64,000 bases of DNA, from the IMG/VR virus record IMGVR_UViG_3300015263_000969, positions 1,440 through 65,439 of that record. The stretch is one strand, 5' to 3'. This document shows, one piece after another, positions 1 to 64,000 of the stretch. How positions within the stretch are numbered: the first letter of the stretch is position 1; each line of letters opens with the position of its first letter. This DNA comes from a virus (lineage: Duplodnaviria; Caudoviricetes). The notes below the pieces were generated by a model. That model was not told where the DNA came from. It searched no databases and saw only the letters and a list, made by a program, of their open reading frames with translations. The translations under genes were made by a program, and so were the position numbers.

Positions 1-432
1 GGCCTCGGCCACAACGGCCAGCCCGCGCCGCTCGGCTGCACCGGCTCGGTCGCGTGCCGCGAGGCGTGCGGCAAGCTGTGCGTGCACGCCGAGGTGCGGG
101 CGATCCGCGACGCGCTGCTGACGTGCGATGTTGATGACCCGGATGTCACCGCGTCGCTTCCCGGCCTCGAGCTGGTGCATGCCAAGGTTGTCAACGGGCT
201 CCTCGTGCCCGGCGGCGGTCCGTCGTGCTGGCAGTGCTCACGAGAGGTACTGGACGTGCGGCTCGCGGCGGTATGGCTGTACGAGCAGCCGGTTGTCCGC
301 TTCCGGCCGACTCAGGGATTCTTCCCGCAGGAAGAGGTGTTCCCGGACGGCGAACCACGATGGGTCCGCTACACCGCCGAGGAGTTCCACCGCGTGACGC
401 TCGCAGCGTGCGGGCTCGAGGTGCCGCGATGA
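1..432 (+). CDS. Cytidine/dCMP deaminase-like zinc protein (5' truncated)
   Basis: Frame open from base 1: GHNG...CVHAEVRAI...PSCWQC matches the HxE/PCxxC deaminase motifs. Confidence 0.7.
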   Translation, partial: GLGHNGQPAPLGCTGSVACREACGKLCVHAEVRAIRDALLTCDVDDPDVTASLPGLELVHAKVVNGLLVPGGGPSCWQCSREVLDVRLAAVWLYEQPVVRFRPTQGFFPQEEVFPDGEPRWVRYTAEEFHRVTLAACGLEVPR

Positions 433-1112
433 CGGCGGCATCGGCAGCGCGCGCCGAGCCTCGCGAGCGTGGCATCATCTTCACGGACACCGTGTCGGCG
501 CTCCTCGACGGCACGAAGACGCAGACCCGCAGGATCGTGAAGCTGCCGGCTGGCCACACCGAGTTCTACGTCGATCCGGGCGGCACGGTGTTCGGGCCGG
601 GTCCGTACCTCAAGTTCCCAGCGACCGATATGCAGATCGGCCACGGCCGGATCCGCTGCCCGTACGGCTACCCCGGCGATCGCTTCTACGTGAAGGAGCG
701 CTGGGACTACTTCGGCGGCGACGAGTACATCTACCAGCGCGAGCCCGGCGCGGTGCTCTACGAGGCCGGCTGCGACCTGACGCAGATCGGCCGGCGATGG
801 CGGAACCCGATGTTCATGCCGCGATGGGCCGCTCGGCTCCGCTTCGAGCTGACCGAGGTGCGCGTGCAGCGCGTACAGGAGATCACCGAGGAGGACGCGC
901 GTGCCGAGATCGGCGACTCGCTCCACGGCGTCCTCGACGACACCGAGATCTGCCGCCTGGCGAAGCTCGCCGGCTGCATGGCCACGGATACCCGCGCGTG
1001 GTTCGCGGCGGCGTGGGACATGATCCACGGGCGCGGCGCGTGGGAGCGCAACGATCACGTCTGGGCGCTGACGTTCAAGCCAGCAGCGCCGGCGGAAGGA
1101 GCGACGAGGTGA
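429..1112 (+). CDS. Conserved phage protein, ASCH/PUA-like
   Basis: KTQTRR...CPYGYPGDRFYVKERW...FMPRWAARL...VRVQRVQEITEEDA signature; ATGA overlap with the upstream stop. Confidence 0.7.
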   Translation: MTAASAARAEPRERGIIFTDTVSALLDGTKTQTRRIVKLPAGHTEFYVDPGGTVFGPGPYLKFPATDMQIGHGRIRCPYGYPGDRFYVKERWDYFGGDEYIYQREPGAVLYEAGCDLTQIGRRWRNPMFMPRWAARLRFELTEVRVQRVQEITEEDARAEIGDSLHGVLDDTEICRLAKLAGCMATDTRAWFAAAWDMIHGRGAWERNDHVWALTFKPAAPAEGATR

Positions 1113-2989
1113 CGGGCATCGAGCACATGGCCGCCAGGAAGGAGACGCGCCGGCTCCGCGCGCTCCACCGGCTGGTCGTGGCGGCGGTCAAGCACGCCGA
1201 CGCGATCGAGGAGCCCAAGGCTGTGACCGGGCCGGACAAGTACGACCGGTCCATGTCGACGGGCGCCGCGGTCTCCGCGGCCGCGATCGACTTCGCCCGC
1301 TCGCTCAGCAAGACCGACAGGGAGCGGTTCGGGCGATGACGGAGTCCGACGTCGACAAGCTCCGCCAGCTTCTCGATGCTGCGCGTTGGGCTGCTCGATC
1401 GTACGATCGGCGTGGCAGGCCCAAGACGCCGTGCACTTGGTCGCATCCGCTCTGCATGGGCAGGGCGATGGACACCGGCTGCACATGCAAGGCACCCGGC
1501 CGCGACGATCGCGATCGTATGCTCGGCGAGTGCGCCGATCTGCTCGAGCGCGTGCTCGCGGATGCCGAGGTCACCCCATGAGCCTCGCCTGCGGAGCGGC
1601 GTCGCGGCCGACGAGTACCAGCGCGGCGCCGCGCACGCGGAAGCGTGACACGAAATAGCAGTTGACAAGTCGTGGGGCGCTGGGCATGATGGGGGCGTGA
1701 CCACCCCAGATCTCATCGCCGCCTACGCCCGTTGCGAGGCTCGCCGTGCCATCTCGGTCCGCCGGGTCGACCCCGATGGCGCCGAGCGCATCGTGCAGGC
1801 GGCCCGCGCCGAGTGCGAGAGGATGAGGGCAGCGGCGGGGCTGGGGACGATGGGAGCGACGTTCGTTGGTTGAGCGCAGGCCGCCTCACGGGCGGCGAGG
1901 AGGTACCATGTCGAACACCGTCACCGTCACCGGCGCGACGATCACGGACGAGCAGATCCGAGAACTGCGGCTCTCGTGCGCTCGCATCCTTGCGAACGAG
2001 GAAATGCTCGGTCACGTTCAGAGCAAGGACTGGGAGCGCGTCCTTGCGGACTTCAACGCGTGTGATGCCGCGCTCGGCCGCGTGCGCAACTCTAGGCGTG
2101 CCCCGGGATACAGGGCCGAGGCACGTGCCCGCTGCGCCGCCGCCTGGAACGCGCGGCATGGCAAGGAGGGGCGGTGAGCAAGCACGTCGGACCGGTCCAT
2201 TGGCGGTGCGACCGCTGCGGCCATCTCGGCCCAGAGGTCGACGCAAACGAGGTGCTTCCGTACCAGTGGCTCTCGCTGGACGTTCTCCCCGGCATCCCGC
2301 AGCTCCGATCCGAGGCGGCGCGCCGGTCGACCGTCCACCTCTGCGAGGGATGCGCGAGGGACTGGCTGTTCTCGGTGCTCACCGTCGCGTCGGATGACGT
2401 GGAGCGACTGCGTTCGCTCTGGCAACGCCTGCCGGAGCCGCGACCATGAGCGCCCGGGCCGGAGTGGCGAGGGCGCCGAGGAAGCAGCAGGCGCCGCCGC
2501 ACGAAGCGCGTGTCTCTCGAGCTCGCGATCGCTGCGCCGCCGTCTTGAACGCGCGGCATGGCAAGGAGAGGCGGTGACCCGCGCGCGCAGAGCCGCCATC
2601 GTGCGGCGAACACGGCTCTACCTGGCGACCCTGATCGAGGTTGTCCACACGCACGCGGACGGCCTCTACGAGGGCTGCGAGTCGGACGAGGAGTGCGCTC
2701 TCGCGAAGTCAACGGCGCTGCGTCTCGCCGAGGAGATTCGAGCTCGGACCGGCAGGCCATCAAGCCCCACCCCGGAGCCTCGCTGATGCCACCCACACCG
2801 TTCGAGATCCGTGCCGCCGAGATCGCCGAGTGCGGCAGCGGCTCGCCGATGACGCCAGATGAGCGCGAGGGCTGGCGCGGGTTCCCGGCCGTCGACCAGG
2901 AGCGAGCGACGATGACGAGACGCCCCGTGGACGCCGATGACACCGGCGCCGACGGGACAGCTTGTCTGTCCAGAAAGGTACTGACATGA
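1109..2989 (+). CDS. Run of small hypothetical genes (1109-1339, 1336-1581, 1697-1873, 1908-2177, 2174-2449, 2446-2577, 2574-2786, 2786-2989)
   Basis: Most have overlapping stop/start codons and GGAG-type RBS; 2174-2449 has two CxxC pairs. Confidence 0.6.
1662..1690 (+). promoter_or_regulatory. sigma70-type promoter, leaderless
   Basis: TTGACA-N17-CATGAT, 6 nt before GTG 1697. Confidence 0.7.
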
Positions 2990-3729
2990 GACGACTAATG
3001 ATCCTGGTCTTGATTCTGATGGGCGGATGCGTGGAGGACCCCGGCATTGGGGTCTTGGCGCAGGCCGAGCGGAACGACAACCCGAACCCCCAGGACCGGG
3101 CGGGCTGCGACGAAAAGCCCGGCGGCGGGTGCCCGCTGCCGGATCCGCAGCAGACGTTCGACGCCAACCAGTGCCACAACGTCGAGTACTACTGGGATCA
3201 CATGCTCGAGTGCTGGGCGGCCGGCATGGAGGTGTGGGACGGGCTGTGCGATACCACGACGCCTCCATCCCGACCGTGGGATGTCCCCGGAGAGGAGGTG
3301 ATCGATTGGTCGACGTGCAGCGGCGATCGACTGCCGCCGTACACCTGCAAGTCGTGCGGGCTGTTCGACGGCAGGTCGCCGGACGATCCGGGGAGACCCA
3401 ACCCCTCCTGTACGGAGGTGGAGGGCGCAGGGCACCCGAACCCGGGGTTCTGGCCCCCGCAGGGGATCGACTTCAACCGCTGCTGGTGGGGCGACACGCG
3501 GTATCGCGATGGGTCGGTGATCTTCCCAGGCGGAGGACCGCGCCCTGGTCCACTTGACGAGCATCCGCAGGTGCCGTGGTTTGCGCCCTGGACCGAGCGC
3601 CAGATCGAGGCGGCAGATGCGCCGGCGCCGGTGCTCTGTGTCGAATGGTCTGGAGTCAACCTCTGCGTCTCACGACAGCGAGTAGGTGACATCGAGTCGT
3701 TGCGGATGTACTCGTTCCCGCGAGAGTAG
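2986..3729 (+). CDS. Cys-rich lipoprotein
   Basis: MRRLMILVLILMGGC signal peptide/lipobox; many Cys, Pro, Trp. Confidence 0.7.
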   Translation: MRRLMILVLILMGGCVEDPGIGVLAQAERNDNPNPQDRAGCDEKPGGGCPLPDPQQTFDANQCHNVEYYWDHMLECWAAGMEVWDGLCDTTTPPSRPWDVPGEEVIDWSTCSGDRLPPYTCKSCGLFDGRSPDDPGRPNPSCTEVEGAGHPNPGFWPPQGIDFNRCWWGDTRYRDGSVIFPGGGPRPGPLDEHPQVPWFAPWTERQIEAADAPAPVLCVEWSGVNLCVSRQRVGDIESLRMYSFPRE

Positions 3730-3823
3730 CCGTTCCAGCTGCCGCGGTCCCCGTCTGACGCTACACCCGCGACTACGAGCGCATGCCTCGCTCGGCTGAC
3801 ACCGACACCCCGGAGCCTCGCTG

Positions 3824-4323
3824 ATGCGCCAGCCCAGCGCCCCATTCCTCCCCATCACCGCGATCCGCGCGCACCTCCCCGAGATGGAGGGCCGCGACGT
3901 CTCGCGCATCTGCCGCGGCCCTGGTGGGTTCCTCGAAGCGTACGAGGACGCCGACGGCAACCCGGCCCGACTTCCGCCGTGGTGGCACGCGAGGCGCGCG
4001 GCCTTCATCGCGCGGATGCACGGGCAGGCGGTGCGCAGGGGCGAGCCTCCGCGCGACGCCCAGGGTCGGCTCACGCGGAGATCGTTCGCGCTGTTTGCGT
4101 GGGCGTTCGACTGTGAGGCCCAGGAGACCAGCCGATGACCCTCGACGAGCTCTACGCGTCCATCATGCCGCCACTCGTGGTGCACCGCGCAGTGCTCTCG
4201 CAGCGCACGGCTCCGTGCGGCGCACTGCTCGTGACGCGGGATGCGCCGCCCCTCGGTACGCTGCACCCCGAGCGGGTGACGTGCCCGGACTGCTCCGAGC
4301 GGATGACCGAGGAAGAGCGCTGA
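3824..4323 (+). CDS. Two small hypothetical genes (3824-4138, 4135-4323)
   Basis: Coupled ORFs with RBS. Confidence 0.55.
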
Positions 4324-4811
4324 TGCCATCCGCCGCCACTCTTACGCTCGTCCCGCTGACGCTCCGCGAGGCCAACGCCTTCGTGTCGCGACACCACCGC
4401 CACCACCGAGCGGCTCGCGGGTGTCGGTTCTGCGTCGGCGCGAGGCGCGGAACCGAGTTGGTCGCCGTTGCGATCGTCGGACGGCCGGTCGCTCGCCGTC
4501 TGGACGACGGCACGACAGCCGAGGTGATCCGGCTGGCGTCGATCGACGGGCCACAGGAGAACGGGCACGCGAGCGGTGCGTGCTCGAAATTGTACGCCGC
4601 TTGCTGGCGCGCCTGTCAGGCAATCGGCTACCGCCGGATCGTCACCTACACGCTGACAGGAGAGAACGGGGCGAGCCTGCGTGCAGTGGGGTGGCTTCGC
4701 ATCGGAGAGGCGGGCGGTGGTTCATGGTCACGCGACGAACGGTTGCGCGAGGACAGCCACCCGCTCGAGCGCAAGGTTCGATGGGAGATGTCCACGAAGG
4801 GGCAACGCTGA
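4323..4811 (+). CDS. XF1762-family protein (Mom-related GNAT-like fold, possible DNA modification)
   Basis: LREANAFVSRHHRHH...GRPVARRLDDGTTAEVIRL...ACSKLY...GYRRIVTYTL..ENGASLRAVGW. Confidence 0.7.
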   Translation: MPSAATLTLVPLTLREANAFVSRHHRHHRAARGCRFCVGARRGTELVAVAIVGRPVARRLDDGTTAEVIRLASIDGPQENGHASGACSKLYAACWRACQAIGYRRIVTYTLTGENGASLRAVGWLRIGEAGGGSWSRDERLREDSHPLERKVRWEMSTKGQR

Positions 4812-5496
4812 TGCCGTCAACCACCGCACCACCGGAACTGACCTGGCGCGACGTCTCCTCCTACGAGCGCGGCGAGCGCGGAACCGTCGAGTCGTGGGCC
4901 TGGTCGCTCGACCTCGCCGACGGTGTGCAGGTCACCGTCCATCGCTGGCGCGGCCTCGGCGGCTGGTATGTCACCTGCCATGTTCTCAAGGTCGACACCG
5001 AGGCGTTGTCCGCCACGACGCCGGCCGCGGCGCGCAAGCAAGCGATGATGGTCCTGCGCAAGCGAGCCCGGCGGATCCTGGCCGCGCTGTCCGTGTCGCC
5101 AGAGGAGCCACGCTGATGCGCGACCCCATCGACATCTCAGCACGCCGTTACCGCCTGCTCCGCGACGCGCGGATCCGCCAGATCGCAGACGCCTTCGCCA
5201 GCTCGCCGGCGATCATCACGACGGACACCGCCAGTCGCCGCGAGCTCGTCCTCATGACCGACGACCCGCTCGAGCGCGGCAGCCGCCGCGTGACGTACCT
5301 GGCCAAGGACGGTCCGCGCGGGCACTTCACGAGCGCAAGCCACCGAGCCCTCATCGAGCACGTCGCCGACGGGTATCCGGTTCACGCGAGGCCGGCCACC
5401 GATGCCGACGTGATCGTGTGGACCTCCACGCCGGAGTACGCGGACGGCGCCCGCCGCGTGCTCGAGGTTCAGCGGGCGAACGAGGCAAGACGATGA
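4811..5496 (+). CDS. Two small hypothetical genes (4811-5116, 5116-5496)
   Basis: TGATG-coupled ORFs. Confidence 0.55.
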
Positions 5497-6083
5497 CCTC
5501 GCTCATTCCATGCGAGCGAGTGGTCGACGATCTCATCTTCGCGGAGTCGCCGCGTGGCCAGGCCGTGTTCTCCATGGACCGCGCCTACCGCTACCTCCTG
5601 CGCCGCTGGCTCTCATCGCGCGTCGACCGTCCAGCGGACGACCTCGGGCGTGTCCTGGCAGTCTGCATGGTCAACCCGAGCGACGCCGACGCATTCGAGG
5701 ACGATCCGACGATCAACGAGCTGATCCGACGCTCCTCGCCGATCGGCGCCGACACGCTCGAGGTGGTCAACCTGTTCGCGCTCCGATCGTCGAACCCGAG
5801 CGCGCTGCGCGCTGCCGGGCCGGCGCAGTACGCCGGCCATAACGCGATCAACGATCGCTTCATCCGCGCCGCTGCGGCGCGCGGGTTCATGACGATCGCC
5901 GCCTGGGGTAACAACGGAGTCCACTACGACCGTGCCGCGCTCGTGCGGAGAGCGGGAGGCGCGCTGCACGGCGTCGAGCTGCACTGCCTCGGCCTCACCT
6001 CCGATGGCTACCCGAAGCACCCGCTTGCGCGCGGCAAGCACCGCATCCCGCGGAACCTCGAGCCTGCGAGGCGGTCGCCGTGA
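5493..6083 (+). CDS. DUF1643-family protein
   Basis: YRYLLRRW...MVNPSDAD...DDPTI...VVNLFALRS...AAWG...LGLTSDGYPKHPL. Confidence 0.8.
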   Translation: MTSLIPCERVVDDLIFAESPRGQAVFSMDRAYRYLLRRWLSSRVDRPADDLGRVLAVCMVNPSDADAFEDDPTINELIRRSSPIGADTLEVVNLFALRSSNPSALRAAGPAQYAGHNAINDRFIRAAAARGFMTIAAWGNNGVHYDRAALVRRAGGALHGVELHCLGLTSDGYPKHPLARGKHRIPRNLEPARRSP

Positions 6084-6273
6084 GCGATGACTACGTCCGC
6101 CAGCTCCTCGAGGTGCAGGACGCCTACCAGAACGCCGCCGAGATGCTCGCCCGCGTGGCCGCGGAGCGCGACCGGCTCGAGGCCGAGCGTGATGAGGCGC
6201 GTGCCGAGGCGGCCCGGCTGCGGCGGCTGGCTCGCGACGTTGCCGGCCTGAAGGACCCATACCAGGAGATACC

Positions 6274-6705
6274 ATGACCACCTTCCACCCCACCCACCGT
6301 GCTACCATATGGGCCTCGCCGTCCTCGGAGCCGCGAGTGATCGACCTGGCACTCGCCGACGGCAAGTACCGCGACCGCCGGGGCCGCGTCATGGCCACCG
6401 AGGACGACGACGGACGCCGGTTCTGGCGCGGCCCCTACGCTTCGAGCTGGCAGCTCCGCGGCATCCCCGGCCGCCGAGTTCGAGCACCAGGCTCGCGGCA
6501 TTGGGTCACGGTCCGGCTCGGCGCGCAGCGGATCTCTGTCCCGGTAACCGCCGACGAGCGGAAGGCGTTCCGAGCCGCGGCCAGGCGCGCCGGTGCTCGC
6601 GGTGTCAGCGGCTGGCTCGCCTCGCTGGTCGGAGGATCGGCCGATGGCGGCGCGGCAAGGATCCGGGAGGCCGGGATCGCGGCGGCTGGATTCCGCCGGA
6701 GGTGA
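6274..6705 (+). CDS. Protein with C-terminal ribbon-helix-helix-like DNA-binding domain
   Basis: RISVPVTADERKAFRAAARRAGARGVSGWLASL. Confidence 0.55.
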   Translation: MTTFHPTHRATIWASPSSEPRVIDLALADGKYRDRRGRVMATEDDDGRRFWRGPYASSWQLRGIPGRRVRAPGSRHWVTVRLGAQRISVPVTADERKAFRAAARRAGARGVSGWLASLVGGSADGGAARIREAGIAAAGFRRR

Positions 6706-6754
6706 CGCGAGGTTACGAGAATACAAGAATCGACACGAGTCACACGATTTCCTC

Positions 6755-6782
6755 TTGCGGTTTTCGTGGGACTGAGTAGAGT
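6755..6782 (+). promoter_or_regulatory. sigma70-type promoter, leaderless, for ORF 6789-6983
   Basis: TTGCGG-N16-TAGAGT, 6 nt before ATG 6789. Confidence 0.55.
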
Positions 6783-8136
6783 AGGGGCATGGAGAACACG
6801 ACGAACGACAAGCTGGCGGCCGGCACCCGGATCATGCTCCCCGACGGCCAGCTCGGCGAAGCGTACCCCACCGGCGGCGACACCTACCGGACGGTCTGCT
6901 GGACCGGAACCGGCTGGCGCGAGGATCTCGGCTGGCGCCGCTGGCAGCTCAGGCCGGTCGAGGTGGTTCGGGTGGTCGGGTAGGGGGGCGCCCTGGCGGG
7001 GGCATAAAACCGGGTTAGGCCGCCAGCGTCGCGCGAGAGCGCGGGTCCCATGAGCACGAACATCCGACCCATGACCAAAGACGAGTCGAATCAAATCGCT
7101 GGTCGCATCGCCGCCGAGCACGGCTGCGAGATCCAGCCGGGGGCATTTCGCCGCACGGCGCTGGTCGTGCAGCGCAGGTACCAGCGGGGCGACATCCAGG
7201 ACCGCCGCCGGTGGGTGTCGTGATCGCCGTCCTAGACACCCGCGAGGGCAGCGCGACCTGGGCACGCATCGTCTCGCTGCACGATACCGGCAGCGAGGCC
7301 GGGCAGCGAGGCCGGTGGTCGCGGGTGGCGCAGGAGGGGCGGTCGTGAGTCCCGCGGCCCTGCACGATCGGCTCGTCATCGCCGAGCTGGATAGCGCTCT
7401 CGACCCCGACTGCCGCCGAGTCATCGGCGCCGAGCGGATGACGCTTGGGCTCGCCATCGAGTCCGGTGACGAGGAGCGCATCGAGGCCGCCGCCAGCGAG
7501 GCGGTCCGAGTCGCCGAGATGTGGGGCGTCGACCTCGGCGCTGAGTAGCTGTTATCCACTCCGGGCCGCGGCCCGGCCCCATTGAAACGCGCCGGCCGGT
7601 GTTCGGTCGCCGCAGCAAGAAACGTCTACGAGGCGTGGCTTCGATCCACGCGAGGAGAGCAGATCCGATGACCAGCATCCTGAGCACCGCGACCACCACC
7701 GCGACCACCACCGTCTACACGCTGATCCCGCTCTCGCGGGCGCCGAGCGCGTCCCGCCTCCACGAGGAGGCAATGTCGTCTGTTCGCGTCGAGCGGATAC
7801 CTGCGCCGCTCGGACTCGTGCCGGCGCTTCCGCTCGCGATGTCCGCGGCGCCCCTCGGCGAGCGCCTGCGACCGGCCGCGGTCTACCTCTGCACCGACTC
7901 GGCGCCGATGCCGGCGGGACGGGCCGATGCGGCGGCCCGTGAACGAGCGCGCGAGTACATCGATGCCGCGGTCTGGACCGTCGCCGACGGCGTGGTCACG
8001 CCGTACTCGCTCGCGGATGGCGGCGGCTGGCCGCAGCCGTCGATCTGCACGGAGCTCGTCGACGCCCGGTTCGTCGGCGGCTGCCCGTGACCTTCACGGA
8101 GGCCGTCGCCGAGATCCGTTACGCCAAGGAGACCCC

Positions 8137-9933
8137 ATGACCACCGATAACCCCGACCCGCACGACGGGCCGACGCTCGATCTCAGGCCGGCATCGATGC
8201 TGCCGCCAGAGGACCACAGCGACTGCGCAGAGTGCGACGCGATCGAGGCCGAGCCCGGCCCCCCTGCCGAGATGATCGCTGCCCTGGTGACGGAGGCGCT
8301 CGATCCGTCAACCCCGAGGACGCGGCTCTCGCGCGGCGATGTCGGTGCGTGGATCGCGGGCCTGCCGGCCCACGGCGAGGCCGACACGATGACGGCGCTG
8401 CCTGAGCAGCTAGGCGAGCACGCGCAGCCCCTGCCGACGCCGAGCAGCCCGGCCATCGTCGATCTCGTGCTGGCCCGGATCCTGTCGGCGAAGGCCCGCG
8501 GCGTCATCCAGGCGCGCGACAAGATCGGGGTGTCGCGCTACGGCACGCGTCTCCGTCCCCACAACGGCCGCGACGTCCAGCGCGACTTCACCGACGAGGT
8601 GGCAGATGCGGTGAACTACGCGATGCAGGGTCTCGTGGAGGCTGAGGATGACGCTGCACGAGCAGCGTGGGAGCACCGGTTCGCGATGGCCGTGGCGATG
8701 CTCGAGGAGGCGGTGGGTGAGGCGCCCCGGCGAGCGGGCGGGCTCGTGCTGGCCGGTGACGAGATCGACGCGCTGGCGTCGCTCGACCGCGCCCTGTCTC
8801 GGGAGGCGTACGACGGCAGCATCAGCGATGAGATGAGGCCGCTTCTCGCGCTGATCCCGAGGCTGCTGAATCGGCCCGAGCCCGCCGCCGAACCGGCGCA
8901 GCCGCTCATTCCCGGCTCCACCTGGACCGGTCCCGACGGCACGGTCTACGACGTGGTGCGGCCGGAGGACGTGGGCGACAGGCCGAGGTGGGGGCTTACA
9001 GAGTGTATGGCGAGGATATGTGTCGGCGGTGGTCCCCCCTCCGCCCCCCTCCTCGGCCTGCCAGCGGACGCCGATGACGAGGCGGTGCGGGCGGCGGTGG
9101 AGGGACTGCGCAGCGAGCACGACAGGTGGCGCGGGCTGGCCCTCGCGACGGAGAAGTACGAGCGCGAGCATCACGAGGCACAGGCCAGTTTCATCGCCGA
9201 GGAGTCTGCTCACCTCGAGACACTGGCCACGCTGGCCGAGACCCGCTCCAAGCTCGCCGCCGCTGACCGGGCGTGTGAGGCGAGCGGAACGGCGCTTCGC
9301 AACCTGAGCGCCGCCTACGACTCCCTCCGTGATCGCGTGGTGACCGTTGCCGACGAGGCGTTCGGGCCGTTCCCGGTGCAGACCGCCGAAGAAGCGTTGA
9401 CGGCGATCGAGGGCGGGGTCACCGCGTTGCGCCAGCGCTTCAACGCCGAGGAGGCGGCGCACCTGGAGACGCTGAGCAAGATGAGCGATCTGGCCTCTGC
9501 CAACGCGGCTGTCGCCCGAGACCTCGCCGACATCATCGATGACCACGACGAATCTGACGCTTCCGCCATGCCGATGGCGCGTAAGCTCCTGCGCATCCAG
9601 AGGCTCGTTATGGAGGGCGCGCGCGCAAAGGAGACTGCGGATCGGCAGCGCAAGGCGCAGGCGAGGCGCGTCGTCAAGACGACCAAGGGCGCCAAAACGA
9701 TCGATGCCGACGCGGTGGCCGGAGCCCTGCGCGCGCTCGCCAAGGCGGGCACCAAGAGCGCGACTGCCGCCGAGATCTGCGAGCAGATCGGCTGCTACCG
9801 AAGCGCGCGCGGCTGGAGCAGGCGTGCCATGCGAGGATACAGCCTGGTTGGCCAGATGCTCCAGAAGCTCAAGCGCGACGGCAAGGTCACGCTGCGCGGC
9901 AAGCGATGGGCGCTCACGAGGAGCGGACGATGA
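8137..9933 (+). CDS. Multidomain protein: all-alpha NTP-pyrophosphatase (MazG-like) segment, long coiled coil, C-terminal winged helix
   Basis: IGVSRYGTRLRPHNGRDVQRDFTDEVADAVNY; Ala/Glu helical middle; LQKLKRDGKVTLRGKRW end; AAGGAG RBS. Confidence 0.5.
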   Translation: MTTDNPDPHDGPTLDLRPASMLPPEDHSDCAECDAIEAEPGPPAEMIAALVTEALDPSTPRTRLSRGDVGAWIAGLPAHGEADTMTALPEQLGEHAQPLPTPSSPAIVDLVLARILSAKARGVIQARDKIGVSRYGTRLRPHNGRDVQRDFTDEVADAVNYAMQGLVEAEDDAARAAWEHRFAMAVAMLEEAVGEAPRRAGGLVLAGDEIDALASLDRALSREAYDGSISDEMRPLLALIPRLLNRPEPAAEPAQPLIPGSTWTGPDGTVYDVVRPEDVGDRPRWGLTECMARICVGGGPPSAPLLGLPADADDEAVRAAVEGLRSEHDRWRGLALATEKYEREHHEAQASFIAEESAHLETLATLAETRSKLAAADRACEASGTALRNLSAAYDSLRDRVVTVADEAFGPFPVQTAEEALTAIEGGVTALRQRFNAEEAAHLETLSKMSDLASANAAVARDLADIIDDHDESDASAMPMARKLLRIQRLVMEGARAKETADRQRKAQARRVVKTTKGAKTIDADAVAGALRALAKAGTKSATAAEICEQIGCYRSARGWSRRAMRGYSLVGQMLQKLKRDGKVTLRGKRWALTRSGR

Positions 9934-12060
9934 GCGCGGCCCACCGCGGCGAAGGCGCCTCGCCGCTCTGGATCGCTCAGGCACTGCACCACGCGGCTCA
10001 GGAAATGCCAGCGCTCGACGTGCTCGAACACGAGCAGATCGCAGCGATCGTCGCTCGCCACATGCTCGAGCGCCTACCCATGCCCGCGATCCAGGCGGTC
10101 ATCGAGCAGGCCGCCGCCGGCCCGGGCATGACGTCGCCGCTCGCGCAGGCGATCGCCGAGCGCGCCTGCTCCGCCATCCTCGCGCTGCTCTCGGACGGGG
10201 AGGCCGGCGACCCCGCGAACGACCGCGAGACGTATCTCGAGGTCAGCCGCGCACTCGACGCCGTGGGGGCGCCGCGGATCGCGGAGCCGGCTGCGAAGAT
10301 ACCGGGAGCGCGGCCCCGGCCATACTCGCTCGCCGAGCGGGTGCGGTGGCTGGGGACGCGGGTGCACGGCGGAGGGGAGCGGTGACCCACGTCAGTTCTC
10401 ATCGCGTCGAGGCACTGCTCCTGCTGGCCGTCGACATGATCGAGGACGGCGCCATCTCGGGCGGGATCCTGGCGGCGGCCGTGCGCCATCTCGGGCTGGA
10501 TCCGTTGCCGGGTCGAAGCCACGACTGGAAGGGCGATGGACGATCGCTGTGGTACGCCGCGTGCGATGCAGAGAAAGCTGCCGAGGATGGCCAGCATGTG
10601 CACCTCGAGTCCCGCGCCCGGCGCATCGCCACGCTGCAGCAAGCGGCCGGTCGAATCCATCGCGAGATCCTCTCCGTCGCCGTCTTCTGCGCCTCCCTGG
10701 CCGGCGTGCGAGACGAGTGCCTCCTTCGCCTCAGCGCCGCTGCCCCGGCCGACGCGATGATTCTGCTCGACCACTTCGAGGAGCCTGGCGCGAACCAGCC
10801 CTGGTTCCGCTGGCCGGCGCAGGATCCGAGGGAGTGGAAGGAGGTGGAGCGGCACGGGCATAGATGGCTGCCGTGGACGGCCGGTGATCTTGAGCGCGCT
10901 GTTCGGTGTCAGGCCGACATGGTCGGGCCGGGCGTCGTGCGTGTGGCTCGCCGCTGCACGTGCGGCGTGTTCGAGCACGAGGACCTGGCGCGGCGGCGTG
11001 AATTGCGAAGGTCGCGAGAGATACCGTTCGGCGTGGACGAGACCGCGTGGTCCGACGATGACATCGACCGCGTTACGCGCTGGGGCAACGAGATCCAGAT
11101 GCCGCGCGGTCCGATTGACCCGGTCTAGACCAACAGAACAGGAGGACCGATGTCCAACGAATTGAACCGCGGCCTGCGCTGGGGCCAACTTCTCGCTGGT
11201 ATCGAAGGCGCTCGAGCGCAGCTCGACCTGGCCGCGCGCGCCATTGATCTGTTGAGCAAGGATGACCAGGAGCGCCTCCGCAATGCTCGCGACCTGCTCG
11301 CGGCAGTGGAGCAGCGTGCCTGGAGTCGAAAGGATGCAGAGGCACGAGACGGCAAAGGAGGTCGCCGTGAGCGATAGTGGGTCACGTTTGCGCTGCCCCG
11401 ACTGCGACCGCCCGATGGCCACTGGTCGAGACCTGCGCGCTGATGATAGACCGCTGCCAGAAGACGCGGAGCTGTGCTGGCGCGAGTTCAATGCCGAGTG
11501 CTACGGCGAGCGCGTTGACTGGCGGGCGCGATGCCTCGTGATTCAGGCGGAGGTCGACCGCCAACGGGAACGCGCGCTGGCCGCCGAGGAAGCCTACGAC
11601 GCGATCCTGGACGCGGTCGAGCAGCTTCCGGTGTACCTGCTCGACGATGGCTCAGGATCGGAGGCGGGCGCGGTCGAACGTATCGAGTACGCCGCTGATG
11701 AACTGCGGAGACAGGGGTGCGTCGTACGCTGGCGCAGGACCGGGCGTCGCTAGCCAGGCCGCTCTGCCGGTGACTTCCGACGACGAATGGATACAGGAGG
11801 AGACGATGGCGAAGCGAGTTGCGAAAGTCGTCGGGCGAGCGCTCATCTACCGCGTGATCGTGTGCCCGTTCTGCGACAAGCAGACGACCGAGAACCCGGT
11901 GATGCCGTGGTGCGTGAATTGCCGCGTCGAGTATTACGAGTCAGAGGACCGCGAGACCGGCGAGACACGTCTCATGTTCGACGACAAGCGCAAGACGCCG
12001 CGCTTCGCCTGGGGCAAGGCGCTGAACGCGGCCGGCGGGTTCCGCATCGGCAAGGGCTAG
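9930..12060 (+). CDS. Run of hypothetical genes (9930-10385, 10382-11128, 11150-11377, about 11367-11753, 11805-12060)
   Basis: Coupled ORFs with RBS; several Cys-pair motifs. Confidence 0.55.
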
Positions 12061-12776
12061 ACCGGCCGCTCCGCCCACAGAAGCGACCGCATCCGTTCGA
12101 TCCCGCCCGGCAGCGTCAACGCGCTGATGTCCGCGTCGCCCACGGGCGTCGTGTGCGGGTAGCCCTCGAGCTCGGCGAGCATGTTCCCGGCATGGCCCGC
12201 GTACTGCCAGGCCCATAGCTCGACGAACCCCAGGTCGCGCCACCACGCGGCCGGCAGGGTCGGCGTGTACGCGGCGATCCATCCGTAGCGACACCCGAGC
12301 GTCGAACGGAGTCCGAGCGACCGGAGCCAGCCGCCGAAGTACAGCACGACCTCGCGCCCGGTCCGCTGGCGCACCCGCTCGACGAACGCATGCGCGACAT
12401 CCGAGACGACGCCGGCCCCGCGGCGCGACACGATCGCGTCATTACCGGAACCCTCCTCGATGTCCACGATCGGCCACAGGTCGCCGACGTCCCAGCCGCC
12501 CGCGCGCTCGATCGTGTCGAGGTAGTGGTCGGCCTGCGCTGCGCCTGGACAGTCGAGGCGCAGGAAATGATACCCGCCGCGGAAGAAGTCGACGCCGTAG
12601 CGAGCGCCGCCGGCATCACGGATCGCCGCCCAGTGCGGCTCGAGATGGCGGTGCGGCCGGAGCCCTTCGCTGGCCTTCAGGATGGCGCCGTGCCATGGGG
12701 CGCCTGCCGCGGCGAGGTCGGCCCAGCACGATGGCGATGGAGGGTAGGCGTGATCGACGAGGAGAGGGGATGTCAC
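12057..12776 (-). CDS. Endolysin, glycoside hydrolase family 25 (muramidase)
   Basis: ILKASEG...RGGYHF...PIVDIEE...WIAAY...WAWQY. Confidence 0.85.
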   Translation of the reverse strand: MTSPLLVDHAYPPSPSCWADLAAAGAPWHGAILKASEGLRPHRHLEPHWAAIRDAGGARYGVDFFRGGYHFLRLDCPGAAQADHYLDTIERAGGWDVGDLWPIVDIEEGSGNDAIVSRRGAGVVSDVAHAFVERVRQRTGREVVLYFGGWLRSLGLRSTLGCRYGWIAAYTPTLPAAWWRDLGFVELWAWQYAGHAGNMLAELEGYPHTTPVGDADISALTLPGGIERMRSLLWAERPV

Positions 12777-12869
12777 GCAAGAGATGTACCACGCCCAGGC
12801 GAACCGGGCGCGCCGATTTTCGTGTTACGGCCGTTGACGGAGCCTGATATCGGTGTTACAGGTATTGTC

Positions 12870-13312
12870 ATGATGAACACGGCGAACGGTAAGACGATGT
12901 GGAAGTTCCAGACGGTCGACGCAATCGACGCCTCCGGGATGCACGAAGGCTCGCCCACCGATGCCCGCGGGTTGAGGCTCCGCGCTGAGAGCGGGTACGG
13001 CTGGGTCAACATGGGTGACGGCTGGCTCCAGATCTCGGTCGCCATTCGCAAGGTGGATGTCGCCGAGCAAATGGCGGCGCTCGTGAGGGCCGCCTGATGC
13101 CCCGCCGCGCCGGCAAGCGCGGCCCCGGTCGCCCACCCCTCGGCGCGCTTGCGCGCTCGCGCTACGTCCCGATCAAGGTCACGGAGGCCGAGTACGAGCG
13201 CATCAAGTCTGCCGCTGACGCCGCCGGGATCAGCGTCTCGGGGTACGTGCGCCGCAAGCTGCTCGGGGATGTCGCCAGCCTCCCCGCCGTCCGCAGCACG
13301 ATCCTCGCGTAG
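12870..13312 (+). CDS. Two-gene moron: small protein (12870-13097) plus RHH/MobC-like repressor (13097-13312)
   Basis: Own TTGACG promoter at 12834; GRPP...YVPIKVTEAEYERIKSAADAAGISVSGYVR. Confidence 0.7.
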
Positions 13313-13701
13313 CCGCGCCCAAGCCCGTCCGGGCAGTCGCCAGCGCGCCAGCCGACCCATCCGCATCGGTACCCGGACAGCGTCTGGAGCCACGTGCCGC
13401 CGTGTCGTCGCCATGCTCGCAGCGCCTCGGCACCGGCTGCGTACCCGACCGGGAACGCCCGCATCGCCTGACACCGGCCGGGGCGCGGGATCACCTGCAT
13501 CACGCCGCAGTGCCACGGCTCGCCCGAGCGCCCCTCGGTGAGCCCGCTCTCGTGCCACGCCACCGCAAGCACGATCTCCGGCGGCAGGTCGGCGCCGGCC
13601 GCGTCGATGGCGTACCGCGCGTGAGCCAGCGAGGCGGGCACCGTCGGCGCGAATAGCGCGAGGCGCCAGGCGAGGAGGAGCGCGGCGAAGAGGGCGGTCA
13701 C
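13162..13701 (-). CDS. Lytic transglycosylase (SLT-like) with N-terminal hydrophobic segment
   Basis: LAVAWHESG...CGVMQV catalytic motifs; MTALFAALLLAWRLALF N-terminus. Confidence 0.7.
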   Translation of the reverse strand: MTALFAALLLAWRLALFAPTVPASLAHARYAIDAAGADLPPEIVLAVAWHESGLTEGRSGEPWHCGVMQVIPRPGRCQAMRAFPVGYAAGAEALRAWRRHGGTWLQTLSGYRCGWVGWRAGDCPDGLGRGYARIVLRTAGRLATSPSSLRRTYPETLIPAASAADLMRSYSASVTLIGT

Positions 13702-13927
13702 GGCAGCTCGCGCTCAAACCGTCGCCACGGACCATCGTCGATGCGATAGCGAGCCAGGCGCCACGAGCCGGCCTCGGCCCACGCGAACGCCATCCGCTCG
13801 TCGACGAGCCATCGTAGCGCGCGGCACGCGTGAACCCACGCGACGGCAGCGCGCGTGCGAACCTCGACGCGCACCTGGTAGACCATGCCGTGAGCCTGGG
13901 CCTCGCGGACAGTTGTGAACTTCACGC

Positions 13928-14191
13928 TCACGGCCCGAAGCACTCCACGACGACGTCCTGCGTCGCCACGGTCAGCGGGTCGACCAACGCCCGCACCGTG
14001 CACGCGCACACCGCCGGCGTGGTCGGCGTCGCTACCGTGCAGTCGGCGATAGCCACGCACGGCAGACCCTGGCAGGGGTAGCGCACCGGGCACGACTGCG
14101 CCGGCGGGCACTCGGCCGCGTCGCGGTACGGAGCCACGGGCGGCGAGGAGGTGCAGGCGAGGAGGAAGGAGATGAGGATGGGGCGGATCAT
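13928..14191 (-). CDS. Small Cys-rich lipoprotein in the lysis cassette (possible spanin component)
   Basis: MIRPILISFLLAC lipobox; GGAGA RBS. Confidence 0.55.
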   Translation of the reverse strand: MIRPILISFLLACTSSPPVAPYRDAAECPPAQSCPVRYPCQGLPCVAIADCTVATPTTPAVCACTVRALVDPLTVATQDVVVECFGP

Positions 14192-14383
14192 GGGGTCTCC
14201 GTTGACGGGCTGGCCGTCGTGCCTTACGATATCAGGGCGCGGATGGTCGTCTGCTCGTGGCAACGCGAGCACCCGGGCGACCGGCGGAAGCCGACCGACG
14301 CGCAGCCCTTCGGGTCGGCTCGGAATCGACTCGCGATGCTGCGGCGGGGCTCCAACTAGAACTTGGGGCAGGGCAACCCGTGA

Positions 14384-15322
14384 TCACAGCGCTCCCACCT
14401 GCACCTGGAACCTCCGCCCGCCCAGCATCTCCGCCCGGGTCGCGTCCCAGCCATCGCGAACCTGAGCAGCGCTCGGCTCCGGCGCGGGCACGAGGCCGCG
14501 CGGTCGGTCCGCGGTCGGGTACAGGATGCGCGCCACGGCGAGCCCGGCGGCGCACCCGGCGACTTCGAGCCCGGCGTCGGCGAGGATGCCGCCGATCTCG
14601 CGCTTCGCTGGGCCCCACGACACCTCACCGTTGGCTGCCGTCCCGGCGATAATCGCGGCCTCGACGCGGTCCGCGTACTCGTCGGCACGCTGCTCGACGG
14701 TAAGCTTCGCGCAGTCGATGACCGCGTCCTTCACCGCCGAGGCGGTGCGCTTGGCGCCGGCGCAGCTCCAGGCGCCCATCGCGCCCACGGTCAGCGCGGC
14801 CCCGGCGAGGATCGCGAGGAGCGACGGGACGGCAGATCCGCGCTCGGCCTGGCGGGTGGCTGGCGGCAGCGGGCTGCGCGTCACCAGCGCGGCGAACACC
14901 GCGACCGCGCCGACCAGCATCCCGCCATTCGGTGTCTGTCCATTTGCCACGAGATCGACGCATCCTCCGAGCGCCGTGACGCCGGCCGTGTAGTAGAGGG
15001 CGCGCTTGGGATCGACGCGCAGCGCGATCACGAGCAGTCCGAACACGACGAGCACACCGGCCCCAAGGAACTCCCCGCGGCGCCAGAGCTGGCGGACCTC
15101 GTCCACGGTCGGCTCGGCGGCAGGTGGCGCGGACATGATCGCGGGCGCGGGCGTTGCGGAATCGCCAGCAGCAGGCACGGCAAGCGCCGACGGATCGGTA
15201 GCGCCTGCCGTGTCGGCCCCCGCCGCCGCGGTCAGCGCCAGCACGATAGCGGCCACGGCGATCGAGGCCAGGAGGATGCCGCCGGGGTAGCGCGCGGCGT
15301 GAACGATGGAGCGGGCGGTCAT
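14384..15322 (-). CDS. Multi-pass membrane protein (holin/lysis-associated candidate)
   Basis: Several hydrophobic helices; position among the lysis genes. Confidence 0.5.
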   Translation of the reverse strand: MTARSIVHAARYPGGILLASIAVAAIVLALTAAAGADTAGATDPSALAVPAAGDSATPAPAIMSAPPAAEPTVDEVRQLWRRGEFLGAGVLVVFGLLVIALRVDPKRALYYTAGVTALGGCVDLVANGQTPNGGMLVGAVAVFAALVTRSPLPPATRQAERGSAVPSLLAILAGAALTVGAMGAWSCAGAKRTASAVKDAVIDCAKLTVEQRADEYADRVEAAIIAGTAANGEVSWGPAKREIGGILADAGLEVAGCAAGLAVARILYPTADRPRGLVPAPEPSAAQVRDGWDATRAEMLGGRRFQVQVGAL

Positions 15323-15819
15323 GGTGTCGGTCCTTTCGTGTCGGCGGCCGGCGTGCGGCCCTGGAGTCGGTAGACGATGCTTTGGAGCTCGCGGACGTCG
15401 ATCCGGAGCTGGCGGACTTCCTCGGCCTGGATTCGGGCGCGCTCTGCCGCTGCCCCGTCGTCGCGCGCCGCGGACAGCAGCTTGGCCACGAGCGCCAGCA
15501 GTGCGCCGAGGCCGGGCACGAGGGCGGCGGCGGCGCGGCGTTTCGCGGATGCCACGGCCGACTCGAGTGCGCGCATCCGCTTGTCAGCGCCGGCCGCGAC
15601 CTCGGCCGCGTCCTCGGCCGCAGCTTGCGCGGCATCAGCGCGCTCGCCCGTGTCGGGGATGGTCCGGCGCCGGCGACGGCTCACCTCGTCGACCACGCTC
15701 ACCGGGATCCCGTTCGGGTCCGTATACCGCGGCGCGCTCGGCCGCAGGTCCAGCGTCTCCCTGTCGAGGGTCAGCGGGGCATGGTTGCCCAGCCGAGGAG
15801 TCGGATCGGAGTCTGCCAC
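15319..15819 (-). CDS. Single-TM coiled-coil protein (lysis-associated candidate)
   Basis: AAAALVPGLGALLALVAKLL TM flanked by coiled coils. Confidence 0.45.
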   Translation of the reverse strand: MADSDPTPRLGNHAPLTLDRETLDLRPSAPRYTDPNGIPVSVVDEVSRRRRRTIPDTGERADAAQAAAEDAAEVAAGADKRMRALESAVASAKRRAAAALVPGLGALLALVAKLLSAARDDGAAAERARIQAEEVRQLRIDVRELQSIVYRLQGRTPAADTKGPTP

Positions 15820-15874
15820 CGCAGGTTAGACTTGCACGCCTCATCGCGAGGGTCGAATTCTCGTTCGGGCAAGG

Positions 15875-17439
15875 CTAGCGAGAGCCTGGGCACCACCGCC
15901 ATCGATCGCCGATGTGCCTCTCGAGCGCGGTCAGGCACCGATCGCGGTCGCCTGCGAGGCGGTGGATCTCGAGCTGGCGCCTGTACTCGCGCTCGCCGCG
16001 CTCGAGCAGTTCCTGCACAGTGCAGCCGGCTGCAACTGCCTTCCTCTCGAGCATGGCCCGTCGGTAGATGGCGAGACGCTCGGATGCGGTCATCGGCCGT
16101 GACCATGCCGGGCGTTCCAGGCGGCGGCACAGCGGGCGCGGGCCTTCGCCCGCGTATCGAACGCCGGCGGGATCGCGCGGGAGAGCGCCGTCAGGCACGC
16201 CGCGGCTGTGCCATCGTTCCAGTTGCGCGATATCGCAAGAAGCTCGCGGATCTGATCGTCGGTGATCGTGTCGGCGGTGACCTTCACGACGCCACCTCGC
16301 ACATCTCCAGAAGATCCCGTAGCAGGTCGATGCGCTCCGGCCCGCACACGATCGGTCGGTCCGAGCATGCCTCCCGGAGCATCTTGCGCAGCATCTCGAT
16401 CTGCGGCTCCGGGAGGTCGCGAAGGCGGCGGATCTGAAGCTCCAGCGCCATCGAGAGCGCATCCTCTCTGGTCACGTCAGCCCCGACCATGAGCCTCGTC
16501 GGCCGCTCCAGCGTGATTCGGATGCTCTCCAGGACCGCGCCCGACAGGCGTTTCATGGGGCAGCCTCCGCAAGCGCAAGAATCCGGGTCGCCACGGTCTT
16601 GGCCGACGTGGACTCCATGGCCTTGCGAACCTTCCCGATGAACCATTCGATCGACTCGATCTGAATGCCGGACCCGGCGGCCTCGAGTACGGAGATCAGC
16701 GCCCACTGCTCCACAGATCCCGGATCGACACCGCACTTGGCCGCCACCAACTGCTCCACCGCGCGAGCATAGACCTCGTGATGGACCAGCACCGACCGCT
16801 CTCCGAGCACCCGCTCACGGCGAGCCTGGCGGCGCACGGCATCGTGGATCCTGGCGCGCGTCCACTTTCCGCGAAGCCGCGATTGCAGCGCGTGATACGC
16901 CTCGTGAGCAGCGTCACGAACGTCCGACGCGTCGGATCCGCGAGCGCGAACTGCCGCGATAACAGCGCTGGCCTTCACAGCACCACCTCCGCCCCGCGCA
17001 GCCTGACCATCGCCGCGTCGAGACGCCGCTGCAACTCACTCGCGCGGCGCCGCTCGTAGTCGAGCATGCCCTGGAGGCACTGCGCACGCGCCTCGGCATC
17101 GCTCGGGTGTGACGGGACGATCGGTGCCGGCGGCTCCGTGTCGTACACGATGTGCACGGGGAGCAGTTCGGCCGGCAGGATCGGAGCGCCGGGGTGGTCC
17201 TCGCAGCCGTCAGCATCGTAGGCGATCTCGGAGCCGCAGACCTGACAGAGATCGACGTGGCGGGTCTCGATCCCGGCCTGCCCGAGGCACGTCTCGCAGG
17301 TCACCCGGGCGAGGTCTCCGGTCGCCCCACCGGAGCGAGTCTGCACCTGGTGCTCGGAGACACCGCACATGTGGAGGCCATCGGCGGTGAGGTGGTGCAC
17401 GGCGGAGCGGCTGGTTCGGCTGTGGGTCCGTCGGGTCAT
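15875..17439 (-). CDS. Operon of small hypothetical genes (16975-17439, 16553-16978, 16284-16556, 16090-16287, 15875-16093)
   Basis: Coupled stop/start overlaps; driven by the promoter at 17446-17473. Confidence 0.6.
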
Positions 17440-17445
17440 GGGCTC

Positions 17446-17545
17446 ATTATGCATCGGATGACGAACTTGTCAAACGTCCGATCGAACAATCCTGCAAGTG
17501 CGCATGACGACGATGGTTGACAGGCTGGCGGACGATGTGTATGGT
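17446..17545. promoter_or_regulatory. Back-to-back divergent leaderless sigma70 promoters
   Basis: Minus: TTGACA-N16-CATAAT-6nt-ATG(17439); plus: TTGACA(17517)-N17-TATGGT-7nt-ATG(17553). Confidence 0.75.
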
Positions 17546-17552
17546 TGGCAGG

Positions 17553-20500
17553 ATGCGAAGGATTCCACCACTCTTCTTCTGCCCCGTCTGCGAACCGGGT
17601 GCCTTCATGCATATCGGTACCGCCATCCCGAAGGTGTGCTCGTCATGTCGGCATGACATGCAGCACGCGAAGACCGGCGCGGATCGAGATCATCTGCCGG
17701 CGTTCGCGCGTAGGCACCGCGTGGCTACGGAGCGACCGTGAAGATCAACGCCTGGGTCACGAAGTACGCCCTGACCAAGGGCGTGTGTGAGGTTGAGGTC
17801 GAGCTGCGCGGTGGCTACGCATACTCGACCTGCCGATTCAGGACGCAGTTTCGGCCGGAACACTGGTACCGCTTGAGAGCGAACGCTCAGGCCAAGGCCG
17901 AGGATATGCGGATCGCGAAGATCGCGAGTCTGCGGAAGCAGATCGCCAAGCTGGAGAAGCTGCGGTTTGATGGGAGGCGGCCGTGAAGATCTATACGCTC
18001 TGGCACGAGCCCATCGAGCCCGGAGGACTCCCATGGATCGTGGACGCGGTCGACCAGTCCATTGTCGACGAGAACAACGGGTTCCCCGAAAACTACGCCG
18101 ACCTTCGCGCCCGCTCGTACCACCGCGAGATCATCATCGAGGTTCCGGGTCGCGCCATCCTGGCGGCATTCGAGTCGCCGCAGATCAAGGGGACGGTGAA
18201 GCCATGAGCGACGACCTTGCACGCAAGCTGCACGACGAGTTCATCGAGGCACCGGCAGACGCATGGGAGCGCGCGAATCCTGCGACTGTTGCGCGCTGGG
18301 AGCGCGTCGCCGAACTGGCGCGCGAGGTCACGTCGCAGACCACGCTGCACAACCTCGAGATGCTGATCCGTGTAAGCGAGACGGATCCGGAGGCTGCCCC
18401 GTTCCTGCCTGGCCTGAAAATGCTGGCAGAGAGCTGGCGTCGGGCGCGCGCGTATCCGAAGGCTCTCAGCTATGCCGAGGCGCGTCGGGCGCGCGCGTAT
18501 CCGAAGGCTCTCAGCTATGCCGAGGCGCGTCGGGCGCGCGCACAGAAAGGAAGGCGATGATCGACGCGAATCGATACCGCGTGTGGTGCCTCTCCTGGGA
18601 GGATACCGAGGAAGACGGCTGCGACGTGGTCGAGCGATGGATCGACGGCGCGCCGCTGCCACGGGACACGATCGCGGCGACCTACAGCATCGACGCCGAG
18701 GACGCGGCCGAGCTATATGCCGAGTATGCTCACAACAACCGCGACGGCTGGGAGTGCACGTGGCCGCTGCGGTTTCGCGTGCGCAAGCCGGACGGCACCA
18801 CCGAGGACTTCCGGGTCGAGCGAGACTACGACCCGACGTTCGCGGCGCGAGCGGTCACAAAGGAGGCGAAGCCATGAACCCCGTCGAAGCCATCATCAAG
18901 CTCGGCGCCCAGCTTGACGAAGAGCGCAACGCGGCGAGCGACCTGTGGACATGGCTGCCGTCGTATAAGGTAGCGGAGCGCTACCACGGTGACTACGCAA
19001 CGGAGTTCATGCCGTCGGTCTCTGACGTGATGCGCGAGGCTGCGGCATGGTTCGCCGCGCGCCAGTACCCCGCCACCGACCGGGAGCGCGGCATGTTCGA
19101 GACGTGCCCATGCGGCGAGGAGCACGATCAATGAACTATCAACTCCCGAAATGGCCACAGATGTTCACCTCTGGTGCACGTGTCACCATGGATCAGGCGT
19201 GCGAGATCATCCGGCGAACCGACTCGTTCTTTCGTGGCTATGGCGGCAACGATGTCGCGTTCGACGAACGCCTCGGGGCTCGCCTGCGGATGCCGCATCG
19301 GTTTCGCTGGGACGGCTCCATGGATTCGGACGTCCATGGGCAATGGGAGCGCTCCCGAGCGTGGGAGCGCCGATGGGGTCTCATTGAGACGTCGTACGTT
19401 AGCAACGACTGGATCAGTTGCTGCTTCATCTTCGGTGCGCACGGATGGTGCCACCCAGACGGTGTCATCGCCTACGTTGACAACGTCGGTAAGTGGCCGA
19501 CGATTGATGAAATCGCGCAGGACTGGACAGCCGTCGCCGTCGAGTTTCCCTTCCTGGACCTCGCCGCGACCTTAATGTCCGGCGAGGCGTGCGAGGACGG
19601 AACTGCGCCCGTGGCGACCATTCTCGTGTGTGACGGATACGTCGAGGTCGTCGACGGCGACATGCGGCATCACGATCGGTTCCCGTCGGTCTCCATCGAT
19701 AGAGGGATGGAATCATACGCTATAACTGGACGCAGCGAGCACGGACCGATTCCCGAGACGTGGTACGCGGCATGGGAGAGTTTGGCTGCGGAGAAGCTCG
19801 AGGCGGCGGACCGACTGCGCAAGTTCTCGCAGGCGATCAGCGGGGAGCGTGAGTCGTGAGCCGCACCATCCACGAGCTGCGCTGCGCTGCTTGGTGGGGA
19901 AGGTGGGCGCGGATGTTTCACCTCGACAACCGAGATCTTCGTCGCGTGACGCGTCGAAGGAAGGATGCGGACGACCGCCGGTTACTGCGCGACGACTTGC
20001 TGCGCGCTACGGAGGACAGGGACCAATGAAGCTCTACAACGCACCCGTCGCCCCCAATAGCTGGATCGGAGAGGACGAGCACGGCATGCTCATGGTTTGG
20101 CCACGTGAGGCTAACGGATGGGCACGGCGTACCACGTGGCTCGGCGGCAGGCGCCACCTCACCGAGGTCGAGCCGGCGCTCGCCCGTGGAACCCGCTGGC
20201 CCGGGGCAGGACGCTCGCGCAGGCCGCGCGCTGCATCCGGCGAGGCGAGCCACGAACGGATCACGCTGCGGGCCACCGCCGGCGAGCGCGCGGCGTGGGA
20301 GCAGGCGGCGAAGGCATGCGAGGCTGGGCTCACGGTGTGGGCGCGGGACGTGCTGAACGCCGAGGTCGCCGGGAAGCGGGGCGGACGATGACCGCGACAC
20401 AGGTCCTGGCTGGCTTTCTGTGGTCCGCGATCTGCTCGACGAGGGATGGAACGACCTCGCCGACGCCTTGCGGTTCCTGACCACGGGGCGGACATGACCG

Positions 20501-21445
20501 CTCGCCCCGTCACGCTTCGCCCGGGATACGCCCCGCTGCTATCCGGCTCGTCGCACCCGATCGTGCACGTCATCGACGCGGCGGGCGCCGAGCTGGCCAC
20601 CGTGTGTGGCTACTCGTGGTGCGACGGATCTTGCGGCTTCCCCGTCGCTGTCATGCCCGGTCCGCGCGCTGGCGAGGAGCTGCGGATGTACGGGATCATG
20701 GTCGCGTGCGGCGAGGTCATGCAGCGCTGGCGCGACGGCCTCGGCGAGCGCTGGTCCGGCGAGCGCTGGGAGATCCCGGAGGCGCTGCGCGAGTATCTGA
20801 TGAGGAGGATCTGGCTATGAACGACGAGCACGACAACTTTGCTGTCGGAGATCGCGTGATGTGCCCGCAGGGGTTCGCCGACCCGATCAGCGGCACCGTC
20901 ACGAAGGTCACGCCGGCCACCGTCACGGTGCAGATGGAGGACGGACGATCCGAGCGGTTCCGCCGGCGGAAATGGGGCCGCGCGTTCGAGTGTCGCAAGG
21001 TGACGGAAGCCGACCTCGCGCGTGAGGCATGGATCCGCGCTCTGGAGGAGTGGGAGAAGATGCGCCCGCCGATGAGACGGATCGGGCTGTCGAAGTGGTA
21101 CCGTCACGGCGACTACAGGATGTCGCTCGCGGGTGACGGATCGATGGGGTCGGACGTGCTCGATCAGATCATCGAGGAGGTCACCGCATTGCGCGAATGG
21201 CTGAGCAAGCGGCCAGAGGAGCCGAAGTGATGCTCTGGTGGCTATCCTGGGAGCAGGACGGCGATGACGGCAGACCGATGGAATGGCCACCGCCGGAATC
21301 CGTGCTTGCGTTCTGGGAGACCGGCATTGGCGCCGGATTCGTCTCGGTAGTTGCTCTCGTTCGAGCCGAATCTACAAAGGAAGCCGCCGAAGCAATCCGC
21401 CGCGCGTGCCCCATGCAGTGCTCAATGCTGTGCTCGTTCCCTTGA
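17553..21445 (+). CDS. Operon of about 12 small hypothetical genes (e.g. 17553-17741, 17738-17986, 17983-18207, 18204-18560, 18557-18877, 18874-19134, 19131-19859, 20026-20391 RHH-like, 20817-21230)
   Basis: Chain of ATGA/GTGA-coupled ORFs on the strand opposite the structural genes. Confidence 0.6.
18437..18541 (+). repeat. 45-bp perfect tandem repeat (about 2.3 copies), in frame
   Basis: Unit starts at 18437, 18482, 18527; encodes RRARAYPKALSYAEA twice. Confidence 0.9.
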
Positions 21446-21449
21446 TCTG

Positions 21450-24400
21450 TTACGGGATGCTGTCCAGCTTGGGATCACGGGACCGGATTCGTACCCGGGA
21501 GATGATCGCGTTGGGCGGCGCTCCGATGGCCGGGTCCCCGCCGATCCAGATCTCGTTCAGCGTGGTCGCTCCGACGTCGAACGCTAGCGGGTCGTAGTCC
21601 GAGCTCTCGACATTCCCAAGGGAGACCAGTCCGATCTGGTTGCTGCCAGATTCCGGCAGCGCCAGAGTGTTCCACCGCCCCCGCAGAGTCCATGGCTGAG
21701 ACCAGTCCAGCGCCATTGCAGTCTGCGTTGTCGCCGTATCACTGTCGTCGGTGAGCGTGAACTTCGGGGCGCCCGCAGAACCGGTGTACAGTGCCCTGGA
21801 TCCAGGGGTGCCGCCGTCGACCTCCGCGGCGACAATCGATTGATCGACCGGCGGCGTGCTGGTCGATAACACGCCATCAGCGTATATCTCGCCCTCAAAG
21901 TTCGCCTGTAGCTCGAGATCTCCGTCTCGACGTGCCGACGTTCCGCTATGCGTCGTCGCGGCATCCCAGATCAGGAACGGCACGTCCTCTGTGATGTCCA
22001 GCCACATCGCATGCGCCAGGTCAAATGAACCCACTGCGCCATCTCCGAGCGCTATACGGATATAGGCGTTTGGCGTGCTGCCAACCCACCCCTCCAGGGT
22101 CACCGCACATCGTTGCCAGATCGATGTGATCTGAACTGTTGCGATGTCGATCGTCAAGTCGTCGGTATCTCGCAACTCGATCGCCAGGTCGTAGCTCGTC
22201 ACGCTGTCCTGCGTGCGCGCGTAGAACACTGCGCTGACAGTCCCGTTCGTGCCCATGACGATATCGAGATTGCGAATCGCCACATCGGCCGACTCCGTAG
22301 TGACGGTGATACCGCGCGGGAGGCCGGTTGGATCGACGACCCCGTGCGTCAGCGTCACGTCGGTCTCCGCCTCCCACTTGGCTCCGTTGGTGAAGTCATG
22401 CGATGAGATGCGATTGGAGCCCCCTGGGCTAGTCACCAGTCCGTACCCGCGATCGGCATGATGCCCGACGGGAATATGGCTCGCCGAGCACCGGATGAGC
22501 GTGGCGCCCGCAGTCCCGTCCGGGCCATGGACCCACGCCGCCTTGCTTCCGTCCCACGCGGTCAGCTCGCCGCTCGGGTCTCCGCCGAGCGACATCAACT
22601 CACCGACCTCCCCGGCCGATAGCGCAACGTTCCACAGCATCGCGCGTGCGATCTGGTTGCCGCCGGTCTGGCTGGCCGGTCCATCGCGACCGATGCGCAG
22701 CGGTGTGTTAACGGACGTGATGTCGCCGATGCCGCTCGTCGAACTGGCGGACGCCGACCCGAGGTCATCGTAGAGCCGCAACATACTCGCAACAGGATCA
22801 TTGACCAGCACAGCCCAGTGGGGCGCCCTGTCGGTGACTGCGACGTCACCAGTTGCGGACGCGCTTGACGAGTCGCCCTGAAGCGCGACCTCGAGCTTGC
22901 CAGCGGCGTCGATCCGGATCCCCCAGCCAATGCCAGAATCGTCGCGGCGACCGATGAGCCCGCACGCAATCCCGAGACCACTCGGGACCGGCTCGTCGGT
23001 CCTGAATAGGATCGCTACGGTGAACGGCTCGGACAGGTCGAAGTTGCCATACTCGTCACCGTCGTCCGCGGCGCCGGTCGTCTGGAGATCGACAGCCGAC
23101 CCCGCAGCCGTGCGCACAAACTGGTACGCGCTCGTAGAGAGCACGCGCTCGAGGTCCGCCCCGACGAGCAGGCGGTTGGGCCCGACGTCCCAGTAGCCGA
23201 CGAACTGAGCCGCCGCATGGGTCAGCGCATCGCTCCACGCATGCAGCGGGCCGCTCAGACGATAAGTCGGTTGAACCACCGGCGCCTCGTCAGACCCGTT
23301 CCACACCGCGAACGGGATCGGCAGCGCCGGGTATTGGAGGTGGAAACGTTGCCAGGAGTCCGGTGCTGGCTGCCATATCGGCTGCCCGAAGTTCAGGTCG
23401 ATATCGAGCGCTGGATCCTGATCCTTGAAGATCCGCAAGCTGAAATCGTCGAATGCCGCCCCGCTGTTGCCGGACCCGGCGGCGCGTTCGGCGAGCAGTC
23501 GCACGTTGAGGTACGCGGCCCCATCGGGGAGCTGCACGTAGAGCGTGCGCCGGAACCACTGCGCCGTCGGTGAGGTCGTCTCAGATCCGGTCGTCGCGGT
23601 TGCTAGGACCGAAAGCGAGACGTCCTCGACGACGAGCTGCACCTCGCCAATGTCGTCGGCGATCTCGGTCGCTCGCGCGAAGGTCAGGACAGCGACACCA
23701 TGCTCGTAGCCGGCCGGGATCGCGACGGACTGTGCGATCTCCGAGGTGGCGAATGGGCCGCCCTGCGCAGATCGCGGCGCCGTTCCGTTGCGCGAAACGC
23801 CGACGTTCGTGGTGTTTTCGACGAAGTTGTCGTCGACATTGGTCCACCCGGTGAACGCACTTCCGGTTCCGGTATCAAACGCCGGATTCGTCAGCAGTTC
23901 ACTCGAAAACTGACCGATCTGGAGTCGGTGCCGCGTGGTCCCGATCTCGCTCGGGGTGGGCCCGTCCTCGCCGAACCGGGTAAGTACGATTTCGAGGCGC
24001 ACGCTCGCCGTGTCGGCTGGTAACGCCAGGGCGTGATCGGCACGTCGCCAATGTGTTGAGGCCGCAGTAATGTTGGATGACGTCGACGTTGCTAGCGTTG
24101 AGCCAGTGTCGTCCAGTGCCGTCAGGATCGCATTGGACCAATCCGGCGCACCGCCGTTGAACTCACGGGAATACCACGTCACGAGCGCAGTGAGCCCGAT
24201 CGGACGATATCCGCTCACGTCGACCGTTTGGCGAACATTGGTCGCACCGGATGCAGCGGTCACGGCCTCGATCCAGGCTCCATCGGAGCGCCTGGACAGA
24301 GACTGAGTGCCGGTCGCCACGTCTGCGGTGCCAGCGATCACGGCCCATCCGGGATCGAGATCGCCGTATTCCAGAGAATCGTTGACGAGCAAGTTGCGCC

Positions 24401-26897
24401 AGTGCGGAGCCGTGACGCGCATCCGGGCATCCTGCCAATTGTCGAGCCCGCCGCGCGACGAGCGCATGAGGACATCGATGTCACCATGCCCAACCTGGCC
24501 GATCAGGACCCCGATCGCCGATGGCGCTGACAGCGCTTCAAATCCCGTGATCGCGACCGGATCGCCGCCGTCGGCATCGATTTTCTGTCCGTAGACGGAC
24601 CACGTTGTTCCGGCTTCCGCCGTGTACCCGGTTGCGTCGCCGCGCACGACGGCAGGAGTCTCGCGCGCTCGCTGTCGCCCGGTCACGTCCAGTCCGCCGT
24701 CGAGCCGTGTCACCTCGCGAAAATCGCCCAGGAGAGGAAACGTCTGCACGTTCGTCGGCGTACCTGCGGTGCCCTCGAGATCGTAACCGGCTCCCCGCAG
24801 GTCTGCTGCCCGTGGGGGGAGTAGCGCGCGTCCACGGACCTCTATATCGTCCGATCCGTCTACCCCACCGCTGCCCAGGATCGCCCCGTATGACGGGATC
24901 GCGTAGCCGCGCAGAGAAAACCCGACTGGCCATGCGCGCCGTCCGACGTCGAACGTTCGCGCCAAGTAGAGCCGCTCTCCGACGGCGTGGTCCACGGGCG
25001 CGGTGTCGAGCAGTTCTCGCCACACGTTGACGAGCCTGTACTGTCCAGCGCCGAGATCGGTCACGCTCTCGAACCCGAGGATCTCTTCGCCTAGCATCGC
25101 CAGGACGCACGTAGAGCCCCCGGAGAGCGCCGCGAACGACGAGGCGAACTGACCCGACACGTCCTCGACGACGACGCCCTCCGTCGTATCGTATGGCCCC
25201 GCGACGGCAGGGTATGCAACCGCGAGGACGGCCGTGGTCACAAAGCTATCGGGCCCCTGATCCGCGAGCGAGCTGGACAGCGCAGCTCCGAACCCGGCGC
25301 TTGCGGTGTTGCGCCGGAGCACGTTCGCCTGACCCTCGGCAACCGCGCACGAGAGGATCCGCTGATCGGTGAGCGAGGAGACGAGCCCATCGACGAACGC
25401 GCTGTACTGGAGATACCAGGGCGCCTCGGTCAGGAGTCTTGCCGTCAACGGAGGGAGAGTAATCACAGTGGTGTCCTCTGGGTTCGATGGGAACTGGCCC
25501 TTCACGCTGTCGAAGACATCTTCGACCAGCGAGAGCCTGATGGCGTCCTCGGCAAGCTGGCCCAGATCAACCTCCAGCACACGGAATACGCGATCCACGA
25601 CCGAAACCCGCGGCAGGTTGACGCGGACTGCATCGCCGACCAGCACCGAGAAAAACTCGCGGTTCACGCGACACCTGATCACCGTCAGCGGTCGACTGTG
25701 CACATTGATCTCTCGCGCCGCAATGCGCGCGGCGAGCTCCGGGGTTGCGCACCCGGGCGCGTCGAAATCAAGGGTTCGCGTGCGGAAGCTACGCGCGGCA
25801 CTGTTGCCGAGCCGTTGCGCGGTCCGGCTGTCCGGCTTGTACTCGCGGGCGCGATTGTTGAACTTGACGTTGACCTCGTTGATCGTGTCGCGCCATCCGA
25901 TGATGTCAACCTGGAGTCCTTGCGCCATGCAGTTGTCTTCGTTGATCTCGAGCAGGTCGTCGAAGACGTAATCGTTGCGGATCAGCTTGAGGTACAGCTT
26001 CCCGGTCGCCGGGTTCTCGGCGATGATCCCGTCGATCTGCGAAAGCAACGCCCGAAACACCGTCGGCGCATCCTGGGCCTGCTGGACGACCACGGAGCAG
26101 CCGTGATCCTCGGACACCAGGGCCGCCGCAGCCGCCTCGAACGAGGGCAGATCAACGTCGTCGACGTCGTAGCCGAGACCGAATACCGGACGGCATAGGA
26201 TGTCATAGAGCACCCAGGCCGGGTTAGCCTCGGTGCCGCCGATCGAGTCAGGGCCGAGCGCGCGAACTTCGACGCCGATGGACGCCATGCGCGGGTTGCG
26301 ACCGATTGCGACCTGCGCCCCGCACACGAGAAGCTTGTGCCTGTATCCAGGAACAAGAGACGCGCTGATGCCGGCTGCGAGGAACCTGTTTCCGGTCAGC
26401 GTACCGGATAGAGACTGGTCTGCCCGGCCGTCGAAAAACTGGATGAAGCCAGAGAGCTGCCCATCGCCAGACAGGTCGATGATGGCCACCTGCTGCCCGC
26501 CATGGGAGAGCTTCGGAAAGAACTCATATGGCTTGTCCCCGTACCACAGGCGCCGCAGTTGCGGCGGCGATGTCGACCTCCACGAGCTCCATGGCGCAGA
26601 TGCCTCGTCCCACATTGGGACGCCCGCTGCGATCACGAAATCGACGAAGTAGATGAACAGGCCCGGGATCGCCCCGACCGGGTTCGAGTTGTGGTTTCCG
26701 TGCCACGCCATGACACCGTTGTCGACGCGTATCGTGCCGGCGACGTACGGGATGGGGTCGCCGATCGATGCCTGCGCAAACTCGATCCCTTCGGGCCGCG
26801 ATTTTGGCAGCTTCCTGGAGTCATCGAGAACCCATTTGTTGAGCGCCCAGAGTCCGACTTCGAGCCCTGCTTCAATTGCAAATACCCAGAGCGCCAT
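21450..26897 (-). CDS. Tail tip/central fibre protein with C-terminal carbohydrate-binding and LamG-like domains
   Basis: 1815 aa; GDPIPYVAGT, EANPAWVLYDIL, KLIRNDY, INEVNVKF tail-tip motifs; follows the hub gene. Confidence 0.85.
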   Translation of the reverse strand: MALWVFAIEAGLEVGLWALNKWVLDDSRKLPKSRPEGIEFAQASIGDPIPYVAGTIRVDNGVMAWHGNHNSNPVGAIPGLFIYFVDFVIAAGVPMWDEASAPWSSWRSTSPPQLRRLWYGDKPYEFFPKLSHGGQQVAIIDLSGDGQLSGFIQFFDGRADQSLSGTLTGNRFLAAGISASLVPGYRHKLLVCGAQVAIGRNPRMASIGVEVRALGPDSIGGTEANPAWVLYDILCRPVFGLGYDVDDVDLPSFEAAAAALVSEDHGCSVVVQQAQDAPTVFRALLSQIDGIIAENPATGKLYLKLIRNDYVFDDLLEINEDNCMAQGLQVDIIGWRDTINEVNVKFNNRAREYKPDSRTAQRLGNSAARSFRTRTLDFDAPGCATPELAARIAAREINVHSRPLTVIRCRVNREFFSVLVGDAVRVNLPRVSVVDRVFRVLEVDLGQLAEDAIRLSLVEDVFDSVKGQFPSNPEDTTVITLPPLTARLLTEAPWYLQYSAFVDGLVSSLTDQRILSCAVAEGQANVLRRNTASAGFGAALSSSLADQGPDSFVTTAVLAVAYPAVAGPYDTTEGVVVEDVSGQFASSFAALSGGSTCVLAMLGEEILGFESVTDLGAGQYRLVNVWRELLDTAPVDHAVGERLYLARTFDVGRRAWPVGFSLRGYAIPSYGAILGSGGVDGSDDIEVRGRALLPPRAADLRGAGYDLEGTAGTPTNVQTFPLLGDFREVTRLDGGLDVTGRQRARETPAVVRGDATGYTAEAGTTWSVYGQKIDADGGDPVAITGFEALSAPSAIGVLIGQVGHGDIDVLMRSSRGGLDNWQDARMRVTAPHWRNLLVNDSLEYGDLDPGWAVIAGTADVATGTQSLSRRSDGAWIEAVTAASGATNVRQTVDVSGYRPIGLTALVTWYSREFNGGAPDWSNAILTALDDTGSTLATSTSSNITAASTHWRRADHALALPADTASVRLEIVLTRFGEDGPTPSEIGTTRHRLQIGQFSSELLTNPAFDTGTGSAFTGWTNVDDNFVENTTNVGVSRNGTAPRSAQGGPFATSEIAQSVAIPAGYEHGVAVLTFARATEIADDIGEVQLVVEDVSLSVLATATTGSETTSPTAQWFRRTLYVQLPDGAAYLNVRLLAERAAGSGNSGAAFDDFSLRIFKDQDPALDIDLNFGQPIWQPAPDSWQRFHLQYPALPIPFAVWNGSDEAPVVQPTYRLSGPLHAWSDALTHAAAQFVGYWDVGPNRLLVGADLERVLSTSAYQFVRTAAGSAVDLQTTGAADDGDEYGNFDLSEPFTVAILFRTDEPVPSGLGIACGLIGRRDDSGIGWGIRIDAAGKLEVALQGDSSSASATGDVAVTDRAPHWAVLVNDPVASMLRLYDDLGSASASSTSGIGDITSVNTPLRIGRDGPASQTGGNQIARAMLWNVALSAGEVGELMSLGGDPSGELTAWDGSKAAWVHGPDGTAGATLIRCSASHIPVGHHADRGYGLVTSPGGSNRISSHDFTNGAKWEAETDVTLTHGVVDPTGLPRGITVTTESADVAIRNLDIVMGTNGTVSAVFYARTQDSVTSYDLAIELRDTDDLTIDIATVQITSIWQRCAVTLEGWVGSTPNAYIRIALGDGAVGSFDLAHAMWLDITEDVPFLIWDAATTHSGTSARRDGDLELQANFEGEIYADGVLSTSTPPVDQSIVAAEVDGGTPGSRALYTGSAGAPKFTLTDDSDTATTQTAMALDWSQPWTLRGRWNTLALPESGSNQIGLVSLGNVESSDYDPLAFDVGATTLNEIWIGGDPAIGAPPNAIISRVRIRSRDPKLDSIP

Positions 26898-26899
26898 AG

Positions 26900-27736
26900 C
26901 TACACCTGCACCACGACGCCGTATCCGGTCGGCGCGGATGGGTTGCTGGTTGGAAGTGCCTCATGACCGCCGAAATTCGCGACGTTGTTGAACAATTCAA
27001 GACATCCTCGCTGACCATCAAGCGTGTGGTCGCATCCTGCGAAGACGTCGACGGCATCGCTCGTAGCCAGCAACCTGAACGGGACGTCGATCGTGATGGT
27101 CGTGCCGCTCTGAGTGATCACGGTTCGCGCGTCGCCGTCAGACGTCCGCGTGATCTTGCCATCCCGAGCCCAACTATCCGGCTTGCCGCTGATCGACGAC
27201 ACCGTGATCGTGAGCCCATCAGACGAGATTGCTGTCACGGTCGGCGAGATCTTGAACGAGTCCTCATCGACGCCGCACCCGGGACTGTATAACTGATGCG
27301 GACAGTTTCGTTGCGCGACCAGCACGGGGAACTGACGGTCGAATACTTCGTCGCTGCGATTGGGTACGCGCAGACGCACGAGCACGTCCTCGGTGGACAA
27401 GCTGCCGATGTACCCCTTCCAGAGCTGCCGAGCCTCTGGGTCGTCTTCGTGGAAGGCGCGCAGCGTGACAAGCGCGTCGATCGGCGGAATGCCGTTTGCG
27501 CGCAGAGATTCGGCAAGCGCGTTGTCGCGCGCGATCGTGATGGTGACTTCGCGGACCTTTCCGACCTGCGCCAGGGTCCGCGGCCCGCAACTGATCGCGA
27601 CAGCGGCATACGTCTGCCCACCGAACACGACGTCCTCATCGTGAGACGTGAAGCGATACGTCTCGGTCGGCAGTTCGATGTCGTAGATCTCGATCGGGCG
27701 TTGGTCGGTGCCGGTCTCACGGGCCGCGAAGGACAT
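26900..27736 (-). CDS. Baseplate hub protein (DUF2163/BR0599-like)
   Basis: YRFTSHD...QRNCPHQLYSPGCGV...AGCDHT...C..LFNNVANFGG. Confidence 0.85.
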   Translation of the reverse strand: MSFAARETGTDQRPIEIYDIELPTETYRFTSHDEDVVFGGQTYAAVAISCGPRTLAQVGKVREVTITIARDNALAESLRANGIPPIDALVTLRAFHEDDPEARQLWKGYIGSLSTEDVLVRLRVPNRSDEVFDRQFPVLVAQRNCPHQLYSPGCGVDEDSFKISPTVTAISSDGLTITVSSISGKPDSWARDGKITRTSDGDARTVITQSGTTITIDVPFRLLATSDAVDVFAGCDHTLDGQRGCLELFNNVANFGGHEALPTSNPSAPTGYGVVVQV

Positions 27737-27764
27737 ACCTCACGGTCGCCCGCGGTGCCGTGGT

Positions 27765-27774
27765 GGGGCGATTT
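27765..27774 (-). promoter_or_regulatory. Late-promoter motif AAATCGCCCC (hub gene)
   Basis: Motif-N17-GACCGT-5nt-ATG 27736. Confidence 0.75.
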
Positions 27775-27782
27775 GTCGCCGG

Positions 27783-29748
27783 TTACGCAGTGCGGATCGA
27801 CCCGGTCCGCACGAGCGCATTCCACGCCTCAGCCACATCGCGGCGCGCGGCGCGGCACCCGGCCTCGAGCGCGAGGCGGCAGCGCCACGCGAGATCGCGC
27901 TCCTCCTGCGTCATGCTCGGCAGCGCGGTGAGCCACGCCTGCACTTGGCGGTTCTGGGCGGGGGTGAGCGTGTCGGCGTCCGTACTCGGGAGGCCGAGGA
28001 GCGCGGCGGCGCGGAGGCGCTCGGCCGGGAGGACCGGCGCGCTGGGGTGGTCATCGCAGCCATCGGCGGGATCGGCGTCGTAGCCGCAAACCTGGCAGAC
28101 GTGGACCGTGCGGGTGAGCGGGGCAGCGGTCGGCATGAGCACAGACTAACGCCGTACCTCCGAATCGTCAAGATATTCGTGAGGCACGATGTCGATCCGC
28201 CTAACCTTGCGGCACTCCTCGGACATCCCGGCCGCGCGCCGGGCGATCCGCCGCAGGTGCGAGAGCAGCGGCACGCCCTCTGGGCATGGATCGGCGGTCA
28301 GGAGCGACCGAACCCACGCCGAGATCCCGCCCTCGCTTGCGACACGCTCGTACGCAGCGCGCTCCTCGTCGGACGCTCGCAGGCTCACCGCATGGCCCGG
28401 GGCGAGCCGCACGGAGAGGAAGTGCGGGCGCTGTACCGCGGCGCGGGGGCGCCCGGGCTTTCGCCGCGCGCCGCCGGCTACGAGCTTGCCGCGCGCCTGG
28501 CGCACCGCCTCACGCGTCACCTTGTACTGGCGCCCGGCCTCGGCGTCGGAGATGTCGGCGCCGATCGCGAGGAGCGCGGCGGCTCGCGCGCGCTCGGCTG
28601 GCGCGGCGGGGCGGAGGAGCGGGTCGAGCGGGAACTTCGGGCTGGTCATGGGTAGCTCCCCGGTCGCCCGACATGGATCGCAGTAGCGATGCCGCGCTCC
28701 TCGGTCATGAGGTAATCGAGGCCGGCGCGCTTGAACGCGCAGCGGCCCAGCTCGTAGGCGCCGTATGTGCCGACCGCGGACGGGATCGACGCCGTGAGCC
28801 AGCCCGGGCGATCGGGACACGGGCACCACACAAGTGGGATTGGCCAGTCGATAGCCGGCGGGCTGGCTGCGTAGCTGGCGATGAGGCTGTTCAGGTACTC
28901 GGGTGTCATGTCGGTCCATCCTGCGCCATCGGGCGCGGTTGCAAGGTCACGCGGTCTTCGCGGACGCGATCCGGGCGGCAACCTCTGCGGTCCACGCCTC
29001 CCAGTTCGTGTGCGCGGCGCGCCGGGTCGCGGGGCCGAGGCCGCCTCCGACACCGGCGGACGCGTCGATGTCTACGGCGGTCATCCCGTCTCGGGCTGCG
29101 TTGTCGGGCGTGGTTAGCCCGTCGGCGAGCATCCACACCGCCCGGCGCGCGGCACGAGCGATCCAGCGCTCCTTGGCGATGTCGGGGCGGCGCATCACCG
29201 ACCCCACGCCGTGCGCTTGTGGCGCGCGAGCTCGGCGCGGTCCCGATCGGTGATCGCGCGAACCTCAACGCGTCGCAGACCTGTCGCGTAGTCGCAGCAC
29301 ACGCGCTCGGTGCCATAGCAGTAGATCGCCGGGCCAGTAGCGGCGACGTGGGTCGCGACGTCGATGCGCGCCAGCTCGCGGGGGAGGAGCTGGCGGTCGA
29401 CCTCGCGAACCGCGAGGCGGTGGAGCGCGGCGTAGGTCGGCATGGGGGGCTCCGTAATGGGGTGGGTTAGGCGGCGGCGAGCCACTCGAGCATCGCGGCC
29501 ATCTTGGCATCCGCGAGGCGGCGGGCGGCGGCCTCGCCGGTCACGCTCTTGCCGGTGGACGCCCATCGACCGCCCTTGCTGCCCGCCCACGAGACGCGGA
29601 AGGTCTTGGCGCCGGTGATGACGATGACGACCTCCACCGCGCCGCTGCCGAGCGACGCGTAGCGCTTCTCGCGGACCACCGAGTCGGAGCGGTCGGCGGT
29701 GACGATGGTGACCGTCGTTCCGTTCGTCAGCGTTTCCGTGTTCGTCAT
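27783..29748 (-). CDS. Accessory small genes (27783-28136 Zn-ribbon; 28146-28649 HTH/RHH regulator; 28646-28909; 28947-29194; 29195-29443; 29467-29748)
   Basis: Short ORFs with own promoters; 28146-28649 has QYKVTREAVRQ and SLRASDEERAAYERVA..GGISAWVR. Confidence 0.55.
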
Positions 29749-30714
29749 GTGTCTATTGATAGCAACGTACCTCGCAAACGTCAAGCATGAATCTGAGGTA
29801 CGCGAGAAGTGAGGCTAACTACGCGCAACATCCGGCGATCCGGCGAGCCTTCGGGTCACACCCGACGAGGCCGCACGCGGTTTCGCAGTCCCGGTGCTCG
29901 TCGTCGGGGTCGGTGCAACCGTCGGCGGCCAACCCAGCACCGGCCTCGCGCCGGCCGGCCTCGATGCTCCGCCGATTTACGTATGCCTGCCAGCATCCGA
30001 TCGACGGCGCCCACCGGAACCCGCAGCCCTTGAGCCGCTCGCACGTCTCCGCGTCGGGCTTGCCCGGGAAGAACAGCCGCACCCGGTTGTCGGCCTGGCT
30101 AACCTCGAGCCACGCGCGCTCTCCTTGGATCGTCTCGTCGGGCGCAGCCTTGGCGGCGCCAACGGCCTCGATGCGGGCGCGGATCCGGCGGATGTTCGCG
30201 CCGTTGTTCTTGAGCTCGAAGTCCGCGAACCCGATTCGGCCGGCGAAATCCGGCGCGAGCAGATCGCGGGCGACGCGCTCCGGGAGACCGAGGGCGGCAA
30301 GTGCGGCCACCGGCTTTGCCTCTAAAGTGCCAGTTGCCTCAATAGTCCTCAGCGCTGCCTCAAAAGGTCGCGGGAGTGACCTGGCCGCGGTTCTCCGACG
30401 AGGATCGAGCCGCGCGCGTTCCGCTTCCCACTGTCGGACTGACCGAGTAGCGTAATCGGCTCACGCGCCACTGGCACTTTCGCCACGGCGCAAGCGGCCC
30501 GACCGGTGCGTCAACACCGGCCGAGCCTAGGAGCCACGATGCGTAGAGCACATCGTAACCCCCGGCAGAGGCTACAGAAGTCCCGCACCACCTACCACCC
30601 CTCCATCGACGTCATCCTGGACGTCCTGCGCCGGATGGACCGCCGGCAGGCCATGCGCCTGATCGAGGCCGTCGCTGCGCTGGTGAGCGCCACGGCGAAG
30701 GGAGGGCGGTAGCC

Positions 30715-31497
30715 ATGCTCGACGAGACCGCCCTGCGCGCCTACCTCGAGCGCATCCTCGGCTGGTCTGCCGGGCAGGCAGCGGCCGTCGAGAGCGCGCT
30801 CGGGGCGCTCCGGCTGGCCCTCCTCCACGGCGTGACCATCGTCCTCCTCGGGGAGTCGGACCTGGCGCCCATCGCCCGCGAGCTGCACCGGCGGGCGTTC
30901 GGCGCGGGCCAGCCCTTCGTCGTCGCGGACCCGCGGCGCGGCGACGTGCCGGCCACCGCCCGGACGCCCGCGAGCCGGGCCACCGGGCTCGGCGCCCTCC
31001 ACGCGGCCCGGGGCGGCACCCTCGCCCTGCGCCTGCGGCGCCTGCCCGAGGACGTCTCGATGACGATCGGCCTGGCGCGCGAGCCCGGGGCCGACGTGCG
31101 CGTGATGCTCCTCGGGGACTCGCGGCGCGACCGGCACCCGTTCGTGAGCCCGGCGCCGATCATGGTCCCCTCGCTGGACACGCGCGCCGACGAGCTGGGG
31201 CGCATCGTCGACGAGTACGCGGCTGACGCTACGCGGGCGCTCGGCGTGGGGCCGGAGCGCTTCACCGCCTCCGATCGCGCCTGGGTCCTCCAGCACGCGG
31301 CCGAGAGCCTGCCCGTCATCGAAGCGGCGACCCAGCGGCTCGTCGCCCTGAACATGTCGCGGACCACCGACGAAGCCTCCGCCGCCCTCGGCCTCCGCGG
31401 GTCCACGCTCCGGCGCTGGCGGATCCAGCGCATCCGGCGCAGCAAGGGCGGCGGCGGCGTGCGGAGCGCCGGGCGCTGGATGCGGAGGGCGTCGTGA
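30715..31497 (+). CDS. Degenerate sigma54-activator-like AAA protein with C-terminal Fis-type HTH
   Basis: IVLLGESD..IARELH...QPFVVAD...AARGGTLAL...ASAALGLRGSTLRRW; no GKE Walker A or GAFTGA. Confidence 0.6.
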   Translation: MLDETALRAYLERILGWSAGQAAAVESALGALRLALLHGVTIVLLGESDLAPIARELHRRAFGAGQPFVVADPRRGDVPATARTPASRATGLGALHAARGGTLALRLRRLPEDVSMTIGLAREPGADVRVMLLGDSRRDRHPFVSPAPIMVPSLDTRADELGRIVDEYAADATRALGVGPERFTASDRAWVLQHAAESLPVIEAATQRLVALNMSRTTDEASAALGLRGSTLRRWRIQRIRRSKGGGGVRSAGRWMRRAS

Positions 31498-31817
31498 ACG
31501 AGCGCGCTCGCGAGTTCTGCGCCGCCATGACCCGGTGGCTCGACGCATGCGGCTCGGGCGTGGTCCGCTCGGTGAGCGTCCAACGCGTCGGCACCTGGAC
31601 CGTCATCAAGGTCGGCGCCACGAGCGACGAGACCGCGCGGCTCATCGCGGCCGAGATGGGGCTCACCCAGGCGCGCACGCCGCAGAAGGGCCGCGTCTGG
31701 TGGAGGGAGTACGTCGCCACCACCGAGGGCGCCACGATCCTCGTTGCCGGGCCGACGCACAGCTTCGAGGAGCCGGAGGACTGGCCGGGGCGGCGAGTGG
31801 GGACGTTTCCGAGCTAA
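31494..31817 (+). CDS. Hypothetical transposon passenger protein
   Basis: GTGA-coupled to the upstream gene; 107 aa. Confidence 0.55.
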   Translation: MNERAREFCAAMTRWLDACGSGVVRSVSVQRVGTWTVIKVGATSDETARLIAAEMGLTQARTPQKGRVWWREYVATTEGATILVAGPTHSFEEPEDWPGRRVGTFPS

Positions 31818-31891
31818 AACGAAGAACGGCGCGCTCGTCGTCGCGGCCAGGTCGGTGCATGACGTCGGTGCTGCTCGCTGCCGATCTGGTT

Positions 31892-32044
31892 CTGCACCAC
31901 CTGCGGAGCTTGGCTCGGCCTGCACCTGCTGCGCACTCCGGTTGTACCTGCATGTACTGCATGTTGGAGGTGGTCCTGCACCTCCTGCGGATGTCGCTTG
32001 ATCCTGCACGTCCTGCCGTGTAATGTTCCTCCTGCACCTCCTGC
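31892..32044 (+). repeat. Six CTGCA-N4-CTGC repeats, exact 28-bp period, unique spacers
   Basis: Starts at 31892, 31920, 31948, 31976, 32004, 32032. Confidence 0.92.
31998..32026 (+). promoter_or_regulatory. sigma70-type promoter embedded in the 28-bp array
   Basis: TTGATC-N17-TAATGT; repeat 5 lies in the spacer; AGGAG RBS directly after repeat 6. Confidence 0.6.
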
Positions 32045-32056
32045 AGGAGTTACCGA

Positions 32057-33100
32057 ATGTCGACAGGTTTGCAAAAGATCATGGATACTTACGATCGCGT
32101 AATCGAAGAGGGGCACGTTCAGGACAAGGGGCAGGGGTTCCGGTCCTATGCGATCTCCAACCTCCGCGGCGGCGTGGGCAAGTCGTCAATCGCCTTCAAC
32201 CTGGCGTACGAGGTCTCTCGCACGAACTCGCTGCTCACGGCAGATGTCTGCCCTCAGACGAACTTCACCGAGATGCTACTCGGTGGCTACAAGACGACGG
32301 CGAACATCTACGACGCGCTGAAGCCGGTCATCCTCGGACCGGCCTTCGGCGAGGAGCCGGAGGATATCTCCTACCGGATCAGCCAGCACTGTGATCCGTT
32401 CAAGGGCGGACGGGCCGCGTTCGCGATCCCCGGCAACGCGGAGCTGTTCGCCTTCCCGTCGACGCTCTACGCGCAGCTCGACAAGGCGTGGGGAATGAAC
32501 AACCGGACCGCGGTTGCCAAGCTCCTCCGCGGTCTGAAACAGATCCTGGACAGGGAAGCCAAGGACAAGGACGTGAGAGCCGAGAAGATCTTGATCGACA
32601 CTTCGCCCTTCTATGCCGGAGGCACGCATCTCGCGTGGTGTGCCGTCGAAGCGCTCATCGTGCCCGTGCGCGTCGACGAGCATTCGGTCGAGTCGCTGGG
32701 CCTCCTCTTCAAGATGCTCTCGGACCCGGAACGCGACTTCCTGCAGTGGAACGAACGGGCCGGTGACCTGCCAGGCCCGAAGATCGCCGCGATCGTGATG
32801 ACGATGGTCGGCGCGAAGAACCAGAGAAAGAACACGCCAGACCGCGCCTCCACCATGTACATCGAGCGCGCCCTCGAACTGGCGGAGGCGCACGCGGATC
32901 TCTTTGCGGTGGATCCCAGCGATGCCTTCGTGATCACCGACGACTTCCATTCGGCGGGCCGCATCAGCGGCGCGAAGCGGAAACCGATCTCGATGCTGGA
33001 GGTCGGCAGCTTTCATACCGTCGAGAACAGGCGCTTGCAGGTGAACCGCTCGGTGACGAGGTACCAGAAGGAGCTGCAGTACCTCGCCAGCGTGATCTGA
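32057..33100 (+). CDS. parA: ParA/Soj-family ATPase
   Basis: ISNLRGGVGKSS deviant Walker A, ADVCPQTN, ILIDTSP. Confidence 0.85.
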   Translation: MSTGLQKIMDTYDRVIEEGHVQDKGQGFRSYAISNLRGGVGKSSIAFNLAYEVSRTNSLLTADVCPQTNFTEMLLGGYKTTANIYDALKPVILGPAFGEEPEDISYRISQHCDPFKGGRAAFAIPGNAELFAFPSTLYAQLDKAWGMNNRTAVAKLLRGLKQILDREAKDKDVRAEKILIDTSPFYAGGTHLAWCAVEALIVPVRVDEHSVESLGLLFKMLSDPERDFLQWNERAGDLPGPKIAAIVMTMVGAKNQRKNTPDRASTMYIERALELAEAHADLFAVDPSDAFVITDDFHSAGRISGAKRKPISMLEVGSFHTVENRRLQVNRSVTRYQKELQYLASVI

Positions 33101-33127
33101 TCTCCCTTCACGAGAGGAATCGCCACC

Positions 33128-34393
33128 ATGGACGCTGCTCTCGACGCTCGCCATCAGCGCGCTCTTGCTCTCGTCGCCAGCAAGCGCGCCAGCATCAAGC
33201 ACATGGCGGGCGCGCGGTGGCTGGTCCCGTCGCAGTCCAGCGCGAGCGGCGGCTACGTCGTCGATGCAGACGCGAACACGTGCTCCTGCCCGGACCACGA
33301 GGAGCGGGGCGTGCGCTGCAAGCATATCTGGACCGTGGCCATCATCCGGCAGGAGATCTCCATGCCCGACGGGTCGGTCGTGATGACCGAGACCACGGTC
33401 GCCGCGGCGGTCACCGCGACGGTTACCACGCCGCCCCGCGTCACCTACAAGCAGGCGTGGCCGGCGTACAACCGCGCCCAGGCCGAGGAGGGCGCGCGCG
33501 TCCAGCTTCTCCTACGCGCGCTCTGCGATGGGATCGTCGAGCCCCCGCAGGCGAAGGGCCGGCCCCGTCTGCCGCTCGCTGACGTCGTCTACAGCGCCAC
33601 GATGCAGGTGTTCGGCGGCATGAGCGGGCGCCGGTCCACGAGCGACACGCGCGCGCTGGCCGAGCGGGGTCTCGTGCGGCGGGCGCCGAGCTACAACTCC
33701 ACGTTCCGCTACCTCGCGGGCGCCGAGCTGGCGCCGCTCCTCAAGACGCTGGTCCACGAGGCGGCGGCCCCGCTCCGGGCCGTGGAGACCACGTTCGCGA
33801 CCGACTCCACCGGGTTCGCCATGAACACCTACGCGCGCTGGTTCGACGAGAAGCACGGGGGCGAGAAGCGGTGCCAGCGCTGGATCAAGCTCCACGCGCA
33901 GGTGGGCACGGTGACGAACGTGATCGCGTCCGTCGAGGCGACCGAGAGCAACGTGGGGGACGTCGTGATGCTCGCCCCGCTCCTCGCGTCTGCGGTGGAG
34001 CGCGGGTTCACCGTGCGCGAGCTGAGCGCCGACAAGGCGTACCTCGCGAACGACGTGCTCACGGCCATCGAGGCCGCGGGCGCGGTCCCTTACATCCCCC
34101 TGAATGCCAACAGCCGGCCGACGGGCAAGAGCGCGGCGTGGCGCCGCCTGTACCACATGTTCGAGGCGCGGAACGACGAGTTCCTGGCTCACTACCACCG
34201 GCGCTCGAACGCCGAGAGCACGTTCAGCATGGTCAAGCGCAAGTTCGGCCCATCGGTGCGCGCCAAGACCCCGCCCGCGCAGATCAACGAGGTGCTGCTC
34301 AAGTGCATCTGCCACAACCTCTCCGTCCTCGTGCACGCGATCCACGAGTTGGGGATCGAGCCCTCCTTCTGGTCGCGCCTGGAGGCCGCGTAG
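33128..34393 (+). CDS. DDE transposase (IS5/IS903-like) with N-terminal SWIM zinc finger
   Basis: CSCPD...CKH SWIM; FATDSTGF, WIKLH, LSADKAY, YHRRSNAESTFSMVKRKFG. Confidence 0.9.
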   Translation: MDAALDARHQRALALVASKRASIKHMAGARWLVPSQSSASGGYVVDADANTCSCPDHEERGVRCKHIWTVAIIRQEISMPDGSVVMTETTVAAAVTATVTTPPRVTYKQAWPAYNRAQAEEGARVQLLLRALCDGIVEPPQAKGRPRLPLADVVYSATMQVFGGMSGRRSTSDTRALAERGLVRRAPSYNSTFRYLAGAELAPLLKTLVHEAAAPLRAVETTFATDSTGFAMNTYARWFDEKHGGEKRCQRWIKLHAQVGTVTNVIASVEATESNVGDVVMLAPLLASAVERGFTVRELSADKAYLANDVLTAIEAAGAVPYIPLNANSRPTGKSAAWRRLYHMFEARNDEFLAHYHRRSNAESTFSMVKRKFGPSVRAKTPPAQINEVLLKCICHNLSVLVHAIHELGIEPSFWSRLEAA

Positions 34394-34395
34394 CG

Positions 34396-34692
34396 ATGCC
34401 CCGTCGTGACCTGTCCCTCGACGAGCAAGCGAACGTCCTCGCGGCCCTGCGCATGCTGCGCGTCAAGCTCGGCGGAGCCAACTGGCTCAACGTGGAGCGC
34501 GCGCTTCCCATCGCGCACAGCACGCTCGCCGAGATCCTCGCCGGGCGCTCCGAGGTGAGCGCCGCCGTGGCGTTCCGCGTTGCCAAGGTGCTCGACGTGT
34601 CCCTCTACCACGTGCTCTCGGGCGAGGCGCTGGGGGACGTCTGCAAGCACTGCGGACGGTCTGCGTCCGAGCCATCATCGCGGATGGGCTGA
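34396..34692 (+). CDS. XRE-like HTH regulator with C-terminal CxxC
   Basis: LPIAHSTLAEILAGRSEVSAAVAFRVAKVLDVS...CKHCG. Confidence 0.7.
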   Translation: MPRRDLSLDEQANVLAALRMLRVKLGGANWLNVERALPIAHSTLAEILAGRSEVSAAVAFRVAKVLDVSLYHVLSGEALGDVCKHCGRSASEPSSRMG

Positions 34693-35482
34693 GCGCTGCT
34701 CTCGCCTGCGCCGCTCGTACCGCTCTCGCATCGCGATGAGCCACGCGGGCACCGGCGGCGGGGGCGACGGCGGGTCGCGATACGGGTCGGCCACCGAAAG
34801 ATGATGCCCGGGCCGATCCCGGGCCGATCCCAACGCTGCCTCAAAAGTCGGGCCGCTGCCTCAAAAGTCGGCGCTCCGACGGGGTTCTGAGGCAAAGCCA
34901 CGGCCACCTGCGCATCGGCACCGGCTCGGGCATGCTTGCGGATCGCGGCGTTCGCGGCCGTCATCTGCGCTTGCTTCGCCTCTGCCACGGCGAGATTGGC
35001 GCGCAGCCGCTTGACCGCGTCCGCATCGCCGGACATGATCGGGCGCAGCTCCGGGCACAGTGTCTTGCGGATCGCGTCGAGCGCGCGCTCGCGGTACTCA
35101 AGCAGGTCTTTCGTGCATCTGTCAGCCGCCACGCCGCGCTTCGCCTGGCGACGCGCCGGAAAGTTGCTCGGCCCGGCGATCACGGTCGACATCGTGCGCG
35201 ACTTGGCGCCGAGCATCGCGACGTAGCGCTCCCGGTAGCCGGCGCGGTAGCGCGCAAACTCGGTCTCCAGCGTCGCACGCTTCTCGTCGGTGTTCGCCAG
35301 CTTGGCGAGCGTGTCGCGGTCGCGCGAAAGCGTGCTCGCGTAGCTGGCGAGCTCCTGATCGGCGCGCTGCTCAGGGACGAACGAGGCTCCGGCGTGTGCG
35401 GCACGAGCGAGATCGAGCGGGATGTCGTCGGCGAAGTTGTGCATGGTGGTCCTCCGTGATGAATGGTTGCGGGCTGCTGGGT

Positions 35483-35971
35483 TCACGCGTATGTCGCCGC
35501 GGCCTCGCCCTTGCGCAGATCCTCGGCGCGGGCCTCGACGAGCGCCGCGGCGATTCCGGCGTATGGGCCGCACTGATCGAGCGCCGCCGCGGCTTTGCGC
35601 TTGTCGCCGGAGAGTGCCGCGTCCGTGGCGACCGCGACCGCGACGGGATCGATCGAGCCGGCCGGGATCACGATCTCGATCCCCATGTCCTGACCCATAA
35701 AGCGCGAGAGAATCACGAAAGCCGAGCCGGAGGCCGTGCGGCGCATGACGGCCGGGCCGCCGTAGCGGGGATGCTCGCAGCCGGCGACCTTACCACTGAT
35801 CAGATCGACGACGACGACGTTCATGATGTCGCCGACGTAATGCGCGCGGACCCACTCCGGGCCCGCCTCGATCACGGTGACCCTGCGGCCCGTCCACTCG
35901 CGGAAGCAACCAAGCAACGCCTTGATGCCCTTGGAAGTCTTGCTGACCTGCGTGCGCGTCGTCTTCGTCAT
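35483..35971 (-). CDS. Hypothetical protein, first gene of the accessory island
   Basis: Leaderless start after TTGACG-N17-TAGATT. Confidence 0.65.
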   Translation of the reverse strand: MTKTTRTQVSKTSKGIKALLGCFREWTGRRVTVIEAGPEWVRAHYVGDIMNVVVVDLISGKVAGCEHPRYGGPAVMRRTASGSAFVILSRFMGQDMGIEIVIPAGSIDPVAVAVATDAALSGDKRKAAAALDQCGPYAGIAAALVEARAEDLRKGEAAATYA

Positions 35972-36061
35972 GCCCTCAATCTACGTCTGTACCTCTCAAT
36001 CGTCAAGCGATATTCGAGGCACTTGCGCAGGTGAGCGTAACTGCGTGCAACAGCGCCGGAT

Positions 36062-37291
36062 TTACCCCTGCACCACGCGCGCGGCCAACGACGCCTCGAA
36101 CCCGACGCCCCTCCACTGCACCTGCACCTCATCGCTCGCGAGCCGGCACGTCTCGAGAAACTCCACGCGAGCGAGTGTCCCGGTGAACGATGAGTCGAGC
36201 GCGAGATCTTGCGTCGCGCCGCCATCCGAGCAGCTCTGCACCTCGCGATACGCGACGGCCCCGTCCGTCTTCACGAGCTTGATCCGTCGGTGCGCCAGCG
36301 AAGGGAACCACGCGTTGACGTAGTCGACGGTGCTGCTCGCTGTGCTGATCGTCAGCGTGCCGCTCGACGCGTCGCCGACGGGCACGAGGTCGGGTCGCCC
36401 AGTCGGGAGCAGGAACGTGCCCCACGATCCACGGATCTCGTGGAGCATCGCTTTGAGCCACTGCCAGTCCGCGCGCTTCGAGCTCGAGACGCGGATCGCC
36501 CGGCCCCAATCCGCGACGTCGTATGCCTGGAGCGATGAAAGGCGCGCGCCGAGGTCAACAACCGCTCCGCCAGCATACAGCGGCTGGCTCGGTTGCTCGG
36601 CAGCGTTGCCCCAGTCCCATACCGGCAGCGAGTCGTAGGTGGTTACGGACGATCCAGTTCCAGGGACAGACCCTAGAGCGAAACCGTTGCGCTGAGCGCG
36701 GGCCGCAACCTGCCACCGGCCGGCGCCGACGCGCCAGCGCGATAGTCCCTGCTCCGGCTCGAGCAGCACGCCGACGGTTGGCATGATGCGCGCGCCGTCG
36801 ATCGCGACGGCGGTCAGGTCCTCGTCAACGCTGATCGAGTTGCCGCTGGCGTTCTGCACGACCGCCTCGCCGGTGGTGCCGTCCGGCGCTACTACGACGA
36901 CTCGCTGGCCGGCGATTGCCCAGTCGCAGAGCGATAGGTCGTGCACGGTTACGGCGCCGGCCGTCGATGATGCGACCGTCAGATCCTCGTACGGCAGCGC
37001 GAGCTGAAACAGCGGAGCAGCGGCAGTCTCCTCGGCGAGCGTCGTCAGGATCCTCCGGTGCTGCGCATCAGAGAGGAGCGTTGAGAACGTGTAGCTCTGG
37101 CGCGGCTTGCCGAGGATCGCCGCGCGCGTCTCGATGCCGGACCACGCCTTGCGGACCGTGGTCTTCCACGCGTAGGTCACCGTTGCGCCGGCTTCGACGT
37201 CTATCGCGAACGTGGCCGCACCGGCGCCCTCCGCGGCGGGAAGGATCAACTGGAACGCGTCGGCCTGAAAAGCGTCCGCCTGGAACGCCAT
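36062..37291 (-). CDS. Distal tail protein (DUF2460-like)
   Basis: YAWKTTVRKAWSGIETRAAI...PRQ; WLKAMLHEIRGSWGTFLLP; position after the tape measure. Confidence 0.65.
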   Translation of the reverse strand: MAFQADAFQADAFQLILPAAEGAGAATFAIDVEAGATVTYAWKTTVRKAWSGIETRAAILGKPRQSYTFSTLLSDAQHRRILTTLAEETAAAPLFQLALPYEDLTVASSTAGAVTVHDLSLCDWAIAGQRVVVVAPDGTTGEAVVQNASGNSISVDEDLTAVAIDGARIMPTVGVLLEPEQGLSRWRVGAGRWQVAARAQRNGFALGSVPGTGSSVTTYDSLPVWDWGNAAEQPSQPLYAGGAVVDLGARLSSLQAYDVADWGRAIRVSSSKRADWQWLKAMLHEIRGSWGTFLLPTGRPDLVPVGDASSGTLTISTASSTVDYVNAWFPSLAHRRIKLVKTDGAVAYREVQSCSDGGATQDLALDSSFTGTLARVEFLETCRLASDEVQVQWRGVGFEASLAARVVQG

Positions 37292-37294
37292 GGC

Positions 37295-38638
37295 CTACGC
37301 CACCGTCTCGACGTAGAAGTTATGGAGATCGAGCGCGCACGCGGCCACCGTGGCGTTATTGGTGCGCCAGGCCTGGGCCGTGAGGAGCGTCGTCGACGAC
37401 GGCAGGTTTGCCGCGTTCGTGATCGTGCCACTCGCCGGCGCCACGCCGCCCCCGACGCGAATGAGCGTGTAGCCGACGCTAGATGCGTTCGGCGCGCAGT
37501 AGAGGTGCAGTTCGTAGATGTCCGCGTTCGTCGTGTTGATCGGGAAGTTCGCGCCAAGATTGGAGCGTGCCTGCGCCGAGCCGCCCGCGGCGTAGAGTTG
37601 CATTGTGGTGTCGCCGCCGTTGCAGCCGACGCCGATCAGATTCGTGAGCGTGCTCGGCTCGACATTGGTAGGCGCGCTGGCCGTGCCGATGATGCCGATG
37701 AACATGCGCGCGTCGGCGACGAGGACAGCGTCGGCGACGTTGAATCGCCACACCAGGTGAAAGCCGCCGCGCCCCGCCGCGTCGCCGCGCCACCATGTGA
37801 GGACGCCGTGCCGGGCGCCGGCGATGGATCCGGCAGATACACCGCTCACGAGACCGAGCCTTCGCGATCCCGTCACCGTGCCGGTGGCGGCCGGTGCGCG
37901 GGCTGTCGCGGTACCGACGTATGAAAATGCGGCGAGGCCCATCAGCGAAGTGTTCGTCGAGTTAGGCAGCGGCTGCCACCACACGACCTTACGCGCCCCG
38001 AGGCATGCCTGAACCGGCGCGGTGAACCCGTCGGGGTCCGTCATCGCGAGCATCTGCCGCCCGCCGAGCGCGTAGCCACTCGCCTTCACGGTGCCGGCGC
38101 TCGGAGTTGTCGGCGTGCCCGACGTGAACACGAGGTCTCCGCCGTTGGTGCCGACGTTCGCCAGTGCGGCCCACGAGCCGCCGGTGCGCGTCAGGAGAAC
38201 GCCGTCCGTGCTGGACACCCAGTCGAATAGCTGTGAGGCGGTGACCGCCTCTGGCGCACCGGTTCCCGCCGTGTTGCGACCGATCACGCGTTGTGTGGCG
38301 AGGTTAGCGAGGGCGGCGAGTGCAACGGTCCCCGCCCCGAGGTCCGCGCCGGATCCGCTGGCCGCTATGGCAGCGAGCCCGAGCGCAGTGCGCTGATCGG
38401 CCGTAGTCGAGGCGCCGATTACGGAACGCCCGGCAGCCGTGCACGCAATCTCCTCGATGTCGCCGGCGCCGGAGCTCGAGCGACCGAGCACCTTGTCCGT
38501 CGCCGAGACGTTCTGGATCTGGGCATAGGTGACCGTGTCGTTGTCGATCACATGCGCCGCGTTCCAGTCGCTCGGCTTGACAAGTGTATTGTCCGGGCCG
38601 TCGCCGATCGCAGATGTGAACGCATGCGTGATCGTCAT
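37295..38638 (-). CDS. Tail fibre/minor virion protein
   Basis: ITHAFTSAIGDG...PSDWNAAH N-terminus; Gly/Ala/Thr-rich repeats; beta-rich C-terminus. Confidence 0.65.
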   Translation of the reverse strand: MTITHAFTSAIGDGPDNTLVKPSDWNAAHVIDNDTVTYAQIQNVSATDKVLGRSSSGAGDIEEIACTAAGRSVIGASTTADQRTALGLAAIAASGSGADLGAGTVALAALANLATQRVIGRNTAGTGAPEAVTASQLFDWVSSTDGVLLTRTGGSWAALANVGTNGGDLVFTSGTPTTPSAGTVKASGYALGGRQMLAMTDPDGFTAPVQACLGARKVVWWQPLPNSTNTSLMGLAAFSYVGTATARAPAATGTVTGSRRLGLVSGVSAGSIAGARHGVLTWWRGDAAGRGGFHLVWRFNVADAVLVADARMFIGIIGTASAPTNVEPSTLTNLIGVGCNGGDTTMQLYAAGGSAQARSNLGANFPINTTNADIYELHLYCAPNASSVGYTLIRVGGGVAPASGTITNAANLPSSTTLLTAQAWRTNNATVAACALDLHNFYVETVA

Positions 38639-38649
38639 CGGTCAGCGCC

Positions 38650-38916
38650 TCAGAGCTCGACAGCGCCGCCGAACAGCGTCACCTTGTCGAGGACGCCACC
38701 GGTCGTGCCCTCGCCATACGCCGCGTTGATGGCGGCAACGGCGGCATCGCGGATCGCTTCGTTGATCGTCGCGGCAAGCGCCCCCATCGAGAAGGTGACA
38801 GTCCAGTTCGCGAAGTTGCTGTCCGGAAGATGGGCCGACCCACTGAGGCTGACGTTGCCGCCGCCAGGGAAGCCGAGCGCGTTGCTGTCCGTGGTGAAAA
38901 CGATGATGTTCGCCAT
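38650..38916 (-). CDS. Small virion-associated protein
   Basis: ATG 38916 preceded by the late-promoter motif at 38946-38955. Confidence 0.6.
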   Translation of the reverse strand: MANIIVFTTDSNALGFPGGGNVSLSGSAHLPDSNFANWTVTFSMGALAATINEAIRDAAVAAINAAYGEGTTGGVLDKVTLFGGAVEL

Positions 38917-38953
38917 GCGGTCACGATCGCTCACAGCGCCACCTCGGGGCGAT

Positions 38954-41900
38954 TTACCGCCCGGTTGTCCGTCCGCGCACCGACGGATCGTTCCGTCGGC
39001 GGTGGACCTGGTAGTAGGTCTCGCCGTCATTCTCCATGGCGCGGCGCGCGGCTGCGGTAGCGTCGTCGACGATCACCACGTTCACCCGCGGCGCTGGGGC
39101 CGGAGCACTTGCTTGCGAGGCTGGAGCCTGGCCGGGCGGCGTGAACTGTACGTGCTCGCGAGGCGAGAGGAGGAACGTCACGGGCACGCTGTCCGGGGGG
39201 CCAGACCCGGGCACAACATACTCGCCGCCGGAGGCATGAGCGCCGCCGTAAATGCCAAGGGCTTCGAGCCCGGCGGTGAGCCCGCCGATGACGCCTGGTC
39301 CGCCTCCACCCGCCCGTTTGAACAACGCGGTCAACGCTTGATGTAGGAGCAAGCGAGTCAGTTCCCGCAGTACAAAGTCAACGAATCCGCGAAGACTCTC
39401 TTTCCCAGCCTTCGCAAATTCGTCCCATCCATGGGACATCGCAACGGTTATATCGAGAAACGAATCCTCAAGCATGCGATAGCCTGACAGCAGGTCACGC
39501 TCCATGAGCGCGCCAATATTAGTGATCTCTTCCTCGATGGATTTGCCAGCTCGCTTTACTCCATCGGCCATGGAGCGTCCGGCGATAGTCGCGTCTTCGT
39601 AGGCGCTCTCGATTTTACGAATCTCTTCCTCGAACTGCTTGGCCGTGATGACTCCAAACTGGAGCTGCTTGATAGCCTCATCGACGCCCTGATTCAGTGT
39701 CGCGCGCGCGCCGGTTTCGCGGTATTTCGCGGCCTCTTCCGCGTACCTTCGCGCCTCGAGTTTTGAGGTGATGTCGGATTGCACTTCGGGCGTGATCGTG
39801 ACGCCCTTTCGCCGAAGATCCGCGGTCGCCTCGAGCAGGTCGTTGTACTTCTCGCGTTCCTTGCTGGATAGCGACAGCGACGCGACCTCCTTGTCGACCT
39901 CGCGTATCCACGCTTCGAGTGGGAAGCGCGCATCAGCCAGGCGCGCCGCGGTTTCGAGGATGATGTCCTGCCCGTCCTCGAGCGAGAGCATGAACTCGCC
40001 GGTCTTCGGGTTCACCGCCTGCGTCGCCCTCGTGACGATATCGACAGCCTTCTCGTACTTGGTGAGCGCCTCGGTCGCCGGGTTCGAGGCGCGCTCGATG
40101 CCTTCGAGCTGGCGAGCGAGCTTGTCGTACTCGCTTTGGGCCTTCTTGAGGGCCTTCTCGTCGACGTGCGGAGCCGCGTGTCCGGTTCCTGTCGACTTCA
40201 CGTACGCTCCGGTATCACCGAGGCCGAACCCGCCCAGTCCGCCCAGGATGTCCCGCTCGAGCGCATTGCGCTGCCGGGTCGCGGTCGCCGAACGCTCGTA
40301 GATGCTATCGACGTAGTCACGCGCGAAGCTCGTGTTGCGCCATTCGTCGAAGTTGTTCGCGAGATTCCGACCAAGATCACGCGGGGCGTTCGCGAGCGGG
40401 TTCTTGAAGCTGAGGTCGACGGCTGGGATCTGGAATCCGCTGCTCTGCGCGCGCTCCTTGGCGAACTGCATCAGCGCGTCGCCGGTTAACCCCTTGGCTT
40501 GTCCCTCCTTGAGGGCCGCCGCGATGCCGGCGCTGTCGATCTTGCTGGTCACGAGCTGCACCGCAGCGAGGACGCCGTTCACCGCGCCGATCAGCCCGTT
40601 CACGATCATCTCGATGCCGCCGACGAGCACACGCGCCATCTCGATGAGCACTGCACCGACGGTTTTCGGAATGCCGATAAACACGTCGATGATCGACTTG
40701 CCCAGGAATCGGAACATCCCGATGGCCGAGTCAACGAACGCCGCGATGCCGGTAAGCACGGTCCGCAGCGAGAAGTCGATGCCGGTGCCATCAAGCCCAT
40801 CGGAGAATGCACCGGTCAAGCGAGCCCAGGCTCCGCCCAGGAAGTCGAGCACGGCGCTGCCGAGATCTTTGATGTCGCTCCACAGCTCGCGGAGCACATC
40901 TGAGACCTTCACGATGCTACCGGCGTCGGCGTTCAGTTCGTCGCCAAACTGCCGGAGCAACGACACCGCCGTCGCCAGCGCGACTGCGAACGCGATGATC
41001 GGATGCGCGAGCACCGCCGCGCCGAGCGCCTTCACGAGCCAGACGATCTTCTCGAGGACGAGTAGTCCGAGGAGCACCTCGCCAACGCCGATGATCACTC
41101 GCCCAAAGGTCTCGAAGTGATCGGCAACGTATGCCAGCGAGCGCGCGAGCCCCTGCAACACACCGCTGCCGGACCCGGTCTCGCCAAAGAACTTTGCCGC
41201 GGCGTTCTTGATCCGGAGGAGGCTCTGCTCCGTAGTGGGGAGCATCTTGTTGAACTTCTCCTCGAGCGCCGGTCCAGCCTTTCTGAACGCGTCGATCAGG
41301 ATGTCAGCGGTGAGCTTGCCGTGCTTGCCCATGGAGATGAACTCGGCGCGCGTGTGCCCGCTTGCGTCCGCCAGCGCGCCGACGAGCTGCGTCGCATCCT
41401 TGAGCACGACCCGGAACTCGCGCCCGGTCAGCGCGCCGAGCTCGAACGCATGGGTCAGCTCCATCATCGTCATCCGCGCTTCCTGCGCGGTGGAGCCGGA
41501 TACTACGAGCCCCTGCGCGATCTGCTTCGTGAGATCGACGACCTCCTGCTGCGACACGCCGAGATGCGCGGTGGCCGCGGCGACCTTTTGATACGTGGCC
41601 GCGGTCTCCTCCCATTCCGAACGCGTATCCTGCGCGACCTTGAAGGTTGCCTCGAGCACGCCGCGGAGGTTGTCCTCGTCGTCAGTGACCGAGCGGATGC
41701 GGTTCGAGATCGCCGTGTACTCGTCGGCTAGGTGCCCGATCTTCGCCACCGTATGAATCCCGGCGTAAGCTGCGATCAGCCCATGAACCTCCGAGGCAAG
41801 AGCCGATGTCGATGCCGCGGCACGATGCATCGATGACGAACCAGCCCGGCCGGCGGCATCCGCAGCGGTCCCGGCCTGCTTCGCCGCCCCAGCGAACCGA

Positions 41901-42100
41901 TCTGCCTCGACGCGCACCCGACTAGTTGCCCTGGCGGCGGCGTCGGCTGCAATGGATACGTCACGCATGCCGCGAGCGCCGGCGGCCCCAGCCCGAGAAG
42001 CTGAGCCCTCTGCCCGCTCGAGCTGAGAGGTAAACCGTCCGAGAGCATCACGCGCCTGTCCAGTACGGACTTCCACCTCAATGGCGTAAGTGTCGCTCAT
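38954..42100 (-). CDS. Tape measure protein
   Basis: 1048 aa, Ala-rich helical; ADEYTAISNRIRSVT...VAQDTRS tape domain; HASGG C-terminal motif. Confidence 0.92.
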   Translation of the reverse strand: MSDTYAIEVEVRTGQARDALGRFTSQLERAEGSASRAGAAGARGMRDVSIAADAAARATSRVRVEADRFAGAAKQAGTAADAAGRAGSSSMHRAAASTSALASEVHGLIAAYAGIHTVAKIGHLADEYTAISNRIRSVTDDEDNLRGVLEATFKVAQDTRSEWEETAATYQKVAAATAHLGVSQQEVVDLTKQIAQGLVVSGSTAQEARMTMMELTHAFELGALTGREFRVVLKDATQLVGALADASGHTRAEFISMGKHGKLTADILIDAFRKAGPALEEKFNKMLPTTEQSLLRIKNAAAKFFGETGSGSGVLQGLARSLAYVADHFETFGRVIIGVGEVLLGLLVLEKIVWLVKALGAAVLAHPIIAFAVALATAVSLLRQFGDELNADAGSIVKVSDVLRELWSDIKDLGSAVLDFLGGAWARLTGAFSDGLDGTGIDFSLRTVLTGIAAFVDSAIGMFRFLGKSIIDVFIGIPKTVGAVLIEMARVLVGGIEMIVNGLIGAVNGVLAAVQLVTSKIDSAGIAAALKEGQAKGLTGDALMQFAKERAQSSGFQIPAVDLSFKNPLANAPRDLGRNLANNFDEWRNTSFARDYVDSIYERSATATRQRNALERDILGGLGGFGLGDTGAYVKSTGTGHAAPHVDEKALKKAQSEYDKLARQLEGIERASNPATEALTKYEKAVDIVTRATQAVNPKTGEFMLSLEDGQDIILETAARLADARFPLEAWIREVDKEVASLSLSSKEREKYNDLLEATADLRRKGVTITPEVQSDITSKLEARRYAEEAAKYRETGARATLNQGVDEAIKQLQFGVITAKQFEEEIRKIESAYEDATIAGRSMADGVKRAGKSIEEEITNIGALMERDLLSGYRMLEDSFLDITVAMSHGWDEFAKAGKESLRGFVDFVLRELTRLLLHQALTALFKRAGGGGPGVIGGLTAGLEALGIYGGAHASGGEYVVPGSGPPDSVPVTFLLSPREHVQFTPPGQAPASQASAPAPAPRVNVVIVDDATAAARRAMENDGETYYQVHRRRNDPSVRGRTTGR

Positions 42101-42884
42101 TGGCCGCCGTTCATTAGGGCTCGCGCAGCCGCTGCGCGTTCCATGCGATCAGCGTCTAACTTCTGGATGACCGCTTTCAGCAGCATGAACAAATCACGGT
42201 CCAGTCCCTCATCGCTGGCCCAGGCGCGAAGCGCATTGTATGGCGTGGACCCTTGCACACCGAACCCAATCTGCCGGTCTCCTTCTAGGTCACGCATGCA
42301 TTGGATGACCATCGCCATTGCGCTGTCGGTATCTGGGGCCGCGGCGAGTATCTGCTGCTCGTGCCCAGGGAGGGCGGGGCGCGCGTGGATTCGCATCTGC
42401 CGACGGATCGGCGCGGCCTGCTCCTCCCAGCGCAGCCACGCCGCTACCCGTTTCCCAGGGCCTCGACAGAACCGACCGAATCGCGAAAGTGGGCCGCCGG
42501 CATCGCATAGGCAAACGCCCTATCGATGACGTCGGGATTGTCCTTCGCGATCTTCGTCAGCAGTTCCTCGCCAGCGCCCGGCGAGTATGGGACCGGCGTC
42601 TTGCGATCTGCCGCCAACACATTCTCCCAGCCCTCGATGACCGTCTCGGCGAACACCGGGATCAAGTGACGGCGCAAGACTCCCAGCGGGATCTCATCGC
42701 CGTAGCTCTTGAGCACGTTGTCGATCTTCCGTCGCTTGTTCATGAACGCATGGTTGCTCTCGCCGGCGTGCCGCATGATCAGCACGATCGGCTCGGCGCC
42801 ACGCGCGTAGAATCCGATGAGTGTGGCGCGAACAGTTCCATGAGGCTTCTGCGCCGAGAAATCGAGATCGTCGAAGTTGGACAT
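42097..42884 (-). CDS. Tail assembly chaperones G (42444-42884) and GT (-1 frameshift to stop 42097)
   Basis: Slippery G GGA AAC at 42450-42456 just before the G stop; -1 frame open into ORF 42097-42396. Confidence 0.85.
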
Positions 42885-43006
42885 GCCTTCATCATCCGTT
42901 GAGTTGCCCGTCGGGGCGATTTAGCGCCGGGTCTCGAGGCGCCGGCCCGGCCCGGCATGTCCGACTCTGGGCGCGGAGGGATGCGCTCGCAGCCTCGAGC
43001 CGTCCG

Positions 43007-44509
43007 CTACGACGCCGGGTGATATGCGAACACCGACAGCGACGAGACGATGTTGGTCGTCGGATCGCGGAACCCCGGAACGTCGAGCGAGCACATCACA
43101 GCGGTGTTTGCGGCGTACGTGCGCGCACCGCCGCGGGCCGCCACGAGCGGCATGTCGATGTGGAACGCGCCGTCCGCGTTGCGCATGCAGACATCGAACC
43201 AGCAGGAGTCATTGGCCCGCAGCGTCACCGGGATGCCAGAGGTGTTGTAGTAAACCTCCATCGAGAGCGATGGCTGCACCTTGCCGTAGTCCATGTCCAC
43301 GGCACCGAGCGTGCCCTGGATGTCGCGCGGCTTGATGTTGTGCTCCATCGTCCACTTCCACGAGTTGACCTCGGTGGTGAGGTTCGTGGAAGACGAGTCG
43401 ATCACGAAGCGGGGCGCGCCGACGAGTCCGCTCGAAGTCTGGTACAGGTTCGCGGCCATCGGTCGCCGCGGCGAGTCCGCCCCCGTCGCGCGCGACGCTG
43501 CGAGGACCGGATCGTCGATGTCCTGCGCGCAGAACGTCATCGTCGCGGTGATCTTGCTCTCGAGCGGGGCGTCGAGCTCCAGCGTCTTGAGCGCCATACC
43601 GCTCGCGTAGGTGTACGTGGCGACGCCGCCAGCGCCGGCGCCAAGCTCCTCGAGCTCTCCGTGCAGCGTCGGCTCGAGATAGTCGGCGTGGTCCAGCGAC
43701 ACGTTGCGGTACCAACGGCTGAAGAGGAGCCGGATCGTCTTGCCGGATCCGTTGTCCGCGGAGCCCGGCGTCCACGTGTGATGCTCGAGCGTGATCAGGT
43801 TCGCCGCGATCGACACGATGCGTGCGCGGCCGTTGTATGCCGTGGTCGCGAAGCTGTTGGCGGCATCGCCATCGCCGACCTTGATCGTCTGCCCGACGTT
43901 CAGGCCGAGCGTCGTGAAGTCCAGCGTCGTCGAGATCAGGTTGCCGCTGCTGTTGAACTGGATATCGCCACTGTCACCCTGCACGCCGGCAACTTCGACG
44001 GTCGCACCGGTCGAGGTGGCGACGGTCTCGGCGGTGAGCCCCGAGGCCTTGATCTCGGTGGCCGTCGAGGCGGCGGCCACGACCTTCAGGCCATTGTTGG
44101 CCGCCGTCGCGAACCCCTTCGCATGAATCAGGAGCCCGGCGGTCAGATCGCCGAGCGCAGCGACGGTGTAGCCCGTGCTCGTGACCGCAGTCGGTCGGTA
44201 CAACGACTGCCCCTTGTTGCCAGCGTGCTTGGCGGCCGACCGGAAGATCGACGTCGCGATGATGTCGACGAGATCCTTCGTCAGGTCGTGCGTGATCTTG
44301 GGCGTACCGTCGAGCCCGACGACCTCACCCTTCTCCATCGTGGCGTACTTGCTCAGTGGGTCGCGCTCGACGGTCTGGAACTTCGATACCCAGTCCTGGA
44401 TCCCGCCAGGGTTCGGCTGCACCTGGACCCAGCCGCTCGTGGGCTGCGTGCCGAACGACGACTCGGGAGCGAGCAGAAGCGTGACCGCCTCGGAGAGAAC
44501 CTTGGTCAT
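43007..44509 (-). CDS. Major tail tube protein
   Basis: ESSFGTQP N-terminus; 500 aa; upstream of chaperones and tape measure. Confidence 0.8.
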   Translation of the reverse strand: MTKVLSEAVTLLLAPESSFGTQPTSGWVQVQPNPGGIQDWVSKFQTVERDPLSKYATMEKGEVVGLDGTPKITHDLTKDLVDIIATSIFRSAAKHAGNKGQSLYRPTAVTSTGYTVAALGDLTAGLLIHAKGFATAANNGLKVVAAASTATEIKASGLTAETVATSTGATVEVAGVQGDSGDIQFNSSGNLISTTLDFTTLGLNVGQTIKVGDGDAANSFATTAYNGRARIVSIAANLITLEHHTWTPGSADNGSGKTIRLLFSRWYRNVSLDHADYLEPTLHGELEELGAGAGGVATYTYASGMALKTLELDAPLESKITATMTFCAQDIDDPVLAASRATGADSPRRPMAANLYQTSSGLVGAPRFVIDSSSTNLTTEVNSWKWTMEHNIKPRDIQGTLGAVDMDYGKVQPSLSMEVYYNTSGIPVTLRANDSCWFDVCMRNADGAFHIDMPLVAARGGARTYAANTAVMCSLDVPGFRDPTTNIVSSLSVFAYHPAS

Positions 44510-44560
44510 GTCCTCAGCGTCGGGCCAGATGGGCCGACGGGGCGATTTGCGGACTGCGCG

Positions 44561-44989
44561 CTACCGCGTCTCATCGAACCAGTACGGAATGCTCATCGTG
44601 CACATAACCCACCGGCCATCCTCGAACCCCTCGCGTTGCCCATCAGGAGCCATCCTGCGGGTCGCCGAGTAGGTGCGCAGCTCGACGTCGATCGTTCTGG
44701 ACTCGAAGACGTTGCGCACGCTCTCGGCCAAGGAGAGCATCGTTGCTTCGCCGGCGCCGATCGGCGTGAACAACTGGACGAAGATCCGGCCCCGGTCCTC
44801 GAAGCGCCGGCCGCCGGCAGGCCCGAGCGTGGCCTGAGCGCGCAGCGTCGGCCTGAACGTGACGCGGACCCACGTGTCGGCGCTGTCGATGATCTCGCCC
44901 TCGAAGCAGTAGGGCACGGTCGGCTGCTCGGCCACCCACGCCGAGATCCAGCGCGCCTTCATCACCTCGAACGCCTGCGCCTCGGTCAC
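44561..44989 (-). CDS. Tail terminator-like protein
   Basis: WVRVTF...GRIFVQLFTPIGAG; position. Confidence 0.7.
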   Translation of the reverse strand: MTEAQAFEVMKARWISAWVAEQPTVPYCFEGEIIDSADTWVRVTFRPTLRAQATLGPAGGRRFEDRGRIFVQLFTPIGAGEATMLSLAESVRNVFESRTIDVELRTYSATRRMAPDGQREGFEDGRWVMCTMSIPYWFDETR

Positions 44990-45330
44990 GTGGACCCCGG
45001 GAAGTCGATGCGGACGTCGCGCTTGCGCACGCCCGCGCGCCCGCGCTCAGACTGGACGTCGGCGACAGCCTGCTCAAGAGCGGCTTCTACGAAGCCTGCC
45101 GGCGCCTGGCTAGACGACCCCTCGTTCAGGTATCGGACATACTCCTTGTCGTTTCCGACGATGAGCGTGCCGGCGCTCCCAGGGCGGATCTCCCATGCAT
45201 CCCGAGCGGCTCCGGTGTCGACTGGCGTGGTCTCGCGCAGAATCTCGACCAGCCGCGTCGCCACGGCAGCCTTGCGCGAGTCGACGTAGTGACCGAGGCG
45301 GTCACGCAGCGCGCTACCCTGGCGAGTCAC
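44986..45330 (-). CDS. HK97 gp10-like neck protein
   Basis: TPVDTGAARDAW...YVRYLNEGSSSQAPAGFV. Confidence 0.8.
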   Translation of the reverse strand: MTRQGSALRDRLGHYVDSRKAAVATRLVEILRETTPVDTGAARDAWEIRPGSAGTLIVGNDKEYVRYLNEGSSSQAPAGFVEAALEQAVADVQSERGRAGVRKRDVRIDFPGST

Positions 45331-45333
45331 GGG

Positions 45334-45669
45334 CTACCGCCGATCGCGGCGTCGGCTGGCCTGGGGAATGTTCGAGGATCCGGCGCGCTGGGGCGCTGGG
45401 CTTTCTGGCAATCCGTGGTCGGCAGCGCGCGAGGGCGGCGCAGGAGCGGTCGCCCTCTCGAGCTCGTCTTCGGACATGGCATCCGGGTCAGGGGTCGATG
45501 CCGGCGTTGTGGAGTTGTCGATGTGGCGAGCTGCCCACAGGTTCCAGACTTGACGCTGCGATGCCCCGAGGTCTCGCCATGGAAATGGCTGACCGGTCGT
45601 GTAGACCTTGCCGCCATAGTCGAATGTCGACCTGGCGACGAACGGGGCATCGTACGAGAACCCCCGCAT
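45334..45669 (-). CDS. Small protein downstream of the capsid gene
   Basis: TGATG-coupled to the capsid stop; MRGFSYDAPFVARSTF... Confidence 0.55.
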   Translation of the reverse strand: MRGFSYDAPFVARSTFDYGGKVYTTGQPFPWRDLGASQRQVWNLWAARHIDNSTTPASTPDPDAMSEDELERATAPAPPSRAADHGLPESPAPQRAGSSNIPQASRRRDRR

Positions 45670-46703
45670 CACACCATTCCGAGGAACAGCGTCCCCATCT
45701 CCGGCGTCACGACGTGATAGCCGTTGAACGAGTCGATCTCCCAGTGATCGGATCCGCCGGGGCCGGCGAAGTCGTCGCGCAGTGCACGGATCCGAATCCC
45801 GAACTCGTTGCCGGCGCCATCCGGGTAGACGATACGCGCCAGCGCCGTTGGCTCGTCGTTGTTGTACATCCCCGGGTCGTCGCTGCCGGCTGCCATCGTC
45901 GGCCGGTAGTAAAGCAGCGCCGAATCGCCGGGGATCAGGTAGTCGTTGTCCGCGGCCTCGTTGAGTCCGGCGGTGTTCGAGATCGCCTTGCTGACACCGC
46001 ACCACTCGAGCTCCAGCAGCCGTGCCATCTCCTCGAGCGAAGCCGGCCGGTTGCGAACCACCGGACTGCCGCCGCTCTGGAGGGCGGCCCGGATCTCCGG
46101 GTGGTAGCGGAGAGCACGCCACGCCTGGCGACCGAAGATCATGCCGGTCGGCTCGATGCCGGTCAGCTTGCCTTGGTTCTCGATCTCCTGCGCGAGACGC
46201 GGCAGCGGATCGTACGCCGTGTCACTGAACTTCTTCAGCGCACCCGTCGCCCCGCCAGTTGTGCCTGACTCGGCGCCGGCGGTGCCAGTGACGGTGCGAA
46301 ACCAGTTCGCCGACTGAAACAGCGAGGCGAGCTGGCCCTCGAGTGAGAGAGCCGCCTTGTACGACAGCACCTTGGGCACCAGATCCTGCGGCTTGACCTG
46401 CACGTTCGAGTTCCTCTGGACGATGTCGTTCAGCTTGATCGCGAGCGACTTCGTCGGGATCTTGTACGTAGCATCGGTCTTGGAGAACTGCGTCTCCCTG
46501 GCCCGATCGTTATCGCCACGCGCATGCATGTCGTCGCGGTTGATCGCGGCCATGTTCCACTTGTAGTAGATGCCGGTGAGCGCGTTCACCGGCAGTCGGG
46601 CCGCCGCGAACGGCCCGACGAAGTTGGTCATCGACTGGAACCGAGAGACCGCCACGTTGGTCAGCGGGATGTCGGTGTGAAAGTCACTGCGATTGGCGGC
46701 CAT
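45669..46703 (-). CDS. Major capsid protein
   Basis: HTDIPLTNVAV..., FGRQAWRALRYHPEI, GTLFLGMV; follows protease and decoration genes. Confidence 0.85.
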   Translation of the reverse strand: MAANRSDFHTDIPLTNVAVSRFQSMTNFVGPFAAARLPVNALTGIYYKWNMAAINRDDMHARGDNDRARETQFSKTDATYKIPTKSLAIKLNDIVQRNSNVQVKPQDLVPKVLSYKAALSLEGQLASLFQSANWFRTVTGTAGAESGTTGGATGALKKFSDTAYDPLPRLAQEIENQGKLTGIEPTGMIFGRQAWRALRYHPEIRAALQSGGSPVVRNRPASLEEMARLLELEWCGVSKAISNTAGLNEAADNDYLIPGDSALLYYRPTMAAGSDDPGMYNNDEPTALARIVYPDGAGNEFGIRIRALRDDFAGPGGSDHWEIDSFNGYHVVTPEMGTLFLGMV

Positions 46704-46727
46704 CTGAGTTCTCCGAGGAGTTGCGGG

Positions 46728-47705
46728 TTACGAGAACGTGACCGAGTTGCTGAACAGCACGAGCCATGCGGCCCCGGTCCAGTGCCCGACGAAGTAGTCG
46801 CCGGTGTCGTTGATCGCGGCATTGGTGGTCGCCGCTGCGGCGAGCGACTTGAACACGCCGTCGATGTCACCGTCCGGCGTGCTTGCCGCCGTCGTGCAGC
46901 GCACCTCGATGACCTCACCTTCGATGAGCCCATTCGGCAGCGCCTTGGTGCCGTCACTGGACACCGTTCCCGTGACCGAGAGGTTGTAGGTCTCGGCCAG
47001 ATCGTATCCGGTCAGTACGTCGGTGCCGACGACGACCGTCAGGGCGCCTGCCCGCTTCTTGTCGATCAGCTTCCAGCCGTCCGGCGTCATGACCAGAGTG
47101 ATGCGCTGCCCGACCGCGTGGAACACATGGGTCGCCGGTTGGCTGGTGTAGGGCGTCGCGATCGTCAGGGTGCCCAGCGGCGTGTTGGTCGCCGCGACGC
47201 ACTCGATCGTGATCTTGTGGCCCTCCTCGCCATCCGCGAGGGTGAACGCATCCGTGCCATCGACCGAGAGCAGCACATAGTCCGCCGTTGCCGGAAGCGC
47301 TCCGGGCGCGGCCACCTCGACGAGCGAGGCGACGCCGGCCGCCGGAAGCGTTCCGAGCACCGGAGTACAGGTCACGTAATGGCCGGAGCCGTTCGCCGGT
47401 TCGGCAGCGATGGCCATCACGTAATGCCCGGCAGAGGCAGCGACCGCGCGTCCGTTGGCATCAGTCGTTAGCTGCGCGCCACCGTTGAACGAGGCGCCGG
47501 CCTCGATGGGCATGAGACGCTCGACGAACAGGTCCAGACCATCGCCGGCCGCCGTCGGGACACTGCCGATGATGCCGTCGGCGCGCTCGCCGAGCGTCGT
47601 GCACACGACGATCTCGCCGTCGGTCGCGCGCTTGCCGAACCGATAGAGCTTGCCCGTCAGGTCGGCTCCCGCCTGGGCATTGATGGGCTTGGACTCGAAA
47701 GACAT
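46728..47705 (-). CDS. Capsid decoration/cement protein (DUF2190-like N-terminus plus extra beta domains)
   Basis: AGADLTGKLYRF...IEAGASFNGGAQLTTDANGRAV. Confidence 0.75.
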   Translation of the reverse strand: MSFESKPINAQAGADLTGKLYRFGKRATDGEIVVCTTLGERADGIIGSVPTAAGDGLDLFVERLMPIEAGASFNGGAQLTTDANGRAVAASAGHYVMAIAAEPANGSGHYVTCTPVLGTLPAAGVASLVEVAAPGALPATADYVLLSVDGTDAFTLADGEEGHKITIECVAATNTPLGTLTIATPYTSQPATHVFHAVGQRITLVMTPDGWKLIDKKRAGALTVVVGTDVLTGYDLAETYNLSVTGTVSSDGTKALPNGLIEGEVIEVRCTTAASTPDGDIDGVFKSLAAAATTNAAINDTGDYFVGHWTGAAWLVLFSNSVTFS

Positions 47706-47731
47706 CGCCTGATCTCCTGTTGGTTCTCGGT

Positions 47732-48436
47732 TCAGCGAGCGGTACGAGAGGAGCGGCGCTCCTGGTCATACGCGGTATAGAGCGCGTCGCCCTGTGCGGT
47801 TGCGAGGAACGCCTGGGTGGCCTGCGCCGGCGTCTGCCCCTTGGCCTGGGCGAACGCGGAAAGCGCGACGTTGAATGCCTCGAGCGCACTCTCGTTACCA
47901 GCGTCGGTGTCCTCGTTGATCCCGGGCGCTCGCCCAGCCGCCTGAACGAACGCGCTCGCGCCCTGGAGCGCCTTGAGCGACTCCTCGAGAAGCGCCGGAT
48001 CGCCGGCACCGCGAAGCGCTCGGACGATGTTGGCGTGCACGAGCGCAGAGCCGGGAAGGTTCGGGATTCGCGTCGCGCAGATCGCAGCGATGTCGTTCTC
48101 GTCGTTCGTGGATCGCGCCTTGGCGAGCGCATCCTCCTGGAGAGCGAGCTGCTTGGCCTGCGCTTCCCCCTGCTCCGCGAGACGCCTGGCAAGATCGCCA
48201 TGGCTCGCGCGAACCGTGACCCCGGTCAGTTCGCCCGTGAACACCACCGGGTCGGCGTCGAGCGCGGCGCGTACGGCCGCCTCGCGGACCGTCGCGCTCT
48301 CGAGACAGAAGCCCTCGGCGGCCTCGGCGTCGAGCTTGGCAGCGTGCGCCCGATGCGACTCGGGCAGGGTCAGCGCCGCCATAAGTGCCTTGCGCATGGT
48401 GGCGAGCTTTGGGGTCTGATCGGGCTGGTCGGCCAT
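47732..48436 (-). CDS. Nested in-frame scaffolding protein
   Basis: Internal late promoter 48462-48493, GGAGAG RBS, ATG 48436. Confidence 0.65.
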   Translation of the reverse strand: MADQPDQTPKLATMRKALMAALTLPESHRAHAAKLDAEAAEGFCLESATVREAAVRAALDADPVVFTGELTGVTVRASHGDLARRLAEQGEAQAKQLALQEDALAKARSTNDENDIAAICATRIPNLPGSALVHANIVRALRGAGDPALLEESLKALQGASAFVQAAGRAPGINEDTDAGNESALEAFNVALSAFAQAKGQTPAQATQAFLATAQGDALYTAYDQERRSSRTAR

Positions 48437-49360
48437 CTGGGTACTCTCCGGTTGTGAGTCCACGGTAGGCGTGGCGGGTGAGGGGGGCGATTTGTCGTTG
48501 TCATCCGCGAACGCGCGCACGGCCGCGGCCGATCCATCGTCGGTGTCATCGTCGATCGAGAACGAAGCCGAGAGCGTCGCGCGTAGCTGGTCCATGCCAG
48601 CAGTCGGCACGCCGGGAACCGGGACGCATGAGGTCTCGATCAGCTCGGCAGCGGTGTAGATCCAGCGGACCGTGAGCGTTCCGGTTCCGTCGCGGCGGCG
48701 CTCGTATCGCTTCTTCCCGGCGCCGTCGGTCAGTTCAACGAGCTGGTCCCCGGGCCAGTGGTAGCATTGCGACATGACCGGCGCATCGCACACCGAGCAC
48801 AGCACCGGACCCGTCGGGATCCAGCCGATGCTCACGGTCGTCATGTTGCCGCGCAGGTACATCGCGATCGCCCACGGCTCGGTGAGGCGCGCGACCTGAC
48901 GGATCTCGTAGTGCCCATCGCTCGGCACCTCGGTCCCACTCTCGACGAGGGTCCCGCCACGCGCCATCGAGTCGCGCTGCTCGTGGTCCCGCAGGAACGG
49001 CTTGCCGGCGCCGGTCTTTCCGATCGCGCGCATCGAGGCATTGCGGAAGCCGACGTAGTTCCAGTTGTCGACGCCGGCTTGCTGCTCGTACGCCAGCATC
49101 GGCACGTCGACCTCGCAATAGCCAAGCTCGCCAGCGTCGATCATGCGGAGCAGCTCGTCGCGCAGTTCCGCGGTCATCGGCACGCGCTTGCCGTCGGTCA
49201 GCTTCGGACTGTGAACCAGAACCGACGAAGTCGCAGCCGGTCCCTGCGCGAGCAAGAGTGGCTCGAGCGTCCGCTCGGCGCGCGTCAGCATCGGCGCCGC
49301 CTTGAGGATCTGCTCGAGGGTTGGCTTCGCCTTACCGGCGCGTTCGATGGTGGTGGTCAC
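47732..49360 (-). CDS. Prohead protease/scaffold
   Basis: GKPFLRDH, TVSIGW, CSVC...CYHWPG, IETSCVPVP; helical C-terminus. Confidence 0.8.
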   Translation of the reverse strand: MTTTIERAGKAKPTLEQILKAAPMLTRAERTLEPLLLAQGPAATSSVLVHSPKLTDGKRVPMTAELRDELLRMIDAGELGYCEVDVPMLAYEQQAGVDNWNYVGFRNASMRAIGKTGAGKPFLRDHEQRDSMARGGTLVESGTEVPSDGHYEIRQVARLTEPWAIAMYLRGNMTTVSIGWIPTGPVLCSVCDAPVMSQCYHWPGDQLVELTDGAGKKRYERRRDGTGTLTVRWIYTAAELIETSCVPVPGVPTAGMDQLRATLSASFSIDDDTDDGSAAAVRAFADDNDKSPPSPATPTVDSQPESTQMADQPDQTPKLATMRKALMAALTLPESHRAHAAKLDAEAAEGFCLESATVREAAVRAALDADPVVFTGELTGVTVRASHGDLARRLAEQGEAQAKQLALQEDALAKARSTNDENDIAAICATRIPNLPGSALVHANIVRALRGAGDPALLEESLKALQGASAFVQAAGRAPGINEDTDAGNESALEAFNVALSAFAQAKGQTPAQATQAFLATAQGDALYTAYDQERRSSRTAR

Positions 49361-49503
49361 GCTCGCAGGATCGCGAGCGGAGGCGGGCGGGGCGATTTGC
49401 GGTGGGCGGAGGGCGTGTTACTGTCACCCTGCCTCCGCCGCCGGAGGATGCCGGGTGCTGCGCGTCGCGAGACGCCTCGGCACCAGGGCGCCGGCGGCGG
49501 AGG

Positions 49504-49875
49504 CTACCTGCGAACCTGGAGCTCGTATACCGCGGCGTCGGGGTCGCGCCCTGGCACGGCGATCACGCGGTACGTCGTTCCCTCGATCGTGACCTTGTCG
49601 CCCTGTGCCGGCACCTGACCGCCGGCGATGGTCGAGCCGAGCAGCGACACCTTGCGGTCGCCCATCTTCACGGTCGTGTTGTCGACGAATTTCTCGTCGT
49701 AACCCTCGACCCACCCACGGGCCGCGTAGCTCGTCTCCGTCGGGTTCAGCCCCGCGCTCGCCTGCCCCGACGTGCGCGCGGTGTTCGCGACCTTGATCAG
49801 CGTCGCGGCCTTGACCTGTGGTCCGAGGTTCTTGGCGATCTGCTTGGCGATGAAGCCGGAGAGGAGCTTGGGCAT
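49504..49875 (-). CDS. Head closure/stopper-like protein
   Basis: GDRKVSLL...PAQGDKVTIEGTTYRVI...DPDAAVYELQVRR. Confidence 0.7.
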   Translation of the reverse strand: MPKLLSGFIAKQIAKNLGPQVKAATLIKVANTARTSGQASAGLNPTETSYAARGWVEGYDEKFVDNTTVKMGDRKVSLLGSTIAGGQVPAQGDKVTIEGTTYRVIAVPGRDPDAAVYELQVRR

Positions 49876-50116
49876 GGGCTCACATCGCGTAGGTGTGCAG
49901 TCGGGCGCACCGAATCCGCGGCGGATCTCCGGGGGCGGCGAAGTCGACGCCGCCCGGCGTCGTGCAGATGACGGCGTCGCGAACGCTACTCCCGTCAGTC
50001 TGATTCTCGAGCGGAGCGTGGCACCTCGAGCATACCTCGACGGGTCGGCGCGGCGTGCGGAACCATGCCGCGATCCTGCCAAGCATCGAGACCGGCCGGC
50101 CGATCGTGATCCGCAT

Positions 50117-50719
50117 CTAGAACGCCTCGCTCCGCTCGTTCCGGTCGCACTCGTCGAAGAACGAGTCGCTCTCCGTCCCCGTCGACACGCCGGCCACGCT
50201 CAACCCGACCGCACCGCCCGAGCCCGCGAGCCACTGCCCGATCAATTCGTGGACCGCCGTCGGCAGCTTCGTCGCCGTGCCCGCGCGTCGCGACGTCGAG
50301 CCGAAAAACTCCAGACGCGCCGAGCCGGCCCCCATGCTCTTGATGTTCTGGCCCTGGTCCGCCTGCGCCGCAGCGTCCGCGTCGGCAACCAGGATCGCGA
50401 CCATCTCGAACGTTGCACGTGAAACGCGGTCGAGTTGGTACGCGTCGCTGGCATCATCGCCGTTCTCGTCCTCGAGGCCATCCCGCGGAAACACCAGCGT
50501 GGTCCCGTCGGCCCAGGCTGCCGTCCCCTGCCAGCGCTGGCGGTCGATGTAGCGTGTCGCTGCCACGAGGTACCTGGCGCGCGAGTTCGCCGACAGCGCG
50601 GCGTAGGCGTCCGGCCCGGCTCCGACGAGGCCGAGCAGGTAGTCGTCGCATGCGGATGTACCGCCGTAGACCTCGACCGCAGCCGAGGACCCGGTGAGCG
50701 TGACACTGTAGAGCGTCAC
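50117..50719 (-). CDS. Head-tail adaptor (DnaT-like ssDNA-binding fold family)
   Basis: LVAATRYIDRQRWQG...LVFPR...ATFEMV. Confidence 0.7.
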   Translation of the reverse strand: MTLYSVTLTGSSAAVEVYGGTSACDDYLLGLVGAGPDAYAALSANSRARYLVAATRYIDRQRWQGTAAWADGTTLVFPRDGLEDENGDDASDAYQLDRVSRATFEMVAILVADADAAAQADQGQNIKSMGAGSARLEFFGSTSRRAGTATKLPTAVHELIGQWLAGSGGAVGLSVAGVSTGTESDSFFDECDRNERSEAF

Positions 50720-50882
50720 TGGACACGGCTCCTGGCGGGTCGATCAGATACCCGCTCATCCGCGCGGCCAAAGATGCCGACGAACGCATCGAGCGAGACC
50801 GGATCGGGGCCGGTTGGCGGCACGACCGCGACGTGCACGCCGAGACGAGCCCTGGTTGTCACGCACCGGCTCTTGATGGCCC

Positions 50883-52364
50883 TCATGACTCCGCGTCCTC
50901 TCCGGGCTCCTCGCCCTCGTCATCATCGGCCGGCTCCTCATTGGCCGGCTCGTCCTCGGACTCCTCGCTCCGCACGTCAGGCACGCTCCCGCCGCCTTTG
51001 GCCGCCCGCCACGCCGCCAGATCCTCCTCGTCCGGTTCAGGGGCCGCCGGCAGTTCCTCGCGCGCGCGGAGGACGTTCTCGACCGGATCACCAGGCTTCA
51101 GCTTCGCGTCGGCGAGCAGCTTGAGCATCTCGGCCGCCGCCTTCGCGCTCGTCCGCGCGACGCTCTGGTGCTGGAGCGCTGGCATGAGCCTCTCGTCGGC
51201 GTAGCCGTTTCGCGCGAGCAGGTCGGACACGATATCGCGCTCGGCGTCGTCGGTGAGGTCATCCAGTGTGGCGTCGATTCGCGTCGTGAACAGGCTCGAC
51301 TTGTCGGTGCTGGCGCCGTAGGCGCCGCTCGTGCCGGACTTGCCCATGAGCAGGAACTCAGCGGACAGGACGATCGCCAGCGCGTGGTTCAGCTCGTCGA
51401 GCGCCTTGCCAAGTTCCGGGATCGAGCCGATCTGCTGGCGCACGGTCTCGATCGACCACTCGAACGTTCCGGCCGCCGGCCGCCGGGATCCGTCAGGCTC
51501 CTCGGCGTAGTAGGGCAGGGAGTCGAGGAGCAGCGAACGATTCGAGGTGACGACGCGGTTCTCGATCAGATCGCGAATCGGAGCGGTCTGCGACAGGACG
51601 TAGGCGCGGATTCCGGACACATCGTCGGCTGACAGCCCCCCACCGCCCTCGCCGACCTGCATCGTCGCCTGCTGCACGAGCTTGCTCAGCGGCGCGCGTC
51701 CGAGCGGGATCCCGTTGCAGTCCGTATCAAACGCGATGCCCTGGAGCTGGCGATAGCGCGCGTAGATGTCGGCGACCTCGACGAGATGACGGAGCAACCC
51801 GACGCCTCGCGGGTCATCGCCAAGTGCGCCCTCGACGCTGTAGAACAGGTCGTCGCGATCGATCAGCCATTCCTTGCCGGTCCGCGTCCGCTGCGCAACG
51901 CTCGTCCACGGAGCAGACTCGTCGGGCTTGATCCAGCGCTCGATCGACCACTGCGGCCGGTGTGCCAGTTCGGCGAGGACAATCCGCCCCGCATAGTCGC
52001 GACGCCACCCCTTGGCGTGCATCGAGAACCCACGGATGCGCTTGACGGCTTGGCGCTTGACGACCGACCTCCACCGAGTCGGCATGCGCGCGTCGAGGAG
52101 TCCGTCCTGCACGAGCTCGGCGGCGGCCACGGCGTCCAATCCACCCTTCGGATTCGGCGACGCGCTCCACTTCGCGCTGCCGGCCAGGTCGAGCCATATC
52201 CCGACGGCCGCGGCTACGACGGTCACGTTTGCGAGCAGGTTGTCGTAGGTCACCCATCGCGTCGCACCGGTGAGCTGTGACTTCTTCTCGCCCGTGTCGA
52301 GCAGGAAGCCGCCATAGCTAACCTGTCCGTCGGAGCCAGGGGCCTTGGTCGCGCGTTCGGGCAC
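50883..52364 (-). CDS. Portal protein (DUF935/Mu gp29-like)
   Basis: RGFSMH, LAHRPQWSIERW, DDPRGVGLLRHL, AEFLLMG..GTSGAYG; start set at GTG 52364 from promoter spacing. Confidence 0.85.
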   Translation of the reverse strand: MPERATKAPGSDGQVSYGGFLLDTGEKKSQLTGATRWVTYDNLLANVTVVAAAVGIWLDLAGSAKWSASPNPKGGLDAVAAAELVQDGLLDARMPTRWRSVVKRQAVKRIRGFSMHAKGWRRDYAGRIVLAELAHRPQWSIERWIKPDESAPWTSVAQRTRTGKEWLIDRDDLFYSVEGALGDDPRGVGLLRHLVEVADIYARYRQLQGIAFDTDCNGIPLGRAPLSKLVQQATMQVGEGGGGLSADDVSGIRAYVLSQTAPIRDLIENRVVTSNRSLLLDSLPYYAEEPDGSRRPAAGTFEWSIETVRQQIGSIPELGKALDELNHALAIVLSAEFLLMGKSGTSGAYGASTDKSSLFTTRIDATLDDLTDDAERDIVSDLLARNGYADERLMPALQHQSVARTSAKAAAEMLKLLADAKLKPGDPVENVLRAREELPAAPEPDEEDLAAWRAAKGGGSVPDVRSEESEDEPANEEPADDDEGEEPGEDAES

Positions 52365-52455
52365 GTGATGACGGTAGGGCGCCGGGGAAGCACGGGGCGA
52401 TTTCAGGCGCCGCGCAGGTCGACTCGAAACGTCGATCCGCGGTACAACCCGGACC

Positions 52456-52815
52456 GTGCAGACCAACGACTACCTACGCCAGATCGACCTCAACCCCACC
52501 ATCGGCGGCGTCGCCAACCCCATCGTGAACCCGCTCGATCCACGCGGCCTGTGCATGTTCGGCTTCGAGTCGACCGCGCAGGAGATCGTGAACCTCAGCG
52601 GTTCCACTGTCTTCGTCTCGTTCGACTACGAGTATGACCAGGGGATTCCCAGCGTCCCGCCGCCGACGGCGCCGAAGGCGCACGCGGTTCTGCTGGGCGG
52701 CGCGGCCGTCAGGCCCGAGCCGCACCGGCGCAGCCACTGCATCGTGTGGATGTACCCGGCCGGCGCCCCGGGCCAGGGCGTACCGGTCGAGGTTCGCGTT
52801 CACGCCTGGTCGTGA
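52456..52815 (+). CDS. Hypothetical protein divergent from the portal
   Basis: 119-aa beta-rich ORF with normal codon usage. Confidence 0.55.
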   Translation: MQTNDYLRQIDLNPTIGGVANPIVNPLDPRGLCMFGFESTAQEIVNLSGSTVFVSFDYEYDQGIPSVPPPTAPKAHAVLLGGAAVRPEPHRRSHCIVWMYPAGAPGQGVPVEVRVHAWS

Positions 52816-54509
52816 TCGACGGGGCCGAACGCGCGGTCGTTTTCGTCGACGTCGTCGACGAACGCCGTGGCAGAGTGTCCGGTTAGCGTAGCCGCGAACG
52901 CCCGAGCGTCGGCGAGGCGCGCCCTGTTCTCGCTCCGCTCGACCTCCTCGGCGGCCCGGATGACGGTGCGACCGGCCGGTGTGGCTGCAAATGCTGTCGC
53001 CGCGGCGACGTTCGACATGATGGATGCGAGCGAAGGCGAACGCCGCACCACGGTGTCCGTCCCTGCCCGCACCATCCCGACCACGTGCCCCCCATCGGCG
53101 CGCCGCTCGAGGTCCACGGCTTGTTCCGGGTGCGTAAACTCGAAGCGCGTTGGCTGCCCGGACGCCATACCGGTGAGGTTGACGCCGTGAGGCAGCCCCC
53201 GCGACCCGGGCTCGATGCGACGGTGCTCGCCGGTGACCGGGACGCCGAGCGGCGAATCCAGCGTGATGCCGTAGTCGATGCCGCTTAATCGTCGCATGAG
53301 ATCTCGCGGATCGGACGGTTCGACGGTCGCCGCTCGCGATCTCATCTCGACCGGTTCCCAGTCCGCCAGCGTGACCGTTCCCGTCGGTGTACCAGACTCG
53401 GACTGCACCGTGATGGTGGCCGCCCCGGCGCGTGGACCAGCGAACGCGCTGGACAGCGTGCCAGTCACCGAGAGCGTCTGCATCCTCCGCTCGCCCGGCC
53501 GCTCCGTCAACCCAATCGCATCCTCGAGCCCGACCACCTCGCACAGCACCTCGACAGCGCGCAGGCGCGCCGAGCCGCGCCCAGTCAGCCGCTCCGGCGC
53601 GCCAGCCTCGATCTCTGCCACGCTCCGTGCATCCTCGACGCGGTCGCCCTCGAGCAGCGCGTCGCTCGCCCGCGCGACGACCTCGCGGAACGTCCGCATC
53701 CACCGCCGCGCGTCGTGCCGGTTGTACGAGCCATCGGGGCGGCGCGGGGTGTAGCGCGCGGCTAGGGTGCCGAGGGTGGCACGGTGGCAGCGAGGCTCAG
53801 GCGTTGCCCAACTACCGACGTCCTCGGTTCCGGTTCCGCGTACGAGGCCGTACCGCTCGCGCTCGCTGCAACGATCACGCGCCGCTACCCAGTCCCGCGG
53901 CAGCGCTCCCAGGTGCTTTGTCGCGGTTGAGAGCGTGATGGGCTGCGGCTTGAGCAGGAACGCGACATTGCGCGCGAAGACGTCGAGGCTCGAGATCGCT
54001 GCCATGCGCCAGATCTGGTCGTCAGCGGCGCGCTTGCAGGCTTGGAGCGCCTCGTTGCCTGCATCACCCAAGCCGACCTTCGGCATGCCTGGCCAGGCGT
54101 CGATGTTCACATGGACGTGAGTGCCGCCATCCTCGAGTACGCACGCCGCCCTGATCGCCTCGTACGTCCGCCACCCCTCGACCTCTGGCTGCACAGTCTC
54201 CGCCGGCCAGCGCAGTACGACCGGGCCGACGCCGGCGATGGAGGGCATCCAGGAGCGCTGGAATCGGGCGTCAGGACGCTTCACTGCTCCGCCGGTCTCG
54301 GAAGCCGCCCACTGCCGGCCGGGCCGGCCTACGCGCAGCGGCCTCCAGCAGGCTCTCAGCATTGAGCCCTCGGCAAGCATGTCATGGGGAGGTAACGCAA
54401 GCCGTCCTCGATCGCGCCGGCCCAAGAACAGCCGTCTCTCCGCGGGCCACGGCTCGCTCAGGCGCCGCGCCAGCGCGTGGAGGGCGGCGATTTCGGAGGC
54501 GACGGTCAT
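52800..54509 (-). CDS. Large hypothetical protein between terminase and portal
   Basis: 569-aa ORF with GAGGAG RBS; no motif recognised. Confidence 0.55.
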   Translation of the reverse strand: MTVASEIAALHALARRLSEPWPAERRLFLGRRDRGRLALPPHDMLAEGSMLRACWRPLRVGRPGRQWAASETGGAVKRPDARFQRSWMPSIAGVGPVVLRWPAETVQPEVEGWRTYEAIRAACVLEDGGTHVHVNIDAWPGMPKVGLGDAGNEALQACKRAADDQIWRMAAISSLDVFARNVAFLLKPQPITLSTATKHLGALPRDWVAARDRCSERERYGLVRGTGTEDVGSWATPEPRCHRATLGTLAARYTPRRPDGSYNRHDARRWMRTFREVVARASDALLEGDRVEDARSVAEIEAGAPERLTGRGSARLRAVEVLCEVVGLEDAIGLTERPGERRMQTLSVTGTLSSAFAGPRAGAATITVQSESGTPTGTVTLADWEPVEMRSRAATVEPSDPRDLMRRLSGIDYGITLDSPLGVPVTGEHRRIEPGSRGLPHGVNLTGMASGQPTRFEFTHPEQAVDLERRADGGHVVGMVRAGTDTVVRRSPSLASIMSNVAAATAFAATPAGRTVIRAAEEVERSENRARLADARAFAATLTGHSATAFVDDVDENDRAFGPVDHDQA

Positions 54510-54591
54510 CGGCTACGGCTCCTCGATGGGCACGAGCAGGATCCCGGTGGCAGGTCACACGATCGTCGGGCATCGCCGAGATCGTCGGCGC

Positions 54592-54840
54592 TCACAGGAT
54601 GTGCCTTGCCAGGTGCTTCTCGACGACGTCCGCGAGATGCAGGCTGTCGGGCCAGTCGTTGTCACCGTGGCTATCGCAAACCCGACGCAGTGCCGCGCGC
54701 GTCTCTTCGCGTTCGCTGATCAGCCTAGCGATTGTGGACTGCGGATCGTCGCCATCGACGTCCAGGTTCCGCAGGCACTCGGTGAGCATCCGGCGCCACG
54801 CGGCGCGGTTGCCTTCGATGTAGCTTTTCTCGTCGGACAT
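54592..54840 (-). CDS. Small hypothetical protein with own leaderless promoter
   Basis: TCGACG-N17-TAGAGT-7nt-ATG 54840. Confidence 0.6.
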   Translation of the reverse strand: MSDEKSYIEGNRAAWRRMLTECLRNLDVDGDDPQSTIARLISEREETRAALRRVCDSHGDNDWPDSLHLADVVEKHLARHIL

Positions 54841-54894
54841 GCTTGTCACTCTACGCCTTCCGCACGCTTACGTCGACGGGAAATCATCGGTGTA

Positions 54895-56838
54895 TCACCC
54901 AGCCCTCGTCAGCACGATGGGCGATGCGCTGGCTTTCGCTGTCACGACCACCCGGTGCCGCGCGACGTACTGCGAGAGCGAATCCATCCGATCGCCGCGC
55001 TGCGACCCGGGCCACGAGCACACCTCGCCGATGAAACCGTCGTCGAGCGTCTTGCGGCTCGTGTCTACCTGAGCGTACAGCCACGGCGCGCCGTCGTGTA
55101 GCAGAATGTCGCCGCGCTCCCACGGAGCCACGAGTCCCTGGTTGCGCGCGGCCTTGCCCTCCTTCGGGTTCGCCAGGTGGATCTCGGGGCAAGCCGGTCG
55201 GCCGCTGGGCCCGAGGAGCGGCACGCGCTGGTCGGTCTTCGGGTCCAGGTACCAGCCGCGGCGGATCGCGGCGCGCAGTTCTGTCACAACTCCGGGGCCG
55301 GCCGCCTTGAGTTCCACGAGGATCTCGTCGAGGTCCCACACGGCCATCGCCGCGTAGATCGCCTGGTAGGTGCCGCTGACGTCCGTGACGAGCGTCCGGT
55401 CGTCGAGCACAAGCGTTTTCCCGCCGATCATCGCGTCCACTGTAAGGCCAACCGCCGACGGCTTCGATCCGGGCTTGATCTCGAGCGTGTTGTTCGCGTC
55501 CACCGAGAGCGTGCGCTTCGTGAGCTGCTCGCGCTTCACGACGACCGGCGGCATCACGGCGCGTCGGGGGCATCCCTCCGGGCGCTCGGGCAGCAGCGCT
55601 GGATCCTCACCCTCAAACACGAAGAACCGCGCGTGGTGCCGCTTCAGGATTCCGGCCACGACGCGCTGCGGGTTCTGGTTGTACTGGCTGTCGCGCAAGG
55701 TCTCGCCGCCGCCGGCCTGGAGCTTGTCCGCGAGCACGCCAGCCGTGATGTGCGGGTGAATGAGCTGCCCGGGCTCGGTACGCCACTCGATGCGGCCCCA
55801 CGGCGCGACCGCCGGCGCATCCTTCGGCCCGCGCCCGTACTCGGCCGGGATGCAGACCCAGATCCAGCCCTTCGGGTTGTGCGGCGACCAGCGCTTGCGC
55901 GAAAGCAGGTAGGCCGTGAAGTCCTCGACGTGGACCCGCTGCTGCAACACGAGTCGGATGCACCGCAGCTCGCTGTTGACGCGGTTCTCGATCGCCCTCG
56001 TGTAACGGTTCTGCGGCCGCAGCCGATCCGCCTCGCCCCACACCTTGTCGGCGTCATCGGGGTCGTCCAACGCGAACCCGTCGACGTGCGTTCCCGTGAA
56101 GCCGGCATTGATCGTCCGGCTCCGGCGCTTCCCGCCCGCGGTGGTCGCCCAGTCGCTGACTGCGTCGGTGTCGCGCTTCACGCCAAGGTCTGCGTCGGCC
56201 AGCCTGGCAGCCTCGCGCGCTGCGCGAGTACCATCGTCGTCGAGCGCCTCCATCTCCCAGGTGATCGAGAACGTCTCGCGGTACCACCTCGAGCGGACGA
56301 GGTCGCGCGTCGCCTTGGCGTCGCGGTCGACGTTGCTGTCCATCCCCGACGCGGCGCCGAAGCTGTAGGTCGGGCACCACAGCCAGATCCAGGCGTTCGC
56401 GATCACCATCGCGAGCGTGGACTTCCACGTCGACGGGGGGACGTTCCAGATCACGTTCTGCGCGAGCACATACCGGAACCATGGCTCCGGCTCGCCATCC
56501 TCCCAGGTGGCGCCCGTCGCCTCCCAGCACGCCGCCTGCCGCGCGATCATCGCCTGATGCTTGCGGAGCCACCGCTCACGCTCCTCCTCTGGCTCGTCCG
56601 CGCCGGGCCCGTTGGCCACGATCCAGCCCTCGAGCTGGAACTGAAGCGCGTCGCACAGCGCGTCTAGATGCGGGCCCCAGTCGAGTCGGCGCGTGCCGTC
56701 GACCACACCAGCGGCGACGGCCTGTTGCGCGAAGTCGGCGAGGGAGCAGCGGGCGATCTCTACCTGTGCCGCCCGGTAGTCGAGCATCGCCTTGGTGCGG
56801 CGTGCTACTTCAGTGCACGTTTCCCTGAGCGTCGTCAT
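54895..56838 (-). CDS. terL: Terminase large subunit
   Basis: NVPPSTWKST Walker A variant, FALDDP Walker B, QQRVHVED, SQYNQNP, LSVDAN, DRMDSLSQ. Confidence 0.9.
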   Translation of the reverse strand: MTTLRETCTEVARRTKAMLDYRAAQVEIARCSLADFAQQAVAAGVVDGTRRLDWGPHLDALCDALQFQLEGWIVANGPGADEPEEERERWLRKHQAMIARQAACWEATGATWEDGEPEPWFRYVLAQNVIWNVPPSTWKSTLAMVIANAWIWLWCPTYSFGAASGMDSNVDRDAKATRDLVRSRWYRETFSITWEMEALDDDGTRAAREAARLADADLGVKRDTDAVSDWATTAGGKRRSRTINAGFTGTHVDGFALDDPDDADKVWGEADRLRPQNRYTRAIENRVNSELRCIRLVLQQRVHVEDFTAYLLSRKRWSPHNPKGWIWVCIPAEYGRGPKDAPAVAPWGRIEWRTEPGQLIHPHITAGVLADKLQAGGGETLRDSQYNQNPQRVVAGILKRHHARFFVFEGEDPALLPERPEGCPRRAVMPPVVVKREQLTKRTLSVDANNTLEIKPGSKPSAVGLTVDAMIGGKTLVLDDRTLVTDVSGTYQAIYAAMAVWDLDEILVELKAAGPGVVTELRAAIRRGWYLDPKTDQRVPLLGPSGRPACPEIHLANPKEGKAARNQGLVAPWERGDILLHDGAPWLYAQVDTSRKTLDDGFIGEVCSWPGSQRGDRMDSLSQYVARHRVVVTAKASASPIVLTRAG

Positions 56839-57199
56839 CGAGCGGCACCTCTCCCTGCGCCTCGGCCGCCTTCTTCGCGGCGAAAGCGCGGAGTTCCATC
56901 AGCGACATGCCGCTGAGGTCCGGCAGTGGAGCGGCCTCGACGGTCTCGACGTCCACGACCAGCGGCGCCTTGCCCCAGAGCCGGTTCGCCAGGAAGTCGC
57001 AGGCCCACTGACGGCTCTTGGCATCGCCGCAGCCGGTTTCGGCGCCGCCCAGCACGCGTGCCGCGAACTCGATCAACTCGAGACCGCCGCGCGTCTCTTT
57101 GCTGACCATCTCGGCGGCGAGACGGCGCGCCCGAGCCTGGGCCTTTGTCTGGCCGCCTGGGTTGCCGGTCACGCCCTTCGGATAGCGATTGAGGCCCAT
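56810..57199 (-). CDS. Terminase small subunit (DUF5681-like)
   Basis: YPKGVTGNPGG...NRLWGKAP; overlaps the terL start. Confidence 0.7.
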   Translation of the reverse strand: MGLNRYPKGVTGNPGGQTKAQARARRLAAEMVSKETRGGLELIEFAARVLGGAETGCGDAKSRQWACDFLANRLWGKAPLVVDVETVEAAPLPDLSGMSLMELRAFAAKKAAEAQGEVPLDDDAQGNVH

Positions 57200-57231
57200 G
57201 CACCGAGTGTACTTCCTCCATGTGTTCTCGC

Positions 57232-57840
57232 CTACTTGGGGCGTGGCGCTGCGGCGTCAAGATCCTCCTCGTATCGGTGGCGATCGAGCACCTCCTGCGC
57301 GAACCGGATCGCGTGCGCGATGCGGGCGAGGGCGGCGCGCTTGACCTCGTCGCGCTGTGCCTTCGGCCGCTGCTGGATCTCCGGCGAGGCAGCGTGCGTG
57401 AGGTCGTCGATGCCGCGCGTGAGCCCCTTGATCGCGTCGCCGAGATCCTGGGTGTCGAGCGAGAGGTTGCTCTGCCGGCCGCGCTGGAGCTGGCCGTGGA
57501 ACCGCGTACGTCCATCCGCTTCCCTCCACGTCCGCTCGGCGATATTCACGCCGGATTTCACACCGGCGGCGCGACGATTTCCGACGAGCCTCGAGCATGC
57601 CGGGCAGCGGTATCGTCTGCTGTAGTTCGCGCACCCGGCCTCGGCGCACTTCCGCACACGGCGCCGCCGCCGGCGCAGGCGCCTCATGCTATCCCGCTGC
57701 CGCTCGAGCTGCTCCTCGCGGTGCCTTGCGCACCGATCGGCGCCATCGACCGGCGGCAAGCCACACTGGCCGTGGACGCACAGGTTCGCCTCGAGCCGAG
57801 CCTGGTAACCTCGGACGGGCGTGTTAGCGGGCTGGGTCAC
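57232..57840 (-). CDS. Cys-rich basic zinc-finger protein
   Basis: CVHGQC...CARH, CAEAGC...CPAC, Arg run. Confidence 0.6.
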   Translation of the reverse strand: MTQPANTPVRGYQARLEANLCVHGQCGLPPVDGADRCARHREEQLERQRDSMRRLRRRRRRVRKCAEAGCANYSRRYRCPACSRLVGNRRAAGVKSGVNIAERTWREADGRTRFHGQLQRGRQSNLSLDTQDLGDAIKGLTRGIDDLTHAASPEIQQRPKAQRDEVKRAALARIAHAIRFAQEVLDRHRYEEDLDAAAPRPK

Positions 57841-57886
57841 AGCACCTCCTCATCAATCGGAGCTTCCGTTGATGCGCAAACATAGC

Positions 57887-59382
57887 TTACCTGTCTACGA
57901 TCGGCCTGGTGCGCCCCGCCAACACCCCCCTCGCTTCCCGCAGCGCTGCCTGATCCTCTGGGGCCATATACCCGCCGGTCTCGGTGATGATGCGCTCGAG
58001 CTTGGCCAGGCTGGCAAGCGCGCGATGCGCATTGCCGGCTGGGCCGCCCACGAGGCCGCAAGCACTGCATCGCCACCATGGCGCGTGCTCCATCGCCGCG
58101 GTGCGCGCGAGACACGCGTCGCCGAGGCGGTCGCCTTCTGCGGCGAGTTCCGCCGCCTGACACCCCGCGCACGCCACATCGACCGGGCCGACAGTGCCGC
58201 AGCGGGCGCACTCCTCGCGCATCTCGGCCCGAGACGGCTCGCCGATGCGCGTCGCGCGCGGTACGGTGCAGGCGTCAGCCATAGTAGCGATCCTCGCCGT
58301 CGACGAAGAACTCCGATCCATCCTCGATGGCCCGGCACATCGCGGCATCGAGCATGTCGGTCAGCAGCGAAGACCCGTCCTCGCGTTCGTCGAGCATCGC
58401 GCGTCTGACGTCGACGGAAAACCCGCGCGCCTTAGAGATCGAAAACCGCTCCTCAGGTCGCGCCACAACCTCAACGGCGAGTCTCTCATGACGATGCACC
58501 TCCCAAGCGCGCGGCATCGCGCATGCCAGCGTGTCGACGCCGATCTCGATGCGCAGAACGCCGTCGCGCGTAACCGTGCAAGTCAGCGGCCTATGCCGCG
58601 GCTTCTTTCTCTTGCTCATCACCCTCTCGCTTCCTCGCCGCTCGGAGCGGCGGTTGGGGTCGGTTCGCATCCATCGCCACCGCACCGCGAGCAGTGGCCG
58701 CCTCCGAGGCAACCGAGACACCATGCCGCAGCCCACGGGCAGTCGGGCAGATGTTGTTCAGGCGCGACGTCTCCGCACTTGCAGAGGAGCGACGGGTGCA
58801 GTGGGTCGGCGGTGTGCCAGTCATTGGTTGACGATTGGCCGTCGCGATTCGGTGCAGCCACACCCTGCTCGTACACATCGTCGTACGGGCCGCCGTAAAC
58901 CTTGACCATCTTGGGCCGGTCGCCGGTTACCACTTTGATGGCCAAGCGCATAGCCTGACGCAGGTGCCAGCGAATACGGAGCAGGTGCGACCGGCGGCTC
59001 ACCGCGCACCTCGCCTTCCGTACACGCGCTCGTGCCTTTCGCGGATGGCTCCGACCGTGGCGCTCGCGATCTTGGCGCTACGTCGCCGCTGTTCGCGCAT
59101 CGCCTCGCGCAATGCACGGTCACGGCGCCCCGTGGCCTCGCTCGCGCCTAGGCAGATGCGATCGTTCACGGCTCGCTCGAAGGCATCGCGGATATCGCCC
59201 ATGCGATCCTGCATTTCGCGTCTAACGAGGCTGTCGATCTGATCCCAGATGAGATGGCGATGCCGCTTGCACATCGTGATTGCGATGTCGGCGAGCGTTC
59301 CGGTCACTGGCAGTTCCTGCGCTTTTCCCATCTCCTCACCATATCCATCCTCGTATGGGATTCCACTGAGATTGGCTGTCAT
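57887..59382 (-). CDS. Small hypothetical genes (57887-58282, 58275-58619, 58619-59002, 58999-59382)
   Basis: Coupled ORFs; several CxxC motifs. Confidence 0.55.
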
Positions 59383-60275
59383 GACACCGCCGTTAGCAGA
59401 TCCATCTGCTCCCTCGCGTGCGACCTGGCCCGTCGCGGCGCTGGCGTACCTACGATGATCACCTCGTCAACCTTGCCCCGCTTCGCCCCCTTGCTGCTCA
59501 CCGTACCCGGCCGCTGCACCACATCGATGCGCGCCCAGTTGTAGATCTGCCGCACGAGCGGCGTGTCGCTGTTCGACAGCAGGACGTTAACCCCGCGCTC
59601 CACGAGCGAGCGTGCCAGCTCGGCCAGCGAGCGCTGGTCATCCGACCCGAACCCGCCGGCGGTGTAGCTCGTGAAGCTCGCCGTCGTGCTCGCGGGTACG
59701 TACGGAGGATCGAAGTACACGAGGTCGCCGGGCTCAGCGTCGGCCACGGCGGAGGCGTAGGAGCCGCAGCGGATCTCGGCGCGCTCGAGGGCGGCGGACG
59801 CGGTTCGCAGGTTGTCGATGTCGAAGTCCATCGCGTTGAGCGAGCCATCGGCACGCCGACCGAGCGGCGCGTTCATCTCGCCCTTGGAGTTCACGCGCCA
59901 CAGTCCGTTGAAGCAGGCGCGGTTCAGGTAGAGGAACATCGCGGCCCGCTCGAACGGCCGCGGCGGGTGAGTCTCGCGCTCGTCGTTCCACCGCGCCCTG
60001 ATGCGCGCGTAGTGGCCCTCGTCATGGTACGCCGCGAGTAGCTGAGACTCACGGATCACCGCCTCCACGTCGACCGCGAGCGCCCGATACATCCCGATCA
60101 GGTCCGCGTTCAGGTCGTTCAGCACGGCGCGCTCGGGCGCGAGCCAGAAGAACAGCGCGGCGCCGCCGGCGAACGGCTCGTAGTAGCGGCCGTACGTGGC
60201 AGGCAGGCGCGCGAGCAGCTCGGGCAGGAGCTTCGTCTTGCCGCCGACCCACTTGACGATCGGGCGTGCGGTCAC
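59379..60275 (-). CDS. dam: DNA adenine methyltransferase (Dam/D12 class)
   Basis: KWVGGK, YEPFAGG, YLNRACFNGLWRVN, VYFDPPY, LLSNS. Confidence 0.92.
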   Translation of the reverse strand: MTARPIVKWVGGKTKLLPELLARLPATYGRYYEPFAGGAALFFWLAPERAVLNDLNADLIGMYRALAVDVEAVIRESQLLAAYHDEGHYARIRARWNDERETHPPRPFERAAMFLYLNRACFNGLWRVNSKGEMNAPLGRRADGSLNAMDFDIDNLRTASAALERAEIRCGSYASAVADAEPGDLVYFDPPYVPASTTASFTSYTAGGFGSDDQRSLAELARSLVERGVNVLLSNSDTPLVRQIYNWARIDVVQRPGTVSSKGAKRGKVDEVIIVGTPAPRRARSHAREQMDLLTAVS

Positions 60276-61432
60276 GACGGTGTCCATCCTGTGCGAAGCA
60301 TCGCTTCCGCTTCGGCACACGAGATGCGGTAGCGCTCCTCGTCGGTCACCCTGCCTCGAAGTTGCTCGGCCGCATAGAGTCGCGCGCCCAGAGCAAGAGA
60401 CCACGTAGCGCCGATTCCAAGTTCCACATGCGCGTCTGCTAGCGAGCATGGTGTGCTCGCTGCCAGCGCGCAGATGCGCGCAGCCTGTTCGCGTGTACGC
60501 TTGCTGATCTTGCTGCGACTCATCATGCGCCTGCTCCTGGCTCGTACTCGGTGAATGCGACGTGGAAGTACGGCAGGCTCGTCCACTGTCTCGGACGGCG
60601 GCCACTGATCCGGCTGTCCTGGTAGCGGTACCAGATTGTCGTGTGCGCCGCATCCGGTCCGCCACGGATCTCCTCGACGACGCACACGCGGCTCGTCCTG
60701 CGGTTCTGGTAGCGGTCGCCCTTGGCTGGTCGCTTCATCGCTCGGGCTCCCCGCATACTAAACAGGTCTGAGCCCAAGCGACGCGCCGAAGTCGAAGTGC
60801 GTGAGCGGTCGTTGCCTTTCGCGTTCTCCCACGCTCGCGCCGCGCTCGCCGCCACCAGCCCGGCGAAGCTCGCGCGATCCTCGACGCTCACATCCATATC
60901 CCCGGTGTGCACCCACACGGGATCGAACTGGCCGTTATCGTCAGGCGAGTTCAGGCGGCGGTCACTGGCCCAAGCGACGCCGAGGTGCTTCGCCTTGATC
61001 TTCTGCTCGCGTGTCAACATGAGCCCTCCTTGACCACCTGCTCGCTCTCCTCGCTCGTCATCGCTTCCCCCGTCGCGTGCGCCAGCGCTTGCGGTTGAGC
61101 ATCCTCGCCATGTCGGCGGCCATCGCCTTCGTGGAGCACCGAGCGACGATGCTGTAGGTGCTCCCTGTTTCCATCACATGCACCTCAACCCCATCGGCGA
61201 ACGCCTCTCCCTTGCGCACGCCGCGAGGCGGGTTGGCCGTCCAGCCCCAGCCGAGGTTCCTCACCTCCCACCTCCCATCCCCAGACATCGCTGGTAGCCT
61301 TCAGCTCGCCCAGGAACGCGTTTCGCTGCCCTGGCGCCGTGCACGCTGACCCCGGCTGTCGAGCGCGCTACGGGCTCATGGGCGATGGTCTGAGCGGCCA
61401 TAAGCAAACATCGTGCCGATCGGATGCTGTAG

Positions 61433-61700
61433 CCGTCACCGCCGTCACCACCGGATCCGGAGACTTCCGGAAAAACATCCGACACTGTTTTGCTCCTTAC
61501 TATTATTCTTCTTCTCTGAGAGAGAGAGAGAGAGTAGTGGTGACGGCGGTGACGGTGCCGGATGGTTACCTGATTACGCAAGGTTACTGCCGTCACCGTT
61601 CCCCGTCACCAAGTTCAGATGTCACCAGATCGAATCGGTGACGCCTCACGTAGACCCAGACGCGAGGCGTGCCGTCCCTGGTGACGGTTTGGCTCGATGT
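61433..61700. repeat. Probable replication origin: GTCACC/GGTGAC iterons, 19-bp perfect inverted repeat, AT-rich and (GA)n core
   Basis: CCGTCACCGCCGTCACCAC 61433-61451 vs its reverse complement 61537-61555; (GA)8G 61518-61534; more copies run into the 3' end of the primase gene. Confidence 0.65.
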
Positions 61701-63743
61701 GACGGCCGATGTGACGGCGCGCTTGCCGATTCGGCGCTGCACCCGCTCCCACCCGAGCTCGCCCAGGATGCGCGCAACACGCGCCTTCGCGCGCAGGTCC
61801 TGGTGCGGCGTCTCGACCTTCAGAACCGTATTCAGCAGGTCTGCGCACGACACCTCGGACACGTTCGGGTGGGAGATCCAGTCGGCGATCGGCTGCGTCC
61901 AGGGGTCATCCTCTGCGAACTCGCGGTTCGCCTCCTCGCGCTCGCGGTCCGCATCGCCAGCCAGCCACCACGACTCGCCGGCCTCGGCCGCGCACAGCGC
62001 CTCGGCCCAGAGCTGATCGCGCATCTCAGCGAGCAGCTCGCGCGGGATCGGCCGGCAGACCCGGATCACGTGGTAGCGGCGGCTTCCGGTGTCGTCCGTG
62101 AGGAACTGCCGGAGGTTTGTGGTCCCGCAGATGACGCACGAGCGCGGCTTCTTGATCGCCGCGCGCTGGTACGGCGGGCGGAACGTGTCGTGGCTCGAGG
62201 ACATCCACGCCTTCGTGCGGCTGTTGGCCTTGCCGGTGAAGACGTTCTCGAGCTCGGCGAACTCGTAGATCCACGCGGCATGGAGCTGGAGGATCGAATC
62301 CTTGTTCGTGATGTCGATGAAGCTGTCGACGAACCACTCGCCGCCGAGGATCGAGAAGAACGTCGACTTGAACAGGCCCTGATCGCCCTGGAGCATCAGC
62401 GCCGTGTCGAGCTTGCAGCCCGGCCACAGCACGCGCGCCGCGGCGCCGATCATGAACTTCCGCACCATGTCGGCGTGGAGCTCGCCGTCGGAGCCGAGAT
62501 AATCGCGCGCCATGCTCGCGAGGCGCGGCACGCCGTCCCAGTCGAGGCCGCGGAGGTACTGCAAGATCGGATGGAACGGCCGATCTTCGCAGCTCTTGAC
62601 GATCGCGGCTTCGACATCGGCCGGCGATGGGGTGTACCCGAGGCGCGCGCCGGCGTGGGCGCGGATGTCGTGGACGAGCGACGCCGGGACCGGACGCCCA
62701 TTGAAGTGCGGCGTCTCCGCGCGCATGTCCATCGACCAGCGGCCGCGGTAGTCGGGGAAGTAGCGGACGAAGACCAGCGTGTTGTGGAAGTCCTTCCTGA
62801 CCGATCTGTCCTTCTTCAGGAGCAGCATCGACATCCAGTTCTCTGGCTCGCCGCTCGGGGCGGCGGGGGGCGGCGGGGCTGCGCTCGATGCGACGAACGG
62901 CGCCCGGTCCTGGAGCAGGTAGCCGCGCTCGCGCGTGCATCGCTCGGCGACCGAGGAGAGCTTGTGCTCGATCTCGCGCTCGGACCACGGCGGGTCACAG
63001 CGCGGGTTGTACTCGTCGACGATGAGCCTGCGGGTCTCCTCGATCGTAAGGTCGAACCCGAGCATCACTGCGGCGACGGCGTTCCATGTCGTCGTGTGCC
63101 CGGACGCGCCGCTGATCGCCGCCGGCAGCTTCGCGAGGTAGCGCGAGGCGCGCGCGACGCGGTCAACGGGGCGCTGCGCGGGCGCCGGGACGCTGCGCAG
63201 CTTCGGCGGCTCGACGACCAGCGCCAGGATCGCGTCGGGGTCGATCGGCGCGCCGGTCAGCCGCTCGCCGCGCCAGGTACCGGCCGGCGCGCTTGGGTCG
63301 TACCAGAACCGCGAGGCGTCCTTGGTCTGCTGGTCGACCGGGCACGGGCTGCGCGTCGCGCCCCACTGCCAGATCCTGGCATACTCGTCCTTGCTCACTG
63401 CGCGCGCGAGCGGCAACACGACTCGGAGCCGGTGGCACACGTCGGTGTGGCCCTTCGTGGTGTAGATCGCGCCCATCGACGAGGCCCACGCCGTGTGGAT
63501 CGCGTCCCAGGTCGCGTCCTTGTCGTAGTCGAGGACGAGCGCCTGCACGAGGCGAACGTTGTCCTTGAGCCGCCTCGGCGGGTCGAAGATTGCCGGGCTC
63601 CACCCGGCGTGGTTCATCTGGCCGCGGAATCTGTCGGCCGGCTCGGCGACGAGCCAGTCGAGCCACTGGTCCCACGTGGTCTCGATCCGCTCGACAACGT
63701 CGGTCTGCGGAAGCGAGGCGAACTTGGCGATGCTCACCTGCAC
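61593..63743 (-). CDS. Primase-helicase (prim-pol-like N-terminus, VirE/VapE-type ATPase)
   Basis: LVLDYD, YTTKGH, RLRVVLPL; WDGVPRL, PGCKLD, GDQGLFKST, ICGTTN...FLTDDTGSRRY. Confidence 0.9.
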   Translation of the reverse strand: MQVSIAKFASLPQTDVVERIETTWDQWLDWLVAEPADRFRGQMNHAGWSPAIFDPPRRLKDNVRLVQALVLDYDKDATWDAIHTAWASSMGAIYTTKGHTDVCHRLRVVLPLARAVSKDEYARIWQWGATRSPCPVDQQTKDASRFWYDPSAPAGTWRGERLTGAPIDPDAILALVVEPPKLRSVPAPAQRPVDRVARASRYLAKLPAAISGASGHTTTWNAVAAVMLGFDLTIEETRRLIVDEYNPRCDPPWSEREIEHKLSSVAERCTRERGYLLQDRAPFVASSAAPPPPAAPSGEPENWMSMLLLKKDRSVRKDFHNTLVFVRYFPDYRGRWSMDMRAETPHFNGRPVPASLVHDIRAHAGARLGYTPSPADVEAAIVKSCEDRPFHPILQYLRGLDWDGVPRLASMARDYLGSDGELHADMVRKFMIGAAARVLWPGCKLDTALMLQGDQGLFKSTFFSILGGEWFVDSFIDITNKDSILQLHAAWIYEFAELENVFTGKANSRTKAWMSSSHDTFRPPYQRAAIKKPRSCVICGTTNLRQFLTDDTGSRRYHVIRVCRPIPRELLAEMRDQLWAEALCAAEAGESWWLAGDADREREEANREFAEDDPWTQPIADWISHPNVSEVSCADLLNTVLKVETPHQDLRAKARVARILGELGWERVQRRIGKRAVTSAVTSSQTVTRDGTPRVWVYVRRHRFDLVTSELGDGER

Positions 63744-64000
63744 GGCTCGGCCTCTATGCCGCGCAGCCACGCGCGCGCGTCATCGACGGACCGCAGCACG
63801 ACGTAGACGCCGCCCTTGCGCTCGACGAGCTGCTGGAACGTGCGCTGCTCCGGGCTCTGGCGACCCGTCGGCGTCTTGATCTCGATCGCGACGAACCGAC
63901 CACGGAAGATGCCGATCAGGTCGGCGCCGCCGGGCGTGCCGACGCCGTAGGCCACCCAGAACTTGCCCATCTTCGTCCGGCCGCAGTTGTTACGCCAGAG
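63734..64000 (-). CDS. VRR-NUC nuclease (5' truncated)
   Basis: WRNNCG...GGADLIG...FVAIEIKTPTGRQSPEQ. Confidence 0.88.
   Translation of the reverse strand, partial: LWRNNCGRTKMGKFWVAYGVGTPGGADLIGIFRGRFVAIEIKTPTGRQSPEQRTFQQLVERKGGVYVVLRSVDDARAWLRGIEAEPCR

Follow-up and report, generated by a model that had tools for sequence, protein, structure and literature searches.

Elements of the IS903 type are textbook examples of minimal insertion sequences, which move other genes only as composites. Transporter insertion sequences (tIS), on the other hand, carry a single transposase gene and passengers within one pair of inverted repeats, and such cargo is usually exceptional in a family of otherwise bare elements. 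Tn7 and phage Mu possess several transposase sites at each end, whose unlike left and right arrangement gives polarity, and they employ retroviral-integrase-type transposases with helper ATPases. In MULEs, a SWIM zinc finger comes after the Mutator-type catalytic domain. According to PMC12670165, IS903 measures 1,057 bp and generates a 9-bp duplication, and in Tn903 a passenger lies between two IS903 copies.

The window analysed here, a stretch of 64,000 nucleotides, contains the tailed-phage genes for terminase, portal, major head and tail, in agreement with the preliminary description, which had placed an insertion within a phage gene. A resident prophage as the target, also proposed there, would be no more than a possibility, and no integrase was detected among the 20 phage ORFs scanned. 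Direct reading of the sequence delimits the element proper to positions 30312-34899, a length of 4,588 bp (Table 1). The span proposed earlier, 30304-34908, began inside the left target duplication and ended with the right one, but the 11-bp inverted repeats and the flanking 9-bp repeats, identical at 8/9 positions (GCGGCCACC versus ACGGCCACC), could be read as reported. Likewise, one transposase with at least four passengers had been announced, and the element indeed holds several passengers, though its ORFs number six rather than five: the transposase and five others. Sequence comparisons indicate that it is very probably a unit (non-composite) DDE transposon of a broad IS903-related family.

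Table 1. Features of the element and of the interrupted phage gene (positions in the window).
Feature	Position	Strand	Evidence or remark
Interrupted phage gene, C-terminal half (including left duplication)	29819-30311	-	phrog_6744 1.3e-27; phrog_19458 6e-24, profile 179-295
Target duplication, left copy, GCGGCCACC	30303-30311	.	sequence reading
Left terminal inverted repeat, GGCTTTGCCTC	30312-30322	+	sequence reading and family end comparison
Left-end sites L1, L2, L3, TGCCTC[T/A]A[A/T]AG, same orientation	starts 30317, 30335, 30356 (30317-30366)	+	
Small ORF, 57 aa from ATG (68 aa from GTG 30506)	30539-30712	+	GC3 0.82
NtrC/bEBP-like protein, 260 aa, degenerate AAA+ and C-terminal HTH	30715-31497	+	profile match 5m7n, E 2.4e-4
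107-aa ORF, overlaps stop of 260-aa gene	31494-31817	+	GC3 0.94
Six iterons, CCTGCACCTCCTGC-like, 28-bp period	31891-32046	+	repeat search
ParA-like P-loop ATPase, 347 aa	32057-33100	+	PF13614 3.6e-11; PF01656; phrog_164 ParA-like partition protein 1.5e-35
Transposase, 421 aa, SWIM finger and DDE_Tnp_1 core	33128-34393	+	PF01609 2.3e-17; PF04434 1.2e-5
XRE-type HTH protein, 98 aa	34396-34692	+	PF01381 9.4e-5, just under cutoff
Right-end sites R3, R2, TGCCTCAAAAG, oriented as left-end sites	starts 34837, 34857 (34837-34867)	+	
Right-end site R1	34884-34894		overlaps right terminal inverted repeat
Right terminal inverted repeat, GAGGCAAAGCC on + strand	34889-34899	-	exact reverse complement of GGCTTTGCCTC
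Target duplication, right copy, ACGGCCACC	34900-34908	.	sequence reading
Interrupted phage gene, N-terminal half	34900-35444	-	phrog_19458 7.5e-11, profile 79-176

Taken alone, the inverted and direct repeats are weak evidence, within the reach of chance, and it is therefore the family evidence that decides for a transposon. Indeed, comparable repeats (one or more 11-bp inverted pairs spaced by 1-10 kb and flanked by repeats matching at 8/9 positions or better) arose in 21 of 100 windows simulated with a first-order Markov model, and the real window contains a second such pair at 9518/17318. These figures favour the view that the repeats arose by chance and that the block is a chimeric assembly or a moron region of the phage, as does the recovery of the full stretch solely from the probable source sample; runs X3 and X4 contain almost none of it and X2 only short fragments. 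Such an origin is extremely improbable, however, since the repeats sit exactly at the break in a conserved gene that excision restores, and the same ends and site layout surround homologous transposases in 28 other loci. Moreover, both junctions, on whose continuity the preliminary description had made its reading depend, are bridged with 0 differences by two long contigs of a separate assembly of the probable source run (16,069 and 25,626 bp). The empty-site joint (30311 to 34909) was not seen in the assembled contigs, which drop rare variants.

Precise excision in silico produces a single minus-strand frame of 342 codons without a stop, beginning with the ATG at 35444 and closed by the stop codon at 29819-29821, so the restoration of a phage ORF claimed earlier holds. 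The two gene halves are colinear on one PHROG profile, phrog_19458, and a protein database search, in which 137 longer homologues of the N-terminal half were found and 120 listed, confirmed that uninterrupted alleles exist: both halves match all 120 listed full-length homologues (318-810+ aa). The halves overlap by exactly 2 residues in 88 of the 120 listed, as is expected from a 9-bp duplication, and the excised form aligns across the junction with all 120, gap-free with many of them. Intact alleles are weak in phage records, and a scan of viral contigs returned one relative, at 41% identity. The label DUF3560-like, given to this gene previously, finds faint sub-threshold support in three intact homologues (E 0.003-0.32), but neither fragment matches that family. 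The intact state of both halves suggests a recent insertion, as had been supposed, although the copies of the duplication already differ at one of nine positions.

Matches to PF01609 and PF04434 corroborate the presence of a single DDE transposase with a SWIM finger. The finger is N-terminal (residues 43-72 according to Pfam), with ligands C52, C54, C64 and H66, and a disordered linker covers residues 77-107. When 20 transposases were aligned, the DDE triad D226, D302, E363 was invariant in all 20, as were C52, C54 and H66, while C64 was found in 19. By sequence, the protein is related to the IS903 transposase, to residues 26-301 of which it aligns with 26% identity (E 2e-15); the DDE_Tnp_1 core aligns over almost all of the IS903 transposase, and the motifs DSTG, SAD(K/G)AY and Y-x-RRS-x-AE are shared. 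The IS903-type model NF033579 is the top NCBIfam model in 7/7 family members tested, yet the transposase of the window scores 125.8 bits, under the 140-bit cutoff, and five relatives score 90-135 bits, against 353 for IS903 itself. The AF2 model (pLDDT 82) finds its best global superposition on Tn5 transposase (TMq 0.41-0.42), and no PDB sequence was matched by the transposase profile. MULE/MuDR transposases similarly combine a SWIM zinc finger with a DDE domain, but the SWIM of the window transposase lies N-terminal to a PF01609 core. A Mutator-like (MULE/IS256) identity was ruled out by PF01609, by the N-terminal position of the SWIM and by the fold match to ISCth4, which reaches a TM of only 0.25-0.31.

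The ends of the element are unlike each other: three direct 11-mers are present at the left, whereas the right end has one inverted and two direct copies. No copy of the 11-mer occurs in the 4,268-bp interior. Throughout the family, the positions of these sites are conserved and asymmetric (+6, +24 and +44 at the left; -63, -43 and -16 at the right), and remain constant while the motif sequence varies by clade. Allowing at most three mismatches in 11, L2 was found in 16 of 24 elements, L3 in 18, R3 in 19, R2 in 18 and R1 in 23; as a control, 1.0% of 4,800 interior 22-nt segments reach this threshold. IS903, used as a further control, has terminal sites and none of the extra subterminal ones. 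Since gaps of 27 bp (parA stop to transposase ATG) and 2 bp (transposase stop to xre ATG) flank the transposase gene, and the end motif is missing from the interior, closer ends could not be accommodated. Homologous transposases also use the same distant ends and none closer, contrary to the refuting case considered in the preliminary description.

A total of 29 elements (25 tabulated, plus L017, L018, L027 and L032) could be delimited around homologous SWIM+DDE transposases by searching for GGCTTTG-like ends. About 10 loci, mostly on cut contigs, were left undelimited; the ends of L010, L012, L022, L031, L035, L037 and L039 were unset (cut contigs or no convincing pair), and those of L019 and L030 are doubtful, with duplications of 6/9 and 5/9. 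The 29 elements measure 3,086-9,283 bp. All their ends are of the GGCTTTG type, beginning with GGCTTTG in 26, GACTTTG in two and TGCTTTG in one. A 9-bp duplication of at least 8/9 accompanies 26 of the 29; among the other 24 tabulated elements it is perfect in 21, as it is in L018, L032 and L027, and it is 8/9 in L017, whereas L004, L020 and L055 show no target duplication. Every one of the 29 carries extra DNA beyond the transposase (1.8-8 kb), none being a bare insertion sequence, and the transposase is the only gene common to all 24 clustered elements. Database records assign the hosts to Myxococcota, Planctomycetota, Acidobacteriota, Fibrobacterota, one Saccharimonadales genome, archaea and viral contigs. 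Full-text literature searches turned up neither a SWIM domain joined to a prokaryotic IS5/IS903-type transposase nor such unit transposons, and the SWIM literature turned up concerned plant MULE/FAR1 only. Because nothing was found within this scope, which leaves ISfinder outside, the family is apparently undescribed, besides being broad, widespread and IS903-related.

The label IS903-like used previously is partly appropriate. IS903, IS102 and IS602 (IS903 group, IS5 family) share with the element the termini GGCTTTG(T/C), the 9-bp duplication and a DDE_Tnp_1 core with intact triad. On the other hand, IS903 is a single ORF with one 18-bp inverted repeat per end, whereas the SWIM family spans 3.1-9.3 kb, adds about 110 N-terminal residues with the SWIM finger and has three asymmetric sites per end. 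Together with scores under the NF033579 cutoff, departures from the roughly 1-kb size, transposase-only content and simple ends of the IS903 group identify a distinct family. The preliminary description had also regarded the element as being of the transporter-IS type. In a one-off origin of this kind, a common insertion sequence of the IS903 group would have taken up adjacent genes not long ago. The GGCTTTG ends and the 9-bp duplication, both as in IS903 (PMC12670165), and the top rank of NF033579 are consistent with such a one-off capture. Nevertheless, that origin is already disfavoured and very unlikely: relatives with 36-78% transposase identity in several phyla carry cargo in 29/29 cases, all have the SWIM domain and most have multi-site ends, IS903 having neither. 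Since cargo is present in every member and the ends are multi-site and asymmetric, the element is not an IS903 with captured genes, and this part of the preliminary description was abandoned.

Other cargo movers resemble the element in part. As in Tn903-type composites, IS903-type chemistry moves passenger genes, but here the transposase gene and the pair of ends are each present once; the 65-kb record gave a single transposase match and a single element match, and two flanking IS copies were not found in it. The one transposase with passengers inside one inverted-repeat pair recalls tIS, from which the SWIM family differs by the lack of a bare member among the 29 delimited. The multiple candidate sites, differing between left and right, are reminiscent of Tn7 and Mu, whereas the transposase is of IS4/IS5 type and no helper gene is conserved.

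Among the passengers, the 57-aa ORF has no match in Pfam, NCBIfam, PADLOC or PHROG, though DNA similarity to it is present in the closest relative, L055. The 107-aa ORF has a homologue in L008 and falls into unnamed clusters only in the ESM Atlas. The 260-aa protein (AF2 model, pLDDT 76) combines the AAA+ fold with the C-terminal Fis-type HTH of the NtrC family; its best Foldseek matches are VpsR, DmpR, NtrC1 and FleQ (prob 1.0, TM 0.38-0.47), and homologues occur in L007, L008, L009 and L011. It has no Walker A GxxGxGK, GESDLAP or GDDDLVP standing at the P-loop position in the alignment, and the GAFTGA loop is absent throughout its sequence. It is an ATPase-dead NtrC-like DNA-binding protein and probably acts as a second regulator. 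The XRE gene is conserved in L007-L012 and L044 (55-77% identity), where it likewise comes immediately after the transposase; in the Kofleriaceae/Haliangiales clade, home of the window's copy, it always follows the transposase, and the NtrC-like gene is usually present. The XRE protein probably controls the transposase. Since the XRE and NtrC-like genes are restricted to this one clade, they are not essential to the family mechanism. The parA, transposase and xre genes form a tightly spaced string. A scan for promoters and terminators gave a single promoter-like site, which lies within parA, and about as many terminator-like sites as chance predicts. As PADLOC had no match for 10 element proteins, the cargo was not labelled as defence.

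The ParA-like protein is a Walker-type ATPase whose P-loop, RGGVGKS, has Arg in place of the expected signature Lys. The six iterons adjoin its gene, ending 11 bp before the ATG, and are candidate centromere/operator sites. Small ORFs near parA, examined as ParB/ParG partners, have no family match (Pfam, NCBIfam, PHROG, ESM Atlas), and the transposase comes next. When the whole element was compared with 50,697 phage records, the sole match was a Ralstonia phage gene for ParA, 66% identical over 10% of the query. We read ParA and the iterons as a partition or autoregulation cassette. Their resemblance to type Ib partition loci, and the position of parA directly upstream of the transposase, could also point to a plasmid-like or satellite-like element that is maintained extrachromosomally and uses the transposase for integration only. 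This is highly improbable: no replication initiator, ParB or centromere-binding homologue was detected with Pfam, NCBIfam or PHROG, ParA is absent from the 50 related loci searched and from L055, and no circle joint was seen in the assembled contigs.

For the unit transposon, the following mechanism can be proposed. The transposase would bind each end at its three sites, with the N-terminal SWIM-containing domain most likely recognising the 11-mers, and would pair the two unlike ends. The DDE core could then cut at the GG termini and join the ends to target DNA opened by staggered cuts 9 bp apart. DNA between the left and right sites, the transposase aside, is exchangeable cargo. It is quite possible, if not quite probable, that SWIM-DDE elements in general form an undescribed broad family of single-transposase transposons of the IS4/IS5 superfamily with obligate cargo, having Tn7/Mu-like asymmetric three-site ends whose sequence co-varies with the transposase and no helper ATPase. 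They would transfer varied cargo between chromosomes and the genomes of phages, including genes for methylases, regulators and partition as well as toxin-antitoxin-like genes.

A widespread IS903-related lineage, always with several kb of passengers, polar multi-site ends and a zinc-finger transposase, shows that cargo can also be transported in another way by members of this transposase superfamily. The element constitutes a compact single-protein system whose defined candidate binding sites are directly testable. In the window, the transposon remodels a phage genome: it knocks out one conserved gene and brings in an ATPase of the partition type along with three putative regulators. Furthermore, if the broader proposal is true, a ParA-iteron cassette delivered into a phage could alter maintenance of the phage in its host.

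The element lies among tailed-phage genes (large terminase, portal, major head protein and tail proteins), and the window further encodes a primase/helicase, a DNA methyltransferase and an endolysin-like protein; no integrase was found among 20 phage ORFs scanned. The phage's own methyltransferase (59382-60665, minus strand; phrog_56, 1.5e-75) shares a module with the primase/helicase (61596-63770). The window covers nearly the whole of its parent, a 65,439-bp IMG/VR virus record. Just outside the 11-bp terminal inverted repeats of the element stand the 9-mers GCGGCCACC and ACGGCCACC, which match at 8/9 positions. The positions of these repeats and 9-mers therefore delimit the element proper to 30312-34899, or 4,588 bp. 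Of 100 windows simulated with a first-order Markov model, 21 contained one or more 11-bp inverted pairs spaced by 1-10 kb whose flanking 9-mers match at 8/9 positions or better. By themselves, the repeat statistics are thus not compelling as a case for a transposon, which is built on other evidence. A second such pair with 8/9 flanks in the real window (GAGACCTCGCC, 9518-9528 and 17308-17318, 7.8 kb apart) encloses nothing transposon-like and its ends are not transposon-like; we take it to be due to chance.

Features of the element and of the phage gene it interrupts (window coordinates)
Feature	Position	Strand	Remarks
Left terminal inverted repeat, GGCTTTGCCTC	30312-30322		exact reverse complement at 34889-34899
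Small ORF	30539-30712	+	no family match
260-aa ORF	30715-31497	+	NtrC-like
107-aa ORF	31494-31817	+	
Six iterons, 28-bp period	31891-32046	+	
ParA-like ATPase	32057-33100	+	PF13614, PF01656; phrog_164 1.5e-35
Transposase	33128-34393	+	PF01609 2.3e-17; SWIM PF04434 1.2e-5
XRE-type HTH	34396-34692	+	conservation in relatives
Interrupted phage gene, N-terminal fragment	start 35444, runs into element right end	-	
Interrupted phage gene, C-terminal fragment	element left end to stop codon 29819-29821	-	

The interrupted phage gene provides such evidence. When the element and one duplication copy are removed in silico, what remains is a single open frame that runs uninterrupted for 342 codons. The N-terminal fragment gave 137 matches against longer proteins; among the best 120 of these, mostly 318-540 aa long, all (120/120) are matched by both fragments, and in 88 cases the two matches share exactly two residues of the homologue, as predicted by a 9-bp duplication. 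The excised form aligns over the junction without gaps with many homologues, for instance the proteins P0122, P0130 and P0133, and its N and C halves match phrog_19458 colinearly (profile positions 79-176 and 179-295). The preliminary description had proposed that excision restores a DUF3560-like ORF: an intact, conserved ORF is indeed recovered, but its match to DUF3560 is only sub-threshold.

The whole stretch is present in one sequencing run only, its probable source, a marine sediment metagenome. In an independent Logan assembly of this run, contigs of 16,069 bp and 25,626 bp cover 29300-34580 and 34551-35900, respectively, each with 0 differences, so that both element junctions, whose spanning had been marked for checking, are bridged. 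No empty-site joint was seen among the contigs examined, and contigs are unable to prove its absence. The Logan assembly breaks within the XRE gene, leaving a 30-base overlap (34551-34580), and 34572-34692 is also matched by short contigs carrying 6-15 differences, a hint that the sample contains further members of the family. In a freshwater run, X2, there are short contigs with about 2-14% of positions different from the window; they match portions of three genes of the element (260-aa ORF, transposase and XRE), and none lies over parA. A close relative of the element thus exists elsewhere.

Residues 111-390 of the transposase align with nearly all of its IS903 counterpart (residues 26-301; 26% identity, E 2e-15), and the DDE-region motifs match. 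NF033579 is the best NCBIfam model for each family member tested, always under its cutoff of 140 bits (125.8 for this transposase and 90-135 for five relatives); IS903 itself scores 353 bits. The SWIM finger previously attributed to the protein is well founded: in an alignment of 20 members with 38-77% identity, the ligands C52, C54 and H66 never vary, C64 is kept in 19, and D226, D302 and E363 are also invariant. In the AlphaFold model (pLDDT 82), a folded N-terminal domain (1-76) and a disordered linker (77-107) precede the catalytic body; globally, the model superposes best on Tn5 transposase (TMq 0.41-0.42). The family is large, with at least 3,555 of 8,000 scored candidates reaching E≤1e-3; the nearest homologues (70-81% identity) carry the label Kofleriaceae where named.

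As had been anticipated, several passengers accompany the transposase, namely five further ORFs. Third-position GC of 0.82-0.97 supports the five element ORFs scored as coding, and the xre ORF, left out of that scoring, is supported by its conservation in relatives. The 260-aa protein has no Pfam match. A profile of this protein and seven relatives matches the NtrC-type regulator 5m7n (E 2.4e-4), and the top structural matches of its AlphaFold model (pLDDT 76) are the enhancer-binding AAA+ domains of VpsR, DmpR, NtrC1 and FleQ (probability 1.0, TM 0.38-0.47). Since GESDLAP or GDDDLVP replaces the P-loop in the alignment, and the protein has no GAFTGA loop, we read it as a putative ATPase-dead DNA-binding regulator. 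Its NtrC-like domain defines a sizeable group of degenerate proteins resembling enhancer-binding ones, for which Pfam has no model; this family comprises 629 representative clusters at E≤1e-3. An N-terminal extension of 110-130 aa is frequent in this family, with an FHA domain in the homologue P0244.

Relatives were searched in viral contigs (4 loci) and one-genome-per-species contigs (46 loci). Four of the seven close loci hold an element that is complete, shares the ends of the window's element and has a 9-bp duplication (L007, 5,851 bp; L008, 7,225 bp; L009, 4,848 bp; L011, 5,379 bp). For 30 more distant transposase genes, an unbiased longest-inverted-repeat search placed a GGCTTTG-type pair in the top four for 20. 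Nineteen of these were tabulated with the window's element, the four close relatives and L055, a metagenome contig; 22 of these 25 elements have duplications of at least 8/9, and none was found at loci L004, L020 and L055. A targeted pass on the 13 remaining loci added L017, L018, L032 and L027, giving 29 delimited elements of 3,086-9,283 bp, 26 with a duplication and none a bare insertion sequence. With these shared ends, the repeats and the split gene, the proposed transposon with 11-bp terminal repeats and target duplication is confirmed. Closer ends were also considered. The relatives' transposases use the same distant ends and no closer ones, the shortest distance from left end to transposase start being about 0.9 kb (estimated by hand from coordinates), and the gaps of only 27 bp and 2 bp around the window's transposase gene leave no room for them.

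The L055 element (1439-6262) has a different flank; over 34 bases its left end does not differ from that of the window's element, although the transposase gene is only 79% identical. A 383-aa gene occupies the position of parA, and most of the 260-aa ORF has no blastn match there. The overlapping loci L025 (4132-12236) and L034 (1334-10616) of one contig hold two family elements of 8,105 and 9,283 bp, head to tail and exactly 9 bp apart (CGCCAGGCC). This 9-mer also flanks the pair on either side, which makes three duplication copies in all; the arrangement suggests that one element inserted beside a copy already there, or that a tandem was formed. The structure at L021 (2938-8952; 6,015 bp), which has TGCTTTG ends and is flanked by a 9/9 duplication, carries two transposase genes in opposite orientation, its left-end site pattern being inverted, as if two elements were nested or fused. 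At L020 (6454-8381), an 18-bp perfect inverted repeat (AAATCGAAGAACTTGCCG) surrounds the transposase gene inside an element with duplication-less GGCTTTG ends.

Unexpectedly, the ends carry several sites each, in a conserved and asymmetric layout. At the left end, an 11-mer (positions 6-16) has further copies in the same orientation at +24 and +44 (+54/55 in some elements). The right end has it at -63 and -43 in the left-end orientation and, inverted, at -16 within the terminal repeat. With up to 3 of 11 mismatches allowed, the second and third left sites are present in 16 and 18 of 24 elements, and the right sites R3, R2 and R1 in 19, 18 and 23; only 1.0% of 4,800 interior control segments reach this threshold. 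The motif varies by clade (TGCCTCAAAAG in the window's element; TGCAACGGAAT, TGCCCAATAAC and TGCACAAAAAC elsewhere) while its positions are kept, as one would expect if these were binding sites that co-evolve with the protein. Furthermore, the transposase gene always points from the three-direct-site end to the opposite end, so the element is polar. Immediately interior to the right-end sites, an 11-bp unit (CCCGGGCCGAT) is perfectly repeated in tandem (2.3 copies, 34807-34831); a GC-rich hairpin at 34806-34824 is terminator-like on the minus strand.

The transposase is the only gene common to all 24 clustered elements. An XRE gene lies directly downstream of it in L007-L012 and L044, and L007, L008, L009 and L011 also have an NtrC-like gene, whose orientation is inverted in three of these loci. 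Other cargo in relatives includes Eco57I-type and Dam-type DNA methylases, SDH-type proteases, P63C proteins, a Panacea-domain antitoxin, M78 peptidase, phosphoribosyltransferase, AAA_14/DUF4143 ATPase, RHH proteins and nested insertion sequences. No ParA homologue was found in the 50 related loci searched, and the ParA-iteron cassette is a passenger. Its layout resembles partition and autoregulation loci, but no centromere-binding partner for ParA was identified. PADLOC recognised none of 10 element proteins.

The element most likely works like an IS903-type transposon. The transposase would bind three putative sites per end, most likely via its SWIM-containing N-terminal domain, and synapse the two unlike ends, and the DDE core would cut and join with a 9-bp stagger. 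For IS903 itself, both cointegrates and adjacent deletions have been reported (PMC12670165). Guessing from position and fold, the XRE protein of the element's clade is probably a repressor of the transposase, with the NtrC-like protein as a putative second regulator. The IS903 control has two terminal sites only, whereas SWIM-DDE elements have extra subterminal sites. The earlier label IS903-like thus holds for the termini and the 9-bp duplication shared with IS903, but not for the other features defining that group: its size and single gene, its simple ends and a transposase score above the NF033579 cutoff. A composite transposon was rejected for the element, as was a Mutator-like element despite the SWIM finger. 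No description of such elements was found in full-text searches of the literature, whose scope did not extend to ISfinder.

Follow-up and report, generated by a model that had tools for sequence, protein, structure and literature searches.

A conserved heptamer lattice ahead of an orphan ParA-like ATPase gene in a phage contig, possibly read by the ATPase itself

Here we report an array of short direct repeats that precedes the gene of an orphan ParA-like ATPase in a 64-kb stretch of phage DNA (the whole stretch analysed, hereafter the window). The array is interpreted as a conserved cis-element of a compact mobile cassette, consisting of the box lattice and the ATPase gene, and is probably read by the ATPase itself; we give this reading a probability of roughly 0.55. 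Among 61 loci with a homologue of the gene, which cover at least eight phyla as well as a Ralstonia phage, 57 keep both the boxes and their spacings upstream of it. The features of the region are as follows.

27737..36061, no strand assigned: insert of about 8.3 kb separating two tail genes that lie side by side in related phages
31891..32045, + strand: lattice of 12 boxes with a CTGC core, defined by the window sequence and the family-wide lattice
31998..32026, + strand: inferred promoter TTGATC-N17-TAATGT, from the sequence and from a position equivalent to that of strong promoters in homologues
32045..32049, + strand: ribosome-binding site AGGAG, from the sequence, 7 nt ahead of the ATG at 32057
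32057..33100, + strand: orphan ParA-like ATPase of 347 aa, from profile, structure and family comparisons
33128..34393, + strand: transposase with a SWIM zinc finger and DDE_Tnp_1 (IS5-like), a separate unit adjoining the ParA cassette
34396..34692, + strand: small HTH protein with a weak HTH_3 match and a C-terminal CxxC, a neighbour outside the ParA cassette

The six copies of CTGCA-N4-CTGC described in the initial annotation are present at positions 31892, 31920, 31948, 31976, 32004 and 32032 (span 31892-32044), and the five 15-nt intervals between them all differ, as listed there. Each copy is preceded by (T/C)C. The array forms six 14-nt double boxes, (T/C)CTGCA-N4-CTGC, with a period of 28 bp. 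The window contains seven matches to CTGCANNNNCTGC, against 0.90 expected (at least seven in 0 of 100 shuffles), of which six form the array and one lies at 34641, inside the HTH ORF. A repeat search recovered the 28-bp register as five copies of a 42-nt unit; with Tandem Repeats Finder, two 9-bp pieces were called but no 28-bp array, because the intervals are unrelated to each other. The start-to-start spacing of the 12 boxes alternates between 9 and 19 bp, and it is the sum of these spacings that yields the annotated 28-bp period. The real repeat unit is a heptamer box (family consensus ACCTGCA) on a 9/19-bp lattice, not a 28-nt repeat/spacer array, and in the whole window runs of at least four lattice-linked CTGC sites occur in this array alone.

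In a first set of 47 homologous loci, the 200 bp before parA contain 292 CTGC sites (43 in shuffles), and 208 of the 246 distances between neighbouring sites are 19 bp (107), 9 bp (83) or 28 bp (18), each of which occurs about 0.2 times in shuffles. With at least two distances of 9, 19 or 28 bp as the criterion for a lattice, 44 of these 47 loci and 13 of 14 further loci have one. Some loci show the 19-bp spacing only and others only the 9-bp spacing; three loci whose protein carries the RLQVN motif described below, among them L043 and L089, have no clear lattice or could not be assessed. At the 47 loci no lattice was found in the region from -400 to -200 or on the opposite strand, and runs of at least four linked sites were absent from all 142 control loci, comprising three sets: loci of the SWIM/DDE transposase (0/46), metagenomic loci of an IS1-like transposase (0/80) and tail loci of related phages (0/16). 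The comparison of homologues proposed in the initial annotation thus gave periodic boxes with variable intervals, and this conservation supports its suggestion of a phased lattice for protein binding across the parA promoter.

The predicted promoter of parA consists of a -35 hexamer TTGATC (31998-32003), a 17-nt gap and a -10 hexamer TAATGT (32021-32026). Double box 5 (32004-32016) fills the gap, double box 6 sits between the -10 hexamer and the ribosome-binding site, and the -35 hexamer overlaps a box. Of the promoter that had been placed astride repeat 5, the hexamers and their spacing are present, but the site was not called by a consensus promoter scan (7/12 matches) and is weak by consensus; it is inferred because its position equals that of much better promoters in homologues, which have strong TTGACC-N17-TATAxT promoters there (TTGACC-N17-TATACT in L001). 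The ribosome-binding site was correctly placed after repeat 6. CTGC occurs at, or inside the spacer of, the best promoter-like site in 36 of the 47 loci, and the majority of boxes lie upstream of the promoter. Since one box overlaps the -35 hexamer and another lies inside the promoter spacer, the array is predicted to be an operator, and possibly a centromere-like site as well.

The arrangement also bears on the earlier proposal of a miniature repeat/spacer array that is transcribed and cut into RNAs of about 28 nt. The exact 28-bp period and the unrelated 15-nt intervals of the window would suit such an array, but its unit is 7 bp long, the spacing changes from locus to locus between 9 and 19 bp, the intervals hold the -35 and -10 hexamers, and most boxes lie upstream of the promoter. 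An Rfam scan of 31500-32300 gave no match, the intervals have no further match in the window at up to two mismatches, and no cas-like gene was found among the neighbours. We therefore consider this explanation practically dismissed. A CRISPR-like array in the strict sense (repeats of at least 23 nt, unique spacers of similar size, a leader and cas genes) was likewise rejected because of the 7-bp box, the spacing that varies between 9 and 19 bp, the internal promoter and the lack of cas genes among the neighbours.

The 347-aa protein is a member of the ParA/Soj/MinD class of P-loop ATPases by predicted fold and profile. It matches AAA_31 in Pfam (E 3.6e-11; CbiA at its cut-off) and the ParA-like PHROG 164 (E 1.5e-35), and its predicted structure (pLDDT 88) is a Soj/ParA core with insertions and a C-terminal hairpin and helix, for which the top Foldseek matches are Soj, ParA, McdA and delta (TM by target about 0.77). 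The Walker A motif is RGGVGKS, with arginine in place of the signature lysine of the canonical deviant motif KGGxxK[ST]; this arginine is invariant in 24 of 24 sequences, and the second lysine and the serine are kept. ParA-like ATP-sandwich behaviour is assumed here. The N-terminal winged HTH extension of type Ia ParAs (about 100 aa) is absent, since strand 1 begins at residue 30 and is preceded by a single helix (residues 4-18); the SopA and RepA models of NCBIfam cover the ATPase core alone, with scores far below their cut-offs. More than a thousand proteins, at 50-80% identity, make up the family in very distant bacteria and phages; in a sample of 401 Myxococcota genomes, 2 have the gene. 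More distant clusters of ParA-like proteins, of 330-375 aa, were also observed. JGI labels the family BcsQ, probably because of the RGGVG motif.

The initial annotation treated ParA, transposase and HTH as one gene run, which did not hold as a functional unit. Neither the ParA gene nor the boxes occur beside any of 46 relatives of the SWIM/DDE transposase, the HTH gene always follows this transposase family (in 6/6 closest loci having neither ParA nor boxes), and the trio is repeated on one other contig only (L055); by sequence comparison, transposase and HTH are a unit separate from the ParA cassette. The CTGCANNNNCTGC match at 34641 codes for a conserved C-K-H-C motif of the HTH protein. The 'degenerate AAA-Fis protein' of the initial annotation was not recovered, as the ORFs scanned at 34605-36034 have no Pfam match, and PADLOC gave no match for ParA, transposase, HTH or four ORFs of the insert. 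The absence of a ParB gene noted earlier was borne out: among 50 loci no ParB-like or other partner gene is conserved beside ParA, apart from transposase-linked genes. Just two neighbours recur, an IS1-like transposase (adjoining ParA in 20/50 loci; so called because its score with NCBIfam transpos_IS1, 64 bits, is below the cut-off of 100, and that with Pfam DDE_Tnp_IS1, 28.3, above the cut-off of 24.1) and a small basic protein (12/50 loci); the remaining flanking ORFs are heterogeneous.

These neighbours offer two other candidate readers. A small adaptor, either the HTH protein at 34396 or the small basic protein, could read a type Ib-like centromere/operator and stimulate the ATPase in the manner of ParB or ParG. 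Repeat arrays over the parA promoter are a hallmark of type Ib loci, and genes for small DNA-binding proteins are found close to parA in the window, in L055 and in the 12 loci with the basic protein (HTH_3 in 6 of 150 flanking ORFs). Such a reader is nevertheless unlikely, because the HTH follows its transposase where ParA and boxes are both missing, the small basic protein is present in 27 of 80 IS1-like loci without ParA while boxes occur in none of 76 such loci, about half of the ParA loci have neither small protein, and two unrelated small proteins would have to read one heptamer. A predicted complex of an L044-type ParA with the small basic protein scored 0.00 (mark 0.32) and was weighed neither way. 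An N-terminal arginine peptide, considered as a feature shared by the HTH and the small basic protein, was rejected, since no such peptide is present in the window and the L055 homologue is without it as well.

Alternatively, the boxes could be transposase-binding sites and the ATPase a factor for transposon target choice or immunity, similar to MuB or TnsC. Three unrelated families of DDE transposases directly adjoin ParA in about half of the loci (IS1-like in 20/50 and SWIM/IS5-like in 2/50 loci, IS1595 in 2 of 150 flanking ORFs), and the IS1-like link turns up at scattered positions throughout the ParA tree (15 changes among 19 rows). To this extent the tie to transposition suggested in the initial annotation stands, but the boxes follow ParA and not the transposases: they are absent from the 76 IS1-like and 46 SWIM/DDE loci without ParA and retained at loci with ParA only. 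Moreover, neither the window module nor the IS1-type modules showed convincing terminal inverted repeats when their surroundings were searched, the gene is single-copy in 4 of 5 genomes, and unrelated transposases would need one common site. This role is accordingly improbable. The array was also rejected as a transposon end, which needs inverted sites at both ends and co-occurrence with a transposase; the window has a single array in one orientation, and 122 transposase loci without ParA lack it.

With no conserved partner, and with boxes that follow ParA and nothing else, the ATPase is the most likely reader, and we regard the chances that it binds its own lattice as roughly even. The 12 heptamer direct repeats, at spacings of 9 and 19 bp, would place successive boxes on nearly the same helix face. 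Given boxes at the -35 hexamer, in the spacer and between the -10 hexamer and the ribosome-binding site, occupancy would be expected to shut off parA transcription; the upstream boxes would allow cooperative loading and could also act as a centromere-like site, as in type Ib loci. The putative reading head is the C-terminal beta-hairpin and helix (residues 319-346), which carries the motif RLQVN; in the model, R326, Q328 and N330 face the same side of a hairpin strand. Against reading by the ATPase, known operator-binding ParAs use an N-terminal HTH, which this protein lacks, and a host factor or an unnoticed small ORF may take this part.

RLQVN is invariant in all 43 proteins with CTGC boxes and a full C-terminus. 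Within the Rhizobiaceae, box and hairpin change together: a clade of two loci (L048 and L049) has C[AG]CA boxes, still spaced by about 19 bp, and the hairpin RLEVY, whereas the sister locus L037 retains both RLQVN and CTGC boxes. The clade differs specifically at 10 positions that are conserved in the other proteins, and 4 of these lie in residues 319-332. An Aeromonas plasmid homologue (33% identical) has KATVN, no CTGC lattice and irregularly spaced AAAACG words. The covariation thus comprises a single evolutionary event together with one distant homologue, and the boxes are in any case linked to the gene. It also bears on a host-encoded DNA-binding protein as the reader, which would make expression of the cassette depend on host state. 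The lack of a conserved partner gene in the cassette would fit such a protein, but the same heptamer is kept in hosts of at least eight phyla and the box changes along with the ParA hairpin, so that we assign this explanation a low probability.

In the window, the cassette interrupts the tail genes of a phage contig as part of the 8.3-kb insert, which contains the ParA cassette, the transposase-HTH unit and unknown genes, with a GC content of up to 72%. The loci are nearly all chromosomal or within an integrating phage, and no homologue above 33% identity was found among 72,556 plasmids. This distribution, and a Soj-like fold unlike that of known initiators, makes it very improbable that the array is the iteron set of a replication origin, with the ParA-like protein as its initiator or a helper. 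In favour of that idea, direct repeats of about 19 bp with T-rich intervals before an autoregulated gene resemble iteron origins, and the 33% homologue lies on 5.9-kb Aeromonas plasmids with a separate canonical ParA and no annotated Rep. In other cases the cargo slots that the cassette occupies contain restriction, Fic, HD and PLD genes, and this placement suggests it as a candidate module by which mobile elements conduct conflict or maintain themselves; it may stabilise or position the DNA of its carrier, or exclude rival elements. The initial annotation did not recognise the architecture, and our literature searches found no description of this box lattice with an orphan ParA cassette; the available text of the RsoM1USA paper names a homologue a ParA family protein and adds nothing further.

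As a more far-reaching and doubtful proposal, the cassette could be a one-protein ParA system without ParB, in which the RLQVN hairpin reads the heptamer lattice at its own promoter and which moves as a self-contained 1.3-kb cargo between phage and transposon hot spots in at least eight phyla, tethering or positioning its carrier DNA or excluding competitors. In the usual view, a ParA ATPase depends on a partner, which both marks its cargo and triggers its activity. An ATPase that read the boxes itself would represent a minimal ParA machine and a simple setting in which to study how ParA couples specific and non-specific DNA binding; the same lattice recurs across very distant bacteria and phages with no conserved partner, and the pairing of ACCTGCA with R-Q-N of the hairpin is offered as a sequence-to-protein hypothesis.

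Type Ib partition loci with repeats that serve as centromere and operator include parFGH of TP228, delta/omega of pSM19035 with its heptads, and par2 of pB171. As in these loci, the gene of a ParA-class ATPase is preceded by a short direct-repeat array that overlaps its own promoter, and the 7-bp boxes resemble the omega heptads; unlike them, the cassette has no ParG, omega or ParB gene, its ATPase has 347 aa instead of about 200-300 aa, its boxes stand on a 9/19-bp lattice and are not contiguous, and its close relatives are not plasmid-borne, type Ib loci being residents of low-copy plasmids, which they stabilise. ParI, an orphan ParA of a Pseudomonas putida genomic island that destabilises IncP-7 plasmids (Miyakoshi 2012, as cited in PMC9178275), is likewise carried by a mobile element, and by analogy its exclusion effect suggests a possible role for a ParB-less cargo ParA; ParI has KGGVGKS where the cassette family has RGGVGKS, and the account of ParI in PMC9178275 mentions no box array. 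Walker A variants of ParA-class proteins without the signature lysine are described there for McdA (SGGQGKT) and BcsQ (RGGVGTT), the latter sharing its arginine with the cassette family; both differ in partners and roles (carboxysomes and cellulose synthase, respectively) and have no box array. Large (type Ia) ParAs such as P1 ParA and F SopA repress their own genes through an HTH (as outlined in PMC9178275), and the ATPase proposed here would similarly bind operator repeats at its own promoter, although in a cassette without N-terminal HTH, parB and separate parS, and with a C-terminal hairpin as the proposed reader.

The array upstream of the parA gene consists of six double boxes, (T/C)CTGCA-N4-CTGC, starting at 31892, 31920, 31948, 31976, 32004 and 32032, with five 15-nt intervals that are unrelated to one another. 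A pattern count over the whole window gave seven matches to CTGCANNNNCTGC per 64 kb versus 0.90 expected, a number reached in 0 of 100 shuffles; the seventh match (34641) lies inside the HTH open reading frame, where it codes for a conserved Cys-x-x-Cys stretch. The 28-bp register was recovered by a repeat search of the window, Tandem Repeats Finder returned 9-bp pieces only, and the boxes form strict 9 + 19 bp pairs. A run of at least four linked lattice sites occurs once in the window, which belongs to a 65-kb virus record in IMG/VR. The genes concerned are the following.

21450-26897, minus strand: J-like protein
26900-27736, minus strand: baseplate hub (Gp84_N and BR0599)
32057-33100, plus strand: ParA-class ATPase of 347 aa (Pfam AAA_31 and CbiA; PHROG 164)
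33128-34393, plus strand: IS5-like transposase with SWIM zinc finger and DDE_Tnp_1 domain (domain profile matches)
34396-34692, plus strand: small HTH protein (weak HTH_3 match; coding supported by third-codon-position GC)
36062-37291, minus strand: DUF2460-like gene
37295-38638, minus strand: tail-run gene
38954-42100, minus strand: tape measure

At E ≤ 1e-20, 1352 of 5507 candidate proteins belonged to the ParA family, the best 120 with 65-82% identity. Genome scans yielded two heavily overlapping sets of 54 and 69 ParA loci, assigned through record titles and tree labels to Pseudomonadota, Myxococcota, Acidobacteriota, Actinomycetota (including Mycobacterium), Bacteroidota, Chlorobiota, Verrucomicrobiota and Planctomycetota; a Peptococcaceae MAG holds a broken copy of the gene, and homologues are also found on two viral contigs. 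The gene was single-copy in four of five genomes checked and rare, being present in 2 of 401 sampled Myxococcota genomes. One MAG carries, besides the locus L001, a second cassette copy (L006); for most of its extent this copy is 96% identical to L001 in DNA, but it is full of stop codons (11 TGA, 3 TAG) and has partly decayed boxes.

The lattice was counted at 47 loci (46 and the window). L011 was omitted because it nearly duplicates L010, and L026 and L031 because their upstream DNA is too short; the partial genes L006, L007, L047 and L053-L058 and the distant L009 were also excluded. Within 200 bp upstream of the parA start codon there were 292 CTGC sites versus 43 in shuffles, and the 246 distances between neighbouring sites were mostly 19 bp (107), 9 bp (83) or 28 bp (18), each expected about 0.2 times from shuffles. 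At least two such distances were present at 44 of the 47 loci; no lattice was found on the opposite strand or in the -400 to -200 region of these loci. A second locus set added 14 new loci, 13 of them with the lattice and one (L089) with none upstream of parA. The core box across the family is ACCTGCA, and a T-rich stretch comes after it. Since the loci vary between single boxes at 19-bp steps only (e.g. L042, L113), box runs at 9 bp (L032) and 9 + 19 pairs, the 28-bp period is one particular form of a heptamer lattice with 9- and 19-bp steps. Locus L123 has, ahead of the usual 19/9 lattice, a recent local expansion of a single box and its interval: positions 1-120 hold five tandem 20-bp units that each include a CTGCA box.

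Runs of at least four linked sites were found at 39 of 57 ParA loci (partial ones counted), at none of 46 loci bearing SWIM/DDE transposases related to that of the window, none of 80 metagenome loci with an IS1-like transposase and none of 16 related phage tail loci. The array reported in the initial annotation is real and can be described more sharply, and the proposed check of homologous upstream regions showed that the boxes are kept in a 9/19-bp arrangement. Its reading as a miniature array processed into RNAs was rejected. The array is the conserved operator lattice of a ParB-less ParA cassette, and is perhaps centromere-like as well.

In the 160 bp upstream of parA, CTGC lies at or in the spacer of the best sigma-70-like site at 36 of 47 loci, and these best sites score at least 8/12 at 31 of 47. 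In the typical family promoter, TTGACC-TGCAnnnnCTGCAnnn-TAtaaT, one box shares bases with the -35 hexamer and the next box falls in the spacer. The window's TTGATC-N17-TAATGT brackets double box 5 and has the same position, but is weak: it was not called by a consensus promoter scan, and in a crude scan it scored 7/12, tied with another site. AGGAG stands 7 nt before the parA ATG at 32057. The layout has the anatomy of an autoregulated operator, from which we infer repression: when occupied, the boxes would block RNA polymerase.

An all-against-all comparison of the open reading frames around ParA at 50 loci (49 and the window) revealed no conserved partner gene beside it. Two neighbours recur: an IS1-like DDE transposase of about 295 aa (20/50 loci) and a small basic protein (12/50). 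The transposase gene is divergently oriented at most loci, where the array lies between the two genes; in L044, L046 and L051 it sits downstream. The other flanking frames (150 scanned of 173) are heterogeneous (HTH_3, 6; Peptidase_S24, 3; IS1595 transposase, 2; housekeeping enzymes). The link to the IS1-like transposase is spread over the ParA tree (19 rows; 15 changes, shuffled mean 14.8). For the reverse test, at least 598 metagenome stretches coded for the IS1-like transposase; among the best 80, no ParA gene lay within 2.5 kb, the small protein was present in 27, and none of the 76 with enough upstream DNA had the lattice.

The initial annotation had treated ParA, transposase and HTH gene as one run, a unit that did not hold: no ParA gene was found at the 46 loci of SWIM/DDE transposase relatives, and the trio recurs only in L055 (transposase 45%, HTH 35% identity). 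The six closest relatives (67-79% identity; Haliangiales, Kofleriaceae and Myxococcales MAGs) all have an HTH homologue within 5 bp after the transposase. For the transposases the reverse test is decisive: the boxes belong to ParA, the transposase and HTH gene are bystanders, and this pair and the IS1-like transposase with its small protein are separate units. The SWIM/DDE transposase and CxxC-ending HTH protein (33128-34692; L146-L151, L183) are a constant pair, present in several copies per genome in MAGs of Haliangiales, Kofleriaceae and Planctomycetes, and the most similar copies point to a myxobacterial host for the phage. The window also has, at 34833-34902, an element of about 65 bp that contains a GCTGCCTCAAAAGTCGG word twice and a hairpin (TGCCTCA...TGAGGCA). 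It is 77-98% conserved in L146-L151, where it lies about 1.2 kb downstream of the same transposase-HTH unit, and may represent an element end, a terminator or a small RNA.

The ParA protein itself is a candidate reader. Its modelled C-terminus consists of a beta-hairpin (319-328) and a helix (332-346), and RLQVN occupies the second hairpin strand in every one of the 43 CTGC-box ParA proteins whose C-terminus is complete. In the Rhizobiaceae pair L048/L049 the motif is RLEVY, and the boxes have a C[AG]CA core in place of CTGCA (17-19 bp spacing in L049, less regular in L048); their sister L037 retains RLQVN together with CTGC boxes. Ten positions at least 95% conserved in the 44 other proteins are changed in both L048 and L049, four of them within 14 residues of the hairpin (F319S, Q328E, N330Y, S332A). 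R326, Q328 and N330 alternate and so face one side of the strand; the base-reading residues of ribbon-type DNA binders likewise lie on one side. A homologue on small Aeromonas plasmids (33% identity) has KATVN and irregularly spaced AAAACG words, and the CTGC lattice is absent there. One such plasmid (L076; AP022266.1, 5.9 kb), which has no annotated Rep gene, encodes a canonical small ParA and its partner in addition to the large homologue. The covariation, one clean evolutionary contrast and one distant case, is suggestive but falls short of proof. With no partner found and one covariation event seen, recognition of its own boxes by the ATPase is the best-supported mechanism, with a probability of about 0.5.

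The cassette lies within an insert of about 8.3 kb (27737-36061) between the DUF2460-like and hub genes, recognised because the hub gene comes directly after the DUF2460-like gene, 34-57 bp apart, in all four related phage loci with both (L060, L061, L062, L065). The segment has genes on both strands and a G + C content of up to 72% versus about 65% around it; no terminal repeats were found. Homologues of its genes at 30715-31497 and 31494-31817 adjoin the transposase-HTH unit in L146, L147, L148 and L150. L147 has the gene order of the window, but a different 377-aa frame replaces array and parA, so the cassette occupies a variable slot. The uncharacterised gene at 30715-31497 contains a 22-bp tandem repeat (31397-31440; 1.9 copies).

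IS1-like elements (metagenome loci L194-L270) also have a variable slot, between the small basic gene and the transposase gene. Among 29 slot frames scanned, 8-9 encode HTH-ImmA/IrrE fusions and one each GmrSD, HD/HD_assoc, Fic, PLD and a ClpP-like protease. We read this cargo as typical of conflict systems, and the slot appears to be a hot spot for conflict-gene cargo, which weakly hints at a maintenance or exclusion role of the ParA cassette. The N-terminal peptide of the small basic protein, KRPRD..LA..IV, is joined to a different C-terminal domain at two Actinomycetota loci (L023:5037-5426; L039:5037-5450, minus strand) and may be a portable interaction module.

No description of the cassette was found in the literature searched, a collection with limited coverage of subscription journals. 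Ralstonia phage RsoM1USA encodes a homologue (59% identity) in the variable region after attP, named merely a ParA family protein in the excerpted text of its paper, and a review (PMC9178275) records a maintenance or exclusion role of this kind for the orphan ParA ParI. The window's ParA matched PHROG 164, 'ParA-like partition protein' (E 1.5e-35), and no NCBIfam model at its cut-off. Its Walker A motif is RGGVGKS, with the Arg invariant in 24 of 24 sequences. The AlphaFold2 model (24 homologues; pLDDT 88, pTM 0.90) is a single compact body, and Foldseek retrieved Soj, ParA, McdA and delta (TM by target about 0.77, 15-21% identity). Type Ia ParAs have an N-terminal HTH, whereas the predicted fold has one N-terminal helix and then strand 1 from residue 30, which leaves no room for such a domain.
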